In this document: in pieces, positions 1-62,338 of the stretch | Layout of the letters: every line of letters starts with the position of its first letter | How positions within the stretch are numbered: position 1 is the first letter of the stretch | DNA from: an uncultured Desulfobacterales bacterium | GTDB lineage: Bacteria > Desulfobacterota > DSM-4660 > Desulfatiglandales > JALVZP01 | Assembly (NCBI GenBank): GCA_964393645.1 | Contig: CAYMUI010000056.1 | Coordinates: 1 to 62,338 of the forward strand | Direction of reading: 5' to 3' | Length of the DNA stretch: 62,338 bases | Notes under the pieces: model-generated | The model's database searches: none | What the model was told of the DNA's origin: nothing | The model's input: the letters and a program-made list of their open reading frames with translations, nothing else | Position numbers and translations under genes: made by a program

Positions 1-383
1 CGGACATTTAACATGCGGTCATAAGGATGCCAAATAGGTTCGGTTTGATCATCAATAACTTCCAGTCGAATCCGCCTTTTCCATCCTGTTGTTCCAAAAA
101 TTTTGCACGCATCACATATACCAACTTCATCAAGTGCCGTCCACCAATCCTTTCCTTTCTTTCGAGCTTCTTTAAAGCTCTCAAATTTTTTTCCGCTTAA
201 TTCACACTTTTCACCACTTGGCCCTTCACATGCCCATCCTCCCAGAGCTCTTACAATTGCCTCATACCACCAGCGTAAACTCCCGATTATTCCCGTTTCA
301 CGAATACGATCCATGGTGCCGTCAATACTACCTGTCCATAAAGGCGTAAGAGTCTTCACCCGAATTAATAATTCCCTCACCAT
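1..383 (-). CDS. cmr1: Type III-B CRISPR RAMP protein Cmr1 (5' part only, runs off the left edge)
   Basis: Not in the ORF track. Manual translation from ATG at 383 (RBS AAGGAGG upstream): MVRELLIRVKTLTPLWTGSIDGTMDRIRETGIIGSLRWWYEAIVRALGGWAC...ICDACKIFGTTGWKRRIRLEV. The TLTPLWTG...ETGIIGSLRWWYE...FGxTGW pattern is typical of Cmr1 N-termini. Open to base 1. Confidence 0.85.
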   Translation of the reverse strand, partial: MVRELLIRVKTLTPLWTGSIDGTMDRIRETGIIGSLRWWYEAIVRALGGWACEGPSGEKCELSGKKFESFKEARKKGKDWWTALDEVGICDACKIFGTTGWKRRIRLEVIDDQTEPIWHPYDRMLNV

Positions 384-633
384 CTTCCTCCTTAATATTT
401 ATCCCTTAGTTTTTCATGATTTCTCACATTCTAAAGTTGTTGACAATCAAAATTCAAAAATTGATAAAAACTTATTTTTTAGGTGAAAGTTTAGTTAAAA
501 TTTTTTGCAAAAACAAGACAATTTCTTTTGGTAGAAGAACAGCCTTTGCTTGGCACTTGGCACTTTTTATTGACTTTTCTTGCATATTTTTCTAAAAATA
601 AACACTCCCAACTTAGGATGAGGAGAATGCAAG

Positions 634-1062
634 ATGAAGACATTTATGGCTAAAAAAGATGAAGTAGAAAGAAAGTGGTATGTGGTAGATGCCACTGACA
701 AGGTATTGGGAAGAATGGCTTCTCAAATTGCCAAAAAACTTCGTGGCAAAGATAAACCTGTTTTTACTCCTCATGTAGATACAGGAGATTTTGTCATTGT
801 AGTAAATGCAGAAAAAGTGAAACTTACGGGGAAAAAGTGGGAGAAAAAAATATATTATCATCACAGTGGCTACATGGGAGGTATAAAGCAGATAACCGCA
901 AAAGAGCTGCTCAGAAAAAAACCTGAAGAACTGATAAGACATGCAGTAAAAGGGATGCTTCCAAAAAATAGGCTTGGTAGAAAGCTTTTAAAAAAGTTAA
1001 AAATTTATGTAGGACCAAATCATCCTCACGAAGCTCAAAAACCTGAAAAATGGGAGATTTAA
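634..1062 (+). CDS. rplM: 50S ribosomal protein L13
   Basis: [56 protein letters not shown]. Confidence 0.99.
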
Positions 1063-1064
1063 AC

Positions 1065-1457
1065 ATGGCTGAAAGAATATTCTATGCAACTGGAAGAAGA
1101 AAAAGGGCAGTTGCAAGGGTTTGGATAAAAAAGGGAAGAGGGAAAATAACGGTAAATGATAAACCTATGGAAGAATATTTTTTAGAAGAGGCTCATAGAA
1201 TTCACGCTTTAGAACCTCTGGATATATGTCATATGACGAATAAGGTAGATGTGAAAGCTACTGTAAAAGGAGGCGGACTTTCTGGACAGGCTGGTGCTTT
1301 AAGACACGGTATAAGCAGAGCTCTCGTGCTTATGAATTCTGAATTTAGACCTATACTAAAAAAAGCTGGTATGCTTACAAGAGATCCGAGAGAAAAAGAG
1401 AGGAAAAAGTACGGACAGAGAGGAGCAAGAGCGAAATTCCAGTACTCAAAGAGATAA
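1065..1457 (+). CDS. rpsI: 30S ribosomal protein S9
   Basis: ATGRRKRAVARV, GGGLSGQAGALRHGI, LTRDPREKERKKYG, C-terminal QYSKR; start moved to the ATG 2 nt after the rplM stop. Confidence 0.99.
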   Translation: MAERIFYATGRRKRAVARVWIKKGRGKITVNDKPMEEYFLEEAHRIHALEPLDICHMTNKVDVKATVKGGGLSGQAGALRHGISRALVLMNSEFRPILKKAGMLTRDPREKERKKYGQRGARAKFQYSKR

Positions 1458-3167
1458 AAAATCGCACACTCCACATCTTTTACATCCGGGCAAACCGGTG
1501 CATATGTCTGACTCTTCGGAGAAAAGAGCTCTGTTATATTCAGAAAATAGGTATTTTTTGCTTATACCAGAGCTTATAAAATCCCACGGTAGTATTTCGG
1601 AAATGTCCTTTTGTCTGTATACAAAAAAGTCTGGATTTACATCCGAAAACTTGAATGCTTTCTTCCAGTTTCCGTTAAATTTGTGAACAAGCAAAAGTAT
1701 ATTAGCCACTCTCCTATCACCCAATGAAAGCAAAGTTTGAACATATGCCCACTTGGGAACATCAAAGCTGATCCTTATTCCTCCTTCTTTTCCTATCTTC
1801 TTTGACAGCCATTTTTGTTTCTTCTTTAGTTCGTCCACTTCTTCCATACCTGTCCACTGAAATGGAGTAAAAGGTTTTGGCACAAAGCAACTTACATTTA
1901 CTCTTATATTTATCACTCTGCCTTTTGCTGCTCCTTGCTTTACCGCATGATGTTTTATAAGTTTGATAAGTCTCAATATTTGTTCCACATCTTCCCATTC
2001 CTCCGTTGGAAGGCCTATGATAAAGTAAAGTTTAAGAGAAAGTTCTGCCTGTGCAATCAACTGAACTGCTTCTATTATTTTTTCTTCACTTAAATGTTTG
2101 TTTACTACTTTTCTAAGTCTTTCAGATCCAGCCTCTGGGGCTATAGTGACCTGTCTCTGACCCGCCTTTTTCATGTACTGTAAAAACTGAGGATCAATAG
2201 CATCTGCTCTTATGGAAGAGATAGAAAATTTTCCTTTTTTTTCACAAACAAAAGATAAAACCTTGTCTATAGAAGGCACATCAGCTATAGATGTGCCCAG
2301 CAATCCAACATATCCGGTTTTATCCAGTGCCTTCTGAACGGTTTCAATAAGAACCTCGGTATCATGATATCTGGGAGGCCTGTATATGTAACCAGCAGCA
2401 CAAAACCTGCACGATCTTCCACACCCTCTTGCTACTTCAATCAAGATTCGTTCAGAAAATTCGGTTTCTTCAGAAATAATCTTTGAATGCGCCACATCAT
2501 CCAAAGGAACCTTCTTTGCAATCAAAACCTTTTCGCTTATTCCAGCTTGAGTAGGAGAAAAAGAAGAAATGGTGCCGTCTTTGTTGTATTCTACCTTGTA
2601 AAAAGAAGGCACATAAACGCTTGGCTCATTGGTTGCTATAAAAAAGAGAAGATCTTTTTTATTTGAAAATCTTTTATAAGAGTCTAAAAGAAGATCTATT
2701 ACATTGTTTAGGCTCTGTTCAGCCTCACCTAACAAAAAAAGGTCAAAAAACAGAGATAAAGGCTCAGGATTTAGAAAGGTTGCCACTCCACCTGCCATTA
2801 CTAATGGATATAAACTCTGCCTTTCTTCTGCCAGCAAAGGCACTCCACCAAGCTCAAGTATTTTTAAGACATTTGGGTAGTCGTTTTCAAACGAGATAGA
2901 AAAGGCTATCAGATCAAAACTACTTAAACGGGATTGAGATTCAACAGAGCGCAACTGTTCATTTTCAGACGGAAGAAAAAATCTTTCTGCAACCACCTCA
3001 TCTCTTTTATTGAGTAAATCGTATACAACCTGAAAACCCAGGTTAGACATTCCAACATGATATAGGTTGGGATAAACAAGCGCTACTGAAAATCTTCCTC
3101 TTTTTTTCTTTTGTAAAACTCCTTTTTCTTTTCTCTTGAAGATCCTCCTGTAAGAGCCTTTTTCCAT
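1446..3167 (-). CDS. Radical SAM protein with N-terminal B12-binding-like region (uncharacterised YgiQ/TIGR03960-like family)
   Basis: YPNLYHVGMSNLGFQ N-terminus, RGCGRSCRFCAAG (CX3CX2C), TIAPEAGSERLR, FVPKPFTPFQW, LPWDFI; starts immediately after the ftsZ stop. Confidence 0.85.
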   Translation of the reverse strand: MEKGSYRRIFKRKEKGVLQKKKRGRFSVALVYPNLYHVGMSNLGFQVVYDLLNKRDEVVAERFFLPSENEQLRSVESQSRLSSFDLIAFSISFENDYPNVLKILELGGVPLLAEERQSLYPLVMAGGVATFLNPEPLSLFFDLFLLGEAEQSLNNVIDLLLDSYKRFSNKKDLLFFIATNEPSVYVPSFYKVEYNKDGTISSFSPTQAGISEKVLIAKKVPLDDVAHSKIISEETEFSERILIEVARGCGRSCRFCAAGYIYRPPRYHDTEVLIETVQKALDKTGYVGLLGTSIADVPSIDKVLSFVCEKKGKFSISSIRADAIDPQFLQYMKKAGQRQVTIAPEAGSERLRKVVNKHLSEEKIIEAVQLIAQAELSLKLYFIIGLPTEEWEDVEQILRLIKLIKHHAVKQGAAKGRVINIRVNVSCFVPKPFTPFQWTGMEEVDELKKKQKWLSKKIGKEGGIRISFDVPKWAYVQTLLSLGDRRVANILLLVHKFNGNWKKAFKFSDVNPDFFVYRQKDISEILPWDFISSGISKKYLFSEYNRALFSEESDICTGLPGCKRCGVCDFLSL

Positions 3168-4424
3168 CTACTTTTTCTCTTTTATCTTTGAATCAGAATT
3201 TCTCAAGAAAGCCGGGTAATCCAAGTTTTTGATTTTATTTATGAGCCCTCTTTTTTTTCCCTTTTCATTCTCGTGACTGTTTTCAAGTTCTTCTTTTACT
3301 GACTGAGCTGTATAATCGCCAACTCTCCTTACAGTCCAGGGTTCTCTTATCTCTTCCGGTGTGGCGTCTCTGATTTTGCTTTTTATGTCCACCACATTTC
3401 CTCTCTGCTTCGGGTGAGCCCCCTCTTTCTCTTCTTCTCTTTCTTCTTCAACACTGTCTATCCCGGTAGCTATTACGGTAACCTGAATCTCGTCCTCTAT
3501 CCTGTCATCTATAACTACTCCCCAGTAAATGTCTACATCATCTTCATTTACTTGATTTCTCAAAAAGTTACACGCCGCATCTATCTCTTCCATACTTATG
3601 GTAGAAGGTCCTGTAATGTTTATCAAAAGACCTTTTGCACTACTGATAGAAATATCTTCAAGCAACGGGCTTTTAATAGCCATTTCGGCTGCTTCTATCG
3701 CTCTCTTATCACCGCTTGCTACTCCTCTTCCCATAAGAGCAGTGCCTCTTTTTTCCATCACTTTTTTTACATCAGCAAAATCTAAGTTAATAAATCCCTG
3801 ACTCGTTATAAGATCAGAGATGCCTTTTACTGCGTCTAAAAGAACATTATCTGCTTTTGCCAGAAGTTCTACAAAACTCATAGACTTTGTTCCTATGGAT
3901 TTTAGCTTTTCGTTATTTATGAGTATCAAGCTGTCCACTTCTCTTCTAAGCATTTCTATACCTTGAAGAGCCCTTTGCATCCTCTTTTCGCCTTCAAACA
4001 AAAACGGCTTGGTTACCACTGCCACTGTAAGAGCACCTGTTGCTTTGCATTCCCTTGCAATAACCGGAGACGCTCCTGTACCAGTACCACCTCCCATACC
4101 GGCAGTTATAAAGACCATGTCGGGATTTCCGAGATACTCTCTTATTTGATCCAGACTTTCCTCTGCTGCCTTCATCCCTATTTCTGGATCTCCACCAGCT
4201 CCGAGTCCCATAGTAAGGTTAGGCCCTAACTGAATCTTTGATTCTGTAAGCGCCCTGTCTAAATCTTGAGCATCCGTGTTTGCAACTATAAAGTCCACTC
4301 CTTGTAATTTTGCGTTGATCATGTTGTTGATAGCGTTGCACCCGGCTCCGCCTACTCCTATGACTTTTATCTTTGTCAGATTATATACCTTTCTTTCTTC
4401 TACTATGTTAAATTTTGCTGCCAT
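3168..4424 (-). CDS. ftsZ: Cell division protein FtsZ
   Basis: [23 protein letters not shown] tubulin signature, INLDFADV, C-terminal LDYPAFLR. Confidence 0.99.
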
Positions 4425-4444
4425 ACTTAAACCTCCTATATTTT

Positions 4445-5671
4445 TTAAAAGACTTCGCTAAACCATCTTTTCATGGTATTCATTATTTTCAAAAATATGT
4501 TGGAATCTCTTATTCTAAACTTCCTCTTCTTTTTTCTTTCTCTTGCCCCGTACATAAGAAGTCCCAATGCCGTGGCATACATTGGCTCTTTTGCTATTTC
4601 AGATCTTCCTCCCACATCCTTTGGATAGCCTATTCTTGCAGGAACACGAAATACCCTTTCTGCTACTTCCACTATGCCATTCAATAGCGCTGAACCTCCC
4701 GTTATGATAACACCGCAGTTGAGATCTACATCTACCTCGGCTCTTATAAGGTCTTCGTACAACAGTGAAAATATCTCCTCCACTCTCGGTTCCAATATTT
4801 CGGCAATCCTTTTTTTTGATACCTTTCGAGTACCGTTTTCATTAAAGCCTTTTATCTCTACAAATTCATCTTCAGATACCAAAGAAACAGAACCGCAACC
4901 GTACTTTTTCTTTATCTCTTCCGCTTCTTTCTGAGATGTCTTCAGCCCTACAGACAGGTCATAGGTAAGATTATTACCTCCTAAGGGTAACACAGAGGTA
5001 TGTCTTATTGCACCCTTTGAAAAGACCGCCATATCCGTAGTTCCACCGCCCAAGTCAATAAGTATAACATTTCCTTTTTTTTCATCCTCTTTGAGAACGG
5101 CATCACTTGAGGCTATAGCTTGGAGAATTATGTCACAAACATCTAAGCCGGCGTTGTTCACGCACTTTATAATATTCTGGGCAGCTGTGACAGCAGCGGT
5201 TATTATGTGAAGTCTTACACCAAGTCTCACACCAGACATGCCTATTGGATTTTGGATTCCTTCTTCATCATCTACTTTGTACTCTTGCACTATAGTCTGA
5301 ATTATTTCTCTATCCATGGGTATAGCCACAGCACTTGCCACATCGATTACCCTTTCCAGATCTTTTTTGGTTATCTCTTTGTGTTTAATAGGGATGGAAC
5401 CATCGCTATTAAAGCTTTTTATATGACCACCAGCAATTCCCACATAGACTGCGTCTATTTCACAACCTGAGTCCTTTTCCGCTTTTTCTACAGCTTTTTC
5501 TATAGAACGAACAGTCTCATCTATATCTACAACCACACCCTTCCTTAAACCGTTAGACGGATGAGTTCCCATTCCGACGATTTCTAAGCTATCGTCCTCC
5601 CCCACTTTTCCTACTAATGCACAGATCTTTGTAGTTCCCACATCAAGACCTACAACAATATCTTTATCCAT
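4445..5671 (-). CDS. ftsA: Cell division protein FtsA
   Basis: GLDVGTTK, GLRKGVVVDI, IDLGGGTTD, ITGGSALL; start set to the ATG at 5671 behind GGAG. Confidence 0.98.
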   Translation of the reverse strand: MDKDIVVGLDVGTTKICALVGKVGEDDSLEIVGMGTHPSNGLRKGVVVDIDETVRSIEKAVEKAEKDSGCEIDAVYVGIAGGHIKSFNSDGSIPIKHKEITKKDLERVIDVASAVAIPMDREIIQTIVQEYKVDDEEGIQNPIGMSGVRLGVRLHIITAAVTAAQNIIKCVNNAGLDVCDIILQAIASSDAVLKEDEKKGNVILIDLGGGTTDMAVFSKGAIRHTSVLPLGGNNLTYDLSVGLKTSQKEAEEIKKKYGCGSVSLVSEDEFVEIKGFNENGTRKVSKKRIAEILEPRVEEIFSLLYEDLIRAEVDVDLNCGVIITGGSALLNGIVEVAERVFRVPARIGYPKDVGGRSEIAKEPMYATALGLLMYGARERKKKRKFRIRDSNIFLKIMNTMKRWFSEVF

Positions 5672-6476
5672 TTGCACTCCCTAATCTGACCACTGCTCCA
5701 TTTTTTATACAGTCCAGATCTATGGATGTTATCTTTATTTGGGCATAATTTGTGAAATAATTCAATACTTTTTTTAGTTCTTTAATCTTTTTTGTAATTC
5801 TATTCTGATCCAAGTATTCGATCTGATGGGTAAAAATCACCTCAACTCTTGGGCTGGTAAAATAAATGTGTGCACTTCCGTACTCGGTTACATGAAGCTC
5901 TGAAATCCTGTTGATACCTTTTTTAACAAGCGCGTGAATTACATTTATCGCTTTTTGCAAACGGACATTAAAATCGGGATCGTCAGGTTCAAGACCTGTT
6001 ATTATGGGAAGATCTACGGATTCGCCTCTTTTTTTGATCCTAAAAATCTTTCCTTTTAGATCTAAGTAAAAAAGATCGTCTCCGATTAAGATCAATGCAA
6101 ACGGAATCTCTTTCTTTATATCTATAATCAATGTGTCAGGAAACTTTTTCCTTATCTTCACAGCTCTTATATCTGGATTCATCTCTATCTTCTTTTCTAA
6201 CTCATCTTTATCAAACAAGATTATATTTTGATTTTCTTTCTTTAACCTAAGAATCCTCATTACATATCTTTTCTCTTCTTTGTCTCCGCCATTTATTATT
6301 ATTCTCTTTATTCTGAACCGAGGAGATTCTGTTATAAGATTGTACAGCTTTAAAAGTCCCAAACTAACCAAAGATGTAACGAGCATTCCTGCAAATAGAA
6401 AAAAAAGCCACGGTCTTATCGCGCTTTTTTTCGTTTTGCTTTTTTGATTCTTTCTATTTTTTTTCTTTTTTCTCAT
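5664..6476 (-). CDS. ftsQ: Cell division protein FtsQ/DivIB
   Basis: Basic N-tail, single TM segment, POTRA-like region (IRKKFPDTLIIDIKKE), position between murB and ftsA. Confidence 0.88.
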   Translation of the reverse strand: MRKKKKNRKNQKSKTKKSAIRPWLFFLFAGMLVTSLVSLGLLKLYNLITESPRFRIKRIIINGGDKEEKRYVMRILRLKKENQNIILFDKDELEKKIEMNPDIRAVKIRKKFPDTLIIDIKKEIPFALILIGDDLFYLDLKGKIFRIKKRGESVDLPIITGLEPDDPDFNVRLQKAINVIHALVKKGINRISELHVTEYGSAHIYFTSPRVEVIFTHQIEYLDQNRITKKIKELKKVLNYFTNYAQIKITSIDLDCIKNGAVVRLGSANG

Positions 6477-7372
6477 TAATCGAAACCAACAAATTTTATT
6501 TCAGGATTAAGCCTTATACCATACTTGGTTTCTACTTTATCTCTTACCATTTTTATAAGAGCCATTACATCGGAGGCAGTGCTATTGCCTTTATTTATAA
6601 TGAAGTTGGCGTGAAGTTCAGAAATCATGGCATCTCCGATACTTTTACCTTTTAAGCCCGCTTTTTCAATAAGACTGCCCGCATAATCTCCCGCAGGATT
6701 TTTGAATATACAGCCTGCACTATAATGGTTAATAGGTTGGGTTTTCATTTTGCGTTTCAGGTAAAAAGAAATTCTTTCCCTGACCTTCTCTCTGCTATCC
6801 ACATCCATTCTAAACCATACATGTGTTATGATACTACAGTTGCTTAGATGCATTTTTCTATAGGAAAACCGCAGCTCTTGTTTTTCCTTCAGTAGTACTC
6901 CTCCAGAAGGACTTACAAGTTTTACCTTCTCCACCCTATCTGACACTTCTCCTCCAAAAGCCCCTGCATTCATAAAAACCGCTCCTCCTACAGTTCCGGG
7001 AATTCCTGCCAAAAATTCTAATCCACTGAATCCGTTTTTTACACAACAACTTAACAAACGAGATATAGGCACGCCTGCTCCTGCCATGATAAGCGTGTTT
7101 TCGTTGCTCAGTCTTTCAAATTCTCCCTTAAGTCTTATGACGACTCCTTTAAAACCAGAATCATTTACAAGAATGTTACTTCCATTTCCTAAAACAAAGT
7201 AGGGAATCTGTTCATGATTTAAATAACTCACAAGCTTTTTTAACTCTTCAAGGTCGGCTACATCACAGAGTGCCCAAGCCTTTCCCCCGATCTTAAATGT
7301 GGTGTATGGAGCAAGCACGACATCAAAGCGGGTATTAGGACATATACACTTGATGAATTTAAGCTTTTTCAT
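6476..7372 (-). CDS. murB: UDP-N-acetylenolpyruvoylglucosamine reductase
   Basis: YTTFKIGG, LGNGSNILV, GIPGTVGGAVFMNAGAFG, SAGCIFKNP, ISELHANFIIN. Confidence 0.98.
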   Translation of the reverse strand: MKKLKFIKCICPNTRFDVVLAPYTTFKIGGKAWALCDVADLEELKKLVSYLNHEQIPYFVLGNGSNILVNDSGFKGVVIRLKGEFERLSNENTLIMAGAGVPISRLLSCCVKNGFSGLEFLAGIPGTVGGAVFMNAGAFGGEVSDRVEKVKLVSPSGGVLLKEKQELRFSYRKMHLSNCSIITHVWFRMDVDSREKVRERISFYLKRKMKTQPINHYSAGCIFKNPAGDYAGSLIEKAGLKGKSIGDAMISELHANFIINKGNSTASDVMALIKMVRDKVETKYGIRLNPEIKFVGFD

Positions 7373-8741
7373 TTTGTAAAAATCTTTCTCCTACAAGGTA
7401 TATATTTCCGGCTCCGAGGGTAAGGATCATATCGCCTGGTTTTGCTACAGACATAAGTATAGAAAGGGTTTCGTCTAATCCTTTGCTATATATCACATTT
7501 TTGTGACCATACTCTTTTATAGCGCGTGCAAGTCTTTCTGAAGTAACGCCTTCGATGGGAGGCTCTGAAGCAGGATAAATAGGATTCACGATAAGCACAT
7601 CTGCGTAATCAAAAGAGGTGACAAACTTGTCAAAAAGCGCTTTTGTTCTGGAATATCTGTGAGGTTGAAAAGCCACTATAAGCCTTTTATCTGGCCACCA
7701 TTGTTTTATGGTCTTAAGAGTGGCTACAATTTCTGTAGGATGGTGTCAATAATCATCCATAACAAGTATTTTTCTTACTTCTCCTTTTATCTGAAATCTC
7801 CTTTCAAGACCGCCTATATTTCTGAGACCCTTAGTTATGGAATTTATGTCTATTTCCAGCTCCATGGCAACTGCAATAGCAGCAAGAGCATTCAATACAT
7901 TGTGAACCCCGGGCATTCCAACAAATATCTCGCCCAAACTTTTTCCTTTATATACAAGCTCAAACTTGGTGCCAAAGCCCTCTTTTCTCAAAAAATGCCC
8001 TTTTATGTCTGCATCTGTTTCTAAACCATATGTAACATACCTTCTCTTCACATAAGGAATAATCCTTCTTATCTGCTCGTCATCTAAACACAGAACAGCC
8101 AATCCATAGAAAGGAAGCTTGTTTACGAATTCAACAAAGGAATTTCTAAGGTTTTCCATACTCTTGTAGTAGTCCATATGTTCGTAGTCTATGTTTGTTA
8201 CCACAGATATAACCGAAGAAAGTCTTAAAAATGTCCCGTCACTTTCGTCTGCCTCTGCTATGAGAATGTCTCCTTGGCCAAGTCTTGCGTTTGACCCGTT
8301 CCATATACTCAATCTCCCACCTATGATAACCGTAGGATCCATCTCTGCTGCATTAAGTATAGATGCGATCATGCAGGTGGTAGTGGTCTTTCCGTGAGCA
8401 CCTGACACAGCTATCCCGTATTTAAAGCGCATGAGTTCCGCTAACATTTCAGCTCTTGGAATAACAGGAATAGCCTTTTTTCTTGCCTCAACTAACTCTG
8501 GATTTTCATCCGAAACAGCCGAAGAATAAACCACTACATCTACTCCATCTATGTGATTAGTGCTGTGGAAATATTCTATCTTTGCACCTAAGGACTCTAA
8601 CCTTTCTGTTGTGGGGCTTTTCTTTAAATCGCATCCACTGACTTCATATCCCAGATTTATAAGAAGCTCTGCGATCCCGCTCATTCCTATTCCACCTATT
8701 CCAACAAAGTGCAGTTTTTTTACCTTCTTAAGAAGTTTCAT
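7359..8741 (-). CDS. murC: UDP-N-acetylmuramate--L-alanine ligase, interrupted by an in-frame TGA at 7746-7748
   Basis: [28 protein letters not shown]; reading through the TGA gives DDY*HHPTEI...[10 protein letters not shown] in one frame (460 aa). The two ORF-track pieces (7746-8741, 7359-7676) are in the same frame. Confidence 0.93.
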
Positions 8742-9828
8742 TTCTCTTTAACCTCATCTGTGACATGTAGTTTACAATATGCTCAGCGATCATCCTTGCA
8801 GATTCGGGATTTGCCAGTTTTCGGGCGTTATGCCCTAAGATGTGTAAAAGTTCTGGTCTGTGCACAAAAGCCTCTATAAACATGGCAAGCTTTTCTGGAG
8901 TAAGCTGAGACTGTAAAATAACCACTCCTCCTCCTATTCTCTCCAGCATAAGAGCATTCTTCTCTTGGTGATTATCAGTAGCAAAAGGATAAGGTATAAG
9001 AATAGAAGGTTTTCCTGCAGCAGCCAATTCAAAAATACTCGATGCTCCTGCTCGGCTTATTACCAGATCTGCTTTGCTTAACAATTCCGGCATGTTATAC
9101 GAAAAGCCAAAGACATCAGCACTTACTCCGATTTTTTCGTATTCTTTTTTTACTCTTTCAAAGTCAACCTCTCCTGTTTGGTGTATCACGCAAGGATTAA
9201 TCCCCTTATTCAGAAGCAACTTAAGTGCTTGTAAAAATATGCTGTTTATAGTAACAGATCCCTGACTGCCGCCAATTACAAGTATAGTAAACCTTGATTT
9301 TTTTTCTTTTTCAACACGAAAAAACTCTTTTCTTACGGGATTTCCGCTGTAAAAACACCTATCTCCTTTAAGCAATTTTTTTGTTTCCTTGAAAGAGACA
9401 AAAAGCCTGTCCAAAATAAAGAGCCTATACAAAGTACGATTTGCACGACCAGGGATAAGATTCTGTTCATGAGCAAATACAGGAATCCCCATAAACTTAC
9501 CTACTACGCATATCACCGCACTTAAAAAACCGCCAAGCCCTAATATCACATCAGGCGGACTTTTTCTTAACAGATTAAACGCCTTAAAAACTAACAGAGG
9601 TTGTTTTAAAGGAGCTTCTGCTTCGACAAAAACGGTCCGATAGTTGTATTTTTTTACTATAGCAGGTGCAGGACCTTTTTTGTTGGTAACGAATGTAACA
9701 TTTAATTCCTGCACACACTCTTTAAGAGCCTCTAAAATGCATATCCCAGGATATATGTGTCCGCCTGTCCATGCAGATACCACAAGAATATCCAATTTTT
9801 TTAATAACTTACCTTTTTGAAGAAACAT
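8728..9828 (-). CDS. murG: Undecaprenyl-PP-MurNAc-pentapeptide GlcNAc transferase
   Basis: [43 protein letters not shown]; start uncertain (9828 ATG or 9795 TTG). Confidence 0.95.
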
Positions 9829-10912
9829 TTAAAAGTATTCCTATCTCCAGCATACTGAAAAGCAGAGAAGATCCTCCGTAACTTAAAAGAGGAAGAGTTA
9901 TACCTTTTGATGGCATAAGGTTCATTACAACCCCCATATTTATCAGGATCTGGATTCCAAGCATACAGCTTATCCCAAATGCCAAGTACTTATTGAAAAG
10001 ATTTTTGGTGTCTATGGCAATCTTTATTCCTTTAGCAATCACGATCATATAAAGCAGAATAATAACAAAGACTCCTACAAAACCTACTTCCTCTGCAATA
10101 ACAGAAAGTATAAAGTCTGTATGAGGCTCTGGCAAATAAAACAGCTTTTGTTTCCCGGCTCCAAGTCCAACTCCGAATATCCCGCCTACGCCAAAGGCAT
10201 AAAGAGAGTGGATCGTTTGAAACCCATAGGTGTCAGCATATTTCCAAGGATTTCTGAATGCTTCCCATCTGTGAACAACATATGAGGAATGAGAAAAAAG
10301 ATACACTCCAACAGGAACGATAACAGCTAACACCAAAAAAAGTTGAAAAGGATTTGCACCGCCCACAAAGAGCATTATAAAAAGCCAAGCACCTATCATT
10401 ACCACAGAACCGTGGTCAGGCTGCTTCAATATCAACGCCATCACCAAACCAGCTACAATCAGATGGTGGAGAATACCTCTTTTAAAAGATCTCATTTCCA
10501 GACACTTATCAGCCATAGAATATGCCATATAAACGCAAAGAGAAAATTTTGCCATCTCAGTAGGTTGAAAAGAAAAACCAAATGCCCTGATCCACCTTCT
10601 TGCACCGTTTACAGTGTGTCCTATAAAAAAAAGAGAAATCAAAGCACAGAGGCTTAAAAAAAACAGTCCTAAAACCACTTTTCTGTTAGAGAGTAAGTCC
10701 AACGGAAGCAACATTCCGGTTATCATAACGATGAGGCCTAAAAGACAAAATAAAGACTGTCTCTTCAAATACATATATGGATCACCAAATCTGTATAGAG
10801 CCAGGTTTGAACTGGCACTGTACACAAAAATAAGACCTGTACATATGAGTAGAAAAACGCAGATAAGTAATATGTAGTCGTATTGAGGAGCTTTATCGTT
10901 GATCCCTGTCAT
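9809..10912 (-). CDS. ftsW: SEDS family peptidoglycan polymerase FtsW
   Basis: GARRWI, FQPTEMAK, LKQPDHG, LPEPHTDFI, GITLPLLSYGGSS; dcw position. Confidence 0.96.
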   Translation of the reverse strand: MTGINDKAPQYDYILLICVFLLICTGLIFVYSASSNLALYRFGDPYMYLKRQSLFCLLGLIVMITGMLLPLDLLSNRKVVLGLFFLSLCALISLFFIGHTVNGARRWIRAFGFSFQPTEMAKFSLCVYMAYSMADKCLEMRSFKRGILHHLIVAGLVMALILKQPDHGSVVMIGAWLFIMLFVGGANPFQLFLVLAVIVPVGVYLFSHSSYVVHRWEAFRNPWKYADTYGFQTIHSLYAFGVGGIFGVGLGAGKQKLFYLPEPHTDFILSVIAEEVGFVGVFVIILLYMIVIAKGIKIAIDTKNLFNKYLAFGISCMLGIQILINMGVVMNLMPSKGITLPLLSYGGSSLLFSMLEIGILLNVSSKR

Positions 10913-12276
10913 TTCAAAATTCCTGTGCTAAAAGCTCTTTTTACGGCTTCTTTAAACACCTCTCCTCTGTGAGAGTAATCTTTAAACATATCAAAACTGG
11001 CACATGCAGGGGAAAGTAAAACAACATCTCCTTTTTTTGCTTTGGAAATAGCTTTAAGTACTGCGTCTTGCATATCAGATGCTATCTCAGTGCTTATTCC
11101 TCTATTTTCAAACTCCACAGACATGTGGCAGGCACTTTCACCAATAAATACCGCGTGTTTTACTCTATGTCTTACTTTTTCTGCCAATTGGGAAAAATCG
11201 AGTCCTTTATCTTTTCCGCCCGCAATAAGAATTACAGGCCTTTTAATGCCTTCTACAGCTTTTACAGTGGAATCTATGTTGGTTGCCTTTGAGTCGTCTA
11301 CAAACATGATCCCGTCTTTTTGAAAAATTAGCTCCAATCTGTGAGGAAGAGGTTTGAAGCTTCTGATCGCACTCTGGATTACTTCCTTTTTTATCTTAAA
11401 GATACAAGCAACAAGAAGCACGGGCATAGTGTTTACTACATTGTGCTCTCCTAAAAGAGGTATATCTGTTATAGGAAAATCTTCTTTCACACCGTTAAAG
11501 CGAATCTTTATAAACTCCCTTTCCAAAAAAGCGGCTCTGCTCTGTCTTTCTTCTACTCCAAATCTGAGGGATTTTACCCTTTTGTTTTTTATTTGAGAAA
11601 GTACAGGATCATCATCGTTTAGGATCAGAAAACTGTTTTCCCTCTGATTCTGAAATATCTTGAGTTTACTGTTTACATAGTGCTGAAAGCTCTTGTGCCT
11701 GTCTAAGTGGTCAGGACTTATATTCAAAATTATTGATATAAAAGGGCAAAAATCTCTCACGCTTTCCAACTGAAAACTGCTTACCTCCAAAACCACTAAC
11801 TCCCATTTATGATCTTCAAGAAGACTCGAGATAAAAGGTTTGCCCAGATTTCCTCCTACAAACACCTTTTTTCCTGATCGCTGAAGCACATGTGCTATCA
11901 TACTCGTAACAGTAGATTTTCCATTTGTTCCTGTAACAGCTATTATAGGCCAAGGACAGAATCTGTAGGCAAGTTCTATCTCTCCTATTACCTCCACCCC
12001 GTAGGCTCTGGCTTTTTTGATAACATCTAAGTCTAAGGGCACACCAGGACTTAATATCAGAAGGTCTGAATTAAAGATTGTCCTTTCGTCATATCCTCCC
12101 GTCCTTATGTGGCACCCTGACCGCTGTAATTCATGTAGGTACTCTTTTTTGAGCTCTCTTTCTTCTCTTATGTCGTTTATATAAACATCTGCCCCTTCTT
12201 TTTTTAAAAAAAGCCCTGTGTAGAATCCTGTAATTCCCAACCCTATTACAGAAACCTTCTTGCCCGAAAGCCTCAT
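10909..12276 (-). CDS. murD: UDP-MurNAc-Ala--D-glutamate ligase
   Basis: SPGVP, TGTNGKSTVT, GGNLG, LEVSSFQLE, DDSKATN, LSPACASFDMF. Confidence 0.98.
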   Translation of the reverse strand: MRLSGKKVSVIGLGITGFYTGLFLKKEGADVYINDIREERELKKEYLHELQRSGCHIRTGGYDERTIFNSDLLILSPGVPLDLDVIKKARAYGVEVIGEIELAYRFCPWPIIAVTGTNGKSTVTSMIAHVLQRSGKKVFVGGNLGKPFISSLLEDHKWELVVLEVSSFQLESVRDFCPFISIILNISPDHLDRHKSFQHYVNSKLKIFQNQRENSFLILNDDDPVLSQIKNKRVKSLRFGVEERQSRAAFLEREFIKIRFNGVKEDFPITDIPLLGEHNVVNTMPVLLVACIFKIKKEVIQSAIRSFKPLPHRLELIFQKDGIMFVDDSKATNIDSTVKAVEGIKRPVILIAGGKDKGLDFSQLAEKVRHRVKHAVFIGESACHMSVEFENRGISTEIASDMQDAVLKAISKAKKGDVVLLSPACASFDMFKDYSHRGEVFKEAVKRAFSTGILK

Positions 12277-12278
12277 CT

Positions 12279-13358
12279 TTACCTGAGCTTTAGCGTGCTA
12301 AGTCCTAAGAGGGCTAAGATAATGGATATTATCCAAAACCTAACTATTACCTTGGGCTCTGGCCATCCTTTTAATTCAAAGTGGTGATGTATGGGAGCCA
12401 TACGAAATATTCTTTTTCCACCCGTAATCTTAAAATAAAGAACCTGGAATATAACCGAAACGGTTTCGATTACAAAGATTCCGCCTATTATGATAAAAAT
12501 TATCTCCTGTTTTGTTATAACCGCCACAGTACCCAAAGCTGCACCTAAGGAAAGGGAACCCACATCTCCCATGAATACTTCAGCAGGATAAGCATTATAC
12601 CAAAGGAATCCCAATCCCGCACCTATAATCGCTCCGCAAAACACACTCAACTCACCAGCTCCTGCAATATAAGGAATGTGAAGATAAGAAGCGATTATTT
12701 TGTGACCAGCTACATAAGAGAAGATCAAATAACAACCAAAAGCCACTATAAGAGGACTTATAGCCAGACCGTCCAGTCCATCTGTAAGATTTACTGCGTT
12801 AGAGCTTGCCACTATAACAAACCCCATAAACAGGATGTAAAAAGTACCAAGATCAGGATGAACAGTCTTAAAAAAAGGGACATACAGATGATGATCAAAT
12901 CCTTTTACACGGAAAATAAGATAAGAGATCAAAAGAGAAAAAATACACTGTCCCACAAATTTAGCCTTTGCACTAAGCCCTTTGTTATTTTTTCTTTTTA
13001 TTTTTAAATAGTCGTCAATAAACCCTATTATTCCAAAAAGCACGAGCACAGACGAGCATAACAGTATATAAGGATTTTTGAAGTCTGCCCAAAGAAGTGT
13101 AGAAAACAACACCACCAGTATAATTAAAATACCCCCCATAGTAGGGGTTCCTTGCTTTGAGATGTGATTAGGAGGTCCGTCCTCCTGAATATACTGACCC
13201 ACTTGCATTCGTTTTAAAAGCTCTATCACTCTTTTGCCCAGAAGCAGAAACAAGATAAGTGCGGTAAGGGTGGCAAGAATGGTTCTAAAAGTTATGTATC
13301 TGAACACATTAAGCCACGAAATCTCACCGTGAAACATGTATATGAGTTTGTAAAGCAT
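12279..13358 (-). CDS. mraY: Phospho-N-acetylmuramoyl-pentapeptide transferase
   Basis: [41 protein letters not shown]. Confidence 0.99.
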
Positions 13359-14774
13359 TTATGTCTTCCTTCCAAACTTGTTCAGCAGGTATTCTGATAC
13401 CTTATCCAAGGAAACCGCTCTGGATGCCTTTAAAAAAACCAAAATGCGCTTGTCTTGACTTAGCCTTTTCTCTATTTCATAGCACATCTGTTCCGGGCTA
13501 CTACTTATAACGAGCTTTTCTTTTGGCATTCCAGCATCCTGAGCACCTTTTATCATTTGTTCAGAAAAGTTTCCGGTTACTATAAAAAAATCTGGTTTAA
13601 GCTCAGCAACCATCTTCCCAGCTTCCCGATGTGCCTGTTCGCTGTAGTCCCCAAGCTCCAGCATATCGCCTAAGCCGACAAACAGCTTCCTTCCTTCTCT
13701 TATATAAGAGATGGACTTAAGTGCTGCCTTTAAAGAAACTGGATTGGCATTATAAGTGTCGTCAATTAGTATACTCTCATCTACAAGACTTATCACCTGA
13801 AATCTGCCTTTCACACCTTTATAGTCAAGGAGACCTTTTTTTATCTCTTCTTCGCTCATGCCCATATAAAGAGAAACAGCAGAGGCTATTAAGGCATTCA
13901 TGGTATTGTGTAATCCTGCAATGTTCAGTTTTAGAGCCAACCTTTTGTCTCCCCAGACCATACTGAAATCTACACCCAAGTTTTCATTAACATGTGCATT
14001 TTCAAGTATGATGTCATTCTTTTTGTCTTTTCCAAACCTTATTGTCTTTTTAGAAAACCTGAGCACCTCTTTCATTAGCAAGGCATTGTCTCCATTTACA
14101 AATAATACCCCTCTTTCTGGAAGCATCTTGGCCAGCTCCGCCTTGGCTTGGGCTACTCCTTTTATATCCTTTACACCTTCAAGGTGAACCGGGCCTATAT
14201 TTGTTATTATTCCAATGTCTGGATTTGCTATCTGAGTAAGTCTTGCTATTTCACCGGCTCTGTTCATTCCCATCTCTAACACCGCTATTGAATGCAGTTT
14301 GTCGAGCTTCAGTAGAGATATGGGCAATCCTATCAAGTTATTGTAATTACCAGGATTTTTTAATACATTGTATCTTTGGGATAATATACTAAAGAGCATT
14401 TCCTTAGTAGTGGTCTTGCCACTGCTTCCGGTAACAACAATTACTTTTACCTTATGTTTATCCCTCCAATACCTTGCCAAGTCCCCAAGTGCTTTCAGGC
14501 TGTCTTTTACTGATATAACCACTTTGTCCCTGCCCTCTGTTTTTTTGAGAATCTCATCTACATAACGATCTTCCACAATTGCTCCAAAAGCACCTTTATT
14601 CAGAGCTGAGAGCACAAAATCGTGTCCGTCAAATCTGTGCCCTTTTATCGCCCAGAACAAATCTCCTTTTTTGATTCTTCTGGAATCTATACATACATCT
14701 TTAAACACAAGCTCTTCGTTGCCTTTTCTTATCACTCCTGATACTGCTTGCTCAACTTCCTTAGCACTTAGCAT
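13359..14774 (-). CDS. murF: UDP-MurNAc-tripeptide--D-Ala-D-Ala ligase
   Basis: IDSRRI, TGSSGKTTTKE, LEMGMN, IDDTYNANP, GDMLELG, KASR. Confidence 0.98.
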   Translation of the reverse strand: MLSAKEVEQAVSGVIRKGNEELVFKDVCIDSRRIKKGDLFWAIKGHRFDGHDFVLSALNKGAFGAIVEDRYVDEILKKTEGRDKVVISVKDSLKALGDLARYWRDKHKVKVIVVTGSSGKTTTKEMLFSILSQRYNVLKNPGNYNNLIGLPISLLKLDKLHSIAVLEMGMNRAGEIARLTQIANPDIGIITNIGPVHLEGVKDIKGVAQAKAELAKMLPERGVLFVNGDNALLMKEVLRFSKKTIRFGKDKKNDIILENAHVNENLGVDFSMVWGDKRLALKLNIAGLHNTMNALIASAVSLYMGMSEEEIKKGLLDYKGVKGRFQVISLVDESILIDDTYNANPVSLKAALKSISYIREGRKLFVGLGDMLELGDYSEQAHREAGKMVAELKPDFFIVTGNFSEQMIKGAQDAGMPKEKLVISSSPEQMCYEIEKRLSQDKRILVFLKASRAVSLDKVSEYLLNKFGRKT

Positions 14775-16233
14775 ACGAGTTTTTAAGACTTAACATATGT
14801 TTTACTACAGCTTTATCATCAAAAGGAATCTTTTTGTCGCCAATAATCTGATACTTCTCATGCCCTTTTCCTGCCACAAGGATCACATCTTCATCCTTAG
14901 CTATATCTATGGCTTTTTTTATTGCATCCTCTCTTTTTACTTCCAACAGATAATGAGAGTCCTTTATTTGCCTTACCCCTTTTTCTATCTGCTTCATGAT
15001 AGAGAACGGATCTTCAGATCTGGGATTATCAGATGTGATAATTACAAAATCGCTGTACATAGCGGCTACTTTTCCCATTTCTTCTCTTTTTCCTTTGTCT
15101 CTGTCCCCACCACATCCAAACACGGTAATTATCCTTTTATCGAACAAAGACCTTAAGGTGTCTAAAACCTTAAAAAGGGCGTCTGGAGTATGAGCATAAT
15201 CAATAACGACAAAAGGAGAACCTGGATTTTTTATCAACTCCATTCTTCCCGGCACCCTATTAAGACTGTTTATTCCTTCCCGAATATACGATGGCTCTAT
15301 ACCCAAACAGTAACTTACTCCTGCTGAGGCAAGAATGTTGTAAAGGTTAAATCTTCCTAAAAGCGGAGAACAAATTCTTACGCTTTCATTAGGCAGTAAT
15401 ATCTCAGCCTTAATTCCCTGTCTGTTTATGTGAACATTTTTAGCTCTAATATCTCCGTCTTTCAGACCATAGCTTATTACAACACTGTCTTTTATTTCCT
15501 TTATTAAAAGCCGTCCAAAAGGATCGTCCAAGTTTATTACACAAAAAGATGGATTATACTCTAAGAAAAGCTTCTTTTTTGCATTAAAGTATTCCTGAAT
15601 AGAACCGTGATAGTCCAGATGATCTCTGGTTATGTTTGTAAAAACAGCCACTTTAAATGGACAGTCAATCACTCTTTCCTGCACGAGACTGTGAGAAGAG
15701 ACTTCCATGACCACATATTCTACACTGTTATCTGACATATCTCTAAGTATATTCATAAGCTCCAAAGATTCGGGAGTGGTCATATCTGCTTTAAATTCCT
15801 TTCCGCAGAATCTGTAACTTACAGTTCCTATGACCCCGACTTCTTTATGAGAACTCTTCAGTATGGACTCTATAAGATAGCTTGTAGTTGTTTTGCCATT
15901 TGTTCCTGTAATGCCGATTATATTCATTCTTTTTAAGCAAGGATTGAAAAAGTTCACAGCTAAATGTGAGAGCGCCCTTTTTGTGTTCTTCACTCTTATC
16001 ACCGGAACAGACAAATTTAAATCAGGTATGGTTTCCACTACCAAAGCTGATGCCCCTTTTACTAAAGCCTCTTCTATGAAGCTGTGTCCGTCTAAATGAT
16101 TGCCTCTGAGGGCTACAAAGAGCTCTCCCTTTCTAAGCTTTCTGGTATCGTAAGATATACCTTTGACTTCTCTTTCGAGACTGCCTCGAGATTCTAATAC
16201 TTCTAATCCCTGGATCAAATCTTTTATCTTCAT
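14761..16233 (-). CDS. murE: UDP-MurNAc-dipeptide--meso-DAP ligase
   Basis: GITGTNGKTTT, MEVSSH, DYAHTPDA, FGCGGDRD, DNPR (DAP-specific motif), AGKGHE. Confidence 0.98.
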   Translation of the reverse strand: MKIKDLIQGLEVLESRGSLEREVKGISYDTRKLRKGELFVALRGNHLDGHSFIEEALVKGASALVVETIPDLNLSVPVIRVKNTKRALSHLAVNFFNPCLKRMNIIGITGTNGKTTTSYLIESILKSSHKEVGVIGTVSYRFCGKEFKADMTTPESLELMNILRDMSDNSVEYVVMEVSSHSLVQERVIDCPFKVAVFTNITRDHLDYHGSIQEYFNAKKKLFLEYNPSFCVINLDDPFGRLLIKEIKDSVVISYGLKDGDIRAKNVHINRQGIKAEILLPNESVRICSPLLGRFNLYNILASAGVSYCLGIEPSYIREGINSLNRVPGRMELIKNPGSPFVVIDYAHTPDALFKVLDTLRSLFDKRIITVFGCGGDRDKGKREEMGKVAAMYSDFVIITSDNPRSEDPFSIMKQIEKGVRQIKDSHYLLEVKREDAIKKAIDIAKDEDVILVAGKGHEKYQIIGDKKIPFDDKAVVKHMLSLKNSYAKC

Positions 16234-16237
16234 AACT

Positions 16238-18172
16238 TTAATAAACAGGTCTAAAATATATGATCAGCTTCTTTATCTTTTTTAGAGGAACGCCAGCTTT
16301 TGGATACTGTTTAAAAGCATATCCGTGCCCTTTGATGATGACTTTTATGTTGTAGTGTGAGATAGTTTTTACAACTTCTCTCATGCTCATTCCTGAAAAA
16401 TCGGGCAAAATCCCATCCATTACGATGTCTTTTTTTTCTACCCGAAGTCTTTTTTCGTTTTTAACAAAGACAAAAGGACTCTGTTTGTTTTTGGGCAGTA
16501 CACCTAAGTAAACAAGAGTCCACTTAGCAATCTCTCTAAACACCGGCGCCGCTACGATCCCTGCGTAGTGAGACTTTTTTGGTTCATCTATCATAACCAG
16601 CACCAAAATCTTAGGTTTGTCTGCTGGAACAAAACCTACAAATGTGGCTATGTATTTTTTATTGGAATACTTTCCTGTAACAGGATCTACTTTTTGGGCA
16701 GTTCCTGTCTTTCCAGCCACTTCAAATCCTTCTATCCTTGCCTCTGGTGCAGTACCACGCTGGCTTACTACCAGTTTCATCATCTCTATTAACTGCTGTG
16801 AGGTCTTTTTAGAGATCACCCTTCTTCTCACTTTTGGAGAGAATCTCTTTATTATGTTTCCGTTTTTATCCCTTATCTCTTTTACAATGTAAGGTCTTAA
16901 CAAAAGTCCACCATTTGCAATAGCACACATAGCGGTGGCAAGCTGAATGGAGGTCACACTTATCCCTTGACCGAAAAACAGAGTTGCCTGATCAACAGGT
17001 CTGTTATCACCCACTTCCCTTATCCAACCGGTTCTCTCTCCCAAAAGATCTACCCCGGTTTTTTCACCAAAGCCAAACTTTCTCAAGTACTCACAAAACT
17101 TATGATAACCAAGTTTCTCCCCTATTTTTATTGCACCAATGTTGCTGGAAACCATTATTATCTCTGATACCGAAAGTCTTTTATACTTGTGGGTATCATG
17201 AATAACATGCGTGCCTATCCTGTAGGCACCATTTTCACAAAAAAATACCGACCTCGGACTAACAACTCCTTCTTCTATAGCTGCTGCTACCAAAAACGGC
17301 TTTATTACAGAACCAGGTTCGTAGCAATCAGTAACTGTCCTGTTTCTCCAAAAAGACGGACTGTACTTGGTAAACATGTTGGGATTAAATTCAGGTATAA
17401 CCGCCATTGCCAATATCTGACCGGTATACGGATCCATAACTATGCATTGCGCAGATTTAGCCCCACTTTTTTTAACAGCTTTTCTTAACACCTCTTGCAC
17501 CTTAAACTGGATTTCTCTGTCTATGGTAAGAAAAATGTCCTTTGGGCATCCATTAGAAAACTCTTTTATCAGTATAGGTCTTTTGAGTGCATCCTTTATC
17601 TCAACAAGCTTTGTCTTTGGGACAGACAGAATGCTATCGTATTTCCTCTCTATCCCCTCCAATCCATTATTATCAACACCAACGAATCCTATTACATGCG
17701 AGGCAAGTTCTCTTGCAGGGTAATATCTTCTTATCTCTCTTTTAATCCCCACCCCTTTTATTCTGCTCTTAAGCACTTCTGCTGCCAATTCATCCGGAAC
17801 TTTTCTTTTTATCCAGACAAACGGGCTTTTTTTACAAAGATCTCTGTATATAGATCTCCAGCTTTGTCCTGTAATCCGGGCTAATACACGAGCTGTTTTT
17901 TTCTTGTCCTCAATCAGAGACGGCCTCGCGTATATAGAGCTTACACGAACACTTATAGCTAACGGGTTACCGTTTCTGTCAAATATTGTTCCTCTTTTGG
18001 ATAAAGAAACTTTCGTCTTTGCAAAATCTCTTTGAGCTTTCTTTTTTAAAAATTCAGAGTCTATAACCTGAAGTTGATAAGCTCTAAGAATTACCCTTAA
18101 AAATGCAAGCAGAAATATCACCATAATAAAATACATTTTGTATCCTACAGCGTCTTTGTTAAAAAGCTTCAT
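16238..18172 (-). CDS. ftsI: Penicillin-binding protein 3 with C-terminal PASTA domain
   Basis: RGTIFDRNG, YEPGSVIKP (SxxK), SSN, KTGTAQ, C-terminal PDFSGMSMRE. Confidence 0.96.
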   Translation of the reverse strand: MKLFNKDAVGYKMYFIMVIFLLAFLRVILRAYQLQVIDSEFLKKKAQRDFAKTKVSLSKRGTIFDRNGNPLAISVRVSSIYARPSLIEDKKKTARVLARITGQSWRSIYRDLCKKSPFVWIKRKVPDELAAEVLKSRIKGVGIKREIRRYYPARELASHVIGFVGVDNNGLEGIERKYDSILSVPKTKLVEIKDALKRPILIKEFSNGCPKDIFLTIDREIQFKVQEVLRKAVKKSGAKSAQCIVMDPYTGQILAMAVIPEFNPNMFTKYSPSFWRNRTVTDCYEPGSVIKPFLVAAAIEEGVVSPRSVFFCENGAYRIGTHVIHDTHKYKRLSVSEIIMVSSNIGAIKIGEKLGYHKFCEYLRKFGFGEKTGVDLLGERTGWIREVGDNRPVDQATLFFGQGISVTSIQLATAMCAIANGGLLLRPYIVKEIRDKNGNIIKRFSPKVRRRVISKKTSQQLIEMMKLVVSQRGTAPEARIEGFEVAGKTGTAQKVDPVTGKYSNKKYIATFVGFVPADKPKILVLVMIDEPKKSHYAGIVAAPVFREIAKWTLVYLGVLPKNKQSPFVFVKNEKRLRVEKKDIVMDGILPDFSGMSMREVVKTISHYNIKVIIKGHGYAFKQYPKAGVPLKKIKKLIIYFRPVY

Positions 18173-18516
18173 TTCAGCCTTATAATCTGATCAGGGTCTG
18201 GATGTTTGAGACCAAACCTTTCCCGTGCTATTTTCTCAAGCCTTTGAGGAGACTTTAACACGGAAATCTCAAGCCTAAGCTTTTTATTCAGCTCTTGAAG
18301 TCTTAACTCTTCCTTTTTCAATCTGATTATCCTGTACTTAAGCTGGATCTGTTTGTTACTCAGATAAAGGTATGTCAGACCGCAAACAGCAATCAGAATA
18401 ACAGCAACAAATACCTGAAGCTTATGTCTCCACAAAAAAGAGCTTTTTCTTGTTCTTGGTTTGGCTTTTATTACTATATTTCTCGCATTATTTAATCTGC
18501 GTTTTTTCTTGTTCAT
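18169..18516 (-). CDS. ftsL: Cell division protein FtsL
   Basis: One TM segment, coiled coil, LKSPQRLEKIARERFGL; between rsmH and ftsI. Confidence 0.88.
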   Translation of the reverse strand: MNKKKRRLNNARNIVIKAKPRTRKSSFLWRHKLQVFVAVILIAVCGLTYLYLSNKQIQLKYRIIRLKKEELRLQELNKKLRLEISVLKSPQRLEKIARERFGLKHPDPDQIIRLK

Positions 18517-19436
18517 AACTTTTCTATTACCCGTAATATGGCACTTCTCGATCTTGGATTTTGCTGAACTTCTGATTCATCTGGCTTTATTCCTTTCTTA
18601 ACCGTCCTCCTCATCAAGGGCTTCTTTCCACATACACAATACGGAATCCAGCGAGGGCAGGTACACGGATTTTCCCACTTTTTTATATATTCCTTAACAA
18701 GCCTGTCTTCTAAGGAATGATAAGATATGATTAAAAGCCTTCCCCCTTTCTTTAACAAATCAGGAGCCTTTTCCAAGAAGGCTTTGAGATTTTCCAGCTC
18801 TCTATTTACTGCTATCCTCAGCGCCTGAAAAGTCTTCGTGGCAGGATGTCTCCTTCTTTCTTTGTCCTGAACAGCTGAAGAGATTATGTTTGCCAGTCTG
18901 AGAGAACTTTCAATCGGACTTTTTTTTCTTTCTCTTATTATTGCTCTGGCTATCAAACGGGCTTTTCTTTCTTCTCCATATTCTTTAATTATTCTTGAAA
19001 GTTCAAATTCGGAAAGATTGTTTACTAAATCCTTTGCCTTAACAGGCTGTTGCGGATCCATCCTCATGTCCAAAGGCTCATCTTTCATAAAGCTAAAACC
19101 CCTTCCAGAATCCTCAAGTTGCATAGAAGACATTCCCAGATCTAATAAAATTCCATCCACTTCTTCTATTCCCTCATTTTTTAAAACAACATCCATGTCT
19201 TTGTAGTTTGCCTTTATAACCTTGACGCACTTATAAGGAGAAAGTCTTCTCTTACTAAAAGCTACTGCTTCTGGATCCTGATCAATACATATAAGCTTTC
19301 CGCCTCTTTGACAAACGAGCTGAGCAATAGCCTCTGAATGACCACCACTGCCTACAGTCCCGTCCACATATATCCCTTGTTCATCCCTTACGAGAAATTC
19401 TATGACCTTTTCAAGTAATACTGGTGTATGAATCAT
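18513..19436 (-). CDS. rsmH: 16S rRNA m4C1402 methyltransferase
   Basis: HTPVLL, DGTVGSGGHS, DLGMSSMQ, PLDMRMD, HPATKTFQALRIAVN, SYHSLEDR, NPRSRSA. Confidence 0.98.
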   Translation of the reverse strand: MIHTPVLLEKVIEFLVRDEQGIYVDGTVGSGGHSEAIAQLVCQRGGKLICIDQDPEAVAFSKRRLSPYKCVKVIKANYKDMDVVLKNEGIEEVDGILLDLGMSSMQLEDSGRGFSFMKDEPLDMRMDPQQPVKAKDLVNNLSEFELSRIIKEYGEERKARLIARAIIRERKKSPIESSLRLANIISSAVQDKERRRHPATKTFQALRIAVNRELENLKAFLEKAPDLLKKGGRLLIISYHSLEDRLVKEYIKKWENPCTCPRWIPYCVCGKKPLMRRTVKKGIKPDESEVQQNPRSRSAILRVIEKL

Positions 19437-20341
19437 ATAAACCCATTCGCATAAAAACTAAAATAATCCTGTTTATTTTTTCCGATTATGATATGATCCA
19501 GCAGTCTTATTCCTACAATCTCACATGCCTTCTTTATCCTGTTCGTAATGTCTATGTCTTGGCTGGACGGGTAAGGATCGCCAGAAGGATGATTGTGAAC
19601 CAAAATTATCCCGGAAGCAGATCTTATACTTGCTTCCTTTATTATCTCTTTTGGTTCAACAATACTTGTATTTGTACCCCCTTTACTTATTTCTAAGTTA
19701 CACAAAGGGTGATTCTTGGTGTCTACAAGAACCACATAAAAAAATTCCTTTTTTGCGTCTCTAAGGTATGGAAAATACCAGCGAATCACATAATCTATCA
19801 CCTCTTTCGGACTCTTTACACTTGCTTTCCTTTCTGCCTCCTCTCTTAAAAGCCTCTTTCCCAGTTCAAAAGCAGCTTTTATCTGAACAGCCTTTACTAT
19901 ACCCACACCCTCTATTTTACAAAGATCGGTTATAGGGGCTGAGTCAAGTTCTCTCAGGGTCTTGAACTTGTTTAATATCCTTTTGGAAAGCTCCTCGGCA
20001 CTGACACCTTCCTTTCCTGTTCTAAGTATTATTGCCAACAGTTTTGATATCGGGAGTCTCTCTGCTCCGTACTTTAGAAGCATTTCTCTGGGTCTTTCTT
20101 CCTCTATCCATTCCTTAATAGGCACATTTTTGTCACATCTTTCACCCATCCTTTTTACTTGCTCTCTTATACGCAGACAATCTGTCCTGTCTTTAATGTC
20201 AAGCAGTTTTATTATATGTTCTTGTTCCTCTTTACTTAACTTTACTTTTGAAGATCTGAGAAATACATTCCCTTTTTTGCTTATCATGGGATATATCTTA
20301 TTTTGAGCCATATACTTTATAAGTTCTCTTTTGTCATTCAT
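19433..20341 (-). CDS. radC: RadC (JAB/MPN domain) protein with an extra ~70-aa N-terminal segment
   Basis: ERPRE, LLAIILRTG, KAVQIKAAFELGKR, HNHPSGDPYPSSQD, LLDHIIIG. Confidence 0.93.
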   Translation of the reverse strand: MNDKRELIKYMAQNKIYPMISKKGNVFLRSSKVKLSKEEQEHIIKLLDIKDRTDCLRIREQVKRMGERCDKNVPIKEWIEEERPREMLLKYGAERLPISKLLAIILRTGKEGVSAEELSKRILNKFKTLRELDSAPITDLCKIEGVGIVKAVQIKAAFELGKRLLREEAERKASVKSPKEVIDYVIRWYFPYLRDAKKEFFYVVLVDTKNHPLCNLEISKGGTNTSIVEPKEIIKEASIRSASGIILVHNHPSGDPYPSSQDIDITNRIKKACEIVGIRLLDHIIIGKNKQDYFSFYANGFI

Positions 20342-22130
20342 CTTTTAAGAACCTTTTGATCGTTTTTGCCAATTTTAATCCTATACCACCGATCTTTGCT
20401 ATGTCCTGTTCATCTGCTTCGGCGATTTCTTTTACATCTTTAAAGTGTGTCAGAAGAGCCTCTACTCTTTTCCTGCCCAGTCCAGGGATCTGTAAAAGTG
20501 TCGAATCGAGCTGTTCTTTACCCCTTAGTTTTCTGTGATATGAAATCGCTCTTCTATGAACCTCATCTCTTATCCTCATAAGAAAAAGAAGAACAGGGTG
20601 ACCAGATGGAAGTTGTAGAGGTTCTGACTTGGTTTCAAGATATATCTTATCTGGGTGCTGCGTATCCTTTGCTTTTGCAATAGCAATTACATCTGGCGGA
20701 TCATCTACACCTGCTTCTTTTATTACCTGGACTGCCGAGGAAAGATGTGCCTTTCCTCCATCTATTAGAAACATATCCGGAAGATCCCCCTTTTTTATTC
20801 TTCTTTCTATGACTTCTCTTATCATGGAATAGTCGTCGTGGTAGTCGCCCTTTATCTTAAAGTTTCTGTATCTTGCTTTATCTGGTTTACCGTCTTTAAA
20901 AGCAACTATAGAGCCAACTTTTTGAGCGCCTTTGAGCTGAGATATATCCACTGCCTCTATTCTGACCGGCACCTTTTTTAAACCAAGCAGTGTTTTCATT
21001 TCACTTAGTATGTCAGATCTTAATTCCGCATCTCTTAAAAGCTCTTGAGCATTTTTGTAAGCCATGTTTACAAGTTCTTCTTTTCTTGGCTCACAAGCAA
21101 GCTCTATTTTCACCTCTTTGCCGTGTTTATCTGAAATAAAAGAAGAAACGAGATCCCTTTCTTCTAAGTCAAACGGGATGACAATACTGTCAGGCACATC
21201 CCCGCAATCCAGATAATATTGTTTTATAAACGCATCTAATACCTGCGCAGGGGTTTCTTCTTTTTCTTTAAACAAAAAGTTCTTTGAGCCAATAAGGAAT
21301 CCGTCTCTTATCATGAGTAAAACAACTTGAAAAAGATCATCTTTGTTGTATATGCCGATTACATCCATATTCTCTGGCACCGGTGAAACCATTTGCTGTT
21401 TTTCTAAGACCTTTTTTATAGCGTTTATCTGATCTCTTATACGGGCTGCTTTTTCGAATTCGAGTTTGTCTGCTGCACTGAACATCTCTTCGGTAAGCTT
21501 TTCCACAAGTTCCTTACCTTTTCCTTCTAAAAAGAGGATCGCATTTTGAACACTATCCATGTATTCTTCTCTGGAAACATCCCCTTTACAAGGAGCAAGG
21601 CACCTGCCTATCTGGTAATTAAGACACGGTCTGCCGTCCTTAGGGAGATTTTTACATGTTCTCAGTTTAAAAAGCTTGTTTATAAGTCTTAAGGTACTTC
21701 TGAGAGAACTTGCAGAGTGAAACGGACCAAAGTATAACGCACCGTCCTTTTGAATCTTTCTACCAATACTTAATCTGGGATATTCCTCCCTTAAATCAAG
21801 CCTTAGAACCGGGTATCGTTTATCATCCCTCAATACCACATTATACCGTGGAGAGTGTGTCTTTATGAGATTGCTTTCCAGCAGAAGAGCCTCCTTTTCA
21901 TTAGATGTAATGATAAACTCCAAAAATCTTGCTTTGCTCAGCATATTCGATATCTTACTGCTTAAAGGTGACCTTGAAAAATAAGAAGAAACCCTCTTTC
22001 TCAGATTTTTTGCCTTTCCAACATACAGAAGGTTGCCCGATTCATCCTTAAACATGTAAACTCCGGGTTTTTCGGGAAGTTGAGGACGCCCGCTTTTTAG
22101 ATCTATTTGCACACTATTTTCGCTTTTCAT
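20334..22130 (-). CDS. uvrC: Excinuclease ABC subunit C
   Basis: PGVYMFKD, YVGKAKNLRKRVSSYF (GIY-YIG), FEKAARIRD (UVR), RIEAVDIS, DGGK, RDEVHRRAI, HhH tail. Confidence 0.98.
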   Translation of the reverse strand: MKSENSVQIDLKSGRPQLPEKPGVYMFKDESGNLLYVGKAKNLRKRVSSYFSRSPLSSKISNMLSKARFLEFIITSNEKEALLLESNLIKTHSPRYNVVLRDDKRYPVLRLDLREEYPRLSIGRKIQKDGALYFGPFHSASSLRSTLRLINKLFKLRTCKNLPKDGRPCLNYQIGRCLAPCKGDVSREEYMDSVQNAILFLEGKGKELVEKLTEEMFSAADKLEFEKAARIRDQINAIKKVLEKQQMVSPVPENMDVIGIYNKDDLFQVVLLMIRDGFLIGSKNFLFKEKEETPAQVLDAFIKQYYLDCGDVPDSIVIPFDLEERDLVSSFISDKHGKEVKIELACEPRKEELVNMAYKNAQELLRDAELRSDILSEMKTLLGLKKVPVRIEAVDISQLKGAQKVGSIVAFKDGKPDKARYRNFKIKGDYHDDYSMIREVIERRIKKGDLPDMFLIDGGKAHLSSAVQVIKEAGVDDPPDVIAIAKAKDTQHPDKIYLETKSEPLQLPSGHPVLLFLMRIRDEVHRRAISYHRKLRGKEQLDSTLLQIPGLGRKRVEALLTHFKDVKEIAEADEQDIAKIGGIGLKLAKTIKRFLKDE

Positions 22131-22141
22131 AAAAACAGTAA

Positions 22142-24256
22142 TTAAAAACCCAATGATCTTAATTTGTTGGATAGCTCGCTTAAGGTGTATGGTTTAATTA
22201 TAACATCTTTAAATCCATATTCCCAATACTTGGATACTATGGGATCGTTAGAGTATCCGGTTGAAATGATAGCCTTTACATTTGGATCTATTCGAATCAG
22301 CTCTTTGATCGTATCCTGTCCTCCCATTCCAGATGAAACAGTAAGGTCTAATATGACGAGATCGAAAGGCTTTCCTGTATCCATTGCTTCTTTATAGAGT
22401 TTTATTGCTTCTCTCCCTTCTTTTGCTACACGAACCTCGTATCCCATCAGCTTTAACATCTCTCTGACCACTTCAAGTACTGCCTCCTCATCGTCCATTA
22501 CGAGTATCGTTCCTTTTCTTTTGTTGATCCCGTTTTCTTTGTCTTTGTTCTTTCTTCCAGCAACTGAGTCCCTAATTGCAGGAATGTAAATATCAAATTT
22601 AGTGCCTTTTCCCAGTTCTGATTCTACATGTATGTATCCATCATGGTTTTTTATTATAGAATAAGCCACGCTTAAACCTAAACCGCTTCCTTTTTGTTTG
22701 GTGGTAAAAAACGGGTCAAATATCTTGTTTAAGTGCTCTTCTGGTATTCCGATCCCGTGATCTTGAATACTTATCTTTACATAGTCTCCTTCAGCTATGG
22801 GAAGCTGTTTCTCCTTAACAAAAACATTTTCTGCTTTAATCTTTATAACTCCTCCGGTAGGCATTGCCTGTTGAGCGTTAATAACTATGTTGGTTATAAC
22901 TTGGGCTATTTGATTAGAGTCCACTTCTGCTGGCCAGAGATCTTCCGGGATATCAAACTCACACTTTATATTAGATCCTACAAGACAAAATCTTGCTGTC
23001 TCTTCTATAAGATTATTCAAAGAACTTAACTCTTTTACAGGAGCACCACCTTTTGAGAAAGTCAACAGCTGATTTGTAAGAGCTTTTGCTCTTAATAAAG
23101 ATTTTTCTGTCTCTTCAAGCCTCTTATACAGTCTTCCTTCTGCCTCTATTTTTGCAAGAGAGATGTTTCCTATTGCGCCCATAAGAATGTTATTAAAATC
23201 ATGAGCGATTCCACCTGCCAGCACTCCAATAGACTCTAACTTTTCCATCTTTTGCATCTCTCTTTGAAGTCTTCTCTCTTCAGTTACATCCCTAAACACG
23301 AGTACTACCCCATATATGTTGCCTTCTTTATCTTTGATAGGTGCTCCGCTATCAGCCAAAAGTCTTTCCTTGCCATCTTTGGAGATAAGAACCGTGTGAT
23401 TGGCAAGTCCTACTATCTTTCCCGTTCTTATTACTTTCTCTACTGGATCTTCACATCTCTGTCTCGTCTTTTCATTAACTATGTAAAACACCTCTTTTAC
23501 ATCTTTCCCTTTTGCCTCCTCCTCTTTCCAACCTGTAAGTTCCTGTGCAACATTGTTCATAAGAGTAACCCTGCCGTATCTGTCAGTGCATATGACCCCA
23601 TCTCCTATAGATCTAAGGGTAATATCTAACAGCTGTCTCTCCTCTGCGAGCCTTTTTTCGAGCTCTTTTATCTTAGATATGTTCATTATTGCGGCAATAA
23701 CACCCCTTTCTGGGGCACTTGGATCAAAGGTGCTCATTCTTATAATTCCCCAAAAGGTAGTGCCGTCTTTTCTTTTAAATTTCGCCTCAGTACTTATAGG
23801 TCTTCCTTTTCTCAGTGCGCTATACAGGATGTTTCCCACTCTTTCGTATTCTTCTTCGGTTGCATATATGTAAAGAGCAGGAAGATCGCGAAATTCCTCC
23901 CTTTCATAACCGAACAACCTGGTCATCTCTTCATTTGCCCACTTTATTATTCTGTGTTCGCCTCTGACTATGCCCACAGGGGAGGCAGAAAGTATGTGTT
24001 CCAGCTCTATCTTCGTGTCTAAGAGCTCTGCCTCAAGTCTTTTTTGCTCGGTAATGTCCATAAAATTCCCCAAGTACGCAAATCTTCCTTCAAATTGGAC
24101 AGGGACAAGTCTGACCATAATCCATTTTATTTTTCCGTCTTTCGTCCTCACTCTAAACTGAGCTGACTCTTGCACTCGCTCTTCCATAACCCTTCTCATC
24201 TTCTCTTCTACCATTGGCTTGTCTGGAGGAATCATCTGATTTATTATATCTTCCAT
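22142..24256 (-). CDS. Hybrid sensor histidine kinase (PAS/PAC x3, HisKA, HATPase, receiver)
   Basis: GGIAHDFNN H-box, NAQQAM N-box, DHGIG, DPFFTTK, GSGLGL, C-terminal VMDDE...LDLT...KP receiver; cytoplasmic, no TM seen. Confidence 0.95.
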   Translation of the reverse strand: MEDIINQMIPPDKPMVEEKMRRVMEERVQESAQFRVRTKDGKIKWIMVRLVPVQFEGRFAYLGNFMDITEQKRLEAELLDTKIELEHILSASPVGIVRGEHRIIKWANEEMTRLFGYEREEFRDLPALYIYATEEEYERVGNILYSALRKGRPISTEAKFKRKDGTTFWGIIRMSTFDPSAPERGVIAAIMNISKIKELEKRLAEERQLLDITLRSIGDGVICTDRYGRVTLMNNVAQELTGWKEEEAKGKDVKEVFYIVNEKTRQRCEDPVEKVIRTGKIVGLANHTVLISKDGKERLLADSGAPIKDKEGNIYGVVLVFRDVTEERRLQREMQKMEKLESIGVLAGGIAHDFNNILMGAIGNISLAKIEAEGRLYKRLEETEKSLLRAKALTNQLLTFSKGGAPVKELSSLNNLIEETARFCLVGSNIKCEFDIPEDLWPAEVDSNQIAQVITNIVINAQQAMPTGGVIKIKAENVFVKEKQLPIAEGDYVKISIQDHGIGIPEEHLNKIFDPFFTTKQKGSGLGLSVAYSIIKNHDGYIHVESELGKGTKFDIYIPAIRDSVAGRKNKDKENGINKRKGTILVMDDEEAVLEVVREMLKLMGYEVRVAKEGREAIKLYKEAMDTGKPFDLVILDLTVSSGMGGQDTIKELIRIDPNVKAIISTGYSNDPIVSKYWEYGFKDVIIKPYTLSELSNKLRSLGF

Positions 24257-24457
24257 ATCTTTCTTCCTTTAAAATTGTATCGTATTTCTGATGACATAAC
24301 GATAACATAACCCAGATTAAAAATACAACAAGACATTTACAGAACCGTTTAGGCTGATTGTTCAGAATTTTTCAAACAAACTTGAACTGTTTTGTTGACA
24401 AAAGAAGGATTCTAATTAAGAATACTTTAAAAATTAAAGCCTAAAAGGAGGTCTTAC

Positions 24458-24961
24458 ATGTATGTACCAATGAACATTTCTACAGTAACAGTTGACCCTA
24501 TCAGTAACAGTCCTATTGTTATTTTAAAAGAAATAAACGGGGACAAGATACTTCCAATATGGATTGGAATAATGGAAGCCACCGCTATAGCAAGCGAGCT
24601 GGAAAATATAAAGTTTTCTCGTCCTATGACTCACGATCTCCTGAAGAATATAATAGAAACACTTGATGTAAAGGTAACAAAGGTAGAAGTATGCGATTTA
24701 AGAGATAATACCTACTACGCTCTTATTCATCTTCTAACAAGTGACGGTAAAGAATATGCGATAGACGCCAGGCCGAGCGATGCGTTGGCTCTTTCTTTAA
24801 GAACCAATGCCCCTATCTTCGTAAAAGAAGAGGTGATACTGAAATCCGCAAAGCTTACAGAAGATGAATCTGAAGCAATGGATGAATCTGAAAAAGGGAA
24901 AAAATGGAAAAAAGTGCTGGAATCTCTCAAACCGGAAGACTTTGGAAAATACAAGATGTAG
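24458..24961 (+). CDS. Bifunctional nuclease family protein (DUF151)
   Basis: ILPIWIG...EATAI, RPMTHDLL, IDARPSDALALSLR; RBS AAGGAGG. Confidence 0.93.
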   Translation: MYVPMNISTVTVDPISNSPIVILKEINGDKILPIWIGIMEATAIASELENIKFSRPMTHDLLKNIIETLDVKVTKVEVCDLRDNTYYALIHLLTSDGKEYAIDARPSDALALSLRTNAPIFVKEEVILKSAKLTEDESEAMDESEKGKKWKKVLESLKPEDFGKYKM

Positions 24962-24968
24962 CTCCCAA

Positions 24969-25616
24969 ATGATAGACCTGCATACGCACACCACTTTTAG
25001 TGATGGAGAACTCATCCCTGCGGAACTGGTGCGGAGATTAGAAGTCTTGGGCTATGAAGCAGTGTGTATCACGGATCATGCAGATTCTTCATGTCTGGAT
25101 TTCATAGTCCCCAGAATAGTAAAAGTCTGTGAAGACCTAAACTCGGTGAAAAAGATAAAAGTCATCCCTGGAATAGAACTTACTCATGTCCCGCCAGCTA
25201 TGATTCCCAAGTTAGTAAACAGCGCAAGAAGACTGGGAGCAAAAATCGTGGTAGTGCACGGGGAAACCATAGTTGAACCTGTCTCAAGCGGTACTAACAG
25301 AGCAGCAATTGAAGCAGGAGCAGATATACTTGCTCATCCTGGTCTTATAAGTAAAGAAGACGCCCTTCTTGCAGCAGAAAAAGGGGTATACTTAGAGATA
25401 TCGAGCAGAAAAGGGCATTGTTTAACAAACGGGCATGTAGTAAAGATGGGAAATGAAACGGGAGCCAAACTTCTTTTAAATTCAGATGCCCACTGTCCAG
25501 AAGACCTTTTAAGCAGAGACCTTGCCGAAAAGATCGTTCAAGGAGCCGGACTTCCTGAGCGCCATTTAGAATTGCTTCTGGAAAATGCGAGGCTCTTAAT
25601 AAGACGCGCTATATGA
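24969..25616 (+). CDS. PHP-family phosphoesterase
   Basis: IDLHTHT..SDG, ITDHAD, GIELTH, VHGET, LAHPG, NSDAH; start moved to ATG at 24969. Confidence 0.9.
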   Translation: MIDLHTHTTFSDGELIPAELVRRLEVLGYEAVCITDHADSSCLDFIVPRIVKVCEDLNSVKKIKVIPGIELTHVPPAMIPKLVNSARRLGAKIVVVHGETIVEPVSSGTNRAAIEAGADILAHPGLISKEDALLAAEKGVYLEISSRKGHCLTNGHVVKMGNETGAKLLLNSDAHCPEDLLSRDLAEKIVQGAGLPERHLELLLENARLLIRRAI

Positions 25617-27211
25617 GATGTGTTTTCTTATTTCCTCCTTCTTTTGATCCAACAGCTCCTCCTCTTTCTCTATCCAGAATAAAGGGCTGCATAGAAACTA
25701 CTTTAAGAGAAATAGACGCACAGTTTTTAGACGAAAATTATGGCTTTGTAAGGTATGTGCTTTCCCTTCCTCTTTCTGAGAAAGAAGATCCCATAAAAGA
25801 CGACCTTATGAAAAGCCTTGCTGTATTAAAAATAAGAGAACTTTTCTTAAATATAAGAAATTACTCTTTTGCTTACGAAACACTTCTTAAAGTTTTTCAT
25901 AAGTTCTCTCAGCCTTTTTATCCCTCTTTAGTAGGATATGCAACTCAAAGATTTGCTCATAACATAAGAGACACCAAGCAGGTCAGTTTGTTACTAAGGT
26001 CAGAGCGATTTAATCCTTATTTAACCTATTTTAATCTTAGACTTGAGCACATCTTGGGCTCAGACCCAGAGGTCCTCGGCATAAGTGTAATATATTCTTC
26101 ACAACTTGTGCCGGCTCTTACTCTTTCAAGGCTTGCAAAACAAAGAAAAAAAGACCTGCTTATTATCTTGGGAGGCCCTTATGTCTCATCCTTGAGAAAA
26201 GCTATATTGAAAAACTTTTCTTTCATAGATCAAGTAATTCCGGGAGATGCGGAAGCCTTCTTTGAAGAGGTAAAAGACATAAAACTTACCAAAAATCGGT
26301 TGATAGAACTGATAGAAGAATACTGCAAAAAAAGGGCCTACTTTTCACCTTTAAAATACCCTCTCGATCTTTCCTGGACAAATCCGCTCGAATATCCATT
26401 ACCGGAGCCGGTACTGCTCTTAGACATCACTCGGGGTTGTTACTACAAAAAATGCGTTTTTTGTTCCTATGGACACCAAGGCTCCAGTTACAGAAGAATG
26501 CGCATAACAGACATAATTAAAACAATCAAAGAAAGTAAGCTGAAAAGAGTATTCTTTTCGGTAGATGTGGTGGACCCCTCTTTTTTAGAAGAGCTTGCAA
26601 GAGCTCTTATTAAAGCCGGAGTTGAAATAACCTACTGTCTGGATGCAAGGCTTGAAACGACTTTTACAGACGAGCTTTTTGTAAAGCTCATTTACGAATC
26701 GGGCTGCAGGGCAATAAGCTTTGGTATGGAGTCTGCCAGCCAAAACACTCTTGATAAGATGAAAAAAGGGACAAATTGCCAAAACTTTTCGCGCATTCTA
26801 AAAAACCTGAATAAAATCGGAATACATGTCCAGTTACACTTGATTCATGGTTTTCCTACGGAAACAAAAGAGGATCTCCAAAAAACCATAGAGTTTTTAA
26901 AGACTCACAGAGAAGAAATAGTCACTGTAGGGATTTCAGAATTTACCCTTTTAAAAGGCTCTGCTATGGAAAAAAGACCTCAGGACTACGATATATCCTG
27001 TATAGAACCTGCCGGCGATTTGGCACTGGATTACGAGTATTACACTGATCAAAACAAGGACTATCCAAACTTTGAAAAGATCAGAAATCACTTGTTTATG
27101 TGCTTTCCTGCTGTTGGAAGACTTACAGGTTCTACCACAGACTACCTTATATACGCTTCCTACTATAGTCCGGATGAAATGAGAGCGATGTTAAGATCTA
27201 CTTTTCAATAA
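25613..27211 (+). CDS. B12-binding-domain radical SAM protein
   Basis: FPPSF..PPLSL N-terminus, LGGPYV, RGCYYKKCVFCSY (CX3CX2C), GMESAS, GFPTET; ATGA-coupled to the PHP gene. Confidence 0.85.
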   Translation: MRCVFLFPPSFDPTAPPLSLSRIKGCIETTLREIDAQFLDENYGFVRYVLSLPLSEKEDPIKDDLMKSLAVLKIRELFLNIRNYSFAYETLLKVFHKFSQPFYPSLVGYATQRFAHNIRDTKQVSLLLRSERFNPYLTYFNLRLEHILGSDPEVLGISVIYSSQLVPALTLSRLAKQRKKDLLIILGGPYVSSLRKAILKNFSFIDQVIPGDAEAFFEEVKDIKLTKNRLIELIEEYCKKRAYFSPLKYPLDLSWTNPLEYPLPEPVLLLDITRGCYYKKCVFCSYGHQGSSYRRMRITDIIKTIKESKLKRVFFSVDVVDPSFLEELARALIKAGVEITYCLDARLETTFTDELFVKLIYESGCRAISFGMESASQNTLDKMKKGTNCQNFSRILKNLNKIGIHVQLHLIHGFPTETKEDLQKTIEFLKTHREEIVTVGISEFTLLKGSAMEKRPQDYDISCIEPAGDLALDYEYYTDQNKDYPNFEKIRNHLFMCFPAVGRLTGSTTDYLIYASYYSPDEMRAMLRSTFQ

Positions 27212-28190
27212 TCGTTTCTTTTATCTTGTGTCCAAAGTGTCTTCCTGCCTCCTCCACATAACCTAAGACTTTATCACCTTTCTTGAGCTTAACTACAGAA
27301 AGTGCCTCTCCTTCCCTTCCAACTAAGCGTATAGTTTCCGCATTTTGTAGTATTATGCTTACAGGTCCCATAGGGCCTTGAGCTTCTACTAAAAGAAGAG
27401 GTCTTTTTTCTACCTTTACCCTTCCTACAATCACGGGAAATAGCTCTCCTTTCCAATTTACGCATGTAACGGTATCGCCTGACTTTAGTTCAGACAAATA
27501 CTTTGTCTTGCCTCCAGGCACCATTATGTAAGCGTGTACAGGTCCGGCATTTACCCTGAAAGGTCTCGGTTCAACATACGGGTTTTCTATGCTTTCTGAA
27601 TGTACTAAAAAAAGAGCTTGGCTGCTGTTACCCACCAGCATTCCTTCTCCTGGATTCATATTGGTACATGTGTCCACACATACTCTGTCTCCCATTCCTA
27701 ATGGTGTAACTGACTGTACCTCAAACTCAACTAATGGAATGACATCTTTTTCTGATTTGATCTTACTTATAATTTCCTTCACTTTTATCGGATCCCTTTC
27801 CACTATTACTATTCCGTCCACGCCTTTTTCTAATATGCCGAATGCGGTTGTTGCTTCATCTACATCTTTTACTTCAACAAATATGTTCTTCGCTCTCGCT
27901 ACAAGATTTTCAAGAGGGATTATTTTCCAGTCTTTTGTTCTCACGATCACTTTTTTTGTTAATGAGGTCTCAACTATCTTGTCTTCATCTTCTGCAGATC
28001 TTATTTCCATGATCACGACATCTTCTCCCCACTTTATGTCCCCTTTTTCTGACACAGTCTTAATAATACCTAACTGCCTTACCTCATCCACCTTGTCAGC
28101 AGAAACAATAACAGCATCTGCTCCACCTTCAAGGGCTGTGGTAACAAGTTTTTTATTCCAAGGTTCAACCTTAACCCATATCTCCTTCAT
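27198..28190 (-). CDS. aroB': 3-dehydroquinate synthase II (archaeal type)
   Basis: WKIIPLENLVA, GDRVCVDTC, GEGMLVG, RPFRVNAG, YLSEL, LQNAETIRL, GRHFG. Confidence 0.95.
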   Translation of the reverse strand: MKEIWVKVEPWNKKLVTTALEGGADAVIVSADKVDEVRQLGIIKTVSEKGDIKWGEDVVIMEIRSAEDEDKIVETSLTKKVIVRTKDWKIIPLENLVARAKNIFVEVKDVDEATTAFGILEKGVDGIVIVERDPIKVKEIISKIKSEKDVIPLVEFEVQSVTPLGMGDRVCVDTCTNMNPGEGMLVGNSSQALFLVHSESIENPYVEPRPFRVNAGPVHAYIMVPGGKTKYLSELKSGDTVTCVNWKGELFPVIVGRVKVEKRPLLLVEAQGPMGPVSIILQNAETIRLVGREGEALSVVKLKKGDKVLGYVEEAGRHFGHKIKETIIEK

Positions 28191-28992
28191 CTTGAATCCC
28201 CCTTTTTATAAACCGTTTTATAGAATAGAACATCTTTTCAAAGCCACCCTTATCTTTTCTGTTCAAGATGTCAAATAAGCTCATGGCGTCCTTGATATAA
28301 AGGTCTATGTGTTTTAAAGACCACTCGTTTTCCATCAGCAGAGAAGCAAAAAGCTCTGGTTCCTGAGAAAACATCTTCTTTATCCTTGCAAGTCTTTTCA
28401 TAAAAGTTTGGGTGGAAGACTTTTCTATTTCTTCCCAGCTTATACCAGAAGATTTTATCCTAAAAGCAAGACACATGGTTTGAAAGTGATTTACTCCCTG
28501 AACTATACCCATGATCTTGTCGTGTTCTTCTGGGTCTAAAAAAATGGTTTCAAATCCTGTTTTATTGAGAAGTTCGGAAACCCATCTTTTGCCAAATTCT
28601 CCCCTTCCTCCACAAATAGCCACTTTTTTTGGTTGCCCGTGATCTATATCCACACCAAAAAGAGGATGCAAGCCCACCACCTCTGCATCTGAGTATTTGA
28701 GCATTGCCTTTATCGGCATCTTTTTTACAGAAGTAAGATCCATCAAGAGTGAATCCTTGGACACAAGAGGACCCACTTTTTTGATAATCTCATAGGTAAC
28801 AGAAATGGGCACCGAGATTACCACTACATCGCACTGTTTTGCTGCCTGTTCCACAGTTACTTCTGTTTTCCTTCCCACCCTGAGCACTTTATAACCCTGA
28901 CTCTCACATATGTCAGCAAACCAAGAACCCATCATGCCAGTGCCACCTATAATTCCGATTAAAGGATTTTCGAGCCTTTCCTTTATTCCCAT
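28171..28992 (-). CDS. tyrA: Prephenate/arogenate dehydrogenase
   Basis: GIIGGTGMMG Rossmann motif, DLTSVK, HPLFG, EHDKIMG; start set to ATG at 28992. Confidence 0.88.
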   Translation of the reverse strand: MGIKERLENPLIGIIGGTGMMGSWFADICESQGYKVLRVGRKTEVTVEQAAKQCDVVVISVPISVTYEIIKKVGPLVSKDSLLMDLTSVKKMPIKAMLKYSDAEVVGLHPLFGVDIDHGQPKKVAICGGRGEFGKRWVSELLNKTGFETIFLDPEEHDKIMGIVQGVNHFQTMCLAFRIKSSGISWEEIEKSSTQTFMKRLARIKKMFSQEPELFASLLMENEWSLKHIDLYIKDAMSLFDILNRKDKGGFEKMFYSIKRFIKRGIQDEGDMG

Positions 28993-30086
28993 GGCTTGTC
29001 TGCAGCAGGATAAGAACCGAGTCTTTTTAAGAGAACACATGACTCTTCCATCTCTGTGAGCGCCTCATTTACATTCGGATCCCTCTCATGGCCTTCCATA
29101 TCCACATAAAACAAGTATTCCCATTTCTTAGTCTTCATAGGCCTTGACTCTATCCTGGTCATATTAATCTTCTTTTTAGCCAAAGCCTCCAAAGCCTTAA
29201 ACAAAGCACCCGGTTTATCCCTTAAGAAAAACAAAATGGAAGTCTTATCCTTACTTGTGGGACTTCTCACAGCGTCCTTCCCCAATGCCAAGAATCTGGT
29301 CACATTATCCGGAGTATCTTCTATGCCTTCTCTTAATATATTTAGCCCATATATCTCGGCCAAAAGCCTGTTGCCTATCACTGCTGCCTCTCTTTTTTCA
29401 GAAGCTATTTTTGCTCCAACAGCAGTACTCTGAGTCTCGTGGATGGATACATTTCCCATGTTTGCTTTTATCCAAGCCTTACACTGAGCAATTGCCATTG
29501 GATGAGAATATATATCCTTTATCTCGCTTATGTCCTCAGCTTTCGACATAAGACAGTGCCTTATCCTCAAAAGGACCTCCCCATTGATCTTCAAATCGTA
29601 CTTATACAACATGTCAAGAGTAGTGTTTACAGAGCCTTCGTAAGAATTCTCTATCGGCACAACACCCTGATGACATAACCCTTTTTCCACACTCGAAAAC
29701 ACATCCTCGATGCTATCTAAGGGATAAAAGGATACAGAACGACCAAACATGCAAAGGGCAGCCTGATGAGAAAAGGTGCCTTCTGGCCCGAGAAATCCTA
29801 CTCTTAAAGGAAGCTGGACAGAACGAGACGCAGAAATGATCTCGTTAAAGACCGCTCTGAGGATTTGATAGTCAAGCCTTCCTTCTGCCTTACGCGACAG
29901 TCTTTCTATGACCTTCTTCTCCCTGGCAGGATCAAATACTTCAAGGCCTAAGCTCTTTTTTATCTTTCCTATCTTTTCTGCTATGTCCTGTCTTTTTAGT
30001 AAAAGTTCGAGTATCTGCTCATCTATCCTGTCTATCTCTTCTCTGTATCTTCTTAAAAGCTGCCAGTCACTGTCGCTTCCTTTCAC
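28983..30086 (-). CDS. pheA: Bifunctional chorismate mutase/prephenate dehydratase
   Basis: REEIDRID (CM), LGPEGTFSH, PIENSYEG, DNVTRF, ACT domain NMTRIESRP. Confidence 0.97.
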   Translation of the reverse strand: MKGSDSDWQLLRRYREEIDRIDEQILELLLKRQDIAEKIGKIKKSLGLEVFDPAREKKVIERLSRKAEGRLDYQILRAVFNEIISASRSVQLPLRVGFLGPEGTFSHQAALCMFGRSVSFYPLDSIEDVFSSVEKGLCHQGVVPIENSYEGSVNTTLDMLYKYDLKINGEVLLRIRHCLMSKAEDISEIKDIYSHPMAIAQCKAWIKANMGNVSIHETQSTAVGAKIASEKREAAVIGNRLLAEIYGLNILREGIEDTPDNVTRFLALGKDAVRSPTSKDKTSILFFLRDKPGALFKALEALAKKKINMTRIESRPMKTKKWEYLFYVDMEGHERDPNVNEALTEMEESCVLLKRLGSYPAADKPWE

Positions 30087-30091
30087 ACCTT

Positions 30092-30889
30092 TTACTCCTT
30101 GCTTAAAAACTCCAGTGCCTCTTCAACACTGGCGTTTTTGTGAACTATCATGGACAGCGCCTTTACCATCTTAGCAGGATTTCTGTGTTGAAACACATTT
30201 CTTCCTATGGATATGCCAGATGCTCCTGCCTCTATTGCACCTTTCACCATCTCAAAAACCGCTTTGTCAGAATCCATCTTAGGTCCACCAGCTATCACAA
30301 CAGGGACATGACAACCTTCCACTACTTCTCTAAAAGAATCTGGGCTTCCGGTATAGGACACCTTTACCACATCTGCACCAAGTTCGGCTCCGACCCTTGC
30401 GGCGTGTTTTACGACTTCGACAGCATATTCGTCTTCTATCTTTCTACCCCTTGGATACATCATCGCCAAAAGTGGCATTCCCCACTCATCTGCTATCTTT
30501 GCCACCATTCCTAAGTCTTTGAGCATCTCTCTCTCATTATCGTCGCCTATGTTTATATGAACAGAAACTCCGTCAGCACCAAGCCTGATTGCCTCCTCTA
30601 CTGTGCACACTAAGGTTTTGGAATTGGGTTCTGGTGAAAGAGAGGTGCTGGCTGACAGATGAACAATAAGACCCAGATCAGGGCCGCTTCCTCTGTGCCC
30701 TTTTACAACCATCCCTTTATGAAGCACAACAGCATTAGCACCTCCTTCTGCCACCTGGGCAACCGCTTTTTTCATGTTAGTAATCCCGTATATCGGCCCC
30801 ATACTCACTCCGTGATCCATGGGAACAATCACGGTCTTCTTCGTGTCTCTATTAAAGATCCTTTCAAGTCTTATTTCTTTACCTATCAT
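30092..30889 (-). CDS. aroA': 2-amino-3,7-dideoxy-D-threo-hept-6-ulosonate synthase (class I aldolase, archaeal shikimate entry)
   Basis: [42 protein letters not shown]; same operon as aroB'; start at MIGKE behind GGAGG. Confidence 0.9.
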
Positions 30890-31946
30890 CTTTGCCTCCA
30901 TAAAGCTTTTGTCTTAGATAATGATCCGCTATGGTTATCTTCACCATTGCTTCCAACACGGGCACTATTCTTGGAATAGCTGACACATCAAACCTTCCCT
31001 TTAATTTAAGTTTCACAGGATTTCCATTTTTATCAATCGTATTTTGTTCCTTAGATATAGAAGGGATAGGCTTAACCGCTACTCTAAGGACTATATCTTC
31101 ACCATTAGAAATTCCTCCAAGGATACCACCTGCATTGTTAGAAGTAAATCCTTCCGGAGTAATGGGGTCGTTGTTTTCTGAACCCCTCATTCTTGCTGAT
31201 CTGAATCCTGCACCAATTTCTACTCCCTTCACCGCCCCTACACTCATAACCGCTTTTGCAAGATCTGCGTCAAGTTTATCAAACACTGGCTCCCCAAGTC
31301 CAGCAGGACATCCTTTTACTAATATCTCCACGATCCCACCTATGGAATCTCCTGCTCTTCTCACATCTTCTACAAGTCTTTCCATTCTTTTGGATGCCTC
31401 TAAGTCAGGACACAAAAACGGACTTTTATCTAACAGGTCCAATTCTACCTTCTCTGCTTTTATTCCTCCAAGCTCCAAGGTATAACCTATTACCTTTATC
31501 CCTGCCTTAGCTATTATCTTATCTGCAACCACTCCAGCAGCAACCCTGGCAGCAGTCTCTCTGGCAGAAGATCTTCCCCCACCTCTATAGTCCCTGTGAC
31601 CGTATTTTTTAAAGTATGTATAATCTGCGTGTCCTGGTCTAAATATGTCTTTAATTTCTTCATAAGGGGTGCTGTCCACATCTTGATTTTTTATCAGCAC
31701 GGTTATAGGAGAACCTGTGGTAAGCCCTTGAAACACCCCTGATATTATCTCGACCTGATCTTTTTCTTTTCTGGATGTGTCCGAAGGAGAACGGCCAGGT
31801 CTTCTTTTTGCCATTGCTTCGTCGAAATCTTTCTCAGAAAGTGGGATCTTAGAAGGGCATCCATCAATAACAACGCCTATTCCCCATCCATGGGATTCTC
31901 CAAAAGTGGTGATTCTAAACACCTGACCGAAAGAATTACCCGGCAT
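30879..31946 (-). CDS. aroC: Chorismate synthase
   Basis: [46 protein letters not shown]. Confidence 0.99.
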
Positions 31947-32460
31947 CTGTTACTCTCTGAAATTGCTTTATTATAACGCTACACAGCTCTTCTACAGAAC
32001 AGTTATCAGTGTCTAAGGAGATATCCGAATTTTTTCTGTACAGAGGGGATCTTTCTGCGAGAACCTCTCCGATTTCGTTAACAGGATCTTTTCCTTTGAG
32101 AGATGGCCTTGTACTTGCTTTGTCTTTGAGCATCCTCTGTTTTATAGTTTCTGGTTTTGCCTTGAGCCAGACTATCCATCCGTTCTTTTTTAAGGCCTTC
32201 ATGTTTTCTTCATTCAACACAACTCCGCCGCCGGTTGCAATGACAGAATTATCCGACTTAGACACATCCTTTACCACTTCCTTTTCCAGTTTTCTAAATT
32301 CATCCCAGCCTTTTTTTAAAACAAACTCTGATATACTCATTCCTATCTTGTCTTCTAAGATCTTATCTGTATCCAGAAACTTCCATCCTAATATATTAGC
32401 CAGCCGCTTTCCAATACTGCTTTTGCCAGTACATCTGTAACCTATGAGAACGATGTTCAT
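31936..32460 (-). CDS. aroK: Shikimate kinase
   Basis: GYRCTGKS, FLDTD, FRKLE, ATGGGVV, RPSL. Confidence 0.96.
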   Translation of the reverse strand: MNIVLIGYRCTGKSSIGKRLANILGWKFLDTDKILEDKIGMSISEFVLKKGWDEFRKLEKEVVKDVSKSDNSVIATGGGVVLNEENMKALKKNGWIVWLKAKPETIKQRMLKDKASTRPSLKGKDPVNEIGEVLAERSPLYRKNSDISLDTDNCSVEELCSVIIKQFQRVTDAG

Positions 32461-33143
32461 AACATCTCTAACTTATTGAGAAGCTGTTTTGTCACCTCTT
32501 CTACAGGAGGTCTTCCGTCTATCTCTATGATCTTTGGGATGCCATTGTTCTTTTTTGAAAGTTCTTTAAAGAAGTTAATGGCAGCCATTGTGCCGTTTTT
32601 CTCATCATAGTAGATGTCATGTCTCTTATCAATTGCTTCCTCATCCTGATCATCTGACCTGGTTATAAGCTTACCTCCACATATCCTGCATCTGTCTCCG
32701 TTGGGTTTTATGGCATCTATGTATATGTTGTTTGGATGGTTGTTATCGTTTACGCAAAGTCTTCTTCCCATAATTCTTTTTTTTGCGGTCTCTCTATCTA
32801 AAACGATCTCTATTACCGCATCGATCTGCATCCCCTCTTTTTCTAATGCCTCCCAAAGGGCTTTTGCTTGAGCAGGATTTCTGGGAAATCCATCTAAAAG
32901 CCATCCATTTTTGCAGTCTTCTTGTTTTAGTCTGTTTAGTATCATGGGTATTGTGATCTCATCTGGAACAAGCTCTCCCCGGTCTATGTATTCCTTTGCT
33001 TTTTTTCCCAGATCCGTGCCCTTAGCTATGTTCTCCCTGAATATCGCGCCCGATTCTATGTGTGGAATCCCCAGCTTCTCTTTTACAATTGCTCCCTGTG
33101 TCCCTTTTCCACTTCCATTTGGCCCAAATATAAGAATGTTCAT
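32457..33143 (-). CDS. adk: Adenylate kinase with C-X5-H-X15-C-X2-C metal-binding LID
   Basis: GPNGSGKGTQ, GELVPD, LDGFPR; LID C-VNDNN-H...C-RI-C spacing matches the Co/Zn-binding adenylate kinases described in sulfate reducers. Confidence 0.96.
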   Translation of the reverse strand: MNILIFGPNGSGKGTQGAIVKEKLGIPHIESGAIFRENIAKGTDLGKKAKEYIDRGELVPDEITIPMILNRLKQEDCKNGWLLDGFPRNPAQAKALWEALEKEGMQIDAVIEIVLDRETAKKRIMGRRLCVNDNNHPNNIYIDAIKPNGDRCRICGGKLITRSDDQDEEAIDKRHDIYYDEKNGTMAAINFFKELSKKNNGIPKIIEIDGRPPVEEVTKQLLNKLEML

Positions 33144-33172
33144 TTTTACACCTCCCTAACAAGGTTTTAAGA

Positions 33173-33201
33173 AACCTATTTGAAAAAATCTTGTGTGTCA
33201 A
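33173..33201 (-). promoter_or_regulatory. Sigma70-type promoter for the adk-aro operon
   Basis: TTGACA (33201-33196), 17-nt spacer, TAGGTT (33178-33173), upstream of RBS GGGAGGT and the adk ATG. Confidence 0.55.
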
Positions 33202-34412
33202 GAGCATTTCAGGAAGGTGGAAATAAGCTCATCCCCTTTATAGGTAATACCAGACAAAGTGGCTTCTTTTTCGCAAAACTTTACTCTATTGTTAGACTTT
33301 CTTAGAATCTGACTCTTTTCTGCACAGGCAAAAGGGGTTGGTTCAGCAGTATGGGTTCTTTTGCTTATAGGAGTGTAGTGATCACTTATCACTAACAAGG
33401 CATAGTCCTCAAAAGAAGACAGGCCTTTTATTATTGTTCCGACCACATCCTGATCCACCCTTTCTATAGCATAGATCTTTCCTTCTATGTCAGCATTGTG
33501 TCCGGCTTCATCCGGAGCCTCTACGTGTATGAAAACGAAATCATGCTTTTCTAAAAATTCCAACGCCTTCTGAGCCTTTCCCGAGTAGTTAGTATCTATG
33601 TAACCGGTAGCTCCTTCTACATGAATAGGAACAAGACCAACCAGCATTCCTAAGCCTTTTATAAGATCCACGGCAGAGATGATTCCTCCTGAAATTCCGA
33701 ACCTTTCTTTAAAAGAAGGAAGCTTTGGAGCCTTTCCTTGTCCCCACAGCCATATAGAATTTGCCTCATACAAACCCTTTCTCTTTCTTTCTTTATTTAC
33801 AGGATGATCTTTCAAAAGCTTCCAAGAGCTTTTAATAAGAGAAACAACCGGGTCGTTGTTTCTGGAAAGATACCAACACAAGTCCTTTTCTAAGTGGTCA
33901 TGAGGAGGAATGGTTGTAACAGACGGCCCATTTTTCCAAACAAGGATGTGCCTGTAAGCTACTCCGGGATAAATCCTTATTTCATCCGGCAGACTCATGC
34001 AATCTTTTAAGAAATTTACCAGCTCATTTGCTTCCTCGGTACTTATTTCGCCAGCACTGTGGCTTTTCATTATTATAGAGTCAGCTTTAAATTCCAGACA
34101 TACAAGATTCATTCTAAAAGCCACATCATCAGGATCAAGAGCTACTCCCATGCTTACTGCTTCTATGGGTGCTCTTCCTGTATGGTATATTTTTGGATCA
34201 TAGCCAAGTATAGACATGTTAGCTATGTCACTGCCTGGTTCCATACCATCAGGGATTGACAAAAACCTCCCTATTTTTCCTTTGGATGCAAGCATATCCA
34301 TGTTAGGAGTATTTGCTACTTCAAGAGGGGTCCTATAGCCGAGTTTGGGAATGGGATAATCTGCCATCCCATCCCCAACAATGAGCACATATTTTTTTCT
34401 TTTACTATTCAT
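33198..34412 (-). CDS. apgM: Cofactor-independent phosphoglycerate mutase (ApgM type)
   Basis: GDGMAD, TPLEVANTPNMD, GSDIANMS, HVEAPDEAGH, SDHYTP. Confidence 0.93.
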   Translation of the reverse strand: MNSKRKKYVLIVGDGMADYPIPKLGYRTPLEVANTPNMDMLASKGKIGRFLSIPDGMEPGSDIANMSILGYDPKIYHTGRAPIEAVSMGVALDPDDVAFRMNLVCLEFKADSIIMKSHSAGEISTEEANELVNFLKDCMSLPDEIRIYPGVAYRHILVWKNGPSVTTIPPHDHLEKDLCWYLSRNNDPVVSLIKSSWKLLKDHPVNKERKRKGLYEANSIWLWGQGKAPKLPSFKERFGISGGIISAVDLIKGLGMLVGLVPIHVEGATGYIDTNYSGKAQKALEFLEKHDFVFIHVEAPDEAGHNADIEGKIYAIERVDQDVVGTIIKGLSSFEDYALLVISDHYTPISKRTHTAEPTPFACAEKSQILRKSNNRVKFCEKEATLSGITYKGDELISTFLKCS

Positions 34413-35712
34413 TTACAACCCTTATAACTACCGTCTTATCTTTAACTACACTAAGTTTGTTTATCTCAGAAATAGCTTTTCTTACATCTCTTTCTACTGC
34501 TTCGTGAGTAAGCATGACTATAGGGACTGAATCATTTTCTTTTTTTCTTCTCCCCTTTTGTATCACCGATTCTATACTGATTCCGTATTTTCCAAGAATC
34601 CCAGATATTGAAGAAAGTACGCCCGGTCTATCAACAGCAGATACCCTAAAATAATACCTGCTTCTAAGATCCTCTATGGGCTGAATCCTTGGTTCATCAT
34701 CCGGGGCACAACTGAATCCTAAAGGAGGAATTATGTGGTTTTGGCCAGTTATTATGTGCCTTGCTAAAGAAATTATGTCAGAGGCTACAGCACTGCCTGT
34801 TGGCTTTCTTCCAGCGCCAAGACCATAGTAAAGATTTGGACCGACAAAGTCTCCCTCTACATAAATGGCATTAAACACTCCGTCTACATTTGCGAGCATA
34901 CTTTCCTTGGGTATCATGGCAGGATGCACTCTTGCCTCCACACAACTTCCATGATGTCTTGCTATAGCGAGCAGTTTTATAGTGTAGCCAAATTCGTCTG
35001 AAAATCTTATATCGTCTGGTGTAATCTCTGTTATCCCTTCTTTGTATATGTCCTTATAGTTTATAGGACAGCCCACCACAAGCGCCACCATTATAGCAAG
35101 CTTGTGTGCAGCATCAGTTCCGTCTACATCCAGCGTAGGTGGATCCTCTGCGATTCCAAGTTGAACTGCCTCGCTAACTACCTCCTTATACGTAAGCCCT
35201 TCTTTTTTCATCCTGGTCAAAATGTAATTGGAAGTGCCGTTTAAGATTCCTAATATGGAAGTAATCCTGTTTGCAGAAAGACCGTTTTTTAACACCCCTA
35301 TTATCGGGATACCACCGGCAACACTTGCCTCAAAGCCAAGGCAGACTCCGTATCTTCTTGCAGATTCATAAATCTGTTTTCCGTATTCTGCTAAAAGCGC
35401 CTTATTTGCTGTAACCACATGCTTGCCTCTTTGCATAGCAGATATAATGAGATCTTTTGCTGTAGTGGTACCGCCAATAAGTTCAACGACTATATGAATG
35501 TCCGGGTCTTCTATTACTTCCATAGCATCCTTGGTGAGGATGCTTTTATCTATTGGGACTCCTCTGTCCCTTTCCAAATCCAAGTCTGCGATCTTTTTTA
35601 TCCTTATTTCCTCACCAAGTCTTTTTTTTATGAGTTCCTTGTTTTTAACAAGCACTTCTACTGTTCCAGCACCTACAGTTCCAAAGCCAATTATTCCTAC
35701 ACTGATTGCCAC
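34405..35712 (-). CDS. hom: Homoserine dehydrogenase with C-terminal ACT domain
   Basis: GFGTVG, VVTANKAL, FEASVAGGIPII, NGTSNYIL, DVDGTDAAHK, GAGRKPTGSAV, DRPGVL. Confidence 0.98.
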   Translation of the reverse strand: MAISVGIIGFGTVGAGTVEVLVKNKELIKKRLGEEIRIKKIADLDLERDRGVPIDKSILTKDAMEVIEDPDIHIVVELIGGTTTAKDLIISAMQRGKHVVTANKALLAEYGKQIYESARRYGVCLGFEASVAGGIPIIGVLKNGLSANRITSILGILNGTSNYILTRMKKEGLTYKEVVSEAVQLGIAEDPPTLDVDGTDAAHKLAIMVALVVGCPINYKDIYKEGITEITPDDIRFSDEFGYTIKLLAIARHHGSCVEARVHPAMIPKESMLANVDGVFNAIYVEGDFVGPNLYYGLGAGRKPTGSAVASDIISLARHIITGQNHIIPPLGFSCAPDDEPRIQPIEDLRSRYYFRVSAVDRPGVLSSISGILGKYGISIESVIQKGRRKKENDSVPIVMLTHEAVERDVRKAISEINKLSVVKDKTVVIRVVNE

Positions 35713-35733
35713 TTTTATCCTCTCTTTATCGAA

Positions 35734-36915
35734 TTAGTAATATCTGTAAAACATGCGTCTGATACCGCGTATTGCTTGTTTTATACGGTGAGGATTTTCC
35801 ACAAGAGCAAAACGCACATACTCATCCCCATAATGCCCAAATCCTATTCCAGGAGAAACAGCCACCTTTGCTTCTCTTAAGAGAAGTTCCGAAAACTTGA
35901 GAGATCCCATCTCTCTGAACTTAGCAGGTATTTTTGCCCACACAAACATAGTGGCCTTTGGCTTGTCAGTCTTCCAACCCAGCCTATTCAGACCATCCAC
36001 CAATGCATCTCTCCTTTGTCTGTATGTTTCTACTATCTCCTTCACGCATTCATCAGGGCCATTCAATGCAATAATAGAGGCAATCTGAATGGGCTGAAAC
36101 ACACCGTAGTCTAAATAACTTTTTATTTTCTTCAGCACTTCTATTAATTCTCTATTGCCTACACAGAACCCAACCCTCCATCCAGGCATGGAGTAGCTCT
36201 TGGACATGCTGAAAAATTCCACACCTATGTCCTTTGCGCCAGGCACCTGGAGAAAGCTGGGCGGAACATAGCCGTCAAAGGCAAGGTCTGCATAGGCGAA
36301 GTCGTGCAGTACAATTATGTTGTTATCCTTACAAAAAGCTACCACTTTTTTAAAAAAGTCGAGGTCTACGACAGCAGTGGTAGGATTGTGAGGATAAGAT
36401 ATAATCAATGCCTTTGGGCGAGGCCAAGTTTCTCTGGTGGCATTTAACAGATCTTCAAAAAAATCTCTATCAGGACCAATAGGGATGCTTCTGACATCTC
36501 CACCAGCGATAATCACAGAGTACGGATGAATTGGATAAGTCGGATTAGGAACAAATACCACATCCCCGGGTTCTATAATAGCCAGAACAAGATGAGACAG
36601 ACCTTCCTTTGCCCCAATAGTTACCACTGCCTCTTGCTCTGGATCTAAATCCACATCGTATCTTTTTTTGTACCAGTTACATATTGCCTCTCTCAGTTTC
36701 CTTATCCCCATGGATGCGGAATATCTGTGATTATGAGGCTTTTGAGCTGCCTCTATAAGCTTGTCCACTATATGCTTAGGAGTAGGGATGTCGGGATTTC
36801 CCATCCCAAGATCAATGATGTCTTCTCCCTTTCTTCTAAGTTCTGTTTTAAGTTTGTTTACCACACTGAACACATAAGGAGGCAACCTTTTCATTCTGCC
36901 AAATTCATGATTCAT
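35734..36915 (-). CDS. Class I PLP aminotransferase (AlaC/YfdZ-like)
   Basis: [36 protein letters not shown]; the hom-adjacent position is typical of this subfamily. Confidence 0.9.
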
Positions 36916-37268
36916 ACTCCATCTCCCTAAGGCCTTATAGTTTCCTTTATTTTTTTTGCATTATAAGAAATAAATTAGTAAAAATAAAGAGACGCCCTTT
37001 CTACATCGGCAACTTAGAACTTGTTGAAGTCACCCCGGCACTTACAGAAAGATAACAAAACTTTTTATCCAAAAATGCAAACATAACGACAGGCAAAAGA
37101 TACGCTTTGTAAAATTCTTCATCTTATCTAAGGCAAGCGGTCTGTCTTGTCTTTTTACAAGCTTTTTGTTAGTTTTACAACAAAATTAAAACTAAAAAAG
37201 AAAAAAGTTTAAAAAAGTTAAACCATATCACAAGCCTTCAAACAAAGGCTGTAAAGGGAGAAAATAGT

Positions 37269-38273
37269 ATGGCAATATTAGAGCATGCAAAAGAGGTGTT
37301 AAAGATAGAGTCAGAAGCTATATCAGCTCTTATAAAAAAAATAGGGCCAGAGTTTGAAAAGGCTGTTGACTTGATACTCAACTCTAAGGGAAGAGTAATA
37401 CTTACTGGTATGGGAAAATCTGGTCTTATAGGAAGAAAGATTTCTGCCACTTTAAACAGTACGGGAACACCATCCATATTTCTTCATCCTGCCGAGGCAA
37501 TACATGGGGACTTAGGTATGGTCACGAAAGACGACATAGTAGTTGCAATTTCTAACGGGGGCAGGACAGTGGAGATAAACAGACTACTTCCCATCTTAAA
37601 AAACATAGGAGTTAAAATAATAGCGTTTACAGGTGATCCCAGCTCTCCAATGGCGAAGATGAGCGATGTAGTAATAGATGTAGGGGTAGAAAGAGAAGCC
37701 TGTCCGATGAATCTTGCTCCAACCGCAAGCACAACTGCCGCCTTGGCAATGGGAGACGCCCTTGCTGTAGCGCTCATACATTGCAGAAGGTTTACAAAAG
37801 AAGACTTCAAAAAATTCCATCCAGGTGGAAGTCTTGGAGAAAGACTTGCCAGCAGAGTAAAAGAGATAATGAGAGAAGGCAGTAAGATCCCGATGGTCCC
37901 GGAAGATGCCTCTCTGTCAGAAGTGCTCAATGAAATAAATCAAAAAAATCTTGGGGCAACACTGGTGATCGACTCAGAAAGAAGACTGCAGGGGATTATA
38001 TGTGATGGAGACATTAGAAGAGCTTTGGTAAAATACGGAAACATAAGTCACATGAAAGCAAAAGATCTTATGACCCCTTCTCCCAAGGTTGTTGACGAAA
38101 ATCAAAGTGCAGGCGAAGCTCTTTCATTAATGGAATTCTATGGGATTACTCATCTGGTAATAATAGATGAGCTGAGAAGGGTAAAAGGAATAATCCATCT
38201 TCATGACATACTCGGTAGAGAGGAGTTTAGAATAAATGCAGGTATACTTCCCACCAAAGGGTCTGATAGTTGA
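37269..38273 (+). CDS. kdsD: Arabinose-5-phosphate isomerase (KpsF/GutQ family, SIS + 2 CBS)
   Basis: TGMGKSG, HPAEAIHGDLG, LAPTASTT, GDALA, FHPGGSLG, CBS tail. Confidence 0.96.
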   Translation: MAILEHAKEVLKIESEAISALIKKIGPEFEKAVDLILNSKGRVILTGMGKSGLIGRKISATLNSTGTPSIFLHPAEAIHGDLGMVTKDDIVVAISNGGRTVEINRLLPILKNIGVKIIAFTGDPSSPMAKMSDVVIDVGVEREACPMNLAPTASTTAALAMGDALAVALIHCRRFTKEDFKKFHPGGSLGERLASRVKEIMREGSKIPMVPEDASLSEVLNEINQKNLGATLVIDSERRLQGIICDGDIRRALVKYGNISHMKAKDLMTPSPKVVDENQSAGEALSLMEFYGITHLVIIDELRRVKGIIHLHDILGREEFRINAGILPTKGSDS

Positions 38274-39105
38274 ACTGGTGAATCTTGAAGAAAAGCTCTT
38301 CTTGGAGCATCTAAAGGCCATAAAAAAAATGGCCGATGCTGTTATGCTGCTGAGCCCTGAAGTAGGGGATGGCTTAAACCTGACGGTAGATCAGAAAAAA
38401 GAACTAATAAGCCTATGCGCAGAAGCAATAAATGGAGAATTGCCCTTGATGATATTTATTACCGGCGACACGGAAGAAGAAACGGTAGAGAATATGTTGG
38501 AATTTGAATCTCTGCTAAAAGAGATTTCCTATCCTGGAAATGTCTTCTGGGTAGATGCGCCTCTTTACTACCATAGTAATAGAGGACTGCCCGATATGTA
38601 CAGCAGGTTTTCTTCCATAACAAGTTATCCTTTTATACTTTATAACAACGCAAAGCTTGTAGAAAAAGTCAAAGGACCGTTCAACAGGAGAAACATAAGA
38701 ACCTCTATCTTAAAAGAGCTGTCTTTTGAAGATAGAATAAAAGGATTGATATTTTTTGGAGATCTGAGAAGAGCATTGAATTATCAGAAAGCGGTGATGG
38801 AAAGACCTTCTTTTAGGATATACGACGGAGACGAAAAACTCTTCTTGAACTTTCCTAATAAAAACGGACTCGTATCTGTAAGTGCAAATGTAATTCCCCA
38901 AGTTTGGAAAAACATGTTGCACAGAGAACCTGAAGAAGGAAAGGGAGGCGGACTGTATCTTTTGCTGGAATTTCTGGATCTCCTTAAAGAAGGAGGAACC
39001 GAACTTATAAAAGCGCTTATAAAAGGCTCAAATTTGACTTCTGAGCCACCATTAGTACAAAGAGCAAAAGAGCTCGTAAGAAAACTGCAGGAAGAGGGGA
39101 TGTAA
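38236..39105 (+). CDS. Divergent DapA/DHDPS-family TIM-barrel protein
   Basis: VGDGLNLTVDQKKEL (cf. GTTGE..L..EE), APLYY, ILYNN, VSVSANVIP retained; catalytic motifs degenerate. Confidence 0.7.
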   Translation: MQVYFPPKGLIVELVNLEEKLFLEHLKAIKKMADAVMLLSPEVGDGLNLTVDQKKELISLCAEAINGELPLMIFITGDTEEETVENMLEFESLLKEISYPGNVFWVDAPLYYHSNRGLPDMYSRFSSITSYPFILYNNAKLVEKVKGPFNRRNIRTSILKELSFEDRIKGLIFFGDLRRALNYQKAVMERPSFRIYDGDEKLFLNFPNKNGLVSVSANVIPQVWKNMLHREPEEGKGGGLYLLLEFLDLLKEGGTELIKALIKGSNLTSEPPLVQRAKELVRKLQEEGM

Positions 39106-39527
39106 TGACAGGTAAAAAATTTTTTGTTCATCCTGTTGGAATCATAAAAAAAATTGAAAACGAAATCTTTATAGAAATCTTTCCAGAATACAAGGATGCA
39201 CTCCTTAATCTGGAGTATTACTCCCACATAATAGTAATCTTTTGGTTTGATAAAAATGATACCCCAGAAAAAAGAAATATCCTGCAGGTACATCCTAAAA
39301 GACACAAAGGAGCTCCTATTTCAGGCGTATTTGCTACATGTTCACCTGTAAGACCAAACCTTATAGGACTTACAATATGTAAGGTGAAACATATAGACAA
39401 AAATCTCATTAAGATCAAAGAAATAGACGCCTTTGATAATACTCCTGTCTTAGACATAAAACCTTACATACCTAAGAAACACATGCTCTGTGAGGAAGAA
39501 ATAAAGGTTCCAGAATGGATGAAGTAG
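39105..39527 (+). CDS. tsaA: tRNA (N6-threonylcarbamoyladenosine) methyltransferase TrmO/TsaA family
   Basis: HPVGII, YSHIIVIFWF, GVFATCSPVRPNLIG, IDAFDNTPVLDIKPY. Confidence 0.92.
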   Translation: MTGKKFFVHPVGIIKKIENEIFIEIFPEYKDALLNLEYYSHIIVIFWFDKNDTPEKRNILQVHPKRHKGAPISGVFATCSPVRPNLIGLTICKVKHIDKNLIKIKEIDAFDNTPVLDIKPYIPKKHMLCEEEIKVPEWMK

Positions 39528-41683
39528 AAAAGAACACGGAACAAATCGAAGGCCGGATAGAGAGAATTACATTCTTTAATGAAGAAAACGGATATACAAT
39601 AGCAAAGATAAAAATATCCGGAAAAAAGGAACCCATTACTGCTGTAGGGTACTTACTGTCTCCGAGCCCTGGAGAGATTATAGAGATGAAAGGAAAATGG
39701 GTAAAGCATCCCAAGTATGGGAATCAGTTTAAGATAACGAGTTATAAAACTCGTGTTCCCGCAACTGTATATGGAATAGAAAGGTACCTGAGCTCAGGTC
39801 TCGTAAAAGGAATAGGACCGATTATGGCTAAAAGGATTGTAAAGAGATTCGGAAAAGAAACGCTAAATGTTATAGAAGAAAACATAGAAAAGCTCAAACA
39901 GGTGGAAGGAATAGGAGAAAAAAGAATTGATATGATAAAAAAGGCATGGAACGAACAAAGAGAGATCAGAGATCTCATGATATTTTTGCAAGAACACGGA
40001 ATAAGCCCGTCCTATGCCCCAAAGATATACAAAAAGTACAAAGAGGAATCCATTCAGGTGATAAAAGAAAATCCCTACAGATTGGCAATGGACATATATG
40101 GAATCGGCTTTATTACAGCAGACAGGATTGCTGAAAAGCTGGGTTTTTCAAAAGATTCAGAGCTGAGAGCAATGTCTGGGATAATATATGTGCTTCAGCA
40201 AGTAGCTGACGAAGGGCATGTTTACTGTCCATATGATGAGCTGCTGGAAAGGTGTAAAAAAGTGCTGGATACAAGTCGGGACACAATAGAAAACGCTTTA
40301 AGCAGACTACAAGCCGAAGGAAAGGTAGTGAAAGATGAAGAAGCCGTTTATTTGTCTCAATTCTATGTCTGCGAAACAGGTGTAGCAAAGAAGCTTATAA
40401 AACTTATGGAAATGCCCAAGTCTATAAGAAGGATAAATACTGAAAAGGCAATAGAGTGGGTTGAAAGAAGGCTCGGAATAAAGCTTGCTGAAAGACAAAA
40501 GGATGCAATAAGAGCTGTGTCTGAAAACAAGGTATTGATTATTACCGGCGGTCCCGGAACAGGAAAGACCACCGTTATAAATGCCATAATAAAGATATTC
40601 TCCCAAATAGGAGCAAAGATACTACTTGCAGCTCCCACAGGAAGGGCATCTAAAAGGATGACAGAAACAAGTGGATACGAAGCAAAAACAATACACAGAC
40701 TTTTAGAATACAGTCCAGAAAAAGCAGAGTTCAAGAAAAATGAAAGATCCCCTTTAAACTGTGACATCTTAATAATAGATGAAGCATCTATGATAGACAT
40801 TGTCTTAATGTATCACCTCACAAAAGCCATACCTTTAAATGCTACCGTTATTATTGTCGGGGATGTAAATCAGCTTCCGTCTGTTGGTCCCGGAAATGTC
40901 TTAAAAGATATGATTTCATCTGGAATGTTTCCCGTTGTAGAGTTAAACGAGATATTCAGACAGGCAAGAGAAAGCCTTATAGTGATAAATGCCCACAGAA
41001 TAAATGCGGGCGAATTTCCCATATTTAGGTCTGAAAAAAAGAATCCTGATTTCTATTTTATAGAAGAAGAAGATCCGGAAAAAGGGCTTTCCATCATAAT
41101 AGACCTTGTAAAAAACAGAATCCCAAAAAGATTCGGTTTCAATCCTTACGAGGACATCCAGGTCATAAGTCCTATGAACAAGGGTATAATAGGTGCGGAA
41201 AATCTGAACGAAAAACTTCAAGAAGCACTCAATCTCTCTTCTTTTGGGATAACGAGAGGAACGAAGAAGATCAAACTAAGAGATAAGGTAATGCAACTTA
41301 GAAACAATTATGAAAAAGGTGTCTTTAACGGTGACATAGGCACGGTAGTAAAAATAGACCAGGAGAATCAAGAGGTTTTTGTGGCATTTGACACAGGTAT
41401 CGTTACTTATGATTATTCAGAGCTGGACGAAATAAGTCTTGCCTATGCTATATCAGTTCATAAATCTCAGGGTTCAGAATATCCTGCAGTGGTGATTCCT
41501 ATTTTTATCCAGCACTATGTTCTTCTTCAAAGAAATCTAATATATACCGCAATTACAAGAGGAAAGAAGTTGGTGGTCGTTGTTGGCACAAAAAAGGCCT
41601 TTCTGATCGGAATAAAAAACAATAAGATCCAAAGAAGATACAGTAAATTAGACAAGAGGCTTTCAGAAAGCGAATTGATTTGA
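39515..41683 (+). CDS. recD2: RecD2-like ATP-dependent helicase
   Basis: GIGPIMA HhH, GIGFITAD, GGPGTGKT, APTGRA, DEASM, GDVNQLPSVG, YAISVHKSQGSE, YTAITRGK. Confidence 0.96.
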   Translation: MDEVEKNTEQIEGRIERITFFNEENGYTIAKIKISGKKEPITAVGYLLSPSPGEIIEMKGKWVKHPKYGNQFKITSYKTRVPATVYGIERYLSSGLVKGIGPIMAKRIVKRFGKETLNVIEENIEKLKQVEGIGEKRIDMIKKAWNEQREIRDLMIFLQEHGISPSYAPKIYKKYKEESIQVIKENPYRLAMDIYGIGFITADRIAEKLGFSKDSELRAMSGIIYVLQQVADEGHVYCPYDELLERCKKVLDTSRDTIENALSRLQAEGKVVKDEEAVYLSQFYVCETGVAKKLIKLMEMPKSIRRINTEKAIEWVERRLGIKLAERQKDAIRAVSENKVLIITGGPGTGKTTVINAIIKIFSQIGAKILLAAPTGRASKRMTETSGYEAKTIHRLLEYSPEKAEFKKNERSPLNCDILIIDEASMIDIVLMYHLTKAIPLNATVIIVGDVNQLPSVGPGNVLKDMISSGMFPVVELNEIFRQARESLIVINAHRINAGEFPIFRSEKKNPDFYFIEEEDPEKGLSIIIDLVKNRIPKRFGFNPYEDIQVISPMNKGIIGAENLNEKLQEALNLSSFGITRGTKKIKLRDKVMQLRNNYEKGVFNGDIGTVVKIDQENQEVFVAFDTGIVTYDYSELDEISLAYAISVHKSQGSEYPAVVIPIFIQHYVLLQRNLIYTAITRGKKLVVVVGTKKAFLIGIKNNKIQRRYSKLDKRLSESELI

Positions 41684-41739
41684 AATAAGAATTTTTTTTT
41701 GTTAGATAAGCAGTGCAAATTTGAGTAAGGGGTGCTGCC

Positions 41740-44496
41740 ATGAGCAAAGAAAACATAATAACAATAAACGGGCAAGAGTTTAGCTTTGAGCCAGGTGAAA
41801 CCATCTTAGATGTTGCCACAAGAAACGGGATATACATACCAACCTTATGCTACCTAAAAAGAGCTACTCCAACAGGTGCGTGCAGAATATGTGTGGTGGA
41901 AGTAGAGGGAGCCAGAAACTTGGTTGCTTCTTGTTCTACACCTGCCTCTGCTGGAATGAAAATAAAAACAGACAGCCCGCGAGTAATTGAAGCAAGAAGG
42001 CTTAATTTGGAATTGCTTATCTCTTCAGGCAATCATAACTGTCTGGTTCAGGACCTGGATCAACAGGAATGGACAGATTTTCAGCTTAAGAGCATGAAAA
42101 CAGAACCCGAACAAATATGTCCCGCATACGGAGAGTGCAGACTTCAAGACCTTGCAATACGCTACAGGGTAAAACCCAGATTTATTCCAAAGGAGAGCAA
42201 ATACCCAACAGAGGAGAATCCATTTTTCATTAGAGACTTTTCCAGATGCATACTGTGTGGCCGCTGTGTTCAGGCGTGTAACGAAATTCAGGTAAACAAT
42301 GCTATAAGTCTTGGCTACAGAGGAGCTGAATCAAAAGTTGTAGCAAAAGGAGATTATCCACTTACCAAATCAGACTGCGTGTTCTGTGGAGAATGTGTTC
42401 AGGTATGTCCGGTAGGAGCACTTGTTCCAAAAAGTGTTATTGTAAACAAGGTGCTTCCAAATGAAGTAAAAAAGATTAGAACCACCTGTTCTTACTGTGG
42501 AGTGGGATGTCAGATATATCTGCATGTAAAGGACAACAAGGTAGTAAAAGTAACAGGTGTTGAAGAGGCTGCTCCAAATTATGGAAGCCTGTGTGTAAAG
42601 GGAAGGTTTGGATATGACTTTATAAATCATCCTGACAGACTCAAAAAGCCTCTTATAAAGAAAAACGGTGAATTCAAAGAAGCGACATGGGATGAAGCCC
42701 TCGATCTTGTAGCCAACAAGCTAAAAGAAATAAAAGAAAAATTTGGCCCAGATTCCATAGGATTTCTTACCAGCGCAAGAGCAACAAACGAAGAAAATTA
42801 CATCGCTCAAAAATTTACCAGAGCGACTCTGGGAACCAATAACATAGACCACTGCGCTCGTCTCTGACACTCCTCTACCGTGGCAGGTCTTGCCGCGGCA
42901 TTTGGCAGTGGCGCAATGACCAACACTATTGCTGACTTAGAAAAAGCAGAGGTTATCTTAGTAACCGGATCAAACACTACTGAAAACCATCCTGTTATAT
43001 CCTCCTATATAAAGAGAGCAGTTACTCAAAAGGGAGCAAAACTGATAGTAGTTGATCCGAGAAAAATTCCTCTTACTAAATTTGCAACCATATGGATGAG
43101 ACAAAGACTTGGTACAGATGTAGCGTGGATAAACGGAATGATGCATGTAATCATAAAAGAAAACCTCCATGACGAAGAATACATCAAAGAAAGGACCGTT
43201 GGATTTGAAGAAATGAAAAAGGTGGTAGAAAAATATACGCCAGAGTATGTGGAACAGATCACGGGCATCCCTAAGGAAAAGATAATAGAAGCAGCAAGAC
43301 TTTACGGAAAGGCAAGCCGTGCTTCTATCGTATATGCAATGGGAATAACACAGCATATAACAGGCACTGACAATGTTAAATCTCTTGCTAATCTCGCTAT
43401 GCTTTGTGGAAATGTGGGCATTGAGGGGGGCGGAGTAAATCCTCTAAGAGGTCAGAACAATGTACAAGGTGCTTGTGATATGGGAGGACTTCCCAATGTT
43501 TACTCTGGATATCAAAGAGTGGATGATCCTCAGGTGAGAGAAAAGATGGAAAAGGCATGGGGCGTAAGTGCTCTTCCTGACAAGGTTGGTCTTACTGTTA
43601 CAGAAATGATGGAGATGGCGTATAAAGGAGAATTAAAAGCGCTTTATATAATGGGAGAAAACCCGATGGTTTCAGATCCTGACCTCAACCATGTAAAAGA
43701 GGCTCTTCAAAGATTAGACTTTCTCGTGGTTCAGGACATATTCTTGACAGAAACTGCTCAACTTGCTGATGTTGTGCTTCCTTCTGTTTCTTTTGCTGAA
43801 AAAGAAGGGACCTTCACCAATACAGAAAGAAGGGTGCAAAGAGTAAGAAAAGCAGTATCTCCGCCAGGGGAAGCAAAGGAAGACTGGAAGATACTTTGCG
43901 AAATCTCTATGCGTATGGGTTATCCCATGAACTATGGAAGCGCAAAAGACATCATGAGGGAAATAGCCAGTGTGACTCCGTCTTACTCTGGGATAAGCTA
44001 CGAAAGGATAGAAAAAGAGGGAATTCATTGGCCATGCCCGTCTTCTGAACATCCAGGAACACCTATTCTTCATGTAGGAAAATTTGCTTCAGGAAAAGGG
44101 GTATTTCACGCAATTGATTACATACCACCTGCAGAACTACCAGATGAGGAATATCCCTTCTTCCTGACCACAGGAAGAATCCTTTATCAATACCACACAA
44201 GGACGATGACCATGAGAACGCCTTTGAACGAGATAAGTCCAGATTGTTTTGTAGAAATTTCCAGAGATGACGCACGCAAACTTGGGATAAAAACGGATGA
44301 TCTTATAAAGGTGGCATCCAGAAGAGGAGAAATAACAGCAAAGGCAGTTGTTACCGACAGAGTAGACAAAGGCACAATTTTTATCCCGTTCCACTATGCC
44401 AATGCAGCAGCAAATATTCTAACCAACAAGGCTCTTGACCCAGTAGCAAAAATTCCAGAGTACAAAGTATGTGCAGTGAAGATAGAAAAGGCATAG
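41740..44496 (+). CDS. fdhA: Formate dehydrogenase alpha subunit, selenocysteine at TGA 42865-42867 (918 aa)
   Basis: N-terminal Fe-S domains (CRICVVE; CILCGRC; CVFCGEC), CSYCGVGC, then [14 protein letters not shown]; the two ORF-track pieces are in frame; LRGQNNVQG and molybdopterin-binding tail. Confidence 0.96.
42878..42898 (+). promoter_or_regulatory. Bacterial SECIS element of fdhA
   Basis: CCGTGGCA-GGTCT-TGCCGCGG hairpin beginning 11 nt after the TGA; GCAGGUCU core as in the E. coli fdhF SECIS. Confidence 0.88.
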
Positions 44497-44506
44497 GAGG
44501 CTTAAA

Positions 44507-45004
44507 ATGACACATGAAGAACTTTACCAACTTAATCCTGATTTGACTCCAGAAGTGATGCAGGAGATAGACAAAGTTATAGAAGAAAACATTCACAGAC
44601 CAGGTTGCCTTATTCCTGTGCTTACTAAGTGTCAGGAAATACTCGGTTACATTCCTGTAGAACTGCAGGAATACTTAAGTGAAAGGCTAAACATACCAGG
44701 AAGCAACATCTACGGGGTTGTAAGCTTTTACTCTTTTTTTTCTATGATTCCTAAGGGAAGACACACGATAAAAATATGCGAAGGAACTGCTTGTTATGTG
44801 CAAGGAAGCTACAGAATACGGGATTTTATATGTAACGAATATGGACTTGAACCAGGAGGTACCACTAAGGATAGAAGATTCTCGCTGCAAGTAGTTAGGT
44901 GTCTTGGTGCGTGTGGTCTTGCACCAGTTATGATGGTGGATAATGACACATATGGAAAATTAACTATCGATAGTGTGAAAGAGATACTGGACAGATATGA
45001 GTGA
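44507..45004 (+). CDS. NuoE/HydC-like [2Fe-2S] subunit
   Basis: GVVSFYSFF, ICEGTACYVQG, VRCLGACGLAPVM. Confidence 0.95.
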   Translation: MTHEELYQLNPDLTPEVMQEIDKVIEENIHRPGCLIPVLTKCQEILGYIPVELQEYLSERLNIPGSNIYGVVSFYSFFSMIPKGRHTIKICEGTACYVQGSYRIRDFICNEYGLEPGGTTKDRRFSLQVVRCLGACGLAPVMMVDNDTYGKLTIDSVKEILDRYE

Positions 45005-45031
45005 GAAAAAGAGCTACGGAGGAGTTTAGTC

Positions 45032-46906
45032 ATGTCAAAGCTTACAGTACAAGATCTCGACAAGATAAAAGAGAATATGCAAAAGGAAATGTTGCTTAGA
45101 GAAGGGAAAAAAACGCCTGCTGCAAAGCATAGATTACACCTCATGCTTTGTAGTGGTACAGGATGTCAAGCCTCTGGCAGTAAAGAAGTAAAAAAAGCCT
45201 TAGAAGAAGAACTAAAAAAAGCAGGACTTGATAAGGAAGTACTCATTGTGGAGACAGGTTGTAACGGCTTTTGCGCTCAAGGGCCCGTTATGGTGGTTCA
45301 TCCTGACAACATATTTTACCAAAAGTTGAAACCAGAACATGCCCCTCTGCTTGTCGAAGAACACTTTCTTAAAGGAAAACCAGTAGAAAAGCTCATGTAC
45401 AAAGATGCTGCCACCAAAAAGGTGATCCCACTGTTGGATCAAATTCCGTTCTTTTCAAATCAAATGGCCATTGTGTTAAAAAACAGAGGGCTTATAGATC
45501 CGGAAAACATAGATGAATACATAGCAAGAGATGGATACAAAGCCGTTGCAAAAGCTCTCTTAGATATGAGCCCTGAAGAGATAATAGAAGAGATAAAAAG
45601 ATCAGGGTTGAGAGGAAGAGGAGGAGCTGGATTTCCAACCGGACTTAAGTGGGAGTTTGCAAGAAAGGCCCCAGGTGATGTGAAGTATATAATCTGCAAT
45701 GCAGATGAAGGAGATCCTGGAGCATTTATGGACAGAAGTGTATTGGAAGGAGATCCTCATGCGGTGCTGGAAGGGATGATTATAGGAGCAAAAGCGATTG
45801 GTGCTATTAGGGGGTTCATATACTGCAGAGCAGAATATCCTTTGGCACTAAGAAGACTCGAAATAGCTATATCACAAGCAAAAGAATATGGTCTGTTGGG
45901 AGAAGATATACTTGGAAGCGGATTCAACTTCGACATTGAGATATATCAAGGAGCGGGTGCATTCGTATGTGGTGAAGAAACCGCACTTATGGCCTCCATA
46001 GAAGGAAGAAGGGGAAATCCAAGGCCAAGACCTCCTTACCCTGCTCAAAAAGGGCTTTGGGGAAAACCAACAGTGATAAATAATGTGGAAACCTTTGCAA
46101 ATGTTCCAAAGATTATACTTAACGGTGGAGATTGGTTCGCGGGTATAGGCACGGAGAAAAGCAAAGGAACAAAAGTATTTGCGCTTACGGGCGATGTAAA
46201 CAACATAGGGCTTGTGGAAGTGCCCATGGGAACTACACTCAGAACCATAATATTTGATATTGGAGGAGGAATACCTAAAAAAAGAAAATTCAAAGCTGTC
46301 CAACTTGGTGGGCCTTCTGGTGGATGTATTCCTGAAAAGTATCTGGATACACCGGTAGATTACGAATCTATCACGGAGTTGGGGGCAATAATGGGCTCAG
46401 GCGGAATGATTGTTATGGATGAAAAAACATGTATGGTAGATATGGCAAGATTTTTCTTGAGATTTATCCAAGATGAGTCTTGTGGAAAATGTCCCCCATG
46501 TCGTGAAGGAACGGGAAGAATGCTGGAGATCTTGGACAGGATAGTGGAAGGAAAAGGAGAACCCGGAGATATAGAGCTTCTGGAAGAATTGAGTTACATG
46601 ATAAGGGATACAGCCCTGTGTGGACTTGGGCAGACAGGACCAAACCCGGTTCTTTCAACCCTGAGACACTTCAGAGAGGAATACGAAGCGCACATATACG
46701 AAAAGAGATGCCCTGCAAAGGTTTGCAAGGCATTACTAAAATTTGAAGTAGATGAAGACAAGTGCAAAAGATGTGGAATATGTTACAAAAATTGTCCAGC
46801 AGGAGCTATTGAATGGGAGAAGAAGAAAACAGCACGCATAATAAAGGACAAGTGTATAAAGTGTATGACATGTATAATGAACTGCCCAGCAGATGCCATC
46901 TTTTAA
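45032..46906 (+). CDS. NuoF/HydB-like NADH/FMN-binding subunit with extra N- and C-terminal Fe-S domains
   Basis: CSGTGC...GCNGFC, GLRGRGGAGF, NADEGDPGAFMDR, GAGAFVCGEET, GGPSGG, CGKCPPCREG, two C-terminal CxxCxxCxxxCP. Confidence 0.96.
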   Translation: MSKLTVQDLDKIKENMQKEMLLREGKKTPAAKHRLHLMLCSGTGCQASGSKEVKKALEEELKKAGLDKEVLIVETGCNGFCAQGPVMVVHPDNIFYQKLKPEHAPLLVEEHFLKGKPVEKLMYKDAATKKVIPLLDQIPFFSNQMAIVLKNRGLIDPENIDEYIARDGYKAVAKALLDMSPEEIIEEIKRSGLRGRGGAGFPTGLKWEFARKAPGDVKYIICNADEGDPGAFMDRSVLEGDPHAVLEGMIIGAKAIGAIRGFIYCRAEYPLALRRLEIAISQAKEYGLLGEDILGSGFNFDIEIYQGAGAFVCGEETALMASIEGRRGNPRPRPPYPAQKGLWGKPTVINNVETFANVPKIILNGGDWFAGIGTEKSKGTKVFALTGDVNNIGLVEVPMGTTLRTIIFDIGGGIPKKRKFKAVQLGGPSGGCIPEKYLDTPVDYESITELGAIMGSGGMIVMDEKTCMVDMARFFLRFIQDESCGKCPPCREGTGRMLEILDRIVEGKGEPGDIELLEELSYMIRDTALCGLGQTGPNPVLSTLRHFREEYEAHIYEKRCPAKVCKALLKFEVDEDKCKRCGICYKNCPAGAIEWEKKKTARIIKDKCIKCMTCIMNCPADAIF

Positions 46907-48215
46907 ACAGAGTACTTTGAGAAAGGAGCTGGGGTTTTGGGACTCTATAGCTATATCAGTAGGTATTGCTATAGGAGTGGGGATATTCAGGGTTCCATCA
47001 GAAATAGCGGCTATAATGCCGTATCCCCAGCTCATTATAACAGCTTGGCTTGTAGGTGGACTGCTATGCCTATTTGGTGCTCTATGTTATGCTGAACTTT
47101 CTTCTACCTTTCCAGAAACAGGTGGAGACTATGTCTACATAAGGGAAAACTATGGGCTTCTTCCTGCATTTCTCTACGGGTGGGCCTCTATATTTATCAT
47201 CAGAACAGGAATAATAGCAGCGGTTGCTTTTGTATTTTCAGAATACCTGTGTTCGCTCACTTGTCTGTGTAAAGGGTTTATCAAACCCGTTGCCATAAGC
47301 ACTATTGTATCTCTGTCGCTGATAAATGGAATAGGTGTAAGAATTGGAAAAAATCTATTAAATTTGTCGGTAATGACCAAAGTCATTGCCCTTGTTGTGC
47401 TTATTATATGTGCTCTTTCTTCATCTAAAGGAAGCACAGAAAATCTTCATGTAGGATTGGATAAAAGCGCTTTCGAAATAGTCAATATGTTTGCCCTTGC
47501 ACTTGTGCCCGTGCTTTGGACTTATGGGGGATGGCATGAAAGCACATTTATGACAGGTGAAACAAAAGATGCTCAAAAAGTTCTTCCCATAGCACTTATT
47601 ACAGCCACTTTAATCATAACGGGAATATATGTTCTTCTTAATGTAAGCTATCTGTATCTCATCCCTGTCCAGTCAGTCAAAGAACTTCCCCTTATAGCAG
47701 GAGAAGTAATGAAACTTATATTTGGAAAGTGGGCAAAAAAAGGCATAGAATTTTTAATAGTCATTTCATCCTTTGGAACGCTCAATGCTACCATAATGAC
47801 ATCCAGCAGGATCACCTATGCTATGAGTAAAGACAATCCATTTTTTAAATATCTATCTCGTATAAGTACCAGATTCGGTACCCCTTTTAGAGCGCTCGTA
47901 CTGAATGCCGTCTTGGCTTCAATTCTCGTGGCATGGGGAACATTTAACAAACTGCTCTTTTTTACAGGTCTTCTGGTATGGCTGTTTTTTGGTGTGATTG
48001 TGTCAGCTGTGATTGTGTCAAGGATAAAGTACCCTGAACTAAAAAGACCGTTTAAAGCGTGGGGCTATCCTTTTACCCCCGTGGTATTTGCTTGTGTGTG
48101 TTTCTGGATGTGTGTTGATATATTTTTTAGATATAAGTTGCAGTCCATATGTGGTTTAGGAATCATGATAAGTGGAATAGTGGTTTATAAGATAAGCATG
48201 AGTTTAAAAATTTGA
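46893..48215 (+). CDS. APC-superfamily amino acid permease
   Basis: GIAIGVGIF, YAELSSTFPETGGDYVY, YGGWHE, RITYAMS, RPFKAWGYP; multiple TM segments. Confidence 0.93.
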   Translation: MPSFKQSTLRKELGFWDSIAISVGIAIGVGIFRVPSEIAAIMPYPQLIITAWLVGGLLCLFGALCYAELSSTFPETGGDYVYIRENYGLLPAFLYGWASIFIIRTGIIAAVAFVFSEYLCSLTCLCKGFIKPVAISTIVSLSLINGIGVRIGKNLLNLSVMTKVIALVVLIICALSSSKGSTENLHVGLDKSAFEIVNMFALALVPVLWTYGGWHESTFMTGETKDAQKVLPIALITATLIITGIYVLLNVSYLYLIPVQSVKELPLIAGEVMKLIFGKWAKKGIEFLIVISSFGTLNATIMTSSRITYAMSKDNPFFKYLSRISTRFGTPFRALVLNAVLASILVAWGTFNKLLFFTGLLVWLFFGVIVSAVIVSRIKYPELKRPFKAWGYPFTPVVFACVCFWMCVDIFFRYKLQSICGLGIMISGIVVYKISMSLKI

Positions 48216-48240
48216 CAAATCAAGTACCCAGCATTAGAGT
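48212..48240 (+). promoter_or_regulatory. Sigma70-type promoter for the homocysteine biosynthesis gene
   Basis: TTGACA (48212-48217), 17-nt spacer, TAGAGT (48235-48240); RBS GGAGG follows. Confidence 0.6.
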
Positions 48241-48267
48241 ATTCTCATCCCTATTGGAGGAAAAGGG

Positions 48268-49446
48268 ATGGCAGAGAAAATAAAAACCATAAGGGAGATT
48301 AATGAAAAGATAAAAAAAGGCAATGTCGTGGTGGTAACTGCCGAGGAAATGGTACAAATCGTAAAAAAGTACGGGGCAAAAAAGGCAGCAAAAGAAGTAG
48401 ATGTAGTAACGACCGGCACCTTCTCTCCCATGTGCTCTTCAGGAGCTTTTCTGAACTTTGGTCACTCAAAACCTCCTATAAAAGCTTATAAGGTCTGGCT
48501 CAACGGCGTTCCAGCCTATGCAGGACTTGCTGCAGTGGATATATACATAGGTGCTACCGAACCAGCAGAAGACGATCCTTTAAATAAGGTGCATCCAGGT
48601 CAATTCAGATACGGTGGAGGACATGTTATTCAAGACCTTGTGGCAGGAAAAAAGATAGAACTAAGAGCTATAGCTTATGGAACCGACTGTTATCCAAAGA
48701 AAGAGCTTAGAAAAAAGATCTCTATAAAAGATGTCCCAAATGTCATAATGGTAAATCCCAGAAATTCGTATCAAAACTACAACTGTGCCATAAACCTATC
48801 AAATAAAACAAAATATACATACATGGGAGTTCTCAAGCCTAACGGGACAAATATAAATTATGCAACTGCTGGCCAGTTAAGCCCTTTATTTAATGATCCC
48901 TACTTCCTTACTATCGGAATCGGCACGAGAATATTCTTAGGAGGTGCTCAGGGATACATAATAGGACCTGGGACTCAGTACAAATACGAGGTTGAAAGAA
49001 CAGAAAAAGGCATCCCCATAGAGCCTGCTGGAACGCTTATGGTAACGGGAAATCTAAAAGAGATGAGCCCGAAGTGGGTTGTAGGGGTGAGCATACTCGG
49101 ATACGGCTGTTCACTGGCGGTAGGAATAGGCATCCCCATTCCTGTAATAAATGAAGAAGTAGCAAAGTATACTGGTATTTCTGATGAAGAAATACTTACA
49201 AGGATAATAGACTATGGAAACGATTACCCAAAAGGGGAAGCTAAACCGCTCGGAATTGTAAGTTACGCAGAATTAAAGACAGGGAGTATAAAATTCAGAG
49301 GACAGGAAGTACAAACAGTTCCGGTATCTTCATACAAAAAGGCAAAAGAGATAGCAGAGCTTTTAAAAGAACAGATAAAAAAAGGAGACTTTTTCTTGAC
49401 AGAACCAGTTGCTCCTCTTCCTGGAGCAAGACTGGCATGGACATAA
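48268..49446 (+). CDS. Homocysteine biosynthesis protein (aspartate-semialdehyde sulfurtransferase, COG1900/MA1821-like, no CBS domains)
   Basis: KTIREINEKIKKG, VVTAEEM, DVVTTGTFSPMCSSG, LAAVDIYIGAT, QLSPLFNDP, IGIPIP. Confidence 0.9.
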   Translation: MAEKIKTIREINEKIKKGNVVVVTAEEMVQIVKKYGAKKAAKEVDVVTTGTFSPMCSSGAFLNFGHSKPPIKAYKVWLNGVPAYAGLAAVDIYIGATEPAEDDPLNKVHPGQFRYGGGHVIQDLVAGKKIELRAIAYGTDCYPKKELRKKISIKDVPNVIMVNPRNSYQNYNCAINLSNKTKYTYMGVLKPNGTNINYATAGQLSPLFNDPYFLTIGIGTRIFLGGAQGYIIGPGTQYKYEVERTEKGIPIEPAGTLMVTGNLKEMSPKWVVGVSILGYGCSLAVGIGIPIPVINEEVAKYTGISDEEILTRIIDYGNDYPKGEAKPLGIVSYAELKTGSIKFRGQEVQTVPVSSYKKAKEIAELLKEQIKKGDFFLTEPVAPLPGARLAWT

Positions 49447-49540
49447 AAGGAAAATATTTAGATGGAGTGCTATTGGATTTACGGACAGCTATCAGTGATT
49501 TTTGAAGAAAGGTTAGCATGTGTTTTTGATAGGACCAACT

Positions 49541-49564
49541 GGCAGAAGGGGATTTTTTGCCTTT
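49541..49564 (+). terminator. Possible intrinsic terminator hairpin
   Basis: GGCAGAA-GGGGATT-TTTTGCC followed by TTT, ~95 nt after the preceding stop. Confidence 0.3.
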
Positions 49565-49573
49565 AAATAGATA

Positions 49574-50014
49574 ATGAAAATATATTTGGATAATTGTTGT
49601 CTTAATCGCCCTTTTGATAATCAACTTGACATAAAAATTCGATTAGAAACTGAAGCCAAACTATACATTCAGTATCTTATACAAAAGAAAAAACTTCAAA
49701 TAGTTTGGTCTTACATATTGGATTTTGAAAATAGTAAGAATCCTTTTGAAGAAAGAAAACAACAGATAGAAAGATGGAAAATATTTGCTGTTGAAGATAT
49801 TGAAGAAAATGATACTATTTTAACAATAGGCCAAAAATTAGAAAAAATCGGATTAAAAAAGATTGACGCTTTACATATAGCTTGTGCCATTTATGCTAAA
49901 TGTAATTATTTCATTACTACTGATAAAGGCATTCTAAAAAAGGCTAAAAGAATAAAAGAACTTATTGTGATTGATCCTATTAATTTTATTAGCGAGGTTT
50001 TAGATGCTTACTGA
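49574..50014 (+). CDS. PIN-domain ribonuclease (VapC-like toxin)
   Basis: KIYLDNCCLNRPFD, DALHIACA, FITTDK; visibly more AT-rich than the flanks. Confidence 0.88.
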   Translation: MKIYLDNCCLNRPFDNQLDIKIRLETEAKLYIQYLIQKKKLQIVWSYILDFENSKNPFEERKQQIERWKIFAVEDIEENDTILTIGQKLEKIGLKKIDALHIACAIYAKCNYFITTDKGILKKAKRIKELIVIDPINFISEVLDAY

Positions 50015-50210
50015 TACAGAAATAAAAATAAAAGGATATGAGATATTAACCAAATATTTAGGGGAAGTAGAGGCAGAGAGATTTATTGCGTTAATTCAAA
50101 GAGAGCCTTTTGATTATACTAAATGGCGGCAGAAGAACTTACCAGAGGCAGAAACAATAGAAGAGTTAAGTAAGATGGCAATGGAATACAGAAAAAGAAA
50201 AAAATCCTAA
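50004..50210 (+). CDS. Small protein, probable cognate antitoxin
   Basis: 68 aa, overlaps the PIN gene by 11 nt; LGEVEAERFIALI...DYTKWRQ pattern of PIN partner proteins. Confidence 0.7.
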   Translation: MLTDTEIKIKGYEILTKYLGEVEAERFIALIQREPFDYTKWRQKNLPEAETIEELSKMAMEYRKRKKS

Positions 50211-50266
50211 TAACTCGCTTCAGCGGACCCGGCTTAGCGCCGAGCAGCTGAGTTTTGGAATTAGAT
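50205..50266 (+). mobile_element. Degenerate integron attC recombination site
   Basis: TCCTAAT-AACTC-GCTTCAGC-GGACCCGGCTTAGCGCCGAGCA-GCTGAGT-TTTGGA-ATTAGAT: R''/L''/variable stem/L'/R' layout, 62 nt, with the upstream gene stop codon inside R''. Confidence 0.7.
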
Positions 50267-50287
50267 TGTTTAATGCGGGAGGAAAGC

Positions 50288-51553
50288 ATGTTTGAAAAAG
50301 CGTTAGAACTCGGAAGACCCCCTAACATAAGAAAACTTTTTCCAAATTCTAAGGCCCTTATAGTAAGCGGAAAGGTAATAGACAGGGCTCTTCTCAAAAA
50401 AGGAAATGCCATGACTATTGCTGCAAATGCCAGAAATCACATCATTATTAGAGGTGTCTTAAAAGCAGCTCAAAGGGCAAACGCGTGTATAATAATAGAA
50501 ATAGCAAAATCAGAAGGCGGGGTAGACGGATATTGTGCTGTAAGCTACTGGAACTTGGCAAGACAAGTGGATGCGGTTATGAATGAACTCGGAATCACGG
50601 TACCTGTGGCGGTTCATGCAGATCACTACAAGATAAAAGACGCGCAGGACTTGGAAATTGCTAAGATTGAGATTCCCTCTCTTTTTGATGCGGGCATAAC
50701 TTCTATTGCTATAGATGCCTCCAGCATGCCAGATGATGAAAATCTTTTGGCAAATATAACATTGAGTAAATATATTCCAAAGTGGGCAGGATACGAAACA
50801 GAAGTAGGGGAAATAAAAGGAGAAGAAGGGCTTTCCACACCAGAGGAAGCATTATTTCTTATAAGAGGGCTAAATGCTCACGGAATATTTCCTGATTGGA
50901 TAGCCATAAACAACGGAACTACTCACGGAATAGAAAAAACAGGCAGAGGAATCGATGTGGAGCTTACAGCAAGAATACACCAAGTATTAGAACCATACAG
51001 GGTATCTGGGGCACAACATGGAACCTCTGGAAACAGTTTTGAGCTTTTAAAAGAGATAGCAGAAAAGACCAACACTACGAAAGCAAATGTCTCTACAGCC
51101 CTTCAAATGATCTCGTGGGGTGTTAAAGTAAATGAGTATGGAAATGCAGAACTGGACAGCGATGGAAATCCCATAAAAGTGCTAAACAGAGGGGTCTCGG
51201 AACAACTATGGGAAGAAATGAAAGAATATGCCAAAAAACACCATTTAAAAGGAGGAGACTACAAAAAACTGAATCTTCCTTTTGAAAACAGAATATTAAG
51301 ACAGCCTCGTGAAATAAGAGAAAGAATGGCAAAAGATGTTGAAGACTTTGTTTATCACCTGTTGGTAAATGTATTCAACGCAAAAGATACTGCTCCTTTA
51401 GCAATAGAAGAGCTCCTGAAAGCAGGCTCTTACGATCTTGGCCCAAAGGCAAAGAGAATAGAAGATCCATCAGAGTGGACAGAAGAGAAGATCAGAGAAA
51501 AAGCAAAGCCGTTTTATAAAGATAAAAGCAGCGGAAAAGATTATGACGACTAA
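50288..51553 (+). CDS. fba: Class II fructose-bisphosphate aldolase family protein
   Basis: EIAKSE, VHADH, IAIDAS, ETEVGEI, NNGTTHG, AQHGTSG, KANVST; start at ATG 50288 behind GGAGG. Confidence 0.88.
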   Translation: MFEKALELGRPPNIRKLFPNSKALIVSGKVIDRALLKKGNAMTIAANARNHIIIRGVLKAAQRANACIIIEIAKSEGGVDGYCAVSYWNLARQVDAVMNELGITVPVAVHADHYKIKDAQDLEIAKIEIPSLFDAGITSIAIDASSMPDDENLLANITLSKYIPKWAGYETEVGEIKGEEGLSTPEEALFLIRGLNAHGIFPDWIAINNGTTHGIEKTGRGIDVELTARIHQVLEPYRVSGAQHGTSGNSFELLKEIAEKTNTTKANVSTALQMISWGVKVNEYGNAELDSDGNPIKVLNRGVSEQLWEEMKEYAKKHHLKGGDYKKLNLPFENRILRQPREIRERMAKDVEDFVYHLLVNVFNAKDTAPLAIEELLKAGSYDLGPKAKRIEDPSEWTEEKIREKAKPFYKDKSSGKDYDD

Positions 51554-54500
51554 CCAAAAAGGCTAAGCTGAGCAGGTTCTTTTTTGGATTTTGGACTCTT
51601 CTTTTTTCTGACACTTTCTACTAAATGAGCCGGGATCTTTTCAAGAAAAGAGGAAGGTCTTAAGTTTAACACTCTTGAACCTAATCTTCTTCTCTTTACA
51701 TGTGACAAGAAGAGCAGCTTTTTTGCTCTTGTAATCCCAACATAAAAAAGCCTTTTCTCTTCATCGATGTCTGGATTGCCAAATAGGGTGCACGGAATTA
51801 CGCCTTCCTCACAACCAGCTATAAACACCGCTTTCCATTCTAAACCTTTTGCTGAATGTAGAGACATAAGACTTATCCTGTCTCCCACAAGCTCAATATT
51901 GTCTATTCCTCTTTCTGTAGAGAGAAAATCCAGAAAAGACATAAGGTCTTTTTTACGATCAGAGGCTATGTCCAAAATTTTATTTACTGCTTTTAAAGAC
52001 ACCTCGTCTTTCTCAAACCCAAATTCATGAGTATGGAGTATGGCCTTTACTGTATTGTAAGCGTCTGACAGGGGTATCTGACTTACATCTTTACAAGGTA
52101 ACAATCCTTTATCTGACACAAGCTTTATATATCTTTCCCAATAAAACCTCCTTTTGTGTACAAGATAAAGAAGCAAACTGTAAATTACATTCACGGGGTA
52201 TATTTCCCTTAAGGGAACCTCCCCTGCTCTTATTACAGGTATCCCGGCTTTTTTAAAAGCAGCTTCAATCTCATCTCCGATAGAATTTATCCTGTAAAGT
52301 ACAGCAATATCTCCGAAGCTAAAGCCCTCTCCTTCATGAGACTGAACTGTCTGGCTGTCTAAGGAAAAATAAGATGTTCCTCCTATCAGTTTTTCTATGC
52401 TTTTTACTATGTACTCGGCTTCCTGTTTTTCTGTAGAACAAGAAGCAATAACTATTCTGCCTTTTTCATCTGAAACAGCCTGCATAGGCTCTTTGTCTAA
52501 GATGGCCGCTCCTGCTTTAAGTATTTCAGGTGCGGATCTGTAGTTTTTATCAAGGCTTATCTGAACAGCATCTTCAAATTCTTCGCAAAACCTAAGGAAT
52601 GCACTTCTGTCGGCACCTCTAAAACCATATATGGCCTGATCCGGATCTCCAATGGCAAACACAAAAGAGTCTCCTGCTTTAGAAATAGCCTTTAATATGC
52701 CCACCTGATTGGGATTTGTATCTTGGTATTCATCTACAAATATATATGGTCTCATTCGGGATATCTCAGCAGCTATCTCAGGATAAGTTCTCAAAAGCTC
52801 AAAAGCCATTCGTTCTAAGTCATCTATGTCAAGCATATTCATGGCTTTTAACTTTTTACTGTATTCTTCGTAACACCTGCTTACTTCAGAATCATCGAGC
52901 TCTTTTAAAACGCCGCTTTTTACAAAAGGAAGAAGTTTCAAAAGCTTATCTGCGACTCTTTTTTTACCACATACTTGTCTTATTATTTCTTCAGATTCCC
53001 AACTGCTACATATAGAAAAATCTTTGCCGATACCTATAAGATCCCCTTTTTCTCTCAAGATCCACAGACAAAATGAATGAAAAGTAGAAATCCAAATCCC
53101 ATCGCTTGAGTGTCTCAAAAGCTTTTCAATCCTGTCTCTCATTTCGTCTGCTGCCTTGTTAGTAAAAGTAATTGCGAGTATCTGATCAGGCTTTGCTTTA
53201 CCAGATCTAACCAAATAAGCTATTCTGTGAGTAAGAGTTAATGTCTTTCCAGAACCAGGACCTGCAACTACAATGACATTTTTTCCACTGTGAAACACAG
53301 CCTCTCTTTGAGCCGGATTTAGCACATCTAAGATAGGATCAAACTGTTGGGACTTTTTAGAAAGATTTTCAGATCTAATGCTCTTCTTTTTGTTAAGCTT
53401 AGGAAGGTCTCTTTTGTAATGAAGATTCTTTTTTGAGGAAATCTTAAAAAGAAGCGATTGACCAGAAAAAATGGCTTTCTCTCCGTCTTCAAACAATCTT
53501 ATCTTTCCGTATTCTCCATCATATCCCGGTTTTTTAATAACCTTTTGCTCTCTCATTCTCTTTATCGCTTCTGCAAGCAACTCTCCTCCGGCTTCTTTTA
53601 TATCTTCTAAGGATACATCCATAAGGATACTTAACTCTGAACCAAGCTCTGAGGTGAGTCTTTCGTATTCTTGCCTTACTTTTTTTGTCTCCACCCCACA
53701 ATCCATTATTTCAGAGATTATTTCTGTCAGAGGGATAAGAGAATAAAAGGGTTTCTTTAAAACCGGCTCCTCTCTATCAGCAAGCTCGTATACCCTGTGT
53801 AGTACCCCTATGGTTAAAGGGTTTCCGCACACAGGACATATATTGTTTAAAGCCATGCTTTCCTTTGGATTAAGACATACATTACATCTTCTGTGTCCAT
53901 CCAGATGGTATTTTCCTTCCTCTGGAAAAAACTCAACAGTACCCAAGAATCCTTTTCCACTCTTCATAGCGTCTACTAAGGAATAGTAATTGAGATCTGT
54001 ATCGAATATATTTGCCTCTCTTCCGAGCCTTGTAAGAGAGTGGGCATCCGAATTAGATACCAGCACATAAGAGTCTAAGTCAGACAAAAGCCTATTCATC
54101 GGCGGATCGGAAGAAAGACCGGTTTCAAGTGCATGTATATACTTTGTAAGATCCTCAAAACACTCCTCTATGTGATCAAATCCGGACTTAGAGCCAAAAA
54201 GAGAAAACCACGGAGTCCATATATGAGCAGGAATAAAAAAGGCATCAGCAGATACTTCCAATACTATCTCTAAAAGAAGTTTTGCATCTAAACCAAGAAC
54301 GGGTCTTCCGTCTGCACTCAAGTCTCCAATTTTCGAAAGTCTTTTATTAAGTTTTTTTGCAGACTCTATATCAGGAAGTAGTATAAGGTTGTGAATCTTT
54401 CTGAGCTTTCCGGCTTTCTTATATATACAGCTTATCTCACCGGAGATGACGAATCTCGGCTCTATTGCTTCTGTAGATAAGGGAATAGGATCTTTTAGTT

Positions 54501-54693
54501 TATACAATCCATCTTCTGCTTCCTTTAACTCGTCTTCTATTTCAGATAACCACTTGGGATGAGTAAAGTCTCCTGTTCCTATTACTGCGATCCCTTTTTT
54601 TGCTGACCAAATGGCTATGTTTCTCAAAGTTAACAGGGGAGAAGTTGCTCTTGAATAAGGAGAATGGATGTGAAGGTCTGCAAAGAACCTCAT
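51550..54693 (-). CDS. Endonuclease Q-like PHP domain fused to a UvrD/PcrA-family helicase
   Basis: N: ADLHIHSPYSRATS, GTGDFTHP, AHIWTPWFS, ETGLSSDP, NSDAHS, GKYHLDGHRRC..C...CPVC; C: AGPGSGKT, DEYQD, GDPDQAIYGFRGA, NYRS, SLHSAKGLEW, EEKRLFYVGITRAK. Confidence 0.93.
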   Translation of the reverse strand: MRFFADLHIHSPYSRATSPLLTLRNIAIWSAKKGIAVIGTGDFTHPKWLSEIEDELKEAEDGLYKLKDPIPLSTEAIEPRFVISGEISCIYKKAGKLRKIHNLILLPDIESAKKLNKRLSKIGDLSADGRPVLGLDAKLLLEIVLEVSADAFFIPAHIWTPWFSLFGSKSGFDHIEECFEDLTKYIHALETGLSSDPPMNRLLSDLDSYVLVSNSDAHSLTRLGREANIFDTDLNYYSLVDAMKSGKGFLGTVEFFPEEGKYHLDGHRRCNVCLNPKESMALNNICPVCGNPLTIGVLHRVYELADREEPVLKKPFYSLIPLTEIISEIMDCGVETKKVRQEYERLTSELGSELSILMDVSLEDIKEAGGELLAEAIKRMREQKVIKKPGYDGEYGKIRLFEDGEKAIFSGQSLLFKISSKKNLHYKRDLPKLNKKKSIRSENLSKKSQQFDPILDVLNPAQREAVFHSGKNVIVVAGPGSGKTLTLTHRIAYLVRSGKAKPDQILAITFTNKAADEMRDRIEKLLRHSSDGIWISTFHSFCLWILREKGDLIGIGKDFSICSSWESEEIIRQVCGKKRVADKLLKLLPFVKSGVLKELDDSEVSRCYEEYSKKLKAMNMLDIDDLERMAFELLRTYPEIAAEISRMRPYIFVDEYQDTNPNQVGILKAISKAGDSFVFAIGDPDQAIYGFRGADRSAFLRFCEEFEDAVQISLDKNYRSAPEILKAGAAILDKEPMQAVSDEKGRIVIASCSTEKQEAEYIVKSIEKLIGGTSYFSLDSQTVQSHEGEGFSFGDIAVLYRINSIGDEIEAAFKKAGIPVIRAGEVPLREIYPVNVIYSLLLYLVHKRRFYWERYIKLVSDKGLLPCKDVSQIPLSDAYNTVKAILHTHEFGFEKDEVSLKAVNKILDIASDRKKDLMSFLDFLSTERGIDNIELVGDRISLMSLHSAKGLEWKAVFIAGCEEGVIPCTLFGNPDIDEEKRLFYVGITRAKKLLFLSHVKRRRLGSRVLNLRPSSFLEKIPAHLVESVRKKKSPKSKKEPAQLSLFG

Positions 54694-55130
54694 TTTTTTT
54701 CTTCGTCTTCTTCAAATTCTATTTCTAAGTTTTCAAGCTCGATAGGTTCTAATTCTATCTCTTCTTTCTCCTCTTTTTGAACGGCTTCTTCTTTTCTTTT
54801 TTGGATCTGCTCTTCCAAAGATTTGAGATCTACAGGTTCAATTTCTATCTCTTCGTCTTCGCTCAAAGTTTCTTCTGTTTCTACTGCACTCTTTGGCTTT
54901 TCTGTGTCCATCTGTTCGCCAGCAAGAGAGTCCAAACTGATCTTTTCCAGTTCTATTTCTTCCTCAGTAAATTCTTTGGATGCCGCTTCTTCTTCAGTTA
55001 ACCAATCTACAGGAGATGTCTTAAAAGAGAAAAGCGAAAGTTTTTCCCTTACTTCTTTAAGCTCCCTGTTACAGTTGGGACACTTTTCATTAAAATCAAA
55101 GCTTATGTAACCACACTTTGGACATTTCAT
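54690..55130 (-). CDS. Zinc-ribbon protein with acidic repeated tail
   Basis: MKCPKCGY...CPNCN, then Glu-rich low-complexity region; ATGA-coupled on both sides. Confidence 0.8.
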
Positions 55131-55777
55131 AACAAACCTTTTACCTTATCCCAATCTTTGAGAAACCTCTCAATACCTATATCAGTTAAAGGATGTTTTA
55201 TAAGCTGAACAAGTACCTTAAACGGTATTGTAGCTATATCAGCTCCCATGAGAGCTGCTTCTAAGACATGAAGTGGATTCCTTATACTTGCTACAATTAT
55301 TTCTGTTTCAAAGCCATAGTTATCGTATATGGTAATTATCTGTTCCACAAGTGACATGCCTGTATGACTTATGTCATCCAGTCTGCCTACAAACGGACTT
55401 ATGTAATTAGCTCCTGCTTTTGCAGCAAGAAGCGCCTGAATAGGAGAAAAGCACAAGGTAACATTTGTCTTTATTCCCTCCCCAGACAACACCTTTACTG
55501 CCTTTAGCCCTTCTTCAGTAAGCGGTATCTTGATCACAATATTGGGTGCTATTTTGGACAGCTCTCTTGCCTCTTTTACCATTCCATCTTTATCCAGACT
55601 TACCGCTTCAACACTAACGGGCCCATCCACGATGTTACATATCTGCTCTATGAGTTCTCTGGGATTGCGCTTTTCCTTAGACAGAAGTGTAGGATTTGTT
55701 GTCACCCCATCTACAAGACCTAACTCTACCCCTTTTTTAATTTCATCTAAGTTCGCAGTATCTATAAAGAACTTCAT
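55127..55777 (-). CDS. fsa: Transaldolase/fructose-6-phosphate aldolase (TalC/Fsa family)
   Basis: [40 protein letters not shown]. Confidence 0.93.
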
Positions 55778-56028
55778 ACACCCCTTCCCTCCCTTAATTT
55801 CTTTTCAAACAGCTCAGCACATTCTTCTGAACAGAAATAATATCTTTTGCCATTTATGACCCTTATGTGAGCTTGATCTACTGGAATGTATGTCTTGCAC
55901 TCAGGATCCTGAACCATCTCTCCAACTTCTAAGTTTGGACTCTGATTTTCTCTGTGATAGCCTTTTTCCTTTTTTATAAAAAATTTGTACAAAAGATAAA
56001 TCAAAATCGCAGTAATTATTAATCTCAT
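55774..56028 (-). CDS. Small membrane-anchored YHS/TRASH-domain protein
   Basis: Hydrophobic N-terminus, [20 protein letters not shown]. Confidence 0.8.
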
Positions 56029-56517
56029 TTATCTCTTCACCAAAATCACAGATTGTCCGTCTTCAGATATATCTCTTAAGATGTCTGTAACAGACCTGTT
56101 CAAAACAGGATGAATCAAATCTGGCTCAAGTTCGCTTACCGGGACAAGCACAAATCTTCTCTTATGCATTAAAGGATGCGGAATTGTCAGTCTCTTACCG
56201 TTTATTACCATATCTTCGTACAGAAGAAGATCCAAATCGATCACCCTTGGTCCCCACTTAAAGCTTTTTTTTCTTCCCATAAGAACTTCAATCTCTTGAA
56301 GCCTGTCTAAAAGCTCGTAAGGATTCAGCTCGGTTTCTATCAAAACAGCACAGTTTATAAACCAGTCTTGTTCTTTGTATCCTACTGGCTCAGTTTTGTA
56401 AAAAGAAGATTTTTTCAGGACCCTACAGCCTTTCACACTGTCCAGCAGACGAATGGCTTTTAAACAGTTTTGAAGTTTTTCTCCGATGTTAGAACCTATG
56501 GCCACAAAAGCTCTCAA
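56029..56517 (-). CDS. folK: 2-amino-4-hydroxy-6-hydroxymethyldihydropteridine diphosphokinase
   Basis: [37 protein letters not shown]. Confidence 0.97.
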
Positions 56518-57677
56518 ATCTTTATCCTTTTTATTCTTGTTACCGCTTCTTTTAATCTTTCATCCCTTTGGGTAAGGGAAATTCTTATGTATCCTTCCCC
56601 TGGCTCTCCAAATCCATTTCCCGGGGTAACCACAACCCCGGCCTCTTCTAAAAGCTTGGAAGCAAATCCTTCCGAATCATAACCCTCAGGCACTTTTATC
56701 CACAGGTAAAAAGTAGCCTTCGGGGGCTTCACTTTAAGACCTATGTTATTTAATGCATCTACAAGGAGATCCCTTCTTTTTCGATATATCTCTACCGTTT
56801 TTTTTAGCCAAGATTCATCTAACTGCAACGCTCTAATCGCAGCCACTTGAACCGCTTGGAAAACACCAGAGTCTACATTACTCTTTATTGCCCCCAATGC
56901 TGAAACGAGTTCAGAATTTCCCACAGCAAACCCTATTCTCCAACCTGTCATGTTGTATGTTTTGGAAAGAGAGTGAAATTCTATTGCCACATCTTTTGCC
57001 CCGTCCACTTCTAAAAAACTCGGAGGAACATATCCGTCGAAACTAATTTCAGTGTATGCTGCATCGTGACACACGATAATCTCGTATCTTTTTGCAAACC
57101 TTACCACTTCTTTAAAAAATGTCCTATCTGCTATTGCAGAAGTAGGATTATTGGGATAATTTATGAACATAATCTTTGCCTTCTCTGCGATCTGCTGCGG
57201 AATTGAAGAAAGGTCTGGCAAAAAAAGGTTTTTTTCCAAAAGGGGCATAAAAAAAGAGGTTCCCCCAGCAAATATGGTTGCTATGTTGTAGACTGGATAC
57301 GCAGGGCTTGGCACAAGAACAATGTCCCCTGGGTTTACAAAAGCCAATGGAAAGTGGGCTATCCCTTCTTTGCTTCCTATGAGAGACAAAACTTCATGTT
57401 CAGGATCAAGTGAGACCCCAAATCTATCTTTATACCATTTTGCTACCGCTTTTCTAAACTCGATCATTCCGGAATAAGAAGGATACCTGTGATTGTCTGG
57501 ATCCTGAACAGCCTTTTTCATCTCTTCTACTACCGGCTCTGGTGTGGGAAGATCGGGATCACCTACTCCAAGATCGATAACATCTACCCCCTTAGATATA
57601 GCTTCATCCCTTTTTCTGTCCAACTCCTTAAATAAATAAGGTGGAAGTTTTGTAAGCCTCTCTGCTCTTTCAAACAT
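56514..57677 (-). CDS. dapL: LL-diaminopimelate aminotransferase
   Basis: [38 protein letters not shown]; located in the dapF-dapA-dapB operon (specific function rests on context). Confidence 0.85.
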
Positions 57678-57695
57678 GTTCTTAAACTCCCGCTT

Positions 57696-58499
57696 TTATT
57701 TCAGACCGAGTACATCCTGCATGTCATAAAGACCAGGAGGTTGATCAACTACCCACATAGCCGCCCTAACAGCTCCTCTTGCAAAGCAATCTCTACTGTG
57801 GGCTTTATGAACGAACTCTATCCTTTCACCCATACCACCAAATATTACTATATGCTCTCCTGTTATATCACCTGCTCTTACAGCATGGATACCGAGTTCG
57901 CTTCTACTTCTCTCGCCAACAATACCTCTTCTTCCATAAACGCCTGTCTGCTCCAAATTGAGTCCTCTTGCCTTAGCAATGATCTGGGCAATCTTTAAAG
58001 CTGTTCCACTTGGGGCATCCTTTTTAAAACGATGGTGCAGTTCTACTATCTCTATGTCGTATTCTTCCCCGAGTATTTTACTAAGCTCTTCTACTACCTT
58101 AAACATAACATTTACGCCTATGCTCATATTCGGTGACAACACACATCTGACCTTTTTAGCATGTTCTCTTATCTCGTTTAACAACTCATCAGAAAATCCG
58201 GTGGTTCCAATTACTATGGAAAGCCCTTTTTCAGCTACTAATTTCACATGCTTATAGGTTGCTTCAGGCACGGTAAAATCTATCAAAACATCGCCTTTGT
58301 CTAAGAGATCCGAAACAGAATCCTTTATCTCAACTCCCAGCCTTCCTACACCAGCCACGATCCCCGCATCTTTTCCTACATCGGGATGATCGCCTCTTTC
58401 AAATGCACCTACAAGCTGAATGCCTTCGGTATTATTTATTGCTTCAATTATCCTTTTACCCATCCTGCCAGCAGCGCCTGCCACGATTGCTCTTATCAT
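57696..58499 (-). CDS. dapB: 4-hydroxy-tetrahydrodipicolinate reductase
   Basis: GAAGRMG, IDFT, IGTTG, PNMSIG, ELHHRFKKDAPSGTA, RAGDITGEH. Confidence 0.99.
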   Translation of the reverse strand: MIRAIVAGAAGRMGKRIIEAINNTEGIQLVGAFERGDHPDVGKDAGIVAGVGRLGVEIKDSVSDLLDKGDVLIDFTVPEATYKHVKLVAEKGLSIVIGTTGFSDELLNEIREHAKKVRCVLSPNMSIGVNVMFKVVEELSKILGEEYDIEIVELHHRFKKDAPSGTALKIAQIIAKARGLNLEQTGVYGRRGIVGERSRSELGIHAVRAGDITGEHIVIFGGMGERIEFVHKAHSRDCFARGAVRAAMWVVDQPPGLYDMQDVLGLK

Positions 58500-58509
58500 G
58501 ACCTTTCTC

Positions 58510-59382
58510 CTATATCAAATTATACTGTTTCAATACAGTCTTTAGCTTCTCCAGATTTGCCTTGCTCATCGGACAAAGTGGAAGCCTAAGCTCTCCTTTT
58601 ATCTTTCCCATAAGTGAAAGAGCAGTTTTTACGGGAATCGGGTTCGTTTCGTAAAACATCGCTTGGCATAAAGGCAGCAGTTTAAGATACATGTTCTTTG
58701 CACCTTCTACATCTCCCTTTTCCCACAGCTTTATCATTTCTGCAGTTTCCTTGGGCACAATGTTTGCTATTACCGAGATAACCCCTTTCCCTCCGATAGA
58801 AAGTACGGGCAGGGTAAGAGTATCATCTCCTGAAAGGAGAGTAATTTTATCTCCTGCGAGATTTAAGATCTCTGCCATCTGAACAAGATTGCCAGATGCC
58901 TCCTTTATAGCAACAATCTCTTTTAGCTCTGCAAGTCTTGCCACAGTTTGAGGAAGCATATTTACCCCTGTTCTTCCTGGAATGTTGTAAAGAACCTGAG
59001 GCAAAGGCACTTCCTTTGCAATAGTGGAAAAATGCAGGTAAAGACCTTCTTGCGTTGGTTTGTTATAATAGGGAACTACCTGAAGCGTCGCGTCTGCTCC
59101 TGCCTCCTTTGCAAAAGCGGTAAGCTCGATGGCTTCCTTTGTGTTATTTGCTCCTGCACCAGCAATTACAGGAACCCTCTTGTTCACTGCCTCTACACAT
59201 ATTTTTATTACCCTTTTGTGTTCCTCAAAATCCAAGGTAGCTGACTCTCCTGTTGTTCCACAGGGCACAATCGCACTTGTGCCATTTTCTATTTGAAACT
59301 CTATAAGTTCTCTAAATGCCTCTTCATCCACCTTGCCATCTTTAAAAGGAGTAACTATTGCAACTATGGACCCTTTAAACAT
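58510..59382 (-). CDS. dapA: 4-hydroxy-tetrahydrodipicolinate synthase
   Basis: AIVTPF, GTTGES, PYYNKP, YNIPGRTG, IKEASG, SGDD, NPIPVK. Confidence 0.99.
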   Translation of the reverse strand: MFKGSIVAIVTPFKDGKVDEEAFRELIEFQIENGTSAIVPCGTTGESATLDFEEHKRVIKICVEAVNKRVPVIAGAGANNTKEAIELTAFAKEAGADATLQVVPYYNKPTQEGLYLHFSTIAKEVPLPQVLYNIPGRTGVNMLPQTVARLAELKEIVAIKEASGNLVQMAEILNLAGDKITLLSGDDTLTLPVLSIGGKGVISVIANIVPKETAEMIKLWEKGDVEGAKNMYLKLLPLCQAMFYETNPIPVKTALSLMGKIKGELRLPLCPMSKANLEKLKTVLKQYNLI

Positions 59383-59402
59383 ACACCCCTCCTTTCTTAA
59401 AT

Positions 59403-60230
59403 TTACAGTAATGCTTCCTCGTGAAGTGTTCCTTTATATACAATATTCGTGTCTCCCTCAAGCCATATGTCAAAAAACCTATCTTTTTCTCTCCTAAAAT
59501 ATACTCTCAGCACCTCTCCTCCTTTTGTCCTTACATCTACTGGAGAATGATTCCCGTCTCTTAAAGAAGAAATCAAAGCAGATGCAATACTTCCTGTACC
59601 ACATGCCAAAGTTTCATCTTCTACTCCTCTTTCGTATGTTCTTACCTCTATAAGATTTTCTCCCACTTTTCTCATAAAATTTACATTCGTGCCTTCAGGA
59701 GAAAATATGCTGTGGAATCTGATCTTTCTGCCTACTTCCCGAACAGGAACATCTTCCAGATCTTTCACTCTGATTACTACATGTGGAACGCCCGTGTTTA
59801 TAAAGTCGATGCTCTCCCAATCTAATAGCTTTTCCATTTGGATATCTTTTTTTAAGTCCTTAGGATCAGTAAGCATAACCTTAACCCTTCTTCCTAATAC
59901 CTCTGCTGCCACAGGTCCTATTGTTGTTTCAAATTTCATCTTTCTGGGCGCTATCTTATTCAAGTACGCAAATCTTGCAGCACAACGACTTCCATTTCCG
60001 CACATCTCTGCTTCGCTTCCGTCGGAATTGAAGAATCTCCAAGCAAAATCGCAAGTCTCAGATTTTGTTATAAATATCACCCCGTCTGCTCCCACAGAAA
60101 TCCTTCTTCTACACACAAGCTTAGAAAAAGAACTCATCTGTTCTTCTTTTATATCCTCATTTCTGTTGTCTATAATGACAAAATCGTTTCCGCTGCCGTT
60201 CATCTTCCAAAAGGTTATACTTTTCATCAC
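59403..60230 (-). CDS. dapF: Diaminopimelate epimerase
   Basis: KMNGSGNDF, GADG, NSDGSEAEMCGNG, TGVPH, RTYERGVEDETLACGTG. Confidence 0.98.
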   Translation of the reverse strand: MMKSITFWKMNGSGNDFVIIDNRNEDIKEEQMSSFSKLVCRRRISVGADGVIFITKSETCDFAWRFFNSDGSEAEMCGNGSRCAARFAYLNKIAPRKMKFETTIGPVAAEVLGRRVKVMLTDPKDLKKDIQMEKLLDWESIDFINTGVPHVVIRVKDLEDVPVREVGRKIRFHSIFSPEGTNVNFMRKVGENLIEVRTYERGVEDETLACGTGSIASALISSLRDGNHSPVDVRTKGGEVLRVYFRREKDRFFDIWLEGDTNIVYKGTLHEEALL

Positions 60231-60379
60231 TCTTTCGAAAAAATTTTTTTAATTTTTTAAACATATATTTTCCTTCTGTTCAACCGAAAAGCGAATTTAT
60301 TATCCATAAAACATCGCTTAGCATTGACTTTATAACACAAAGAATATAAAAGAAAAAAAAATTCACAAGGAGGTTTTAA

Positions 60380-61681
60380 ATGGAACCTATCGTCATAAAA
60401 AACAGACAACAAAGTAAATTACGCATCTCTCCAGAATTTGCTGATATTTGCTTTACATGTGGCACATGTGCCAGTGGCTGCCCTGTTTCAGGTGTAGACG
60501 GAATGGATCCAAGAAAGGTGGTAAGGATGGCAGCCCTTGGATTAGACGATGAACTTATAGAATCTCGTTTTCCATGGATTTGTACCATGTGTGGCAGATG
60601 TGAGTATGCTTGTCCTCAAGGAGTAGAGATTACAGCCTTAATAAGGCGCATAAGAGGTTTAAGGGACAGGGATAAAGTGCCAGGCCCTATACACAAAGGT
60701 GTTGTAATGTGTCTTGAGAAGGGGAATAACCTCGGTATTCCAAAAGATGACTTTCTGTTTCTGTTAGCAGATGTGGGGAAAGAGTTGGAAGAAGAAGGTT
60801 TTCCAGGTTTTTATGTGCCCGTGGATAAAAAAGGAGCAAATATACTTGTTACTATCAACTCAAAAGAGCCTTTTGGCGAGCCAGACGACATGAAGTTTTG
60901 GTGGAAGATATTTTATTGTGCAAAAGAAGACTGGACAGTGCCTTCTGAAAACTGGGAAGGAGTAAACTGGGGTCTTTTTTCAGGCGATGATGAAGCAATG
61001 AAACAGATTGTAGGAAGGATAGTGGAAAACTTAGAAAAACTGGAATGCAAAACATTGCTCTTGCCAGAGTGAGGCCACGCCTATTATGCGACCAGGCTTG
61101 GTCTGCAGAAATGGTTTCCAGAAGTATTTAAGAAATACAGAGTCCTGTCAGTTCATGACCTTCTCAAGGAATATATTGAAACCGGAAGAATAAAAATAGA
61201 TAAATCCGTACACAAAGATCATAAGGTCACTCTTCATGATCCTTGTAACTATGGCCGTAGAAGCTATAAGGCATTTGGACACGGATATTTTGAAGAACCT
61301 CGCTGGATAGTCCAACAGTGCTGTGAAAACTTTGTGGAAATGCAGCCTAACAGAATGAATAACTTCTGCTGCGGTGGAGGTGGGGGTGCATGGGCAATGC
61401 CTTATGTGGCAGAAAGGGTATTTTACGGAAGAGTAAAAGCAAAACAAATAATGGATACAGGTGCAGATCTTGTGATTGCCCCGTGTCATAACTGTAGAGA
61501 TCAAATTATGAAATCTCTGGTAAAAGAATACAACTTAGGAGTAGAAGTAAAATATTTATGGGAACTTGTGGCTGATTCTCTTGTAGTAGAGCCATGGAGT
61601 GAAGAGGAAGTGAAAAAAGCCCATGAAATGAGGGATGCACAGTTTGAAAGAGACGGGATAGTGTTAGACGAAGAATTCTAA
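60380..61681 (+). CDS. HdrD/DsrK-like Fe-S oxidoreductase (4Fe-4S dicluster + CCG domain) with selenocysteine at TGA 61070-61072 (433 aa)
   Basis: CFTCGTCASGCP, CTMCGRCEYACP, then LLLPE-U-GHAYY; no other stop before HDPC, CCGGGGG, CHNC; ORF-track pieces 60380-61072 and 61334-61681 are in frame. Confidence 0.92.
61088..61106 (+). promoter_or_regulatory. Bacterial SECIS-like hairpin
   Basis: GC-GACCA-GGCT-TGGTC-T-GC; G-led apical loop starts 22 nt after the TGA; bulged U. Confidence 0.75.
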
Positions 61682-61687
61682 GCAATA

Positions 61688-61720
61688 GCGGATGTCCGCA
61701 CGGGCATCCGCCCGTCTTTT
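61688..61720 (+). terminator. Intrinsic terminator between convergent genes
   Basis: GCGGATGTCC-GCAC-GGGCATCCGC GC-rich hairpin followed by CCGTCTTTT. Confidence 0.7.
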
Positions 61721-61883
61721 AATTTAAAGAAATAATAAGAGGAAAACAGGACTCAAGCAAGGAAAGACTGTAAGCGTTCTTTTTAAGCCAGCGTTTATAT
61801 TCCCTCGCCAAGCAAGGATCATTAAATATGACAGATTCTCCTAAGAATTTAAGCTCTTCTATAACTCTCCAGTAAAAGTGCAT
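61719..61883 (-). CDS. Candidate small protein, 54 aa
   Basis: ATG at 61883 behind GGAGAAAGGAAG; MHFYWRVIEELKFLGESVIFNDPCLAREYKRWLKKNAYSLSLLESCFPLIISLN; no recognised family. Confidence 0.4.
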   Translation of the reverse strand: MHFYWRVIEELKFLGESVIFNDPCLAREYKRWLKKNAYSLSLLESCFPLIISLN

Positions 61884-61900
61884 CTTCCTTTCTCCCAATA

Positions 61901-61927
61901 AAAAAATAAGGACCTTTACAGGTCCTT
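61901..61927 (-). terminator. Intrinsic terminator after tRNA-Ala
   Basis: AAGGACCT-GTAA-AGGTCCTT followed by ATTTTTT on the minus strand. Confidence 0.8.
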
Positions 61928-61929
61928 TA

Positions 61930-62002
61930 TGGAGCTGAGCGGACTTGAACCGCCGACCTCGTGACTGCCAGTCACGCGCTCTCCCAACTGAGCTACAGCC
62001 CC
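61930..62002 (-). tRNA. tRNA-Ala (GGC), 3' CCA not encoded
   Basis: GGGGCTGTAGCTCAGTTGGGAGAGCG-CGTGA-CTGGCAG-TCACG-AGGTCGGCGGTTCAAGTCCGCTCAGCTCCA; G3:U70 pair, anticodon GGC. Confidence 0.97.
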
Positions 62003-62013
62003 ATTTTTTATTT

Positions 62014-62042
62014 ACCATACCAGTATGACCGTCTTATGTCAA
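62014..62042 (-). promoter_or_regulatory. Sigma70 promoter of tRNA-Ala
   Basis: TTGACA (62042-62037), 17-nt spacer ending in TGG (extended -10), TATGGT (62019-62014), 11 nt before the mature 5' end. Confidence 0.8.
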
Positions 62043-62134
62043 TACCCTCTATGTAGTCGGATGTTTTCTACCTATGATGGCAATGGTATACTTTCTTTGA
62101 GAGACACCTTAATTAAGAATTAAAGGGGGGTATT

Positions 62135-62338
62135 ATGGCAAAAGCGAGAGTATACCGACACGATATTCGTTGTCCCCACTGTGGTTCTAACTGGTGTATT
62201 AAATATGGTCATGCCAATGGCAAACAAACCTACCGATGCAATGACTGTTTACACCGGTTTACTCCTCAGGCAACCCGACATGCTTATCCGAATCACATTA
62301 AACAGGAGGCGATACGGATGTATTGTGAAGGGATGAGT
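62135..62338 (+). mobile_element. IS1-family transposase N-terminus (InsA-like), truncated by the window edge
   Basis: Not in the ORF track. MAKARVYRHDIRCPHCGSNWCIKYGHANGKQTYRCNDCLHRFT...AIRMYCEGMS: CPxC...G..GKQ.YRC..C zinc ribbon followed by HTH start; purine-rich RBS GGGGGG. Confidence 0.85.

What the first reader, a model, noticed from the sequence alone, without database searches (positions are those of the whole stretch)
1..633. Hidden cmr1: a type III-B CRISPR-Cas operon starts back-to-back with rplM-rpsI
The ORF track shows only an antisense ORF here. Minus-strand translation from ATG 383 gives a Cmr1 N-terminus with a strong RBS, containing Cys residues (C..G..G..C and CDAC) that could bind metal. 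Only 250 bp separate it from the L13/S9 operon, so a cas effector operon shares a divergent intergenic region with a ribosomal protein operon. The rest of the locus, including any ancillary effectors, lies left of the window.
Basis: partly seen in the sequence, partly recalled or inferred. Interest (0 to 1): 0.6.

Follow-up and report, generated by a model that had tools for sequence, protein, structure and literature searches.

The report
Cmr1 gene start cut by contig end
The first 127 codons of a genuine CRISPR type III cmr1 gene sit back-to-back with the ribosomal rplM-rpsI operon, but the contig ends inside the gene, the rest of the operon is missing from the assembly, and every close relative belongs to subtype III-C rather than III-B, so this is an ordinary cas gene fragment.

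Summary
Minus-strand ORF 383→3 (127 aa, running off base 1) is a Cmr1 N-terminus: TIGR01894 69.8 bits (cut-off 28.65), RAMP PF03787 62.5 bits. It has an AAGGAGG ribosome-binding site, and 250 bp separate it from rplM (L13) and rpsI (S9).

Window base 1 is also contig base 1. The other ~250 codons of cmr1 and any cas10 or cmr gene are absent from the 96-contig assembly, so the operon cannot be typed directly.

The "type III-B" label is probably wrong. In 34 of 36 related loci with enough flank, and in Thermodesulfatator indicus (73% identical), the order is cmr1–(extras)–cmr6–Cas10c/Csx11–cmr4–cmr5–cmr3. That is subtype III-C. None of 30 full-length Cas10c proteins has a GGDD-like cyclase motif, so CARF/SAVED signalling is unlikely.

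The four Cys are a conserved tetrad across 120 homologues: C52 119, C60 as 105 Cys and 15 His, C90 119, C93 120. A structural zinc site is likely.

None of 60 relatives carries this cmr1. Their rplM upstream neighbours differ, and homology stops just left of the rplM −35 box. Contigs from independent vent metagenomes support the junction, so it is not a chimera.

Low interest: a new member of a known kind.

The parts
1..383 (-). 5' part of cmr1: codons 1-127 in frame 383→3. This is roughly the first two thirds of the N-terminal RAMP domain, and the reading frame continues beyond the contig end.
   Evidence: R37-W38-W39-Y40, F96 and G97 are invariant in 120 homologues.
105..230 (-). Codons 52-93: the Cys/Cys(His)/Cys/Cys tetrad (C52, C60, C90, C93) flanking a ~30-aa helical insert. 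This is a probable structural Zn site.
   Evidence: Conservation is 119/120 C; 105 C and 15 H; 119/120 C; 120/120 C. The AlphaFold model is most confident here, with pLDDT 89-94 for residues 61-90. Metal binding is inferred.
387..393 (-). Shine-Dalgarno sequence AAGGAGG for cmr1.
   Evidence: Read directly. It lies 3 nt from ATG 383 and 6 nt from GTG 380.
428..457 (-). Sigma-70-like promoter candidate for cmr1: TTGAAT, 18-nt spacer, TAGAAT.
   Evidence: It matches 9 of 12 positions, and the number of such sites is no higher than in shuffled sequence, so this is only a candidate.
384..565 (.). AT-rich spacer (28.6% GC) unique to this genome. The synteny breakpoint with relatives lies at its right edge.
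   Evidence: Alignment A2, GC content, synteny.
566..633 (+). Conserved rplM promoter and leader: -35 TTGACT at 570-575, -10-like AAAAAT ending at 599, then the rplM RBS.
   Evidence: This block is conserved in all four relatives aligned (two of the same genus, two of the same family).
634..1062 (+). rplM (ribosomal protein L13).
   Evidence: TIGR01066, 217.6 bits.
1065..1457 (+). rpsI (ribosomal protein S9).
   Evidence: NF001099, 184.2 bits.

Best explanation
Window 383→1 is the intact 5' third of a cmr1 gene. It is the first gene of a horizontally acquired type III CRISPR-Cas effector operon that reads leftwards out of the contig, most likely of subtype III-C (cmr1, optional inserted genes, cmr6, Cas10c/Csx11, cmr4, cmr5, cmr3). 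By analogy with studied Cmr complexes, Cmr1 is the Cas7-group RAMP subunit that sits at the crRNA 3' end and helps capture target RNA through the aromatic motif of its first helix (here R37-W38-W39-Y40). A Cys3-Cys/His tetrad probably holds a structural zinc ion. The complex would use crRNAs from the genome's arrays, which lie at the ends of contigs C68 and C91. The repeat ends in ATTGAAAC, the usual 8-nt crRNA tag, and a Cas6 would process the transcripts. Cmr4 would cut the target RNA. Cas10c has no cyclase motif, so the system would act through the HD nuclease that most of the related Cas10c proteins retain rather than through cyclic-oligoadenylate signalling. Shown here: the identity of Cmr1, its start and RBS, the conserved tetrad, the real junction with rplM, and the III-C context of all informative relatives. 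Inferred: the subtype and composition of this genome's own operon, zinc binding, and all activities. The position next to rplM reflects a variable synteny breakpoint, not shared regulation.
For: Cmr1 HMM scores are far above their cut-offs, and 778 longer homologues were found. Context of relatives: L007 (67% identical) has cas6, cmr1, Cmr6 (PADLOC 274 bits), Cas10c 'CAS-III-C' (659 bits; TIGR02682 Csx11 432 bits), Cmr4, Cmr5 'CAS-III-C' and Cmr3. T. indicus (73% identical) has the same order. Of 36 loci with at least 7 kb from the cmr1 start to the locus end, 34 have a Cas10c-like large subunit in that order. None of 30 full-length Cas10c proteins has a G[GS]D[DE] motif, and about 23 of 30 have an N-terminal LHD motif. 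This agrees with PMC11229360 and PMC12669027, which report that III-C cyclase sites are inactive, that about half keep HD, and that no effectors are known. By contrast, solved Cmr1 chains match only weakly: A. fulgidus 4l6u at E 0.26. The gene looks alive: all invariant residues are kept, and variants in other metagenomes are 8 synonymous to 6 mostly conservative replacements. The junction is real: a 3800-nt contig in run X1 spans 302-1100, and X2, X3 and X4 cover overlapping pieces. X1 and X2 contigs continue 91 and 115 nt beyond base 1. The genome has other CRISPR parts broken at contig ends: arrays on C68 and C91, a cas6b start at the C34 end and PrimPol-cas1-cas2-cas2 on C1. Role of Cmr1: PMC5737701, PMC4215187.
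Against: Nothing beyond codon 127 is available for this organism. There is no cas10, cmr3-6 or remaining cmr1 in the assembly, although it is rated 96% complete. The protein collection holds no longer near-identical copy either. The subtype therefore rests entirely on relatives that are at most 73% identical. Two of 36 related loci (L017, L067) are disrupted, with a type IIG restriction-modification gene where Cas10c should be. One cas6 in this genome (C69) is broken, so cas genes do decay in this lineage. The PADLOC and NCBIfam Cmr1 models do not separate III-B from III-C. The cmr1 promoter is only a consensus match no better than chance.
Confidence: 0.75

Rival explanations
1. One reading: this is a canonical type III-B (Cmr) operon: cmr1-cmr2/cas10-cmr3-cmr4-cmr5-cmr6, with an active cyclase and cOA-dependent ancillary effectors to the left.
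For: TIGR01894 is named 'type III-B ... Cmr1' and scores 69.8 bits. The PADLOC Cmr1 models cover both III-B and III-C. The flank is unseen, so III-B is not formally excluded.
Against: No relative with visible context has this order. Of 36, 34 have Cas10c/Csx11 after cmr6, and the other two are disrupted. T. indicus, the most similar sequence, is III-C. None of 30 associated Cas10 proteins has a GGDD-like motif. A solved Cmr1 chain (A. fulgidus 4l6u) matches only at E 0.26.
Confidence: 0.08
2. This is an orphan or decaying cmr1 remnant. The effector operon has been lost or disrupted, and only the 5' part, or a solitary cmr1, persists next to rplM.
For: No other effector gene is found in an assembly rated 96% complete. 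The cas6 on C69 is broken. L017 and L067 show that truncated loci exist in this family.
Against: All 127 codons are open and every invariant residue is kept. The RBS is intact. There are 8 synonymous to 6 replacement variants across metagenomes. Contigs in two runs continue beyond base 1. cas6 and both arrays also run off contig ends, which points to a general failure to assemble or bin the cas regions.
Confidence: 0.12
3. This is an assembly or binning artefact: the cmr1 piece belongs to another organism and was joined wrongly to the rplM contig.
For: The contig ends within a zone of small alternative contigs at 252-331 in run X1. None of 60 relatives has the gene.
Against: A 3800-nt X1 contig spans 302-1100. 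X2 covers 1-417, X4 covers 302-452 and X3 covers 481-940, from different studies. GC and GC3 of the fragment (43.6%, 0.34) are close to neighbouring genes.
Confidence: 0.03

Closest known systems
Cmr1 of subtype III-C loci, e.g. Thermodesulfatator indicus DSM 15286 (P0010; locus L099) and an Aminicenantes MAG (L007)
   Same: The N-terminal RAMP domain is 67-73% identical. It shares the T-P-L-W-T-G, G-S-L-R-W-W-Y-E and C-x-x-C-K-I/V-F-G-T-T-G-W motifs, the same Cys tetrad, and the position as first effector gene.
   Different: Only 127 of ~360-390 residues are available. In T. indicus, L007, L009 and L013 a cas6 lies directly upstream of cmr1, whereas here the upstream neighbour is rplM on the other strand. 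The downstream genes are unknown.
Cmr1 of type III-B complexes (S. islandicus Cmr1α, PMC5737701; P. furiosus, PMC4215187; A. fulgidus PDB 4l6u)
   Same: It belongs to the same TIGR01894/RAMP family. It has a first-helix aromatic pair (W58/F59 in S. islandicus, W38/W39 here) that was implicated in target RNA capture and crRNA binding.
   Different: Sequence similarity is very low: 4l6u matches at E 0.26. The equivalence of the aromatic residues is inferred, not aligned. The partner Cas10 in relatives is Cas10c without a cyclase motif, and the gene order differs.
Cas7 domains of the type III-E Cas7-11/gRAMP
   Same: The C-x-x-C-x-F-G-T-T motif aligns locally (E 0.06-0.9; NF041225 at E 0.0017).
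   Different: The similarity is a short motif only and is not significant in PDB searches. Cas7-11 is a single ~1600-aa fusion protein. That its Cas7 domains bind zinc is recalled from memory and was not verified here (one search found no mention in the one paper opened).

Membership tests
Cmr1 (TIGR01894) / RAMP superfamily (PF03787) | Profile HMM score above the curated cut-off | tested here: met
   TIGR01894 69.8 bits against 28.65; PF03787 62.5 against 22.1; PADLOC Cmr1 70.1 bits.
Cmr1 (TIGR01894) / RAMP superfamily (PF03787) | Conserved first-helix basic/aromatic motif used for crRNA and target RNA binding | tested here: met
   R37, W38, W39 and Y40 are invariant in 120 homologues, and the model places them in helix 32-46. 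Correspondence to S. islandicus W58/F59 (PMC5737701) is inferred.
Cmr1 (TIGR01894) / RAMP superfamily (PF03787) | Full two-domain protein of ~350-390 aa, including the G-rich loop | not testable with these tools
   The contig ends at codon 127, and the remainder is absent from the assembly and the protein collections.
Cmr1 (TIGR01894) / RAMP superfamily (PF03787) | Encoded beside cas10 and the other cmr genes | tested here: inconclusive
   No other RAMP, Csx11 or L007-like cmr gene is found in the 96 contigs, but the gene runs off the contig, so adjacency cannot be seen.
CRISPR-Cas subtype III-C | Cas10c/Csx11 large subunit lacking the cyclase GGDD motif | not testable with these tools
   It is absent from this assembly. 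In relatives it is present in 34 of 36 loci, with Cas10c at 659 bits in L007, and 0 of 30 have a GGDD-like motif.
CRISPR-Cas subtype III-C | Gene order cmr1-cmr6-cas10-cmr4-cmr5-cmr3 | not testable with these tools
   Only cmr1 is visible here. The order is seen in L007, T. indicus and all other informative relatives.
CRISPR-Cas subtype III-B | Cmr2-type Cas10 with an active cyclase directly downstream of cmr1, usually with CARF-family ancillary genes | not testable with these tools
   The flank is missing. None of the 36 informative relatives shows this arrangement.
Zinc-binding RAMP insert | Four conserved Cys/His ligands | tested here: met
   C52 119/120; position 60 is C in 105 and H in 15; C90 119/120; C93 120/120. 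Actual metal binding cannot be tested here.

The most novel reading that the evidence does not exclude
The unseen operon may be a III-C system of the kind found in about half of the relatives. In those, an AriA/AbiLi-like AAA ATPase and an uncharacterised ~268-aa partner are nested between cmr1 and cmr6. This pair, rather than cyclic-oligoadenylate signalling, could be the accessory effector of these cyclase-dead systems. The zinc-bearing insert of Cmr1 might be its docking point.
Probability: 0.1. Interest if true: 0.5.

Novelty: new member of a known kind. Interest (0 to 1): 0.15.

Why it matters
For this window it matters little. It corrects an annotation gap: a real cas gene is hidden because it runs off the contig. 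It also corrects the likely subtype from III-B to III-C. The case shows how cas loci drop out of metagenome-assembled genomes. Here cmr1, a cas6 and two arrays all stop at contig ends, so the genome's immune repertoire is under-reported. More broadly, III-C systems have little experimental characterisation. The conserved Cys3-Cys/His tetrad in their Cmr1, and the ATPase module nested in many III-C loci, are testable leads. Thermodesulfatator indicus is a cultured strain that carries a close homologue.

Tried and rejected
- **The look-up of encoding contigs:** A sister contig of 62,829 bp recorded for the same rplM and radical-SAM proteins therefore could not be fetched.
- **Rest of cmr1 or an overlapping contig in the assembly:** tblastn with seven full-length homologues, and end-overlap and blastn checks, found nothing.
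- **Longer near-identical Cmr1 fragment:** a 'near'-length protein search found none; the best hit was 64% identical.
- **Tandem Repeats Finder for arrays:** it found none. A k-mer spacing scan did find them.
- **AlphaFold on the 127-aa fragment:** it gave only pLDDT 68.8 because the domain is truncated. Foldseek against PDB gave no match at E ≤ 0.001. The weak top rows, small RNA polymerase subunits at E ~2-3, are not evidence.
- **Rfam on 1-1500:** only a sub-threshold CRISPR-DR54 match at 494-532 (20.6 bits against 39, E 0.43). It is unlike the genome's own repeat, which has no copy in the window within 3 mismatches. I take it as chance.
- **Expression:** no RNA holder was listed among the sequencing runs, so nothing can be said about it.
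- **Literature on zinc in Cmr1 or Cas7-11:** the search gave no usable text.
- **The search of earlier findings:** it returned nothing for this genome.
- **One cas island joining the C34 end (cas6) to the C56 start (cmr1):** I considered this. Synteny shows the ancestral neighbour of rplM is C34:43327-44477, 27 kb inside C34. A rearrangement has therefore occurred, but the link cannot be shown.

Full report
**What is there.** Window base 1 is also base 1 of contig C56, in a 1.82-Mb, 96-contig assembly rated 96.2% complete. On the minus strand an ORF starts at ATG 383 and is still open at base 3: 127 codons that run off the contig. It appears only when open-ended ORFs are listed. Otherwise the antisense ORF 103..486 (+) is what shows, and that ORF matches no family.

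The 127-aa product scores as follows:
- TIGR01894 (Cmr1): 69.8 bits against a curated cut-off of 28.65, covering profile positions 2-83 of 167.
- PF03787 (RAMP): 62.5 bits against 22.1.
- PADLOC Cmr1 models: 60-70 bits.

A search for longer proteins found 778 homologues. The best are 65-73% identical over the whole fragment and 356-390 aa long, so the window holds about one third of the gene.

Upstream on the minus strand lies AAGGAGG (393→387), 3 nt before ATG 383 and 6 nt before the in-frame GTG 380. The alignment with homologues fits either start. The intergenic region 384-633 is exactly 250 bp. The genes to the right are rplM (TIGR01066, 217.6 bits) and rpsI (NF001099, 184 bits).

**The Cys motif.** C52 and C60 (C-x7-C) and C90 and C93 (C-D-A-C) flank a ~30-residue insert. 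Across the 120 best homologues the conservation is:
- C52: Cys in 119.
- Position 60: Cys in 105 and His in 15, and nothing else.
- C90: Cys in 119.
- C93: Cys in all 120.

A Cys/His swap at one of four otherwise invariant positions is the usual signature of a tetrahedral zinc site. The AlphaFold model of the fragment is poor overall (pLDDT 68.8) because the domain is cut. It is confident exactly here, with pLDDT 89-94 for residues 61-90, which it predicts as short helices. Zinc binding remains an inference.

R37-W38-W39-Y40 are also invariant and lie in the first helix. In S. islandicus Cmr1α, mutating the aromatic pair of the first helix impaired target RNA capture, and a quadruple mutation there abolished crRNA binding (PMC5737701). 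The correspondence between those residues and these is inferred.

**Is the rest of the operon there?** No. I ran these searches on the whole assembly:
- tblastn with seven full-length homologues finds only codons 1-127.
- A whole-genome search with the RAMP family finds no other significant RAMP.
- The Csx11 family finds nothing.
- The Cmr6, Cas10c, Cmr4, Cmr5 and Cmr3 proteins of the closest complete locus find nothing.
- No contig overlaps the C56 start.
- No longer near-identical fragment exists in the protein collection.

The genome does hold other CRISPR parts, and they too are broken at contig ends:
- Two arrays at the ends of C68 and C91 share a 30-nt repeat whose reverse complement ends in ATTGAAAC, the usual 8-nt crRNA tag. 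The repeat nearest the contig interior is degenerate, so the leaders face the missing DNA.
- A cas6b start runs off the end of C34.
- A broken cas6 lies on C69.
- A 4.3-kb contig, C1, carries a CRISPR-associated primase-polymerase, cas1 and two cas2 genes.

The cas regions of this genome were evidently not assembled or binned.

**Is the junction real?** Yes. Logan contigs of four public runs from four studies, two of them labelled hydrothermal vent metagenomes, were laid on 1-1100:
- X1: a 3800-nt contig spans 302-1100, which covers the cmr1 start, the spacer and rplM.
- X2: covers 1-417.
- X4: covers 302-452.
- X3: covers 481-940.
- X1 and X2 contigs continue 91 and 115 nt beyond window base 1.

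X1 may be the source sample. X1 shows a cluster of small alternative contigs at 252-331. This indicates strain variation, and it probably explains why the assembly stops here.

The 14 variants seen inside the ORF comprise 8 synonymous changes and 6 replacements: R3K, R28H, E58K, K71E, E72K and T82M. R28H restores the family consensus. That pattern fits a gene under purifying selection, although the evidence is weak.

The closest locus with flanks is L007, an Aminicenantes MAG at 67% identity. It encodes, in order:
- cas6;
- cmr1;
- a Cmr6 (PADLOC 274 bits);
- a 1033-aa large subunit that scores 432 bits on TIGR02682 (Csx11) and 659 bits on the PADLOC model 'Cas10c, CAS-III-C';
- Cmr4;
- a Cmr5 matching 'CAS-III-C' small-subunit models;
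- Cmr3.

Thermodesulfatator indicus has the most similar N-domain (73%) and the order cas6-cmr1-cmr6-AbiEii-like-cas10c-cmr4-cmr5-cmr3.

I then looked at the 80 best loci from species-representative genomes, which are 45-70% identical over the fragment. Of the 36 with at least 7 kb from the cmr1 start to the locus end, 34 have a Cas10c-like protein after a cmr6-like gene, followed by cmr4, cmr5 and cmr3 wherever the sequence extends that far. The two exceptions, L017 and L067, carry a type IIG restriction-modification-like gene where Cas10c should be, and they lack cmr4, cmr5 and cmr3. They are disrupted loci. No locus shows the III-B order.

None of 30 full-length Cas10c proteins has a G[GS]D[DE] motif. 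About 23 have an N-terminal LHD motif. This matches published surveys: cyclase sites are absent from III-C, about half keep an HD nuclease, and no ancillary effectors are known (PMC11229360; PMC12669027).

By contrast, the solved A. fulgidus Cmr1 (4l6u) matches the fragment only at E 0.26. The name 'type III-B ... Cmr1' attached to TIGR01894 is therefore not diagnostic, and PADLOC labels its Cmr1 models 'III-B, III-C'.

For this genome the subtype remains an inference from relatives. I put it at roughly 0.75-0.8 for III-C, 0.08 for III-B and about 0.12 for a remnant.

**The rplM neighbourhood.** None of 60 relatives (same genus, family and order) has this cmr1. The relatives' rplM upstream neighbours differ:
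- G003 and G004 (two other genera of the same family): rplM is back-to-back with orthologues of G000 C34:43327-44477.
- G002 (same genus): a yqeY-like gene and the start of mutS2.
- G001 (same genus): a 466-aa protein that lies upstream of rplM on the same strand.

The alignment shows a block conserved in all five genomes, from a few bases left of the -35 TTGACT (window 570-575) through the -10-like element ending at 599 to the rplM start. Left of about 565 there is no similarity.

The 250-bp region therefore has two parts. One is a ~70-bp conserved rplM promoter and leader. The other is ~180 bp of AT-rich DNA (28.6% GC) unique to this genome. That unique part holds a consensus-level promoter candidate for cmr1 (457→428), which is no better than chance.

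The region upstream of rplM is a synteny breakpoint in this lineage, and cmr1 arrived there by acquisition or rearrangement. There is no sign of shared regulation. The GC (43.6%) and GC3 (0.34) of the fragment are close to those of its neighbours.

**Mechanism, with shown and inferred steps.**
- Shown: a Cmr1 N-domain with an intact start, RBS, RNA-binding motif and ligand tetrad.
- Shown: a real junction with rplM.
- Shown: relatives that are uniformly III-C.
- Inferred from the family: Cmr1 joins a Cmr-type complex at the crRNA 3' end and promotes target RNA capture (PMC5737701, PMC4215187).
- Inferred: crRNAs come from the C68 and C91 arrays by Cas6 cleavage, and Cmr4 cuts the target RNA.
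- Inferred: Cas10c does not signal with cyclic oligoadenylates and acts, if at all, through its HD domain.

**Verdict.** This is a correct and careful observation of an ordinary thing: a cas gene fragment at a contig edge. The subtype call and the hope of finding ancillary CARF or SAVED genes are probably wrong, and the locus itself cannot be examined with the data held. Interest is low.

Noticed in passing
G000 contig C1 (L100:64-3780): A 4.3-kb contig carries tRNA-Asn, a CRISPR-associated primase-polymerase (NF040561, 314 bits; PADLOC PrimPol 308 bits), cas1 and two adjacent cas2 genes. This is a CAPP-type adaptation module separated from any array or effector by contig breaks.
   Followed up: partly
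G000 contigs C68:14550-14798 and C91:15192-15440 (L087, L088): Two CRISPR arrays run off contig ends. They share the 30-nt repeat GTTTCAATTCCTCATAGGTAGGCTAAAAGC, whose reverse complement ends in ATTGAAAC. The innermost repeat on C68 is degenerate, so the leaders face the unassembled DNA. Next to the C91 array are two large ORFs (638 and 705 aa) with no NCBIfam hit.
   Followed up: partly
G000 C34:70099-70425 (L085:12100-12426) and C69:10438-11333 (L086): A cas6b start (109 aa, PADLOC Cas6b 101 bits) runs off the end of C34. A second cas6, on C69, is broken: it gives two HSPs in different frames, with the part matching residues 172-217 of the L007 Cas6 missing. Small toxin-antitoxin-like ORFs follow it.
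   Followed up: partly
Related loci, e.g. L016:11100-13179, L019:11121-13200, L015:10398-12439: In 39 of 80 related III-C loci an AriA/AbiLi-like AAA_15/AAA_21 ATPase (~450 aa) follows cmr1 directly. In 19 of these it comes with a ~268-aa partner that has no Pfam, NCBIfam or PADLOC hit. MNT/HEPN and AbiEii-like genes are also nested between cmr6 and cas10c. These could be accessory modules of cyclase-dead III-C systems.
   Followed up: partly
L017:14069-16090 and L067:16877-18324: Two related loci have cmr1, the ATPase, its partner and cmr6, but a type IIG restriction-modification-like gene sits where Cas10c should be, and there is no cmr4, cmr5 or cmr3. These are disrupted III-C loci.
   Followed up: partly
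window 566-633, compared with G000 C34:43327-44477: In two other genera of the family, rplM is back-to-back with orthologues of genes that in this genome lie 27 kb inside contig C34. The three genomes of this genus each have a different rplM upstream neighbour. The rplM promoter edge is a recurrent rearrangement breakpoint.
   Followed up: partly
window 494-532 (+): A sub-threshold Rfam match to CRISPR-DR54 (20.6 bits against a gathering score of 39, E 0.43). It is a single copy and unlike the genome's own repeat, so it is probably chance.
   Followed up: yes
window 1446-3167 (-): A TIGR03960-like B12-binding radical SAM protein (444 bits, just under the 462 cut-off) converges on rpsI. It is conserved in synteny in all four relatives examined.
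   Followed up: no

Follow-up and report, generated by a model that had tools for sequence, protein, structure and literature searches.

The window (the whole stretch of DNA analyzed, 62,338 nucleotides) carries a gene, here called dapAL, that follows kdsD directly and encodes a protein of the DHDPS/NAL fold from which the Schiff-base lysine is absent. The genes and signals of the locus, and the genuine DapA of the same window, are as follows.

37269 to 38273, + strand: kdsD, arabinose-5-phosphate isomerase with a SIS domain and two CBS domains
38217 to 38224, + strand: Shine-Dalgarno-like GAGAGGAG, within the end of kdsD and 11 nt upstream of the dapAL ATG, read directly
38236 to 38273, + strand: kdsD/dapAL overlap of 38 nt, from the coordinates; putative translational coupling
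38236 to 39105, + strand: dapAL, open reading frame of 289 aa, DHDPS/NAL fold, Schiff-base lysine absent
39105 to 39527, + strand: short trmO/tsaA-like gene (TrmO_N 107 bits; TIGR00104 121.6 bits)
39515 to 41683, + strand: recD2-type helicase, from Pfam, with a 13-nt overlap with trmO
58510 to 59382, − strand: genuine DapA (PF00701 344.5 bits; GTTGE, LYNIPGRT and AIKEASG), used as internal reference

A preliminary description of this DNA had stated that dapAL overlaps kdsD and is stop/start-coupled to trmO, and the coordinates agree on both counts, since the dapAL stop and the trmO start have one base in common (TAATG). In three runs labelled metatranscriptomic, only a 169-nt piece within kdsD (37565 to 37733) was recovered from this region, and nothing over dapAL. 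The kdsD product scored 102 bits against Pfam SIS, 84 bits against CBS and 341 bits against TIGR00393 (cut-off 203.7), and a search of the genome gave no second KpsF/KdsD-type gene above the TIGR00393 cut-off, indicating that the genome has one kdsD, the housekeeping gene. KdsA, KdsB and WaaA are encoded elsewhere in the genome, and its true DapA sits in a dapB-dapA-dapF block.

The relationship of the dapAL protein to DHDPS is distant but extends over the whole chain. Its match to PF00701 is weak (31 bits, E 1.4e-7), although it passes the gathering score of 22.1, whereas its TIGR00674 dapA score of 41 bits lies below the equivalog cut-off of 206.15; among the Pfam and TIGRFAM profiles searched, DHDPS was the only functional family matched. 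A search for homologues returned 338 proteins, and the profile of the dapAL family matched solved DHDPS from end to end (E 9e-23). The AlphaFold model (pLDDT 95.3, pTM 0.93) has eight strands and was superposed by VIA-align on S. aureus DHDPS 3di0 with Z 30.5 and an rmsd of 2.4 Å over 262 residues (span 4 to 287); Foldseek gave a TM of ~0.75. Two of the checks that the preliminary description had proposed, the profile alignment to PF00701 and the structure prediction against DHDPS, came out in favor of a shared full fold. By homology and predicted fold, dapAL is a member of the DHDPS/NAL superfamily, with a (beta/alpha)8 barrel and a C-terminal three-helix domain. As judged from its sequence it is not DapA, given the score below the equivalog cut-off, the absence of Arg138 and the presence of a true DapA elsewhere in the window.

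Three features mark the sites at which the catalytic residues of DHDPS would be expected.

38353 to 38373, + strand: residues 40 to 46, SPEVGDG, in place of the GTTGE pyruvate-carboxylate/T44 motif, from alignments
38737 to 38757, + strand: strand beta-6, residues 168 to 174, IKGLIFF, from DSSP of the model, the HMM alignment to 3pud and family tables
38749 to 38751, + strand: Ile172 codon, at the Schiff-base Lys position

In the profile alignment to DHDPS 3pud, the family reads 'iaGli.fsG' against 'IVGIKDATG', which places Ile172 in the column of the Schiff-base Lys with one residue missing after it. It had been claimed from the letters alone that the Schiff-base Lys is replaced by Ile and that GTTGE has become PEVGD. 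The second is read directly in the window as SPEVGDG; the first holds in the profile alignment, the predicted structure and the family comparison, and it is Ile172 that the profile alignment puts at the K161-equivalent position. Across the family this column is filled by I, V, A, L, E or F, and Lys was found in none of the ~100 members inspected. The equivalents of T44 and T45 are E42 and V43 in the window protein, and both Thr positions vary across the family. Arg138 aligns with L141, beside an 8-residue insertion, and Tyr133 corresponds to Y136 in the window protein and to H, I, A, E, G, V and other residues in the family. Y112 (87% conserved) still provides the Tyr107-type Tyr. The motifs PxYY and LYN, which had been said to survive, are both present in the window protein (PLYY and LYN), but the Tyr of LYN is unconserved family-wide. 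On the alignments, then, the dapAL family does not belong to the class I Schiff-base pyruvate aldolases/synthases, for want of the beta-6 Lys, and of the proton-relay/carboxylate set (Thr44/Thr45, Tyr133, Tyr107) the Tyr107-type residue alone remains. Since the class I aldolase machinery is lost throughout the family, the protein cannot carry out Schiff-base aldolase or synthase chemistry on pyruvate.

Conservation in the family falls instead on residues in three other segments, here placed in a pocket by means of strand positions and profile alignments.

38560 to 38589, + strand: residues 109 to 118, PLYYHSNRGL, loop after beta-4, keeping the Tyr107-type Tyr
38680 to 38706, + strand: residues 149 to 157, FNRRNIRTS, conserved part of the 8-residue insertion after beta-5, at the Arg138 loop
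38821 to 38835, + strand: residues 196 to 200, YDGDE, end of beta-7, at the SGDD position of DapA

The family conservation table shows N115 to be invariant (100%) and R116 to be 98% conserved in the first segment; the second is basic, with R151, N153, R155 and T156 conserved; and in the third E200 is invariant (100%) and D197 is 87% conserved. Further conserved polar residues on the catalytic face are N137 (99%), N153 (96%) and R179 (96%). D107 (94%) and D197 are family-specific acidic gains at strand ends relative to a Lys-bearing sister group. Of the 50 barrel positions conserved at 80% or more, the C-terminal face holds 32, among them every conserved polar one.

The gene shows the signature of purifying selection, with a median dN/dS of ~0.20 for dapAL against 0.13 for kdsD (54 pairs), seven of eight natural variants in a vent metagenome synonymous, and a reading frame that is intact in every genome seen. 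The earlier claim that a DapA paralogue without its Schiff-base Lys is still in use is thus upheld, and the roles that it had offered (ligand-binding regulator, scaffold or non-Schiff-base enzyme) are all compatible with the evidence. Essential catalytic residues that are lost, a fold that is retained in the model and purifying selection on the gene are, taken together, what would be expected of a pseudoenzyme.

The position of dapAL is also conserved. The gene directly upstream was kdsD in 20 of 20 and in 75 of 75 testable loci, usually with overlap, the distance from the end of the kdsD match to the inferred dapAL start in the 75 loci being approximately −34 to +35 nt. The same adjacency was seen in 25 of 29 loci and in 14 of 18 divergent members, and across other families of the phylum most dapAL genes likewise have kdsD upstream. 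The overlapping pair recurs in at least 15 GTDB families with its surroundings reshuffled. Beyond kdsD, no neighbor was common to more than 19 of 80 loci. Recurrent neighbors of the pair are genes for an LpxL-type lipid A acyltransferase, MlaA/C/D and transketolase, and waaA (Kdo transferase) is upstream in five dapAL loci. One of the few unlinked copies of dapAL adjoins an LpxL-type (lipid A) acyltransferase gene, and another is parted from kdsD just by an inserted methyltransferase-like gene. dapAL is therefore in conserved operon linkage with known Kdo genes. Of the gene order singled out in the preliminary description, the kdsD-dapAL part is conserved, whereas the trmO-recD2 part is local to the window's own family (L016/L017; 2-3 of 80 loci).

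Within the phylum, dapAL was present in 56 of 401 sampled genomes (~14%). It was lost without replacement in situ, kdsD being kept, in genomes G009, G015, G024 and G032, and the genera lacking it belong to the same order. No KdsD residue separated dapAL-bearing from dapAL-free genomes in a comparison that had only four negatives, and no KdsD-dapAL fusion was found among longer homologues at E ≤ 1e-10. The 2704-aa protein P0215 combines an ordinary DHDPS domain with HATPase_c.

The nearest relatives outside the family form a rare and uncharacterized sister group of metagenomic proteins (P0183, P0184, P0194, P0196, P0203 and relatives; E 1e-8 to 1e-21 against the window protein). They share with dapAL the A-P-L-x-Y-H-S-N-R motif, an N-Y helix motif and G-D-E, and have a shorter version of its insertion with K-R-x-N-I-R-T. 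Unlike dapAL, they keep TTGE as well as the Lys, in G-[IL]-K-D-S-S-G. Their loci contain DctPQM TRAP-transporter clusters, a URO-D-like protein, an SDR and a second DHDPS paralogue, and no kdsD; they are presumably catabolic Schiff-base enzymes. Because HSNR and KRxNIRT are common to dapAL and this Lys-bearing group, the two motifs would be older than the loss of the Lys and probably recognize the non-pyruvate part of a substrate.

The explanation that best accommodates these observations is that dapAL assists KdsD and Kdo synthesis as an accessory protein that forms no Schiff base, most likely as a non-catalytic ligand-binding partner. We put this forward tentatively, on the basis of sequence and a predicted structure, and regard its chances as a little short of even. 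The dapAL protein would work with KdsD at the entry to synthesis of Kdo (LPS inner core), and its ancestors may have had their ligands among the 3-deoxy-2-keto sugar acids, to which Kdo itself belongs. What survives of the pocket, and is conserved most strongly, would be the barrel mouth, formed by the HSNR loop, the KRxNIRTS insertion, R179, Y183 and E200, and this mouth, being rich in Arg and Asn, appears suited to a phosphorylated or acidic sugar. The ligand could be any of the pathway metabolites A5P, Kdo8P, Kdo and CMP-Kdo, and the protein would tune, stabilize or channel KdsD activity. Some genera of this order have lost dapAL with nothing in its place, which speaks for a modulating role in the pathway and not an indispensable one. 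Operon linkage alone is no proof of a physical or regulatory link to KdsD.

The conserved polar residues and the acidic gains at D107 and D197 would fit a new active site equally well. In such a case dapAL would be a new enzyme on the old scaffold that works without a Schiff base, by acid/base or metal-assisted chemistry through D107, H113, D197, E200 and its cluster of Arg residues. Its substrate would be a sugar or sugar phosphate of the Kdo pathway (A5P, Ru5P, Kdo8P or Kdo, for instance), and the reaction might modify Kdo or belong to a side branch of its synthesis. The tight operon link to kdsD and the constraint on the gene agree with this, as does the near-invariance of N115, E200, R116, N137, N153 and R179 on the catalytic face, and a SIS isomerase paired with a TIM-barrel lyase would have its counterpart in PHI-HPS of the RuMP pathway. 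However, KdsA, KdsB and WaaA are all present and KdsC is uncorrelated with dapAL, leaving no Kdo step to fill; related genera without dapAL still have kdsD; no recognizable metal site or known catalytic motif was found in the protein; and DHDPS is the sole functional family that it matches. We consider a new enzyme somewhat unlikely on this evidence.

It is less probable still that dapAL is functional but unrelated to Kdo, its link to kdsD being a long-lived operon arrangement for expression. The lack of detectable co-adaptation in KdsD (four negatives) and the wide variation of the other neighbors would be expected of such an arrangement, but the overlapping adjacency has been kept over at least 15 GTDB families while everything around it was reshuffled. 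Of the few copies away from kdsD, moreover, one is still beside a lipid A acyltransferase gene and another is separated only by the methyltransferase-like insertion.

The remaining explanations fare poorly. In E. coli kdsC follows kdsD, and dapAL, right behind kdsD, occupies that place in a genome (96% complete) without a match to TIGR01670, so dapAL might have replaced the Kdo-8-phosphate phosphatase KdsC. We rejected this as very improbable: within the phylum sample of 401 genomes, KdsC is present in 45 of the 56 that bear dapAL, and a KdsC match is missing from 11 of those 56 and from 57 of the 345 others, which is no anticorrelation. Catalysis through another Lys, a fallback that the preliminary description had allowed for the Lys of IKG, is a still poorer prospect. 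K169 does lie three residues ahead of the canonical position in the window protein, but it is replaced by V, A, S, T, L or R in many members and, by strand alternation, is expected to face away from the barrel interior; K160, although 87% conserved, is located in the helix preceding beta-6 and is found in the sister group alongside that group's own catalytic Lys. The conservation table contains no conserved Lys elsewhere on the catalytic face, T44/T45 and R138 are gone as well and Tyr133 is unconserved, and both candidates were accordingly rejected as unconserved or wrongly placed. The idea that dapAL is merely what remains of a dapA-like gene in decay, with no function left, is scarcely credible, for although the catalytic residues are gone and the window lineage has further deletions (seven residues are missing from the TPL loop that follows beta-1, and the C-terminal domain is shortened), the intact frames, low dN/dS and synonymous variants, a very confident model and strongly conserved motifs in 338 homologues refute it.

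To our knowledge, every characterized member of the DHDPS/NAL superfamily uses the same Schiff-base Lys, and Kdo synthesis has been studied almost only in Proteobacteria. Our literature search returned nothing on a Lys-less DHDPS family or on a KdsD partner of this kind. It is quite possible, if on balance doubtful, that dapAL is the first pseudoenzyme of this superfamily to be found in nature, or its first member re-tooled to work without a Schiff base: a former sugar-acid aldolase, recruited to serve arabinose-5-phosphate isomerase specifically, that senses or processes a Kdo-pathway metabolite. If so, it would add a control point or a reaction, not known before, where sulfate-reducing Desulfobacterota enter LPS inner-core synthesis. 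The near-absolute coupling to kdsD points to a so far unrecognized component of Kdo synthesis at its first committed step. An old, conserved branch that lacks both the Lys and the catalytic set suggests that the DHDPS/NAL scaffold is able to take another job. The current annotation, 'dihydrodipicolinate synthase family protein', misleads metabolic reconstruction of hydrocarbon-degrading and vent Desulfobacterota.

Comparison with known systems places dapAL close to DHDPS in fold and far from it in sequence. DapA/DHDPS (3di0, 1dhp, 3pud) have the same whole-chain fold as the dapAL model (Z 28 to 30.5, rmsd ~2.5 Å, ~260 residues) at 16 to 18% identity. dapAL keeps the Tyr107-type Tyr, the Asn of LYN, the G-D-(D/E) turn after beta-7 and S-x-x-A-N-x-x-P of beta-8, and departs from DHDPS in Ile172 with its adjoining deletion, in the absence of T44/T45 and Arg138 and in the 8-residue insertion after beta-5. 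N-acetylneuraminate lyase and the KD(P)G aldolases (1f6p, 5zka, 2r94) also share the fold (Z ~28), and their ligands are 3-deoxy-2-keto sugar acids, which, as the chemical class of Kdo, fits a link of dapAL to Kdo synthesis. Those enzymes, in contrast, are catabolic, use the beta-6 Lys and are typically encoded beside transporters and kinases rather than beside kdsD. KdsC has the same operon position behind kdsD as dapAL but an unrelated fold (HAD). The state of dapAL may be compared with that of engineered Lys mutants (DHDPS K161A, 3i7q; sialic acid aldolase, 6rd1 and 4ime), which show that removal of the Lys leaves a stable fold and, according to the PDB titles, that sugar acids can still be bound. 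These laboratory mutants, however, have otherwise intact active sites, whereas the dapAL family has lost the rest of the catalytic set too and has long been, and stayed, without the Lys.

The DapA-like gene (dapAL) follows kdsD, the arabinose-5-phosphate isomerase gene at the entry to Kdo synthesis.

37269-38273, + strand: kdsD, directly 5' of dapAL
38236-39105, + strand: dapAL, an ORF of 289 aa

kdsD and dapAL share 38 nt, and a Shine-Dalgarno-like element, GAGAGGAG, lies within the end of kdsD, 11 nt 5' of the dapAL ATG. The dapAL stop and the start of a trmO-like gene have one base in common (TAATG), the coding regions of the trmO-like gene and recD2 overlap, and no prominent terminator-like site was found between these genes on the + strand. 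ORF coordinates and junction sequence are those expected from the preliminary description, which placed dapAL in overlap with kdsD and in stop/start coupling to trmO. The trmO/tsaA-like gene (39105-39527, + strand) encodes just 140 aa, with a match limited to the N-terminal TrmO domain (TIGR00104, 121.6 bits), and is translationally coupled to dapAL on one side and to recD2 on the other. Three runs from one sample, labelled metatranscriptomic, contained an identical 169-nt contig within kdsD (37565-37733); the rest of the 2.4-kb stretch, dapAL included, was absent from them.

The dapAL protein passed Pfam PF00701 narrowly (31 bits, cut-off 22.1) and clearly failed the DapA equivalog model (41 bits, cut-off 206); the true DapA of the genome (58510-59382, - strand; 344 bits) is flanked by dapB-like and dapF-like ORFs. 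An AlphaFold model made from an 82-sequence family alignment was very confident (pLDDT 95.3, pTM 0.93), with eight strands and C-terminal helices, and superposed over its full length on solved DHDPS, NAL and KD(P)G aldolase structures (Foldseek TM ~0.75; against 3di0 by VIA-align, Z 30.5 and rmsd 2.4 Å over 262 residues). The family profile aligned end to end with solved DHDPS (E 9e-23) and set 'iaGli.fsG' opposite 'IVGIKDATG', so that Ile172 is the equivalent of the Schiff-base Lys and is followed by a one-residue deletion. In the model, strand beta-6 comprises residues 168-174 (IKGLIFF). Profile alignment, predicted whole-chain DHDPS fold and family comparison together confirm the original proposal of a DapA paralogue without the Schiff-base Lys. 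Other active-site features have changed as well: T44/T45 of GTTGE are E42/V43, both positions being variable across the family, the Arg138 equivalent is Leu141, beside an 8-residue insertion in the profile alignment, and the Tyr of LYN, retained in this protein, is unconstrained family-wide.

A word-index search recovered 338 dapAL homologues, mostly of ~316 aa; the named ones came from Desulfobacterota/'Deltaproteobacteria' MAGs with 'dihydrodipicolinate synthase family protein' as their sole annotation. When 1.84 billion cluster representatives were searched exhaustively, only 109 clusters scored E <= 1e-3, of which 76 reached E <= 1e-10. Organism labels were Desulfobacterales, Desulfobacteraceae, Desulfatiglandales and Ca. 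Desulfacyla, with a few bins labelled otherwise, and no NCBIfam model covering the family was found. One copy is present in 34 of the 41 genomes from the order to which the window belongs; in the phylum sample, 56 of 401 genomes (the window's own counted) have a true member, scoring at least 250 bits vs at most 96 bits for ordinary DapA. Lys occupied the catalytic column in none of the full-length core members and in 0/18 divergent members drawn from additional families. Proteins of the window's own clade are reduced: 7 residues of the TPL loop that follows beta-1 are missing, and the C-terminal domain is shorter. At genus level (with homologues P0002, P0004 and P0005), the deletion takes the near-universal T-P-L loop (38236-38300, family alignment A1), and the C-terminal domain is ~20 residues shorter than in the rest of the family.

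Fifty barrel positions are at least 80% conserved, 32 of them on the C-terminal (catalytic) face, where every conserved polar residue lies: D107, H113, S114, N115 (100%), R116, N137, R151, N153, R155, T156, R179, D197, E200 (100%), S214 and N218. D107 and D197 are gains of the family relative to its nearest outside relatives, a handful of Lys-bearing metagenomic proteins (P0183, P0184, P0194, P0196, P0203). This sister group shares with the family the A-P-L-x-Y-H-S-N-R, N-Y and G-D-E motifs and the K-R-x-N-I-R-T insertion, but retains TTGE and the Lys in G-[IL]-K-D-S-S-G. For P0196, relatives were located in DctPQM TRAP-transporter clusters that also encode a second DHDPS paralogue, an SDR and a URO-D-like protein and have no kdsD. 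The conserved cluster on metagenome contigs (L160:1831-7865; also L156, L157, L162, L163) contains URO-D-like, DctP, DctQ, DctM, DHDPS-like and second DHDPS paralogue genes, sometimes with an SDR, and seems to represent an uncharacterised, TRAP-dependent pathway of organic-acid catabolism. We infer that the family's ancestor was a catabolic Schiff-base enzyme acting on an organic or sugar acid, and that pyruvate chemistry was lost while the parts recognising the ligand's non-pyruvate end were retained.

Linkage to kdsD extends well beyond the window. In 20/20 loci from six families of the window's order, kdsD immediately precedes dapAL on the same strand, as it does on all 75 public contigs that reach far enough upstream (apparent spacing -34 to +35 nt), in 25/29 phylum-sample loci and for 14/18 divergent members. 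Of the gene order initially put forward for a conservation check, the kdsD-dapAL part held, whereas a downstream trmO-recD2 was confined to the window's own family. The window's kdsD is the single KpsF/KdsD-type gene of its genome, which elsewhere encodes KdsA (TIGR01362, 387 bits), KdsB and two WaaA genes; dapAL forms a bicistronic unit with this housekeeping kdsD. In one exception to adjacency, a methyltransferase-like ORF separates the pair; this 467-aa, N6-adenine methyltransferase-like NPPW-motif protein (L185:4254-5654 = L140:84-1484, genome G304) had no Pfam or NCBIfam match and, among the loci compared, occurred in this genome alone. Another, unlinked dapAL copy adjoins a lipid A late acyltransferase. 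No neighbour besides kdsD was common to more than 19 of 80 loci; recurring ones were waaA (Kdo transferase; directly upstream in 5 loci), MlaA/C/D, TonB-ExbBD and transketolase. In 16/80 loci (L049:2736-3827 (-) and 15 others; neighbour cluster 5), the opposite strand just 3' of the pair encodes a 364-aa protein without Pfam or NCBIfam match.

The dapAL protein probably cooperates with KdsD where Kdo synthesis begins, and we tentatively favor a non-catalytic ligand-binding partner. Such a pseudoenzyme would bind a phosphorylated or acidic sugar at its Arg/Asn-rich barrel mouth and may modulate or assist KdsD. Ranked second is re-tooling into an enzyme whose new chemistry needs no Schiff base, which is possible but somewhat less likely. 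The natural ligands of the DHDPS/NAL superfamily are 3-deoxy-2-keto sugar acids, Kdo's chemical class, so either Kdo-related reading is chemically sensible; a role unrelated to Kdo seems improbable. No dapAL-KdsD fusion was found in the homologue search, and no KdsD signature residue tracked dapAL presence in a comparison with four genomes lacking the gene.

Replacement of KdsC, the Kdo-8-P phosphatase, by dapAL would fit the position that kdsC occupies in E. coli, after kdsD, and KdsC (TIGR01670) gave no match even at E 0.01 in the window's 96%-complete genome, where KdsD, KdsA, KdsB and two WaaA are present. However, KdsC was missing from 11/56 phylum-sample genomes with dapAL vs 57/345 without, which refutes this as a general role and leaves it very unlikely. 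KdsC was likewise not found in G003, of the window's family, or in G007. In four in-order genomes without dapAL, an orthologous kdsD (62-65% identity) is retained and the next gene is convergent; dapAL either was never acquired or has disappeared there, and nothing occupies its place, which favors an accessory role. The kdsD matches in two genomes of one genus, both without dapAL (G009:C72:6334-7320 and G032:C128:23132-24118), contain one in-frame TAA each, probably the gene end within the matched range.

A Schiff-base aldolase using another Lys is scarcely credible. K169, the fallback in IKG first suggested, is V/A/S/T/L/R in many members and, by strand alternation in the model, should point away from the barrel interior; K160, the sole well-conserved Lys (87%), lies in the helix ahead of beta-6 and is also present in the Lys-bearing sister group, so it is not a substitute. 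Decay of the gene is the least probable reading of all, given a median dN/dS of 0.20 (range 0.13-0.44) vs 0.13 for kdsD over the same 54 non-independent genome pairs, and a hydrothermal-vent metagenome containing the stretch in which 7/8 variants within dapAL were synonymous (the eighth being R167K). Judged from its sequence, dapAL is a functional gene, and its product is a conserved DHDPS-fold protein under selection that lacks the Lys.

Full-text literature searching uncovered neither a reported DHDPS/NAL family devoid of the Lys nor a reported protein partner of KdsD. A known fold and superfamily is here combined with absence of the defining catalytic feature and with a new, very consistent genomic association.

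Follow-up and report, generated by a model that had tools for sequence, protein, structure and literature searches.

A putative NAD+/ferredoxin-bifurcating selenocysteine formate dehydrogenase with HydC- and HydB-like partners in an uncultured Desulfobacterales bacterium

Described relatives of the enzyme

Bifurcating formate dehydrogenases (FDHs) allow anaerobes to reduce CO2 to formate, or to oxidise formate, while balancing their NADH and ferredoxin pools, a capacity at the heart of both Wood-Ljungdahl carbon fixation and life under energy limitation. The enzyme type considered here was already predicted as Type 1 Fdh-Bfu by Schut et al. (2022, PMC9304861), whose example was the predicted enzyme of Carboxydothermus hydrogenoformans. 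The class is alternatively named "confurcating FdhA-NuoEF/HydBC", and the Bfu mechanism is set out in PMC11829005. The window, the whole 62,338-nucleotide stretch of DNA that was analysed, encodes an enzyme with the same plan of three subunits: a pterin/FDH domain fused to a BfuA relay, a BfuB with B1-B5 and FMN, and a BfuC with C1. It differs in its gene order, A-C-B where most related loci have C-B-A, in its Thermodesulfobacteriota lineage, and in a 25-residue insert in the His-cluster loop of FdhA. Clade 49 (PMC9304861) holds this FDH type together with the Acetomicrobium mobile NiFe-HydB, the closest solved B subunit. In the literature searched we found neither a solved structure of the fused three-subunit form nor a demonstration of its bifurcation or ferredoxin coupling.

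The biochemically proven NAD+/ferredoxin-bifurcating FDH is HylCBA-FdhF2 of Gottschalkia (Clostridium) acidurici (Wang et al. 2013). It combines a BfuBC-type core with a W/Se FDH catalytic unit and catalyses the reaction that we propose below. It is a Type 3 enzyme, in which the FdhF2 pterin subunit is separate from the HydA-like HylA, whereas the FdhA of the window is one polypeptide. The idea of a confurcating FDH is not new, with many genome-based predictions made years back, among them Fdh1 of Syntrophobacter fumaroxidans (Sfum_2703-06), termed a "confurcating formate dehydrogenase" (PMC5947623). By its description, Fdh1 is likewise a cytoplasmic FDH of a sulfate-reducing member of the Thermodesulfobacteriota with a HydB/51-kDa-type subunit; unlike the window locus, its locus tags span four genes, and S. 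fumaroxidans lives as a syntroph and has hydrogenases as well as periplasmic FDHs, neither of which was found in the window genome. In 2003 a W/Se FDH-1, its subunits about 89, 56 and 19 kDa in size, was reportedly purified from S. fumaroxidans and assayed with viologens only.

The closest solved B and C subunits, whose metal ligands line up with those of the window proteins, belong to the A. mobile NiFe-HydABCSL (7T2R/7T30) and the FeFe-HydABC enzymes of A. woodii, T. kivui and T. maritima. In those enzymes H2 takes the place of formate as third substrate, and a hydrogenase is the catalytic module. The non-bifurcating NAD+-dependent FDHs FdsABGD of Rhodobacter capsulatus and FdsABG of Cupriavidus necator (6TGA, 6VW7) have an FdsA laid out like FdhA and NuoE/NuoF-type partners. 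They are oxygen-tolerant and use Cys instead of Sec, and FdsB, unlike BfuB, has neither the N-terminal [2Fe-2S] nor the C-terminal 2x[4Fe-4S] domain and carries the non-bifurcating signature.

Gene organization and selenocysteine decoding

Three closely set plus-strand genes occupy positions 41740-46906 (Table 1), with open reading frames whose coordinates agree exactly with those of the original prediction. The frames 41740-42867 and 42880-44496 form a single reading frame, broken only by one TGA. Gaps of 10 nt separate the fdhA stop from bfuC and 27 nt bfuC from bfuB, and each gap holds a Shine-Dalgarno sequence (AGGAGG before bfuC). The unit consists of these three genes only, with no extra catalytic subunit. 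With E-values of 1e-47 to 1e-286, the similarities are not due to chance.

Table 1. Features of the fdhA-bfuC-bfuB locus (positions in the window)
Feature	Position	Strand	Details
fdhA (BfuA-type catalytic subunit)	41740..44496	+	918 aa, read through TGA
25-residue insert L102-I126, between ligands 2 and 3 of the His-cluster motif	42043..42117	+	alignment
TGA read as selenocysteine U376, motif ARL-U-HSSTV	42865..42867	+	alignment
SECIS-like hairpin	42878..42898	+	8-bp stem, invariant GGUCU loop; begins 11 nt past UGA
bfuC (HydC/NuoE-like)	44507..45004	+	165 aa
bfuB (HydB/NuoF-like)	45032..46906	+	624 aa
BfuB N-terminal thioredoxin-like [2Fe-2S] domain (B5), C40/C45/C77/C81	45125..45358	+	PF01257, residues 32-109
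BfuB C-terminal 2x[4Fe-4S] ferredoxin domain (B3/B4), C578/C581/C584/C588 and C608/C611/C614/C618	46742..46903	+	Fer4, alignment

The order fdhA-bfuC-(0-4.3 kb)-bfuB is retained in six genomes of the same family and order (G004, G018, G035, G027, G033 and G040). The window locus lacks the regulatory cassette that interrupts the operon in relatives. In G002, a 93% complete genome of the same genus, unrelated genes lie downstream of the fdhA orthologue, and bfuB was not found in that genome.

We read the TGA as encoding Sec376, on the basis of the covarying SECIS hairpin, the selenocysteine genes of the host, and the alignment, in which this position is TGA in seven listed orthologues and Cys in four others and in a paralogue. 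The sequence match, too, was reported with "1 TGA" inside. Across nine orthologues, 97% of the cells of the hairpin are paired, and both sides have changed in four of the eight pairs. Covariation was 0.514, against 0.177 in shuffles (0/500) and at most 0.10 with the partner slid; the folding energy by itself is unexceptional (z = -1.6). The locus and genome thus have the catalytic in-frame UGA, the downstream SECIS hairpin and the Sec machinery of a bacterial selenoprotein. The original prediction of a Sec-containing FDH, to be checked by a search for selA, selB, selC (tRNA-Sec) and selD, was borne out in that all four genes occur in the genome, as does FdhD.

Cofactor sites and relationships of the subunits

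A profile search of FdhA identified Fer2_4, a partial NuoG-type His-cluster motif, 2x[4Fe-4S], Molybdop_Fe4S4, Molybdopterin and Molydop_binding domains, and TIGR01591 scored 950 bits (cut-off 666). The ligands are C37/C48/C51/C65 for the [2Fe-2S] cluster, H99/C101/C127/C133 for the His-type [4Fe-4S] cluster, C170-C180 and C213-C223 for the 2x[4Fe-4S] domain, and C250/C253/C257/C285 for the proximal [4Fe-4S] cluster of the FDH domain. In the alignment, U376-H377 and R570 are the active-site residues. FdhA therefore has the Sec-His dyad, Arg, proximal [4Fe-4S] cluster and bis-MGD-binding domains of metal-dependent FDH alpha subunits, and it carries the pterin FDH domain and the BfuA Fe-S relay on one polypeptide, as in Type 1 Fdh-Bfu. 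The N-terminal clusters agree with the HydA-like relay that had been proposed for FdhA, the His-cluster motif being only partially matched by PF10588. That motif reads H-x-C-(25 aa)-C-x5-C rather than H-x3-C-x2-C-x5-C. The insert contains a conserved W-T-D-F-Q and is common to the closest orthologues (G004, G018, G035, G027, G033 and G002), but it is missing from the aligned sequences of G040 and of FDH-type loci in other phyla. Identity of FdhA to its orthologues and paralogue ranges from 43 to 91%.

A soluble enzyme had been predicted, and this stands: FdhA begins without a twin-arginine (RR) leader, and the three genes include none for a membrane subunit. A periplasmic or membrane FDH of the FdnGHI/FdhAB type was rejected, given the missing leader, the NuoE/NuoF-like neighbours, and a TIGR01553 score of 376 bits (cut-off 814).

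BfuC matches PF01257 (E = 2e-47), and its sequence supplies the C1 [2Fe-2S] ligands C91/C96/C132/C136. Its best solved matches are NiFe-HydC (7t2r_C, 150 bits) and A. woodii HydC (146 bits), and its HydC-type matches rank in the same order as those of the B subunit. BfuB comprises 2Fe-2S_thioredx (residues 32-109), Complex1_51K, SLBB, NADH_4Fe-4S and two Fer4 motifs (571-623), with E-values of 1e-47 for PF01512 and 4e-35 for PF10589. It has the FMN/NAD(H) site and the B1 [4Fe-4S] ligands C484/C487/C490/C530, aligned with those of solved HydB subunits. Three conserved residues of the Zn-type B2 site (H554/C560/C565) align, as do those of B5, with 7t2r_B, 7q4v_B and 8a6t_B, and all eight B3/B4 cysteines are conserved. 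Metal ligands for B1, B2, B3, B4, B5 and C1 are thus conserved relative to solved bifurcating subunits, with B2 counted on three residues. The extra N-terminal [2Fe-2S] domain and the two C-terminal [4Fe-4S] motifs previously noted on this subunit are both there with intact ligands. In the solved relatives, ferredoxin is reduced at the B3/B4 domain. In T. kivui HydABC, deletion of B3/B4 abolishes bifurcation (PMC11829005), and sites B2-B5 are missing in non-bifurcating B homologues (PMC9304861, PMC11829005).

By the criteria of Losey (2020), drawn from only 17 sequences, a bifurcating enzyme has Ala/Glu and Met close to its NADH site, Phe close to FMN, and the SLBB-region motif GGPSG; Tyr near FMN, with Thr/Ser and Lys/Ser/Ala near NADH, is the non-bifurcating signature. 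BfuB has the motifs E226-GDPGAFM-233, G307-AGAF-311 and G426-GPSG-430, and thus all three bifurcating signatures (A231, M233, F311, GGPSG). The original prediction had singled out these residues, and in place of each motif E. coli NuoF has another sequence (EPGTYK, GAGRY and GGAGT).

Against nine solved Bfu-type B subunits BfuB scored 711-916 bits, the highest being A. mobile NiFe-HydB (7t2r, 916), followed by A. woodii HydB (859), T. kivui HydB (780), and Stn, Nfn, 9mqx_B and T. maritima HydB (766-711). Scores against the non-bifurcating FdsB and NuoF were at most 430 bits (C. necator FdsB 430; R. capsulatus FdsB 371). In a phylogenetic tree, whose only biochemically characterised sequences are a Thermoanaerobacter HydB relative and E. 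coli NuoF, BfuB falls within a 27-row clade (support 100), mostly of Thermodesulfobacteriota, nested in a group of 92 Bfu-type rows (support 97). E. coli NuoF and short NuoF-like sequences lie outside that group, and the phylogeny proposed as a check on the beta subunit therefore places it on the Bfu side. What is established directly is how the genes are built, which domains and ligands their products carry, the signals for Sec decoding, the family placement and the genome context.

Proposed reaction, alternatives and role in the host

The three genes probably encode a cytoplasmic FdhA-BfuC-BfuB heterotrimer, a Type 1 FDH of the BfuABC (HydABC) family, carrying out formate-driven NAD+/ferredoxin bifurcation. 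Signatures, ligands, bit scores and tree support the soluble trimer originally predicted; we infer complex formation, ferredoxin coupling, NAD (not NADP) as substrate, the metal and the physiological direction. Formate would be oxidised at the Sec-ligated W/Mo-bis-pyranopterin site of FdhA (U376, H377, R570), and electrons would run through the one [2Fe-2S] and four [4Fe-4S] clusters of FdhA to the [B1-FMN-C1] site of BfuB and BfuC. There, electron pairs would be split, with two electrons reducing NAD+ at FMN and two low-potential electrons leaving via C1 to B3/B4 of BfuB and reducing ferredoxin. The overall reaction would be 2 formate + NAD+ + 2 Fd(ox) = 2 CO2 + NADH + 2 Fd(red). Because this reaction is fully reversible, NADH and reduced ferredoxin could jointly drive CO2 reduction. 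The evidence is strong, yet the enzyme type has often been predicted before; the find is sound and fairly ordinary, and by itself leaves specialists' expectations unchanged. The compact locus, with no splitting cassette and the sole HydB-type flavoprotein of its genome, could lend itself well to expression, assay and cryo-EM.

Formate oxidation by NAD+ is exergonic on its own, so thermodynamics does not demand ferredoxin coupling, which counts against bifurcation. The enzyme could accordingly be a soluble FDH with NADH/NAD+ as its only partner, as FdsABG is in Rhodobacter and Cupriavidus, its extra clusters structural or vestigial; R. capsulatus FdsA (6tg9_A) and FdhA can be aligned from end to end (742 bits, residues 7-915), and the literature searched included no coupling assay of a Type 1 Fdh-Bfu. 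We consider this unlikely, given that the B2-B5 sites are all present, the signature residues match those of bifurcating enzymes, BfuB scores less than half as high against FdsB as against HydB, and the tree puts BfuB inside the Bfu-type group. An FdsABG-type beta subunit, with FMN, one [4Fe-4S] cluster and Tyr/Thr-type residues, does not describe BfuB. It is less likely still that the enzyme bi- or confurcates with NADP(H). The Hyt/FDH complex of Clostridium autoethanogenum, a relative in the same family, is described as NADP-specific, and the sequence offers no tested specificity determinant. However, the closest solved cores (A. mobile NiFe-Hyd and the HydABC of A. woodii, T. kivui and T. 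maritima) use NAD(H), and the FMN/NAD-site sequence of BfuB is near-identical to theirs; the clade of BfuB also probably differs from the Firmicutes FdhFeFe clade 45 (PMC9304861).

The host of the probable bifurcating enzyme is a small-genome sulfate reducer of hydrothermal vents. Its genome encodes AcsB/CdhC and FTHFS of the Wood-Ljungdahl pathway, as well as DsrAB, RnfCD and QrcB; searches of it turned up neither a hydrogenase nor a formate channel nor a periplasmic FDH. Relevance to syntrophy or autotrophy had been suggested, and this gene content is more easily reconciled with a function inside the Wood-Ljungdahl pathway than with formate transfer between species. The enzyme's likely task there is the step between formate and CO2, while Rnf would keep the NADH and ferredoxin pools in balance. 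A search for Mo/W transporters, also suggested earlier, found the tungstate transporter WtpABC.

A second FdhA, encoded on contig C41 without adjoining electron-transfer genes, raises the question of whether BfuBC is a shared or exchangeable module, which may also serve this orphan Cys-FdhA, or whether FdhA might also act alone with ferredoxin via its HydA-like N-terminal clusters. The paralogue is 43% identical to FdhA, with the Cys motif ARLCHS and the same N-terminal relay, and the genome has a single HydB-type gene. Close BfuBC cores in relatives adjoin other partners or none, some lacking any A subunit, so that the core is promiscuous, which counts against a dedicated enzyme; the fdhA of G002 without adjoining bfuCB points the same way. 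The tight translational spacing and order-wide synteny of fdhA, bfuC and bfuB suggest a dedicated complex, however, and binding of BfuB by the paralogue is a supposition, so a shared module seems to us rather doubtful. It is equally tentative that one BfuBC core would serve two interchangeable subunits, the cis-encoded Sec-FdhA and the orphan Cys-FdhA; this would amount to a selenium-dependent subunit swap on one bifurcating core. The Cys-FdhA paralogue was found in this bacterial family only, and its His-cluster loop carries a Cys-rich version of the insert, possibly providing an extra metal site.

Operon organization and selenocysteine

The formate dehydrogenase (FDH) is encoded by three genes, fdhA, bfuC and bfuB, with a good Shine-Dalgarno sequence ahead of both bfuC and bfuB and no convincing plus-strand terminator found within the unit. 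FdhA is identified as a formate dehydrogenase alpha subunit by TIGR01591 (950 bits; cut-off, 666) and has a HydA/NuoG-like relay N-terminal to its FDH part. BfuC is a NuoE/HydC-type [2Fe-2S] protein (PF01257, 2e-47), and BfuB is a NuoF/HydB-type flavoprotein with an added thioredoxin-like [2Fe-2S] domain at the N-terminus and a 2x[4Fe-4S] domain at the C-terminus. FdhA lacks a Tat leader, and there is no membrane subunit among the three gene products. The original prediction had described these ORFs, the Fe-S relay, the extra BfuB domains and the lack of a membrane subunit or leader, and was exact throughout.

Features of the FDH operon, its relatives and associated genes (C, contigs of the host genome; L, loci; G, related genomes)
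Feature	Location	Strand	Remarks
fdhA	41740-44496	+	One frame broken solely by TGA 42865-42867; 918 aa on readthrough
FdhA relay [2Fe-2S]	C37/C48/C51/C65		HydA/NuoG-like relay
FdhA relay, remaining clusters			His-type [4Fe-4S] and two ferredoxin-type [4Fe-4S]
FdhA FDH [4Fe-4S]	C250/C253/C257/C285
bfuC	44507-45004	+	165 aa; starts 10 nt after fdhA
bfuB	45032-46906	+	624 aa; starts 27 nt after bfuC
BfuB N-terminal domain	residues 32-109
BfuB C-terminal domain	residues 571-623
APC-family amino-acid permease	46893-48215	+	Start overlaps bfuB
selD	C36:3309-4232	-	Own in-frame TGA
Cys-type FdhA paralogue	C41:8917-11616 = L019:5918-8617	-	899 aa
Regulatory cassette	L127:10038-14177		G018; splits bfuC and bfuB
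Regulatory cassette	L123:8903-9875		G004; splits bfuC and bfuB
Loci of closest named BfuB relatives	L024:6963-11916; L022:2456-4819		Not FDH-linked
Region of fdhA orthologue	L150:6524-7877		G002
FdhA-like gene	L129:1124-3514		G027; upstream of bfuC
FDH-linked BfuB	L132:7690-9567		G040

Within the FdhA motif ARL-U-HSSTV, the TGA codon occupies the place of the catalytic Sec or Cys, where seven extracted orthologues also have TGA and four others, like the host's own paralogue, have Cys. The UGA is followed, 11 nt on, by a hairpin with an 8-bp stem and an invariant GGUCU loop; its spacing and loop residues G23/U24 match those of the SECIS in E. coli fdhF. In nine orthologues that contain the TGA, 97% of the cells of this hairpin are paired and four of the eight pairs have changed on both sides; covariation is 0.514, compared with 0.177 in shuffles (0/500) and at most 0.10 with a slid partner. 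The host genome carries selA, selB, tRNA-Sec, selD and fdhD, so the suggested check for Sec machinery came out positive and, with the covarying hairpin, backs the Sec codon. The two apparent ORFs could also be read as a broken gene, an explanation that we reject given their single shared frame, the catalytic position of the TGA, the covarying SECIS and the host's Sec machinery. selD, too, has an in-frame TGA, which makes the selenophosphate synthetase of the host another selenoprotein.

The APC-family permease gene is probably co-transcribed with bfuB, since its start precedes the bfuB stop by 14 nt. We reject a functional tie to the FDH: in G001, a genome of the same genus, an HcyBio gene is directly 3' of bfuB, so conservation of the unit does not extend to the permease.

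Evidence for a bifurcating-type beta subunit

Losey et al. 2020 (PMC7311640) proposed three residue criteria for bifurcating beta subunits. BfuB has all three, as originally claimed: A231 and M233 (EGDPGAFM), F311 (GAGAF) and GGPSG at 426-430, whereas E. coli NuoF, used as a control, has EPGTYK, GAGRY and GGAGT at the corresponding positions. The HydABC-type (Bfu) family is further characterized by a [B1-FMN-C1] site, B2 (Zn), B5 (an N-terminal [2Fe-2S] or Zn site) and the C-terminal clusters B3/B4, which are essential for bifurcation; B2-B5 are missing from non-bifurcating homologues (PMC11829005, PMC9304861). In a residue-by-residue alignment of BfuB with three solved bifurcating HydB subunits, all identified ligands were conserved.

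When scored against the whole PDB, BfuB was most similar to the A. mobile NiFe-HydB (916 bits), followed by HydB from A. woodii (859 bits) and T. kivui (780 bits) and by Stn/Nfn, 9mqx_B and T. maritima HydB (766-711 bits). The non-bifurcating FdsB proteins of C. necator and R. capsulatus scored 430 and 371 bits, and NuoF and Nqo1 about 400 bits. BfuC showed the same pattern.

In a quick maximum-likelihood tree built from 99 B subunits, whose reading relies on gene-context labels and E. coli NuoF, BfuB fell in a fully supported clade of 27 sequences, mostly from Thermodesulfobacteriota. This clade is nested in a larger, well-supported group, made up of 92 long sequences of HydB type that include FeFe-hydrogenase-linked HydB, for example from Thermoanaerobacter. 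Since E. coli NuoF falls outside this group, as do the short NuoF-like proteins from related genomes, BfuB does not cluster with non-bifurcating clades in this tree, whose biochemically characterized references are a Thermoanaerobacter HydB relative and E. coli NuoF. As far as sequence reaches, the residues, ligands, PDB scores and tree all support the predicted soluble bifurcating trimer, and we consider it likely that this FDH would couple to ferredoxin.

The FDH matches the class that Schut et al. 2022 (PMC9304861) call "Type 1 Fdh-Bfu," in which an FDH domain is fused to the BfuA Fe-S relay and for which they give Carboxydothermus hydrogenoformans as an example. An equivalent enzyme, S. 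fumaroxidans Fdh1, has been termed a "confurcating formate dehydrogenase" (PMC5947623), and others have been called "FdhA-NuoEF" in a paper that applies the same Losey motifs (PMC10689502). The name "FdhA-HydBC" is also in use, and D. phosphitoxidans has a nuoEF-fdhF unit. The FDH is thus of a kind already predicted repeatedly. Schut et al. list only FeFe-hydrogenases and Nfn as characterized Type 1 enzymes, and the only FDHs biochemically proven to bifurcate are the multi-subunit complexes of G. acidurici and C. autoethanogenum (PMC9304861). The PDB copy searched contains no FDH-type BfuABC; the best solved matches to FdhA are F420-dependent, HDCR, Methylobacterium and Rhodobacter FDHs. The operon is of value chiefly as a compact system in which a fused Fdh-Bfu could be proven, biochemically and structurally, for the first time.

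Conservation among relatives

Synteny was established by searching the genomes of relatives and not from the closest named BfuB records. The kdsD-trmO-recD2-fdhA-bfuC-bfuB neighbourhood is intact in G004, of the same family, and fdhA-bfuC-bfuB was found again across the order (G018, G035, G027, G033 and G040). bfuC and bfuB lie 1-4.3 kb apart in several relatives, separated by regulatory genes that encode DRTGG proteins, GHKL/RsbW-like ATPases, a PHP protein and a HydS-like sensory [FeFe]-hydrogenase homologue (with PF02906 as well as ferredoxin and FeS motifs). It is curious to find a putative H2 sensor within a formate dehydrogenase operon; the operon studied here has lost the cassette and retains none of its genes. 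Its gene order is A-C-B, compared with C-B-A in most related loci of other phyla.

The best-scoring named relatives of BfuB, from Desulfobacterales/Desulfosarcina MAGs (69-74% identity), are in loci without FdhA. In one of the two closest, BfuC-DRTGG-BfuB precedes a GltD-like flavoprotein of 684 aa, which has an RnfB-type Fe-S N-terminus, and RseC comes next; the second has a bare BfuC-BfuB pair and then a sigma factor. BfuBC cores that closely resemble this one occur elsewhere with a GltD-like partner or none. The scatter of FDH-type Bfu enzymes over the BfuB tree (Schut et al., PMC9304861) is consistent with such varied partners.

In G002, of the same genus, an fdhA orthologue with 91% identity is followed by a gene for a 198-aa unknown protein, a possible transposase fragment (by eye) and a cupin-like start; bfuC and bfuB are absent after this fdhA and no bfuB was found in the 93%-complete genome, owing to either a rearrangement or an assembly gap. 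The G027 FdhA-like gene is apparently truncated and has a degenerate active site, with SLSSLGDPS replacing HCARL(U/C)HSS and Ala replacing the catalytic Arg; it may encode a decayed or non-catalytic A subunit. In the FDH-linked BfuB of G040, the residues aligned with C77, C81 and C490 (two B5 ligands and one B1 ligand) are N, A and G, a difference that may be genuine or may come from local misalignment.

Metabolic setting and the orphan paralogue

The host genome (1.82 Mb, 96 contigs, 96% complete), whose DNA is present in hydrothermal-vent metagenomes of three studies, encodes DsrAB, QrcB, RnfCD, AcsB/CdhC and formyl-THF synthetase. Among the sequencing runs listed for this DNA there was no RNA dataset. 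It also has the WtpABC tungstate transporter, in answer to the suggested check for Mo/W transport. bfuB is its sole HydB/NuoF-type gene, the only other Complex1_51K match being RnfC, and its other molybdoenzymes resemble PhsA/Psr/Qrc types. The original prediction saw relevance to autotrophy or syntrophy. This setting favours a role in the Wood-Ljungdahl pathway, with the FDH probably acting at its formate/CO2 step, in either the oxidative or the reductive direction, and Rnf linking the ferredoxin and NAD pools. Formate export to a syntrophic partner fits less well and is less likely, because no FocA-type channel, periplasmic FDH above cut-off, or [NiFe]- or [FeFe]-hydrogenase was found in this draft genome, in which such absences are not proofs. 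A sulfate reducer with none of these detected is unusual for the group, and their absence hints at a lifestyle without trading H2 or formate.

The host also encodes a Cys-type FdhA paralogue, 43% identical to FdhA, with ARLCHS at the active site (TIGR01591, 796 bits) and the same N-terminal Fe-S relay. Its neighbours are an M16/PreP-like peptidase, an ArsP permease and a B12-radical-SAM gene; no NuoE/NuoF-like or other electron-transfer partner genes were found nearby, and the only orthologues recovered, in G001 and G003, belong to the same family. The paralogue might use the one BfuBC core jointly with FdhA, or it might interact with ferredoxin directly.

This orphan paralogue and a 25-residue insert in FdhA are side questions. 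The insert lies between ligands 2 and 3 of the His-cluster motif (H99-x-C101-[25]-C127-x5-C133); it is common to the closest FdhA orthologues and missing in G040 and in FDH-type loci of other phyla. The paralogue keeps H-x3-C-x2-C in this loop, and its own form of the insert is Cys-rich and may provide an additional metal site.

Follow-up and report, generated by a model that had tools for sequence, protein, structure and literature searches.

A lone putative PIN toxin cassette ending in a single attC site with a changed crossover pair in the core chromosome of an uncultured vent bacterium

A gene cassette with one attC site was found among the housekeeping genes of the DNA stretch analysed here (62,338 nucleotides, called the window). 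The 62 nucleotides at 50205-50266 of the plus strand are a genuine attC homologue and close a two-gene unit that codes for a PIN-domain protein and a small partner protein. Since neither an integrase nor a second attC is present in the window, the locus is a single attC lacking integron-integrase (SALIN-type). We regard it as probable that the locus is a frozen relic, a lone PIN toxin-partner cassette with its one attC that arrived within a scrap of foreign DNA. The match of the site to an attC covariance model, the homology to other cassettes, the empty site, the transposase scrap and the strain deletions were all observed directly. The preliminary description of this DNA had taken the locus for an orphan integron cassette, and the attC match, the cassette homologues and the failure to find a second attC or an integrase bear this out.

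The window is a core chromosomal stretch with a cell-division and murein cluster, aromatic amino-acid synthesis and similar housekeeping genes, and its sequence is present in hydrothermal-vent metagenome runs. The cassette lies between the gene of HcyBio (48268-49446), a homocysteine-synthesis enzyme whose nearest relative (81% identical) comes from a Desulfobacterales genome bin, and the gene of a class II aldolase (FBA; ATG at 50288). A permease gene (46893-48215) stands before HcyBio. The convergent gene at 51550-54693 of the minus strand codes for a UvrD-like helicase of 1047 amino acid residues, of which about 450 make up a long N-terminal extension; the precomputed hits for its copy in assembly L081 include PF27218 MJ0043_C. 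The PIN pair has a GC content of 26-29% against about 40% for its neighbours, which supports the earlier view of an AT-rich module foreign to its housekeeping surroundings. The earlier statement that the window holds no integrase was also confirmed. A tblastn search of the 62-kb window with IntI1 gave no match, the 20 open reading frames of 289-418 amino acids belonged to housekeeping families throughout, and no gene for an IntI-like or other tyrosine recombinase was found in the 62 kb. With a single attC and no integrase over this length, the locus is neither a complete integron, which has intI, nor a CALIN with at least two attC sites nearby. The genome outside the window could carry an integron.

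The attC starts with R'' (TCCTAAT, 50205-50211), followed by an unpaired spacer of 5 nt (AACTC) and by L'' (GCTTCAGC, 50217-50224), which contains one extra T. Behind the central stem CCCGGC/GCCGAG follow L' (GCTGAGT, 50247-50253), a second unpaired spacer of 6 nt (TTTGGA) and R' (ATTAGAT, 50260-50266), all on the plus strand. The extra base in L'' and the spacers are as expected of an attC, and the unpaired T50220 and A50227 occupy the same model positions as the bulges of natural sites. Only two non-standard pairs are present, G50225xA50246 and C50229xA50243. The stop codon of the partner gene (50208-50210) lies inside R'', and the attC is co-oriented with the genes at the 3' end of the cassette. 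The conserved triplets are AAT (50209-50211) and ATT (50260-50262) and not AAC and GTT, and the crossover pair is a standard T-A (T50211-A50260) where the canonical pair is C-G.

The membership in the attC family was tested with a covariance model (R1) built from 17 canonical attC sites beside homologous PIN cassettes in other metagenomes, with the window site excluded. Screens with RYYYAAC...GTTRRRY patterns had been too strict at first and then too loose, and the curated sites and the covariance model were used instead. In the underlying alignment (A5, 17 sites) 86.6% of the cells were paired and 58 were compensatory, and 0 of 500 shuffles were as good. When the whole 62-kb window was searched, R1 gave exactly one match, at 50205-50266 on the plus strand, with 34.7 bits and an E-value of 1.1e-5 over the full length of the model (1-73). 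With the filters switched off, no second attC was found near the cassette. The full attC architecture assigned to this 62-mer in the preliminary description, with its boxes and coordinates, is therefore recovered by a covariance model as the sole match in the window. The complementary changes of AAC to AAT and GTT to ATT noted there were also seen, as T50211 and A50260 pair normally in the R1 alignment. Such an attC architecture is far beyond chance.

The 62-mer might be seen as an ordinary intergenic hairpin, a terminator or a REP-like element, that resembles an attC by chance. Its fold energies are ordinary (DNA z-scores of -0.4 to -1.7), and thermodynamic folding was dropped as a test. The 62-mer lacks the canonical triplets, and it has no second copy in the window: its 37-mer core occurs once, and no related repeats were found. 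Against such a hairpin stand the independent full-length R1 match found nowhere else in the window, the base-by-base alignment with a canonical attC of the same cassette family, and the many copies of the same core with canonical R'' and R' in vent metagenomes. In addition, no intrinsic terminator was found at the site and the Rfam search returned nothing relevant. A chance hairpin is extremely improbable and effectively refuted by the R1 match, the repeated core and the alignment with the site of locus L169.

The relatives of the cassette were then compared. R1 detected 44 sites in 83 related loci, all on the gene strand and with 26-82 bits, and many homologous PIN pairs were flanked by textbook, co-oriented attC sites with the stop codon of the partner gene inside R''. 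In the loci L169 and L171, the DNA of the PIN pair is 92-94% identical to the window and a canonical attC of the same family lies directly upstream, with R' adjoining the start codon (ending in GGGCGTTAGAA immediately before ATG). The L169 attC reads ATCTAAC AACTC ACTTCAGCGGACCGGC GATA CCGCCGGCCGCTGAGT TTGGGC GTTAGAA and forms a perfect hairpin that scored 63.7 bits; the window attC aligns with it base by base. In the closest relatives with canonical sites, no more than 6 nt separate the 5' boundary of the cassette from the ATG (GTTAGAA-ATG, with the boundary after the first G). The homology to the window begins at the ATG because the cassette's own leader consists of these six nucleotides only.

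The attC core (50205-50256) was found in about 20 different contigs of the runs X13 and X11, with a summed depth of up to about 940. The flanks of these copies were canonical, with ATTCTAACAAAC (TTCTAAC) on the left and GGGCGTTAGAT or AGGCGTTATGC (GTTAGAT or GTTATGC) on the right, a pattern typical of a large array in which the attC sites are almost identical. The search for similar sites elsewhere thus gave a divided answer, as the core is highly repeated in vent metagenomes but those copies have the canonical AAC and GTT. With AAC/GTT as the norm of the family, T50211 and A50260 are derived in the window.

The same PIN pair was found in at least five further settings. In L084 it lies, with 82-87% protein identity, beside a degenerate array and restriction or helicase genes, and in L086 between cobalamin genes. 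In L169 it stands beside tpiA and after a Phd-type cassette, and L170 and L171 are further settings. The pair forms a widespread cassette family. The L084 region (2837-10441) appears to be a decayed cassette array, in which the 87%-identical PIN pair is accompanied by a canonical attC (3335-3394, 48.8 bits), a degenerate one (4049-4112) and a second PIN pair (3450-4054); its neighbours are a SNF2/PLD helicase and an Eco57I-type restriction-modification gene. For the 94%-identical copies in L169 (1010-1120) and L170 (990-1095), the homology ends exactly after TCCTAA, within R'' and before the C/T position, and from there on the sequence belongs to the tpiA side of the host. On the left the two copies have different flanks, with the Phd-type cassette and its attC in L169 and unrelated DNA in L170.

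The first gene of the cassette (49574-50014, plus strand) codes for a VapC-like PIN-domain protein of 146 aa, a putative toxin, with a Pfam PIN match of 3.4e-6. The AF2 model had a pLDDT of 93, and VapC toxins were the top Foldseek matches (probability 1.0, TM about 0.6). The residues D6, E52, D98 and D117 are invariant in 32 PIN homologues and provide the four acidic residues of the PIN fold. The protein has 4697 homologues; exact-protein look-ups of the PIN protein and the aldolase found no record. There was also a weak PADLOC match of the PIN protein to the candidate phage-defence family PDC-M11A (E 4e-5).

The second gene (50004-50210, plus strand) overlaps the PIN gene by 11 nt and codes for a conserved partner of 68 aa, a putative antitoxin. 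A metagenome scan returned 80 loci, and in 83 of 86 loci the partner gene came immediately after the PIN gene. Its 1376 homologues are all annotated as 'hypothetical'. No match was obtained in Pfam, NCBIfam or the PDB; the protein is predicted confidently as a four-helix fold, for which a fold match in the PDB was not found. An upstream VapB antitoxin with a DNA-binding domain is not present here, as the partner is downstream, helical and without a family or fold match.

Two independent deletions in the PIN gene were observed among related strains. In L081 and in the runs X2 and X3, an in-frame deletion of 49899-49961 removes the residues 109-129, including the invariant T115-T116-D117, whereas in L088 an in-frame deletion at about 49823-49843 removes the residues 84-90. 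The partner gene is intact in the strains with either deletion, as would be expected of a toxic PIN protein with a protective partner. From this we infer that the PIN protein is probably toxic and neutralised by its partner, which most likely acts as the antitoxin.

The consequence of the changed crossover pair can be predicted from published mutants. Frumerie et al. (2010; PMC2811028) changed the same two complementary positions in attC G1/C3' double mutants, leaving the hairpin intact. With a wild-type partner, the recombination of these mutants was reduced 1,000- to 10,000-fold, and it was fully restored only when the partner shared the changed first nucleotide (PMC2811028). This mutagenesis predicts that the window site is locked against ordinary GTT sites, with its paired AAT/ATT change blocking the exchange. 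Among 43 natural sites the triplet deviated in R'' in 4 cases, in R' in 1 case and in both in none. An R' with ATT for GTT was observed in two other natural attC sites, at 1086-1143 of L145 and in one X13 contig. L145 keeps AAC in R'', and the X13 contig has a loose end after window position 50240 with R'' beyond view. The lone copies in L084 (5630-5645) and L086 (5628-5640) read TAATAA at the end of the partner gene, with AAC changed to AAT. The change of AAC to AAT seems to have arisen more than once outside of arrays, because closer relatives of the window keep AAC. In L086 the string ACCTAAT...ATTAGGG was considered as an attC and treated as chance, since R1 with the filters off found none.

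Compared with the perfect hairpin of L169, the window site shows mostly GC-to-AT differences, and two uncompensated stem mismatches are left. Decay was simulated with 5-8 GC-to-AT hits on the L169 site in a simple AT-biased model. The crossover pair was compensated in 0.8-2.6% of the trials (about 1-3%), and some G:C pair in 12-35%. The compensation at the crossover pair is suggestive as a sign of selection but not compelling. The strain variants C50224G, G50225A and C50238T lower the R1 score to 26.3 bits; the polymorphisms at 50224 and 50225 break the stem, and purifying selection was not seen.

These data also bear on the question whether the AAT/ATT site could be a working attC with switched partner specificity, which would recombine with ATT-type sites by an ordinary or an atypical integrase and keep the cassette mobile, having been so placed here or in the donor. 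The full recombination between partners that share the changed nucleotide (PMC2811028) is in line with a switch, as are the compensated T:A pair in a preserved hairpin and its 1-3% chance in neutral decay, which leaves room for a selection for pairing. The ATT in R' of two other natural sites, the TAAT of the lone L084 and L086 copies and the sequence AAATAGATA just upstream of the ATG, which resembles the R' ATTAGAT, can be added. On the other hand, the polymorphic block described below does not end at the crossover between A and TT, the 62 kb contain neither an integrase nor a second site, and the closest family members have AAC/GTT. Likewise, the site has two uncompensated stem mismatches and stem-breaking polymorphisms without purifying selection, and an attC was not detected at the lone L084 and L086 copies. 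We consider a working site of switched specificity quite unlikely. Even a little less likely is the related idea that the T:A crossover is a natural specificity switch which prevents the return to GTT sites and allows the placement at ATT-type genomic sites. If it were true, the change of AAC to AAT in the window, L084 and L086 and the ATT in R' of the vent sites would mark an exit route of cassettes from the integron to the chromosome. The attC is best read as frozen and non-functional, because no integrase is nearby and its decay is visible. Of the two possibilities left by the preliminary description, a frozen cassette or a variant site of an atypical integrase, the first is favoured by this decay and by the AAC/GTT of the relatives, and the second has gained no positive support.

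A block of 829 bp (49449-50277) that contains the cassette is present in some strains and absent in others; its position is ambiguous by 3 nt, since GGA occurs at both ends (49449-49451 and 50278-50280). The earlier suggestion to look for the empty site was followed by aligning Logan contigs of vent runs to the region. In one assembled contig of 2981 bp and depth 11.5 from one vent run (X2), 49448 is followed immediately by 50278, with 2 and 4 mismatches over flanks of 479 and 723 nt (about 99.5% identity). The empty site reads GACATAAAA on the left and GGAGGAAAGCATG on the right of the junction; the stop codon of HcyBio is followed there by a ribosome-binding site and the start codon of the aldolase gene (stop-AAGGAGG-ATG). 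The cassette-bearing contigs of the same run have a depth of only about 2.8 and carry the toxin-dead allele. The occupied form was found in the independent assemblies L081, L082, L083 and L088. Synteny was also compared in 80 genomes whose HcyBio is most closely related; the aldolase never adjoins HcyBio there, and no empty site was obtained from them. Without the block, the spacer between HcyBio and aldolase is 13 nt. An insertion into this spacer is the simpler reading of these sequences, because a random deletion would hardly have stopped 2 nt behind the one gene and 10 nt ahead of the other. The divergence of the flanks among all alleles is only 0.4-1% and uninformative on the polarity of the indel; the empty form may be ancestral or the product of a precise loss.

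The block is larger than the cassette. It begins 125 nt before the ATG of the PIN gene and ends 17 nt past the R' crossover, so its ends are not at the attC crossover. The left part contains the 3' end of an IS256-family transposase gene (49468-49519, plus strand, W-IYGQLSVIFEERLA), with 90% identity to L172 over 40 nt. The L172 product has 54 aa and ends with VIKDWGIIYGQLSVIFEEKLEA before the stop, and tblastn with this peptide found annotated IS256 family transposases on 592 plasmids with E-values down to 1e-8. A raised depth of 23-67x was observed over 49466-49539, and loose ends lie on either side. Similar IS256 scraps were observed at high depth in the same vent metagenomes, and in L172 (330-494) an unrelated gene and a terminator-like hairpin precede what is left of the transposase gene, its last 54 codons. 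The sequence GTTAGCA at 49512-49518, which had been proposed as the 5' boundary of the cassette because it pairs well with R'' after circularisation, encodes the residues ERLA within the transposase-derived codons and is for this reason not a cassette boundary. The proposal also fails because the block starts 63 nt upstream of it and the relatives have their boundary 6 nt before the ATG. A GTTRRRY motif is expected by chance in about 5% of leaders of 127 nt.

Two other origins of the leader were considered. As a relic of a second partner gene it showed only FDxTxW matches (hmmsearch in six frames, E 0.006), and IS256 was favoured. As a relic of an upstream attC it showed 65% ungapped likeness to L089, and R1 found no attC in it. 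On the right, the tail of the block past the crossover (50261-50277, plus strand) has 17 nt, TTAGATTGTTTAAT, and resembles the leader that precedes the PIN gene in L170 and in run X10. The shared string AGATTGTT(T)AAT lies at 50261-50274 in the window, and in L170 (about 343-356) and X10 it precedes the PIN start by 19 nt; two cassettes of this type in tandem in the donor, or the junction of a circular cassette, could be its source. Together these sequences point to another genome as the source of the block, which may have been part of a decayed cassette region there.

The ends of the block also speak to the way of insertion. The insertion of an attC into a genomic secondary site by the integrase (attC x attG) makes junctions at GWT, cut after the G, next to R' (Loot et al., bioRxiv 10.1101/2022.09.11.507474). 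The block ends between 49448 and 49449 and between 50277 and 50278, which is neither an end at such a GWT site nor a start with TTRRRY. An attC x attG insertion could still have been followed by an imprecise deletion of 829 bp that included the native spacer. Loot et al. (bioRxiv 10.1101/2022.09.11.507474) described frequent insertion at GWT sites and imprecise excision deleting neighbouring DNA, and the occupied contigs of run X2 are toxin-dead, which would permit the loss. However, the DNA within the block looks foreign on both sides of the cassette (the IS256 scrap and the leader-like sequence of a PIN cassette), the deletion ends lack GWT or GTT, and the empty allele has a tidy stop-AAGGAGG-ATG operon junction. 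That a random deletion should leave 2 nt behind one gene and 10 nt in front of the other is improbable as well. We consider this course unlikely. A transposon-like insertion was rejected, since inverted repeats are absent at the block ends and a 3-nt repeat does not fit IS256.

For the frozen relic cassette, we infer both the route of insertion and the loss of recombination activity. Its attC would have been drawn from the family that is highly repeated in hydrothermal-vent metagenomes. The cassette probably did not arrive by integrase recombination at this attC but was carried in the 829-bp foreign scrap, which has the IS256 fragment on the left and runs on for 17 nt past the crossover on the right. 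This scrap would have been inserted into the 13-nt HcyBio-aldolase spacer by illegitimate recombination, to which the mere 3-nt GGA repeat at the ends points. The crossover pair would have changed from C:G to T:A, keeping the hairpin, with a predicted loss of the exchange with GTT sites. The toxin and its partner probably form a selfish module for stabilisation or defence, which now seems to be on its way out of the population, with toxin deletions first and the whole block afterwards.

The locus was compared with known systems. Like a SALIN (bioRxiv 10.1101/2022.09.11.507474, where the concept and the attG rules are given), it has one coding cassette and one attC among chromosomal genes without an integrase or another att site nearby. 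It differs in its junctions, which are not of the attC x attG type, in the 829-bp foreign scrap around the cassette and in the T:A instead of C:G crossover. With the toxin-antitoxin cassettes of sedentary chromosomal integrons (Vibrio superintegron; PMC11023631 context), it shares the two-gene addiction-type organisation, the stop codon in R'' and homologues in arrays of highly similar attC sites. In contrast to these, the toxin is PIN/VapC-like and placed before a partner that belongs to no described family, and the copy in the window is outside of any array. The G1/C3' mutants of Frumerie et al. (PMC2811028) have the same complementary cleavage-site positions changed with the hairpin pairing kept, whereas the window site is natural, has other uncompensated damage and an activity that is only predicted. 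VapBC type II systems have in common with the pair the PIN fold, the four acidic residues, the small overlapping (co-transcribed) partner and the toxin-first decay in the population, but here the toxin gene comes first and the partner has no recognisable VapB-like DNA-binding fold. The locus is a further case of a SALIN or toxin-antitoxin cassette and not a new recombination system.

The general understanding of integrons is unchanged by this locus. The toxin-first PIN family has thousands of members and is a common integron cassette with a partner of no described family or fold, and the window attC is a natural counterpart of the laboratory G1/C3' attC mutants. In conclusion, a cassette from a large environmental integron pool appears to have entered a core operon of this uncultured bacterium from a vent, to have become immobile there and to have undergone mutation and loss; occupied, toxin-dead and empty alleles exist side by side. 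Lone cassettes thus need not come from integrase action at the place where they are found.
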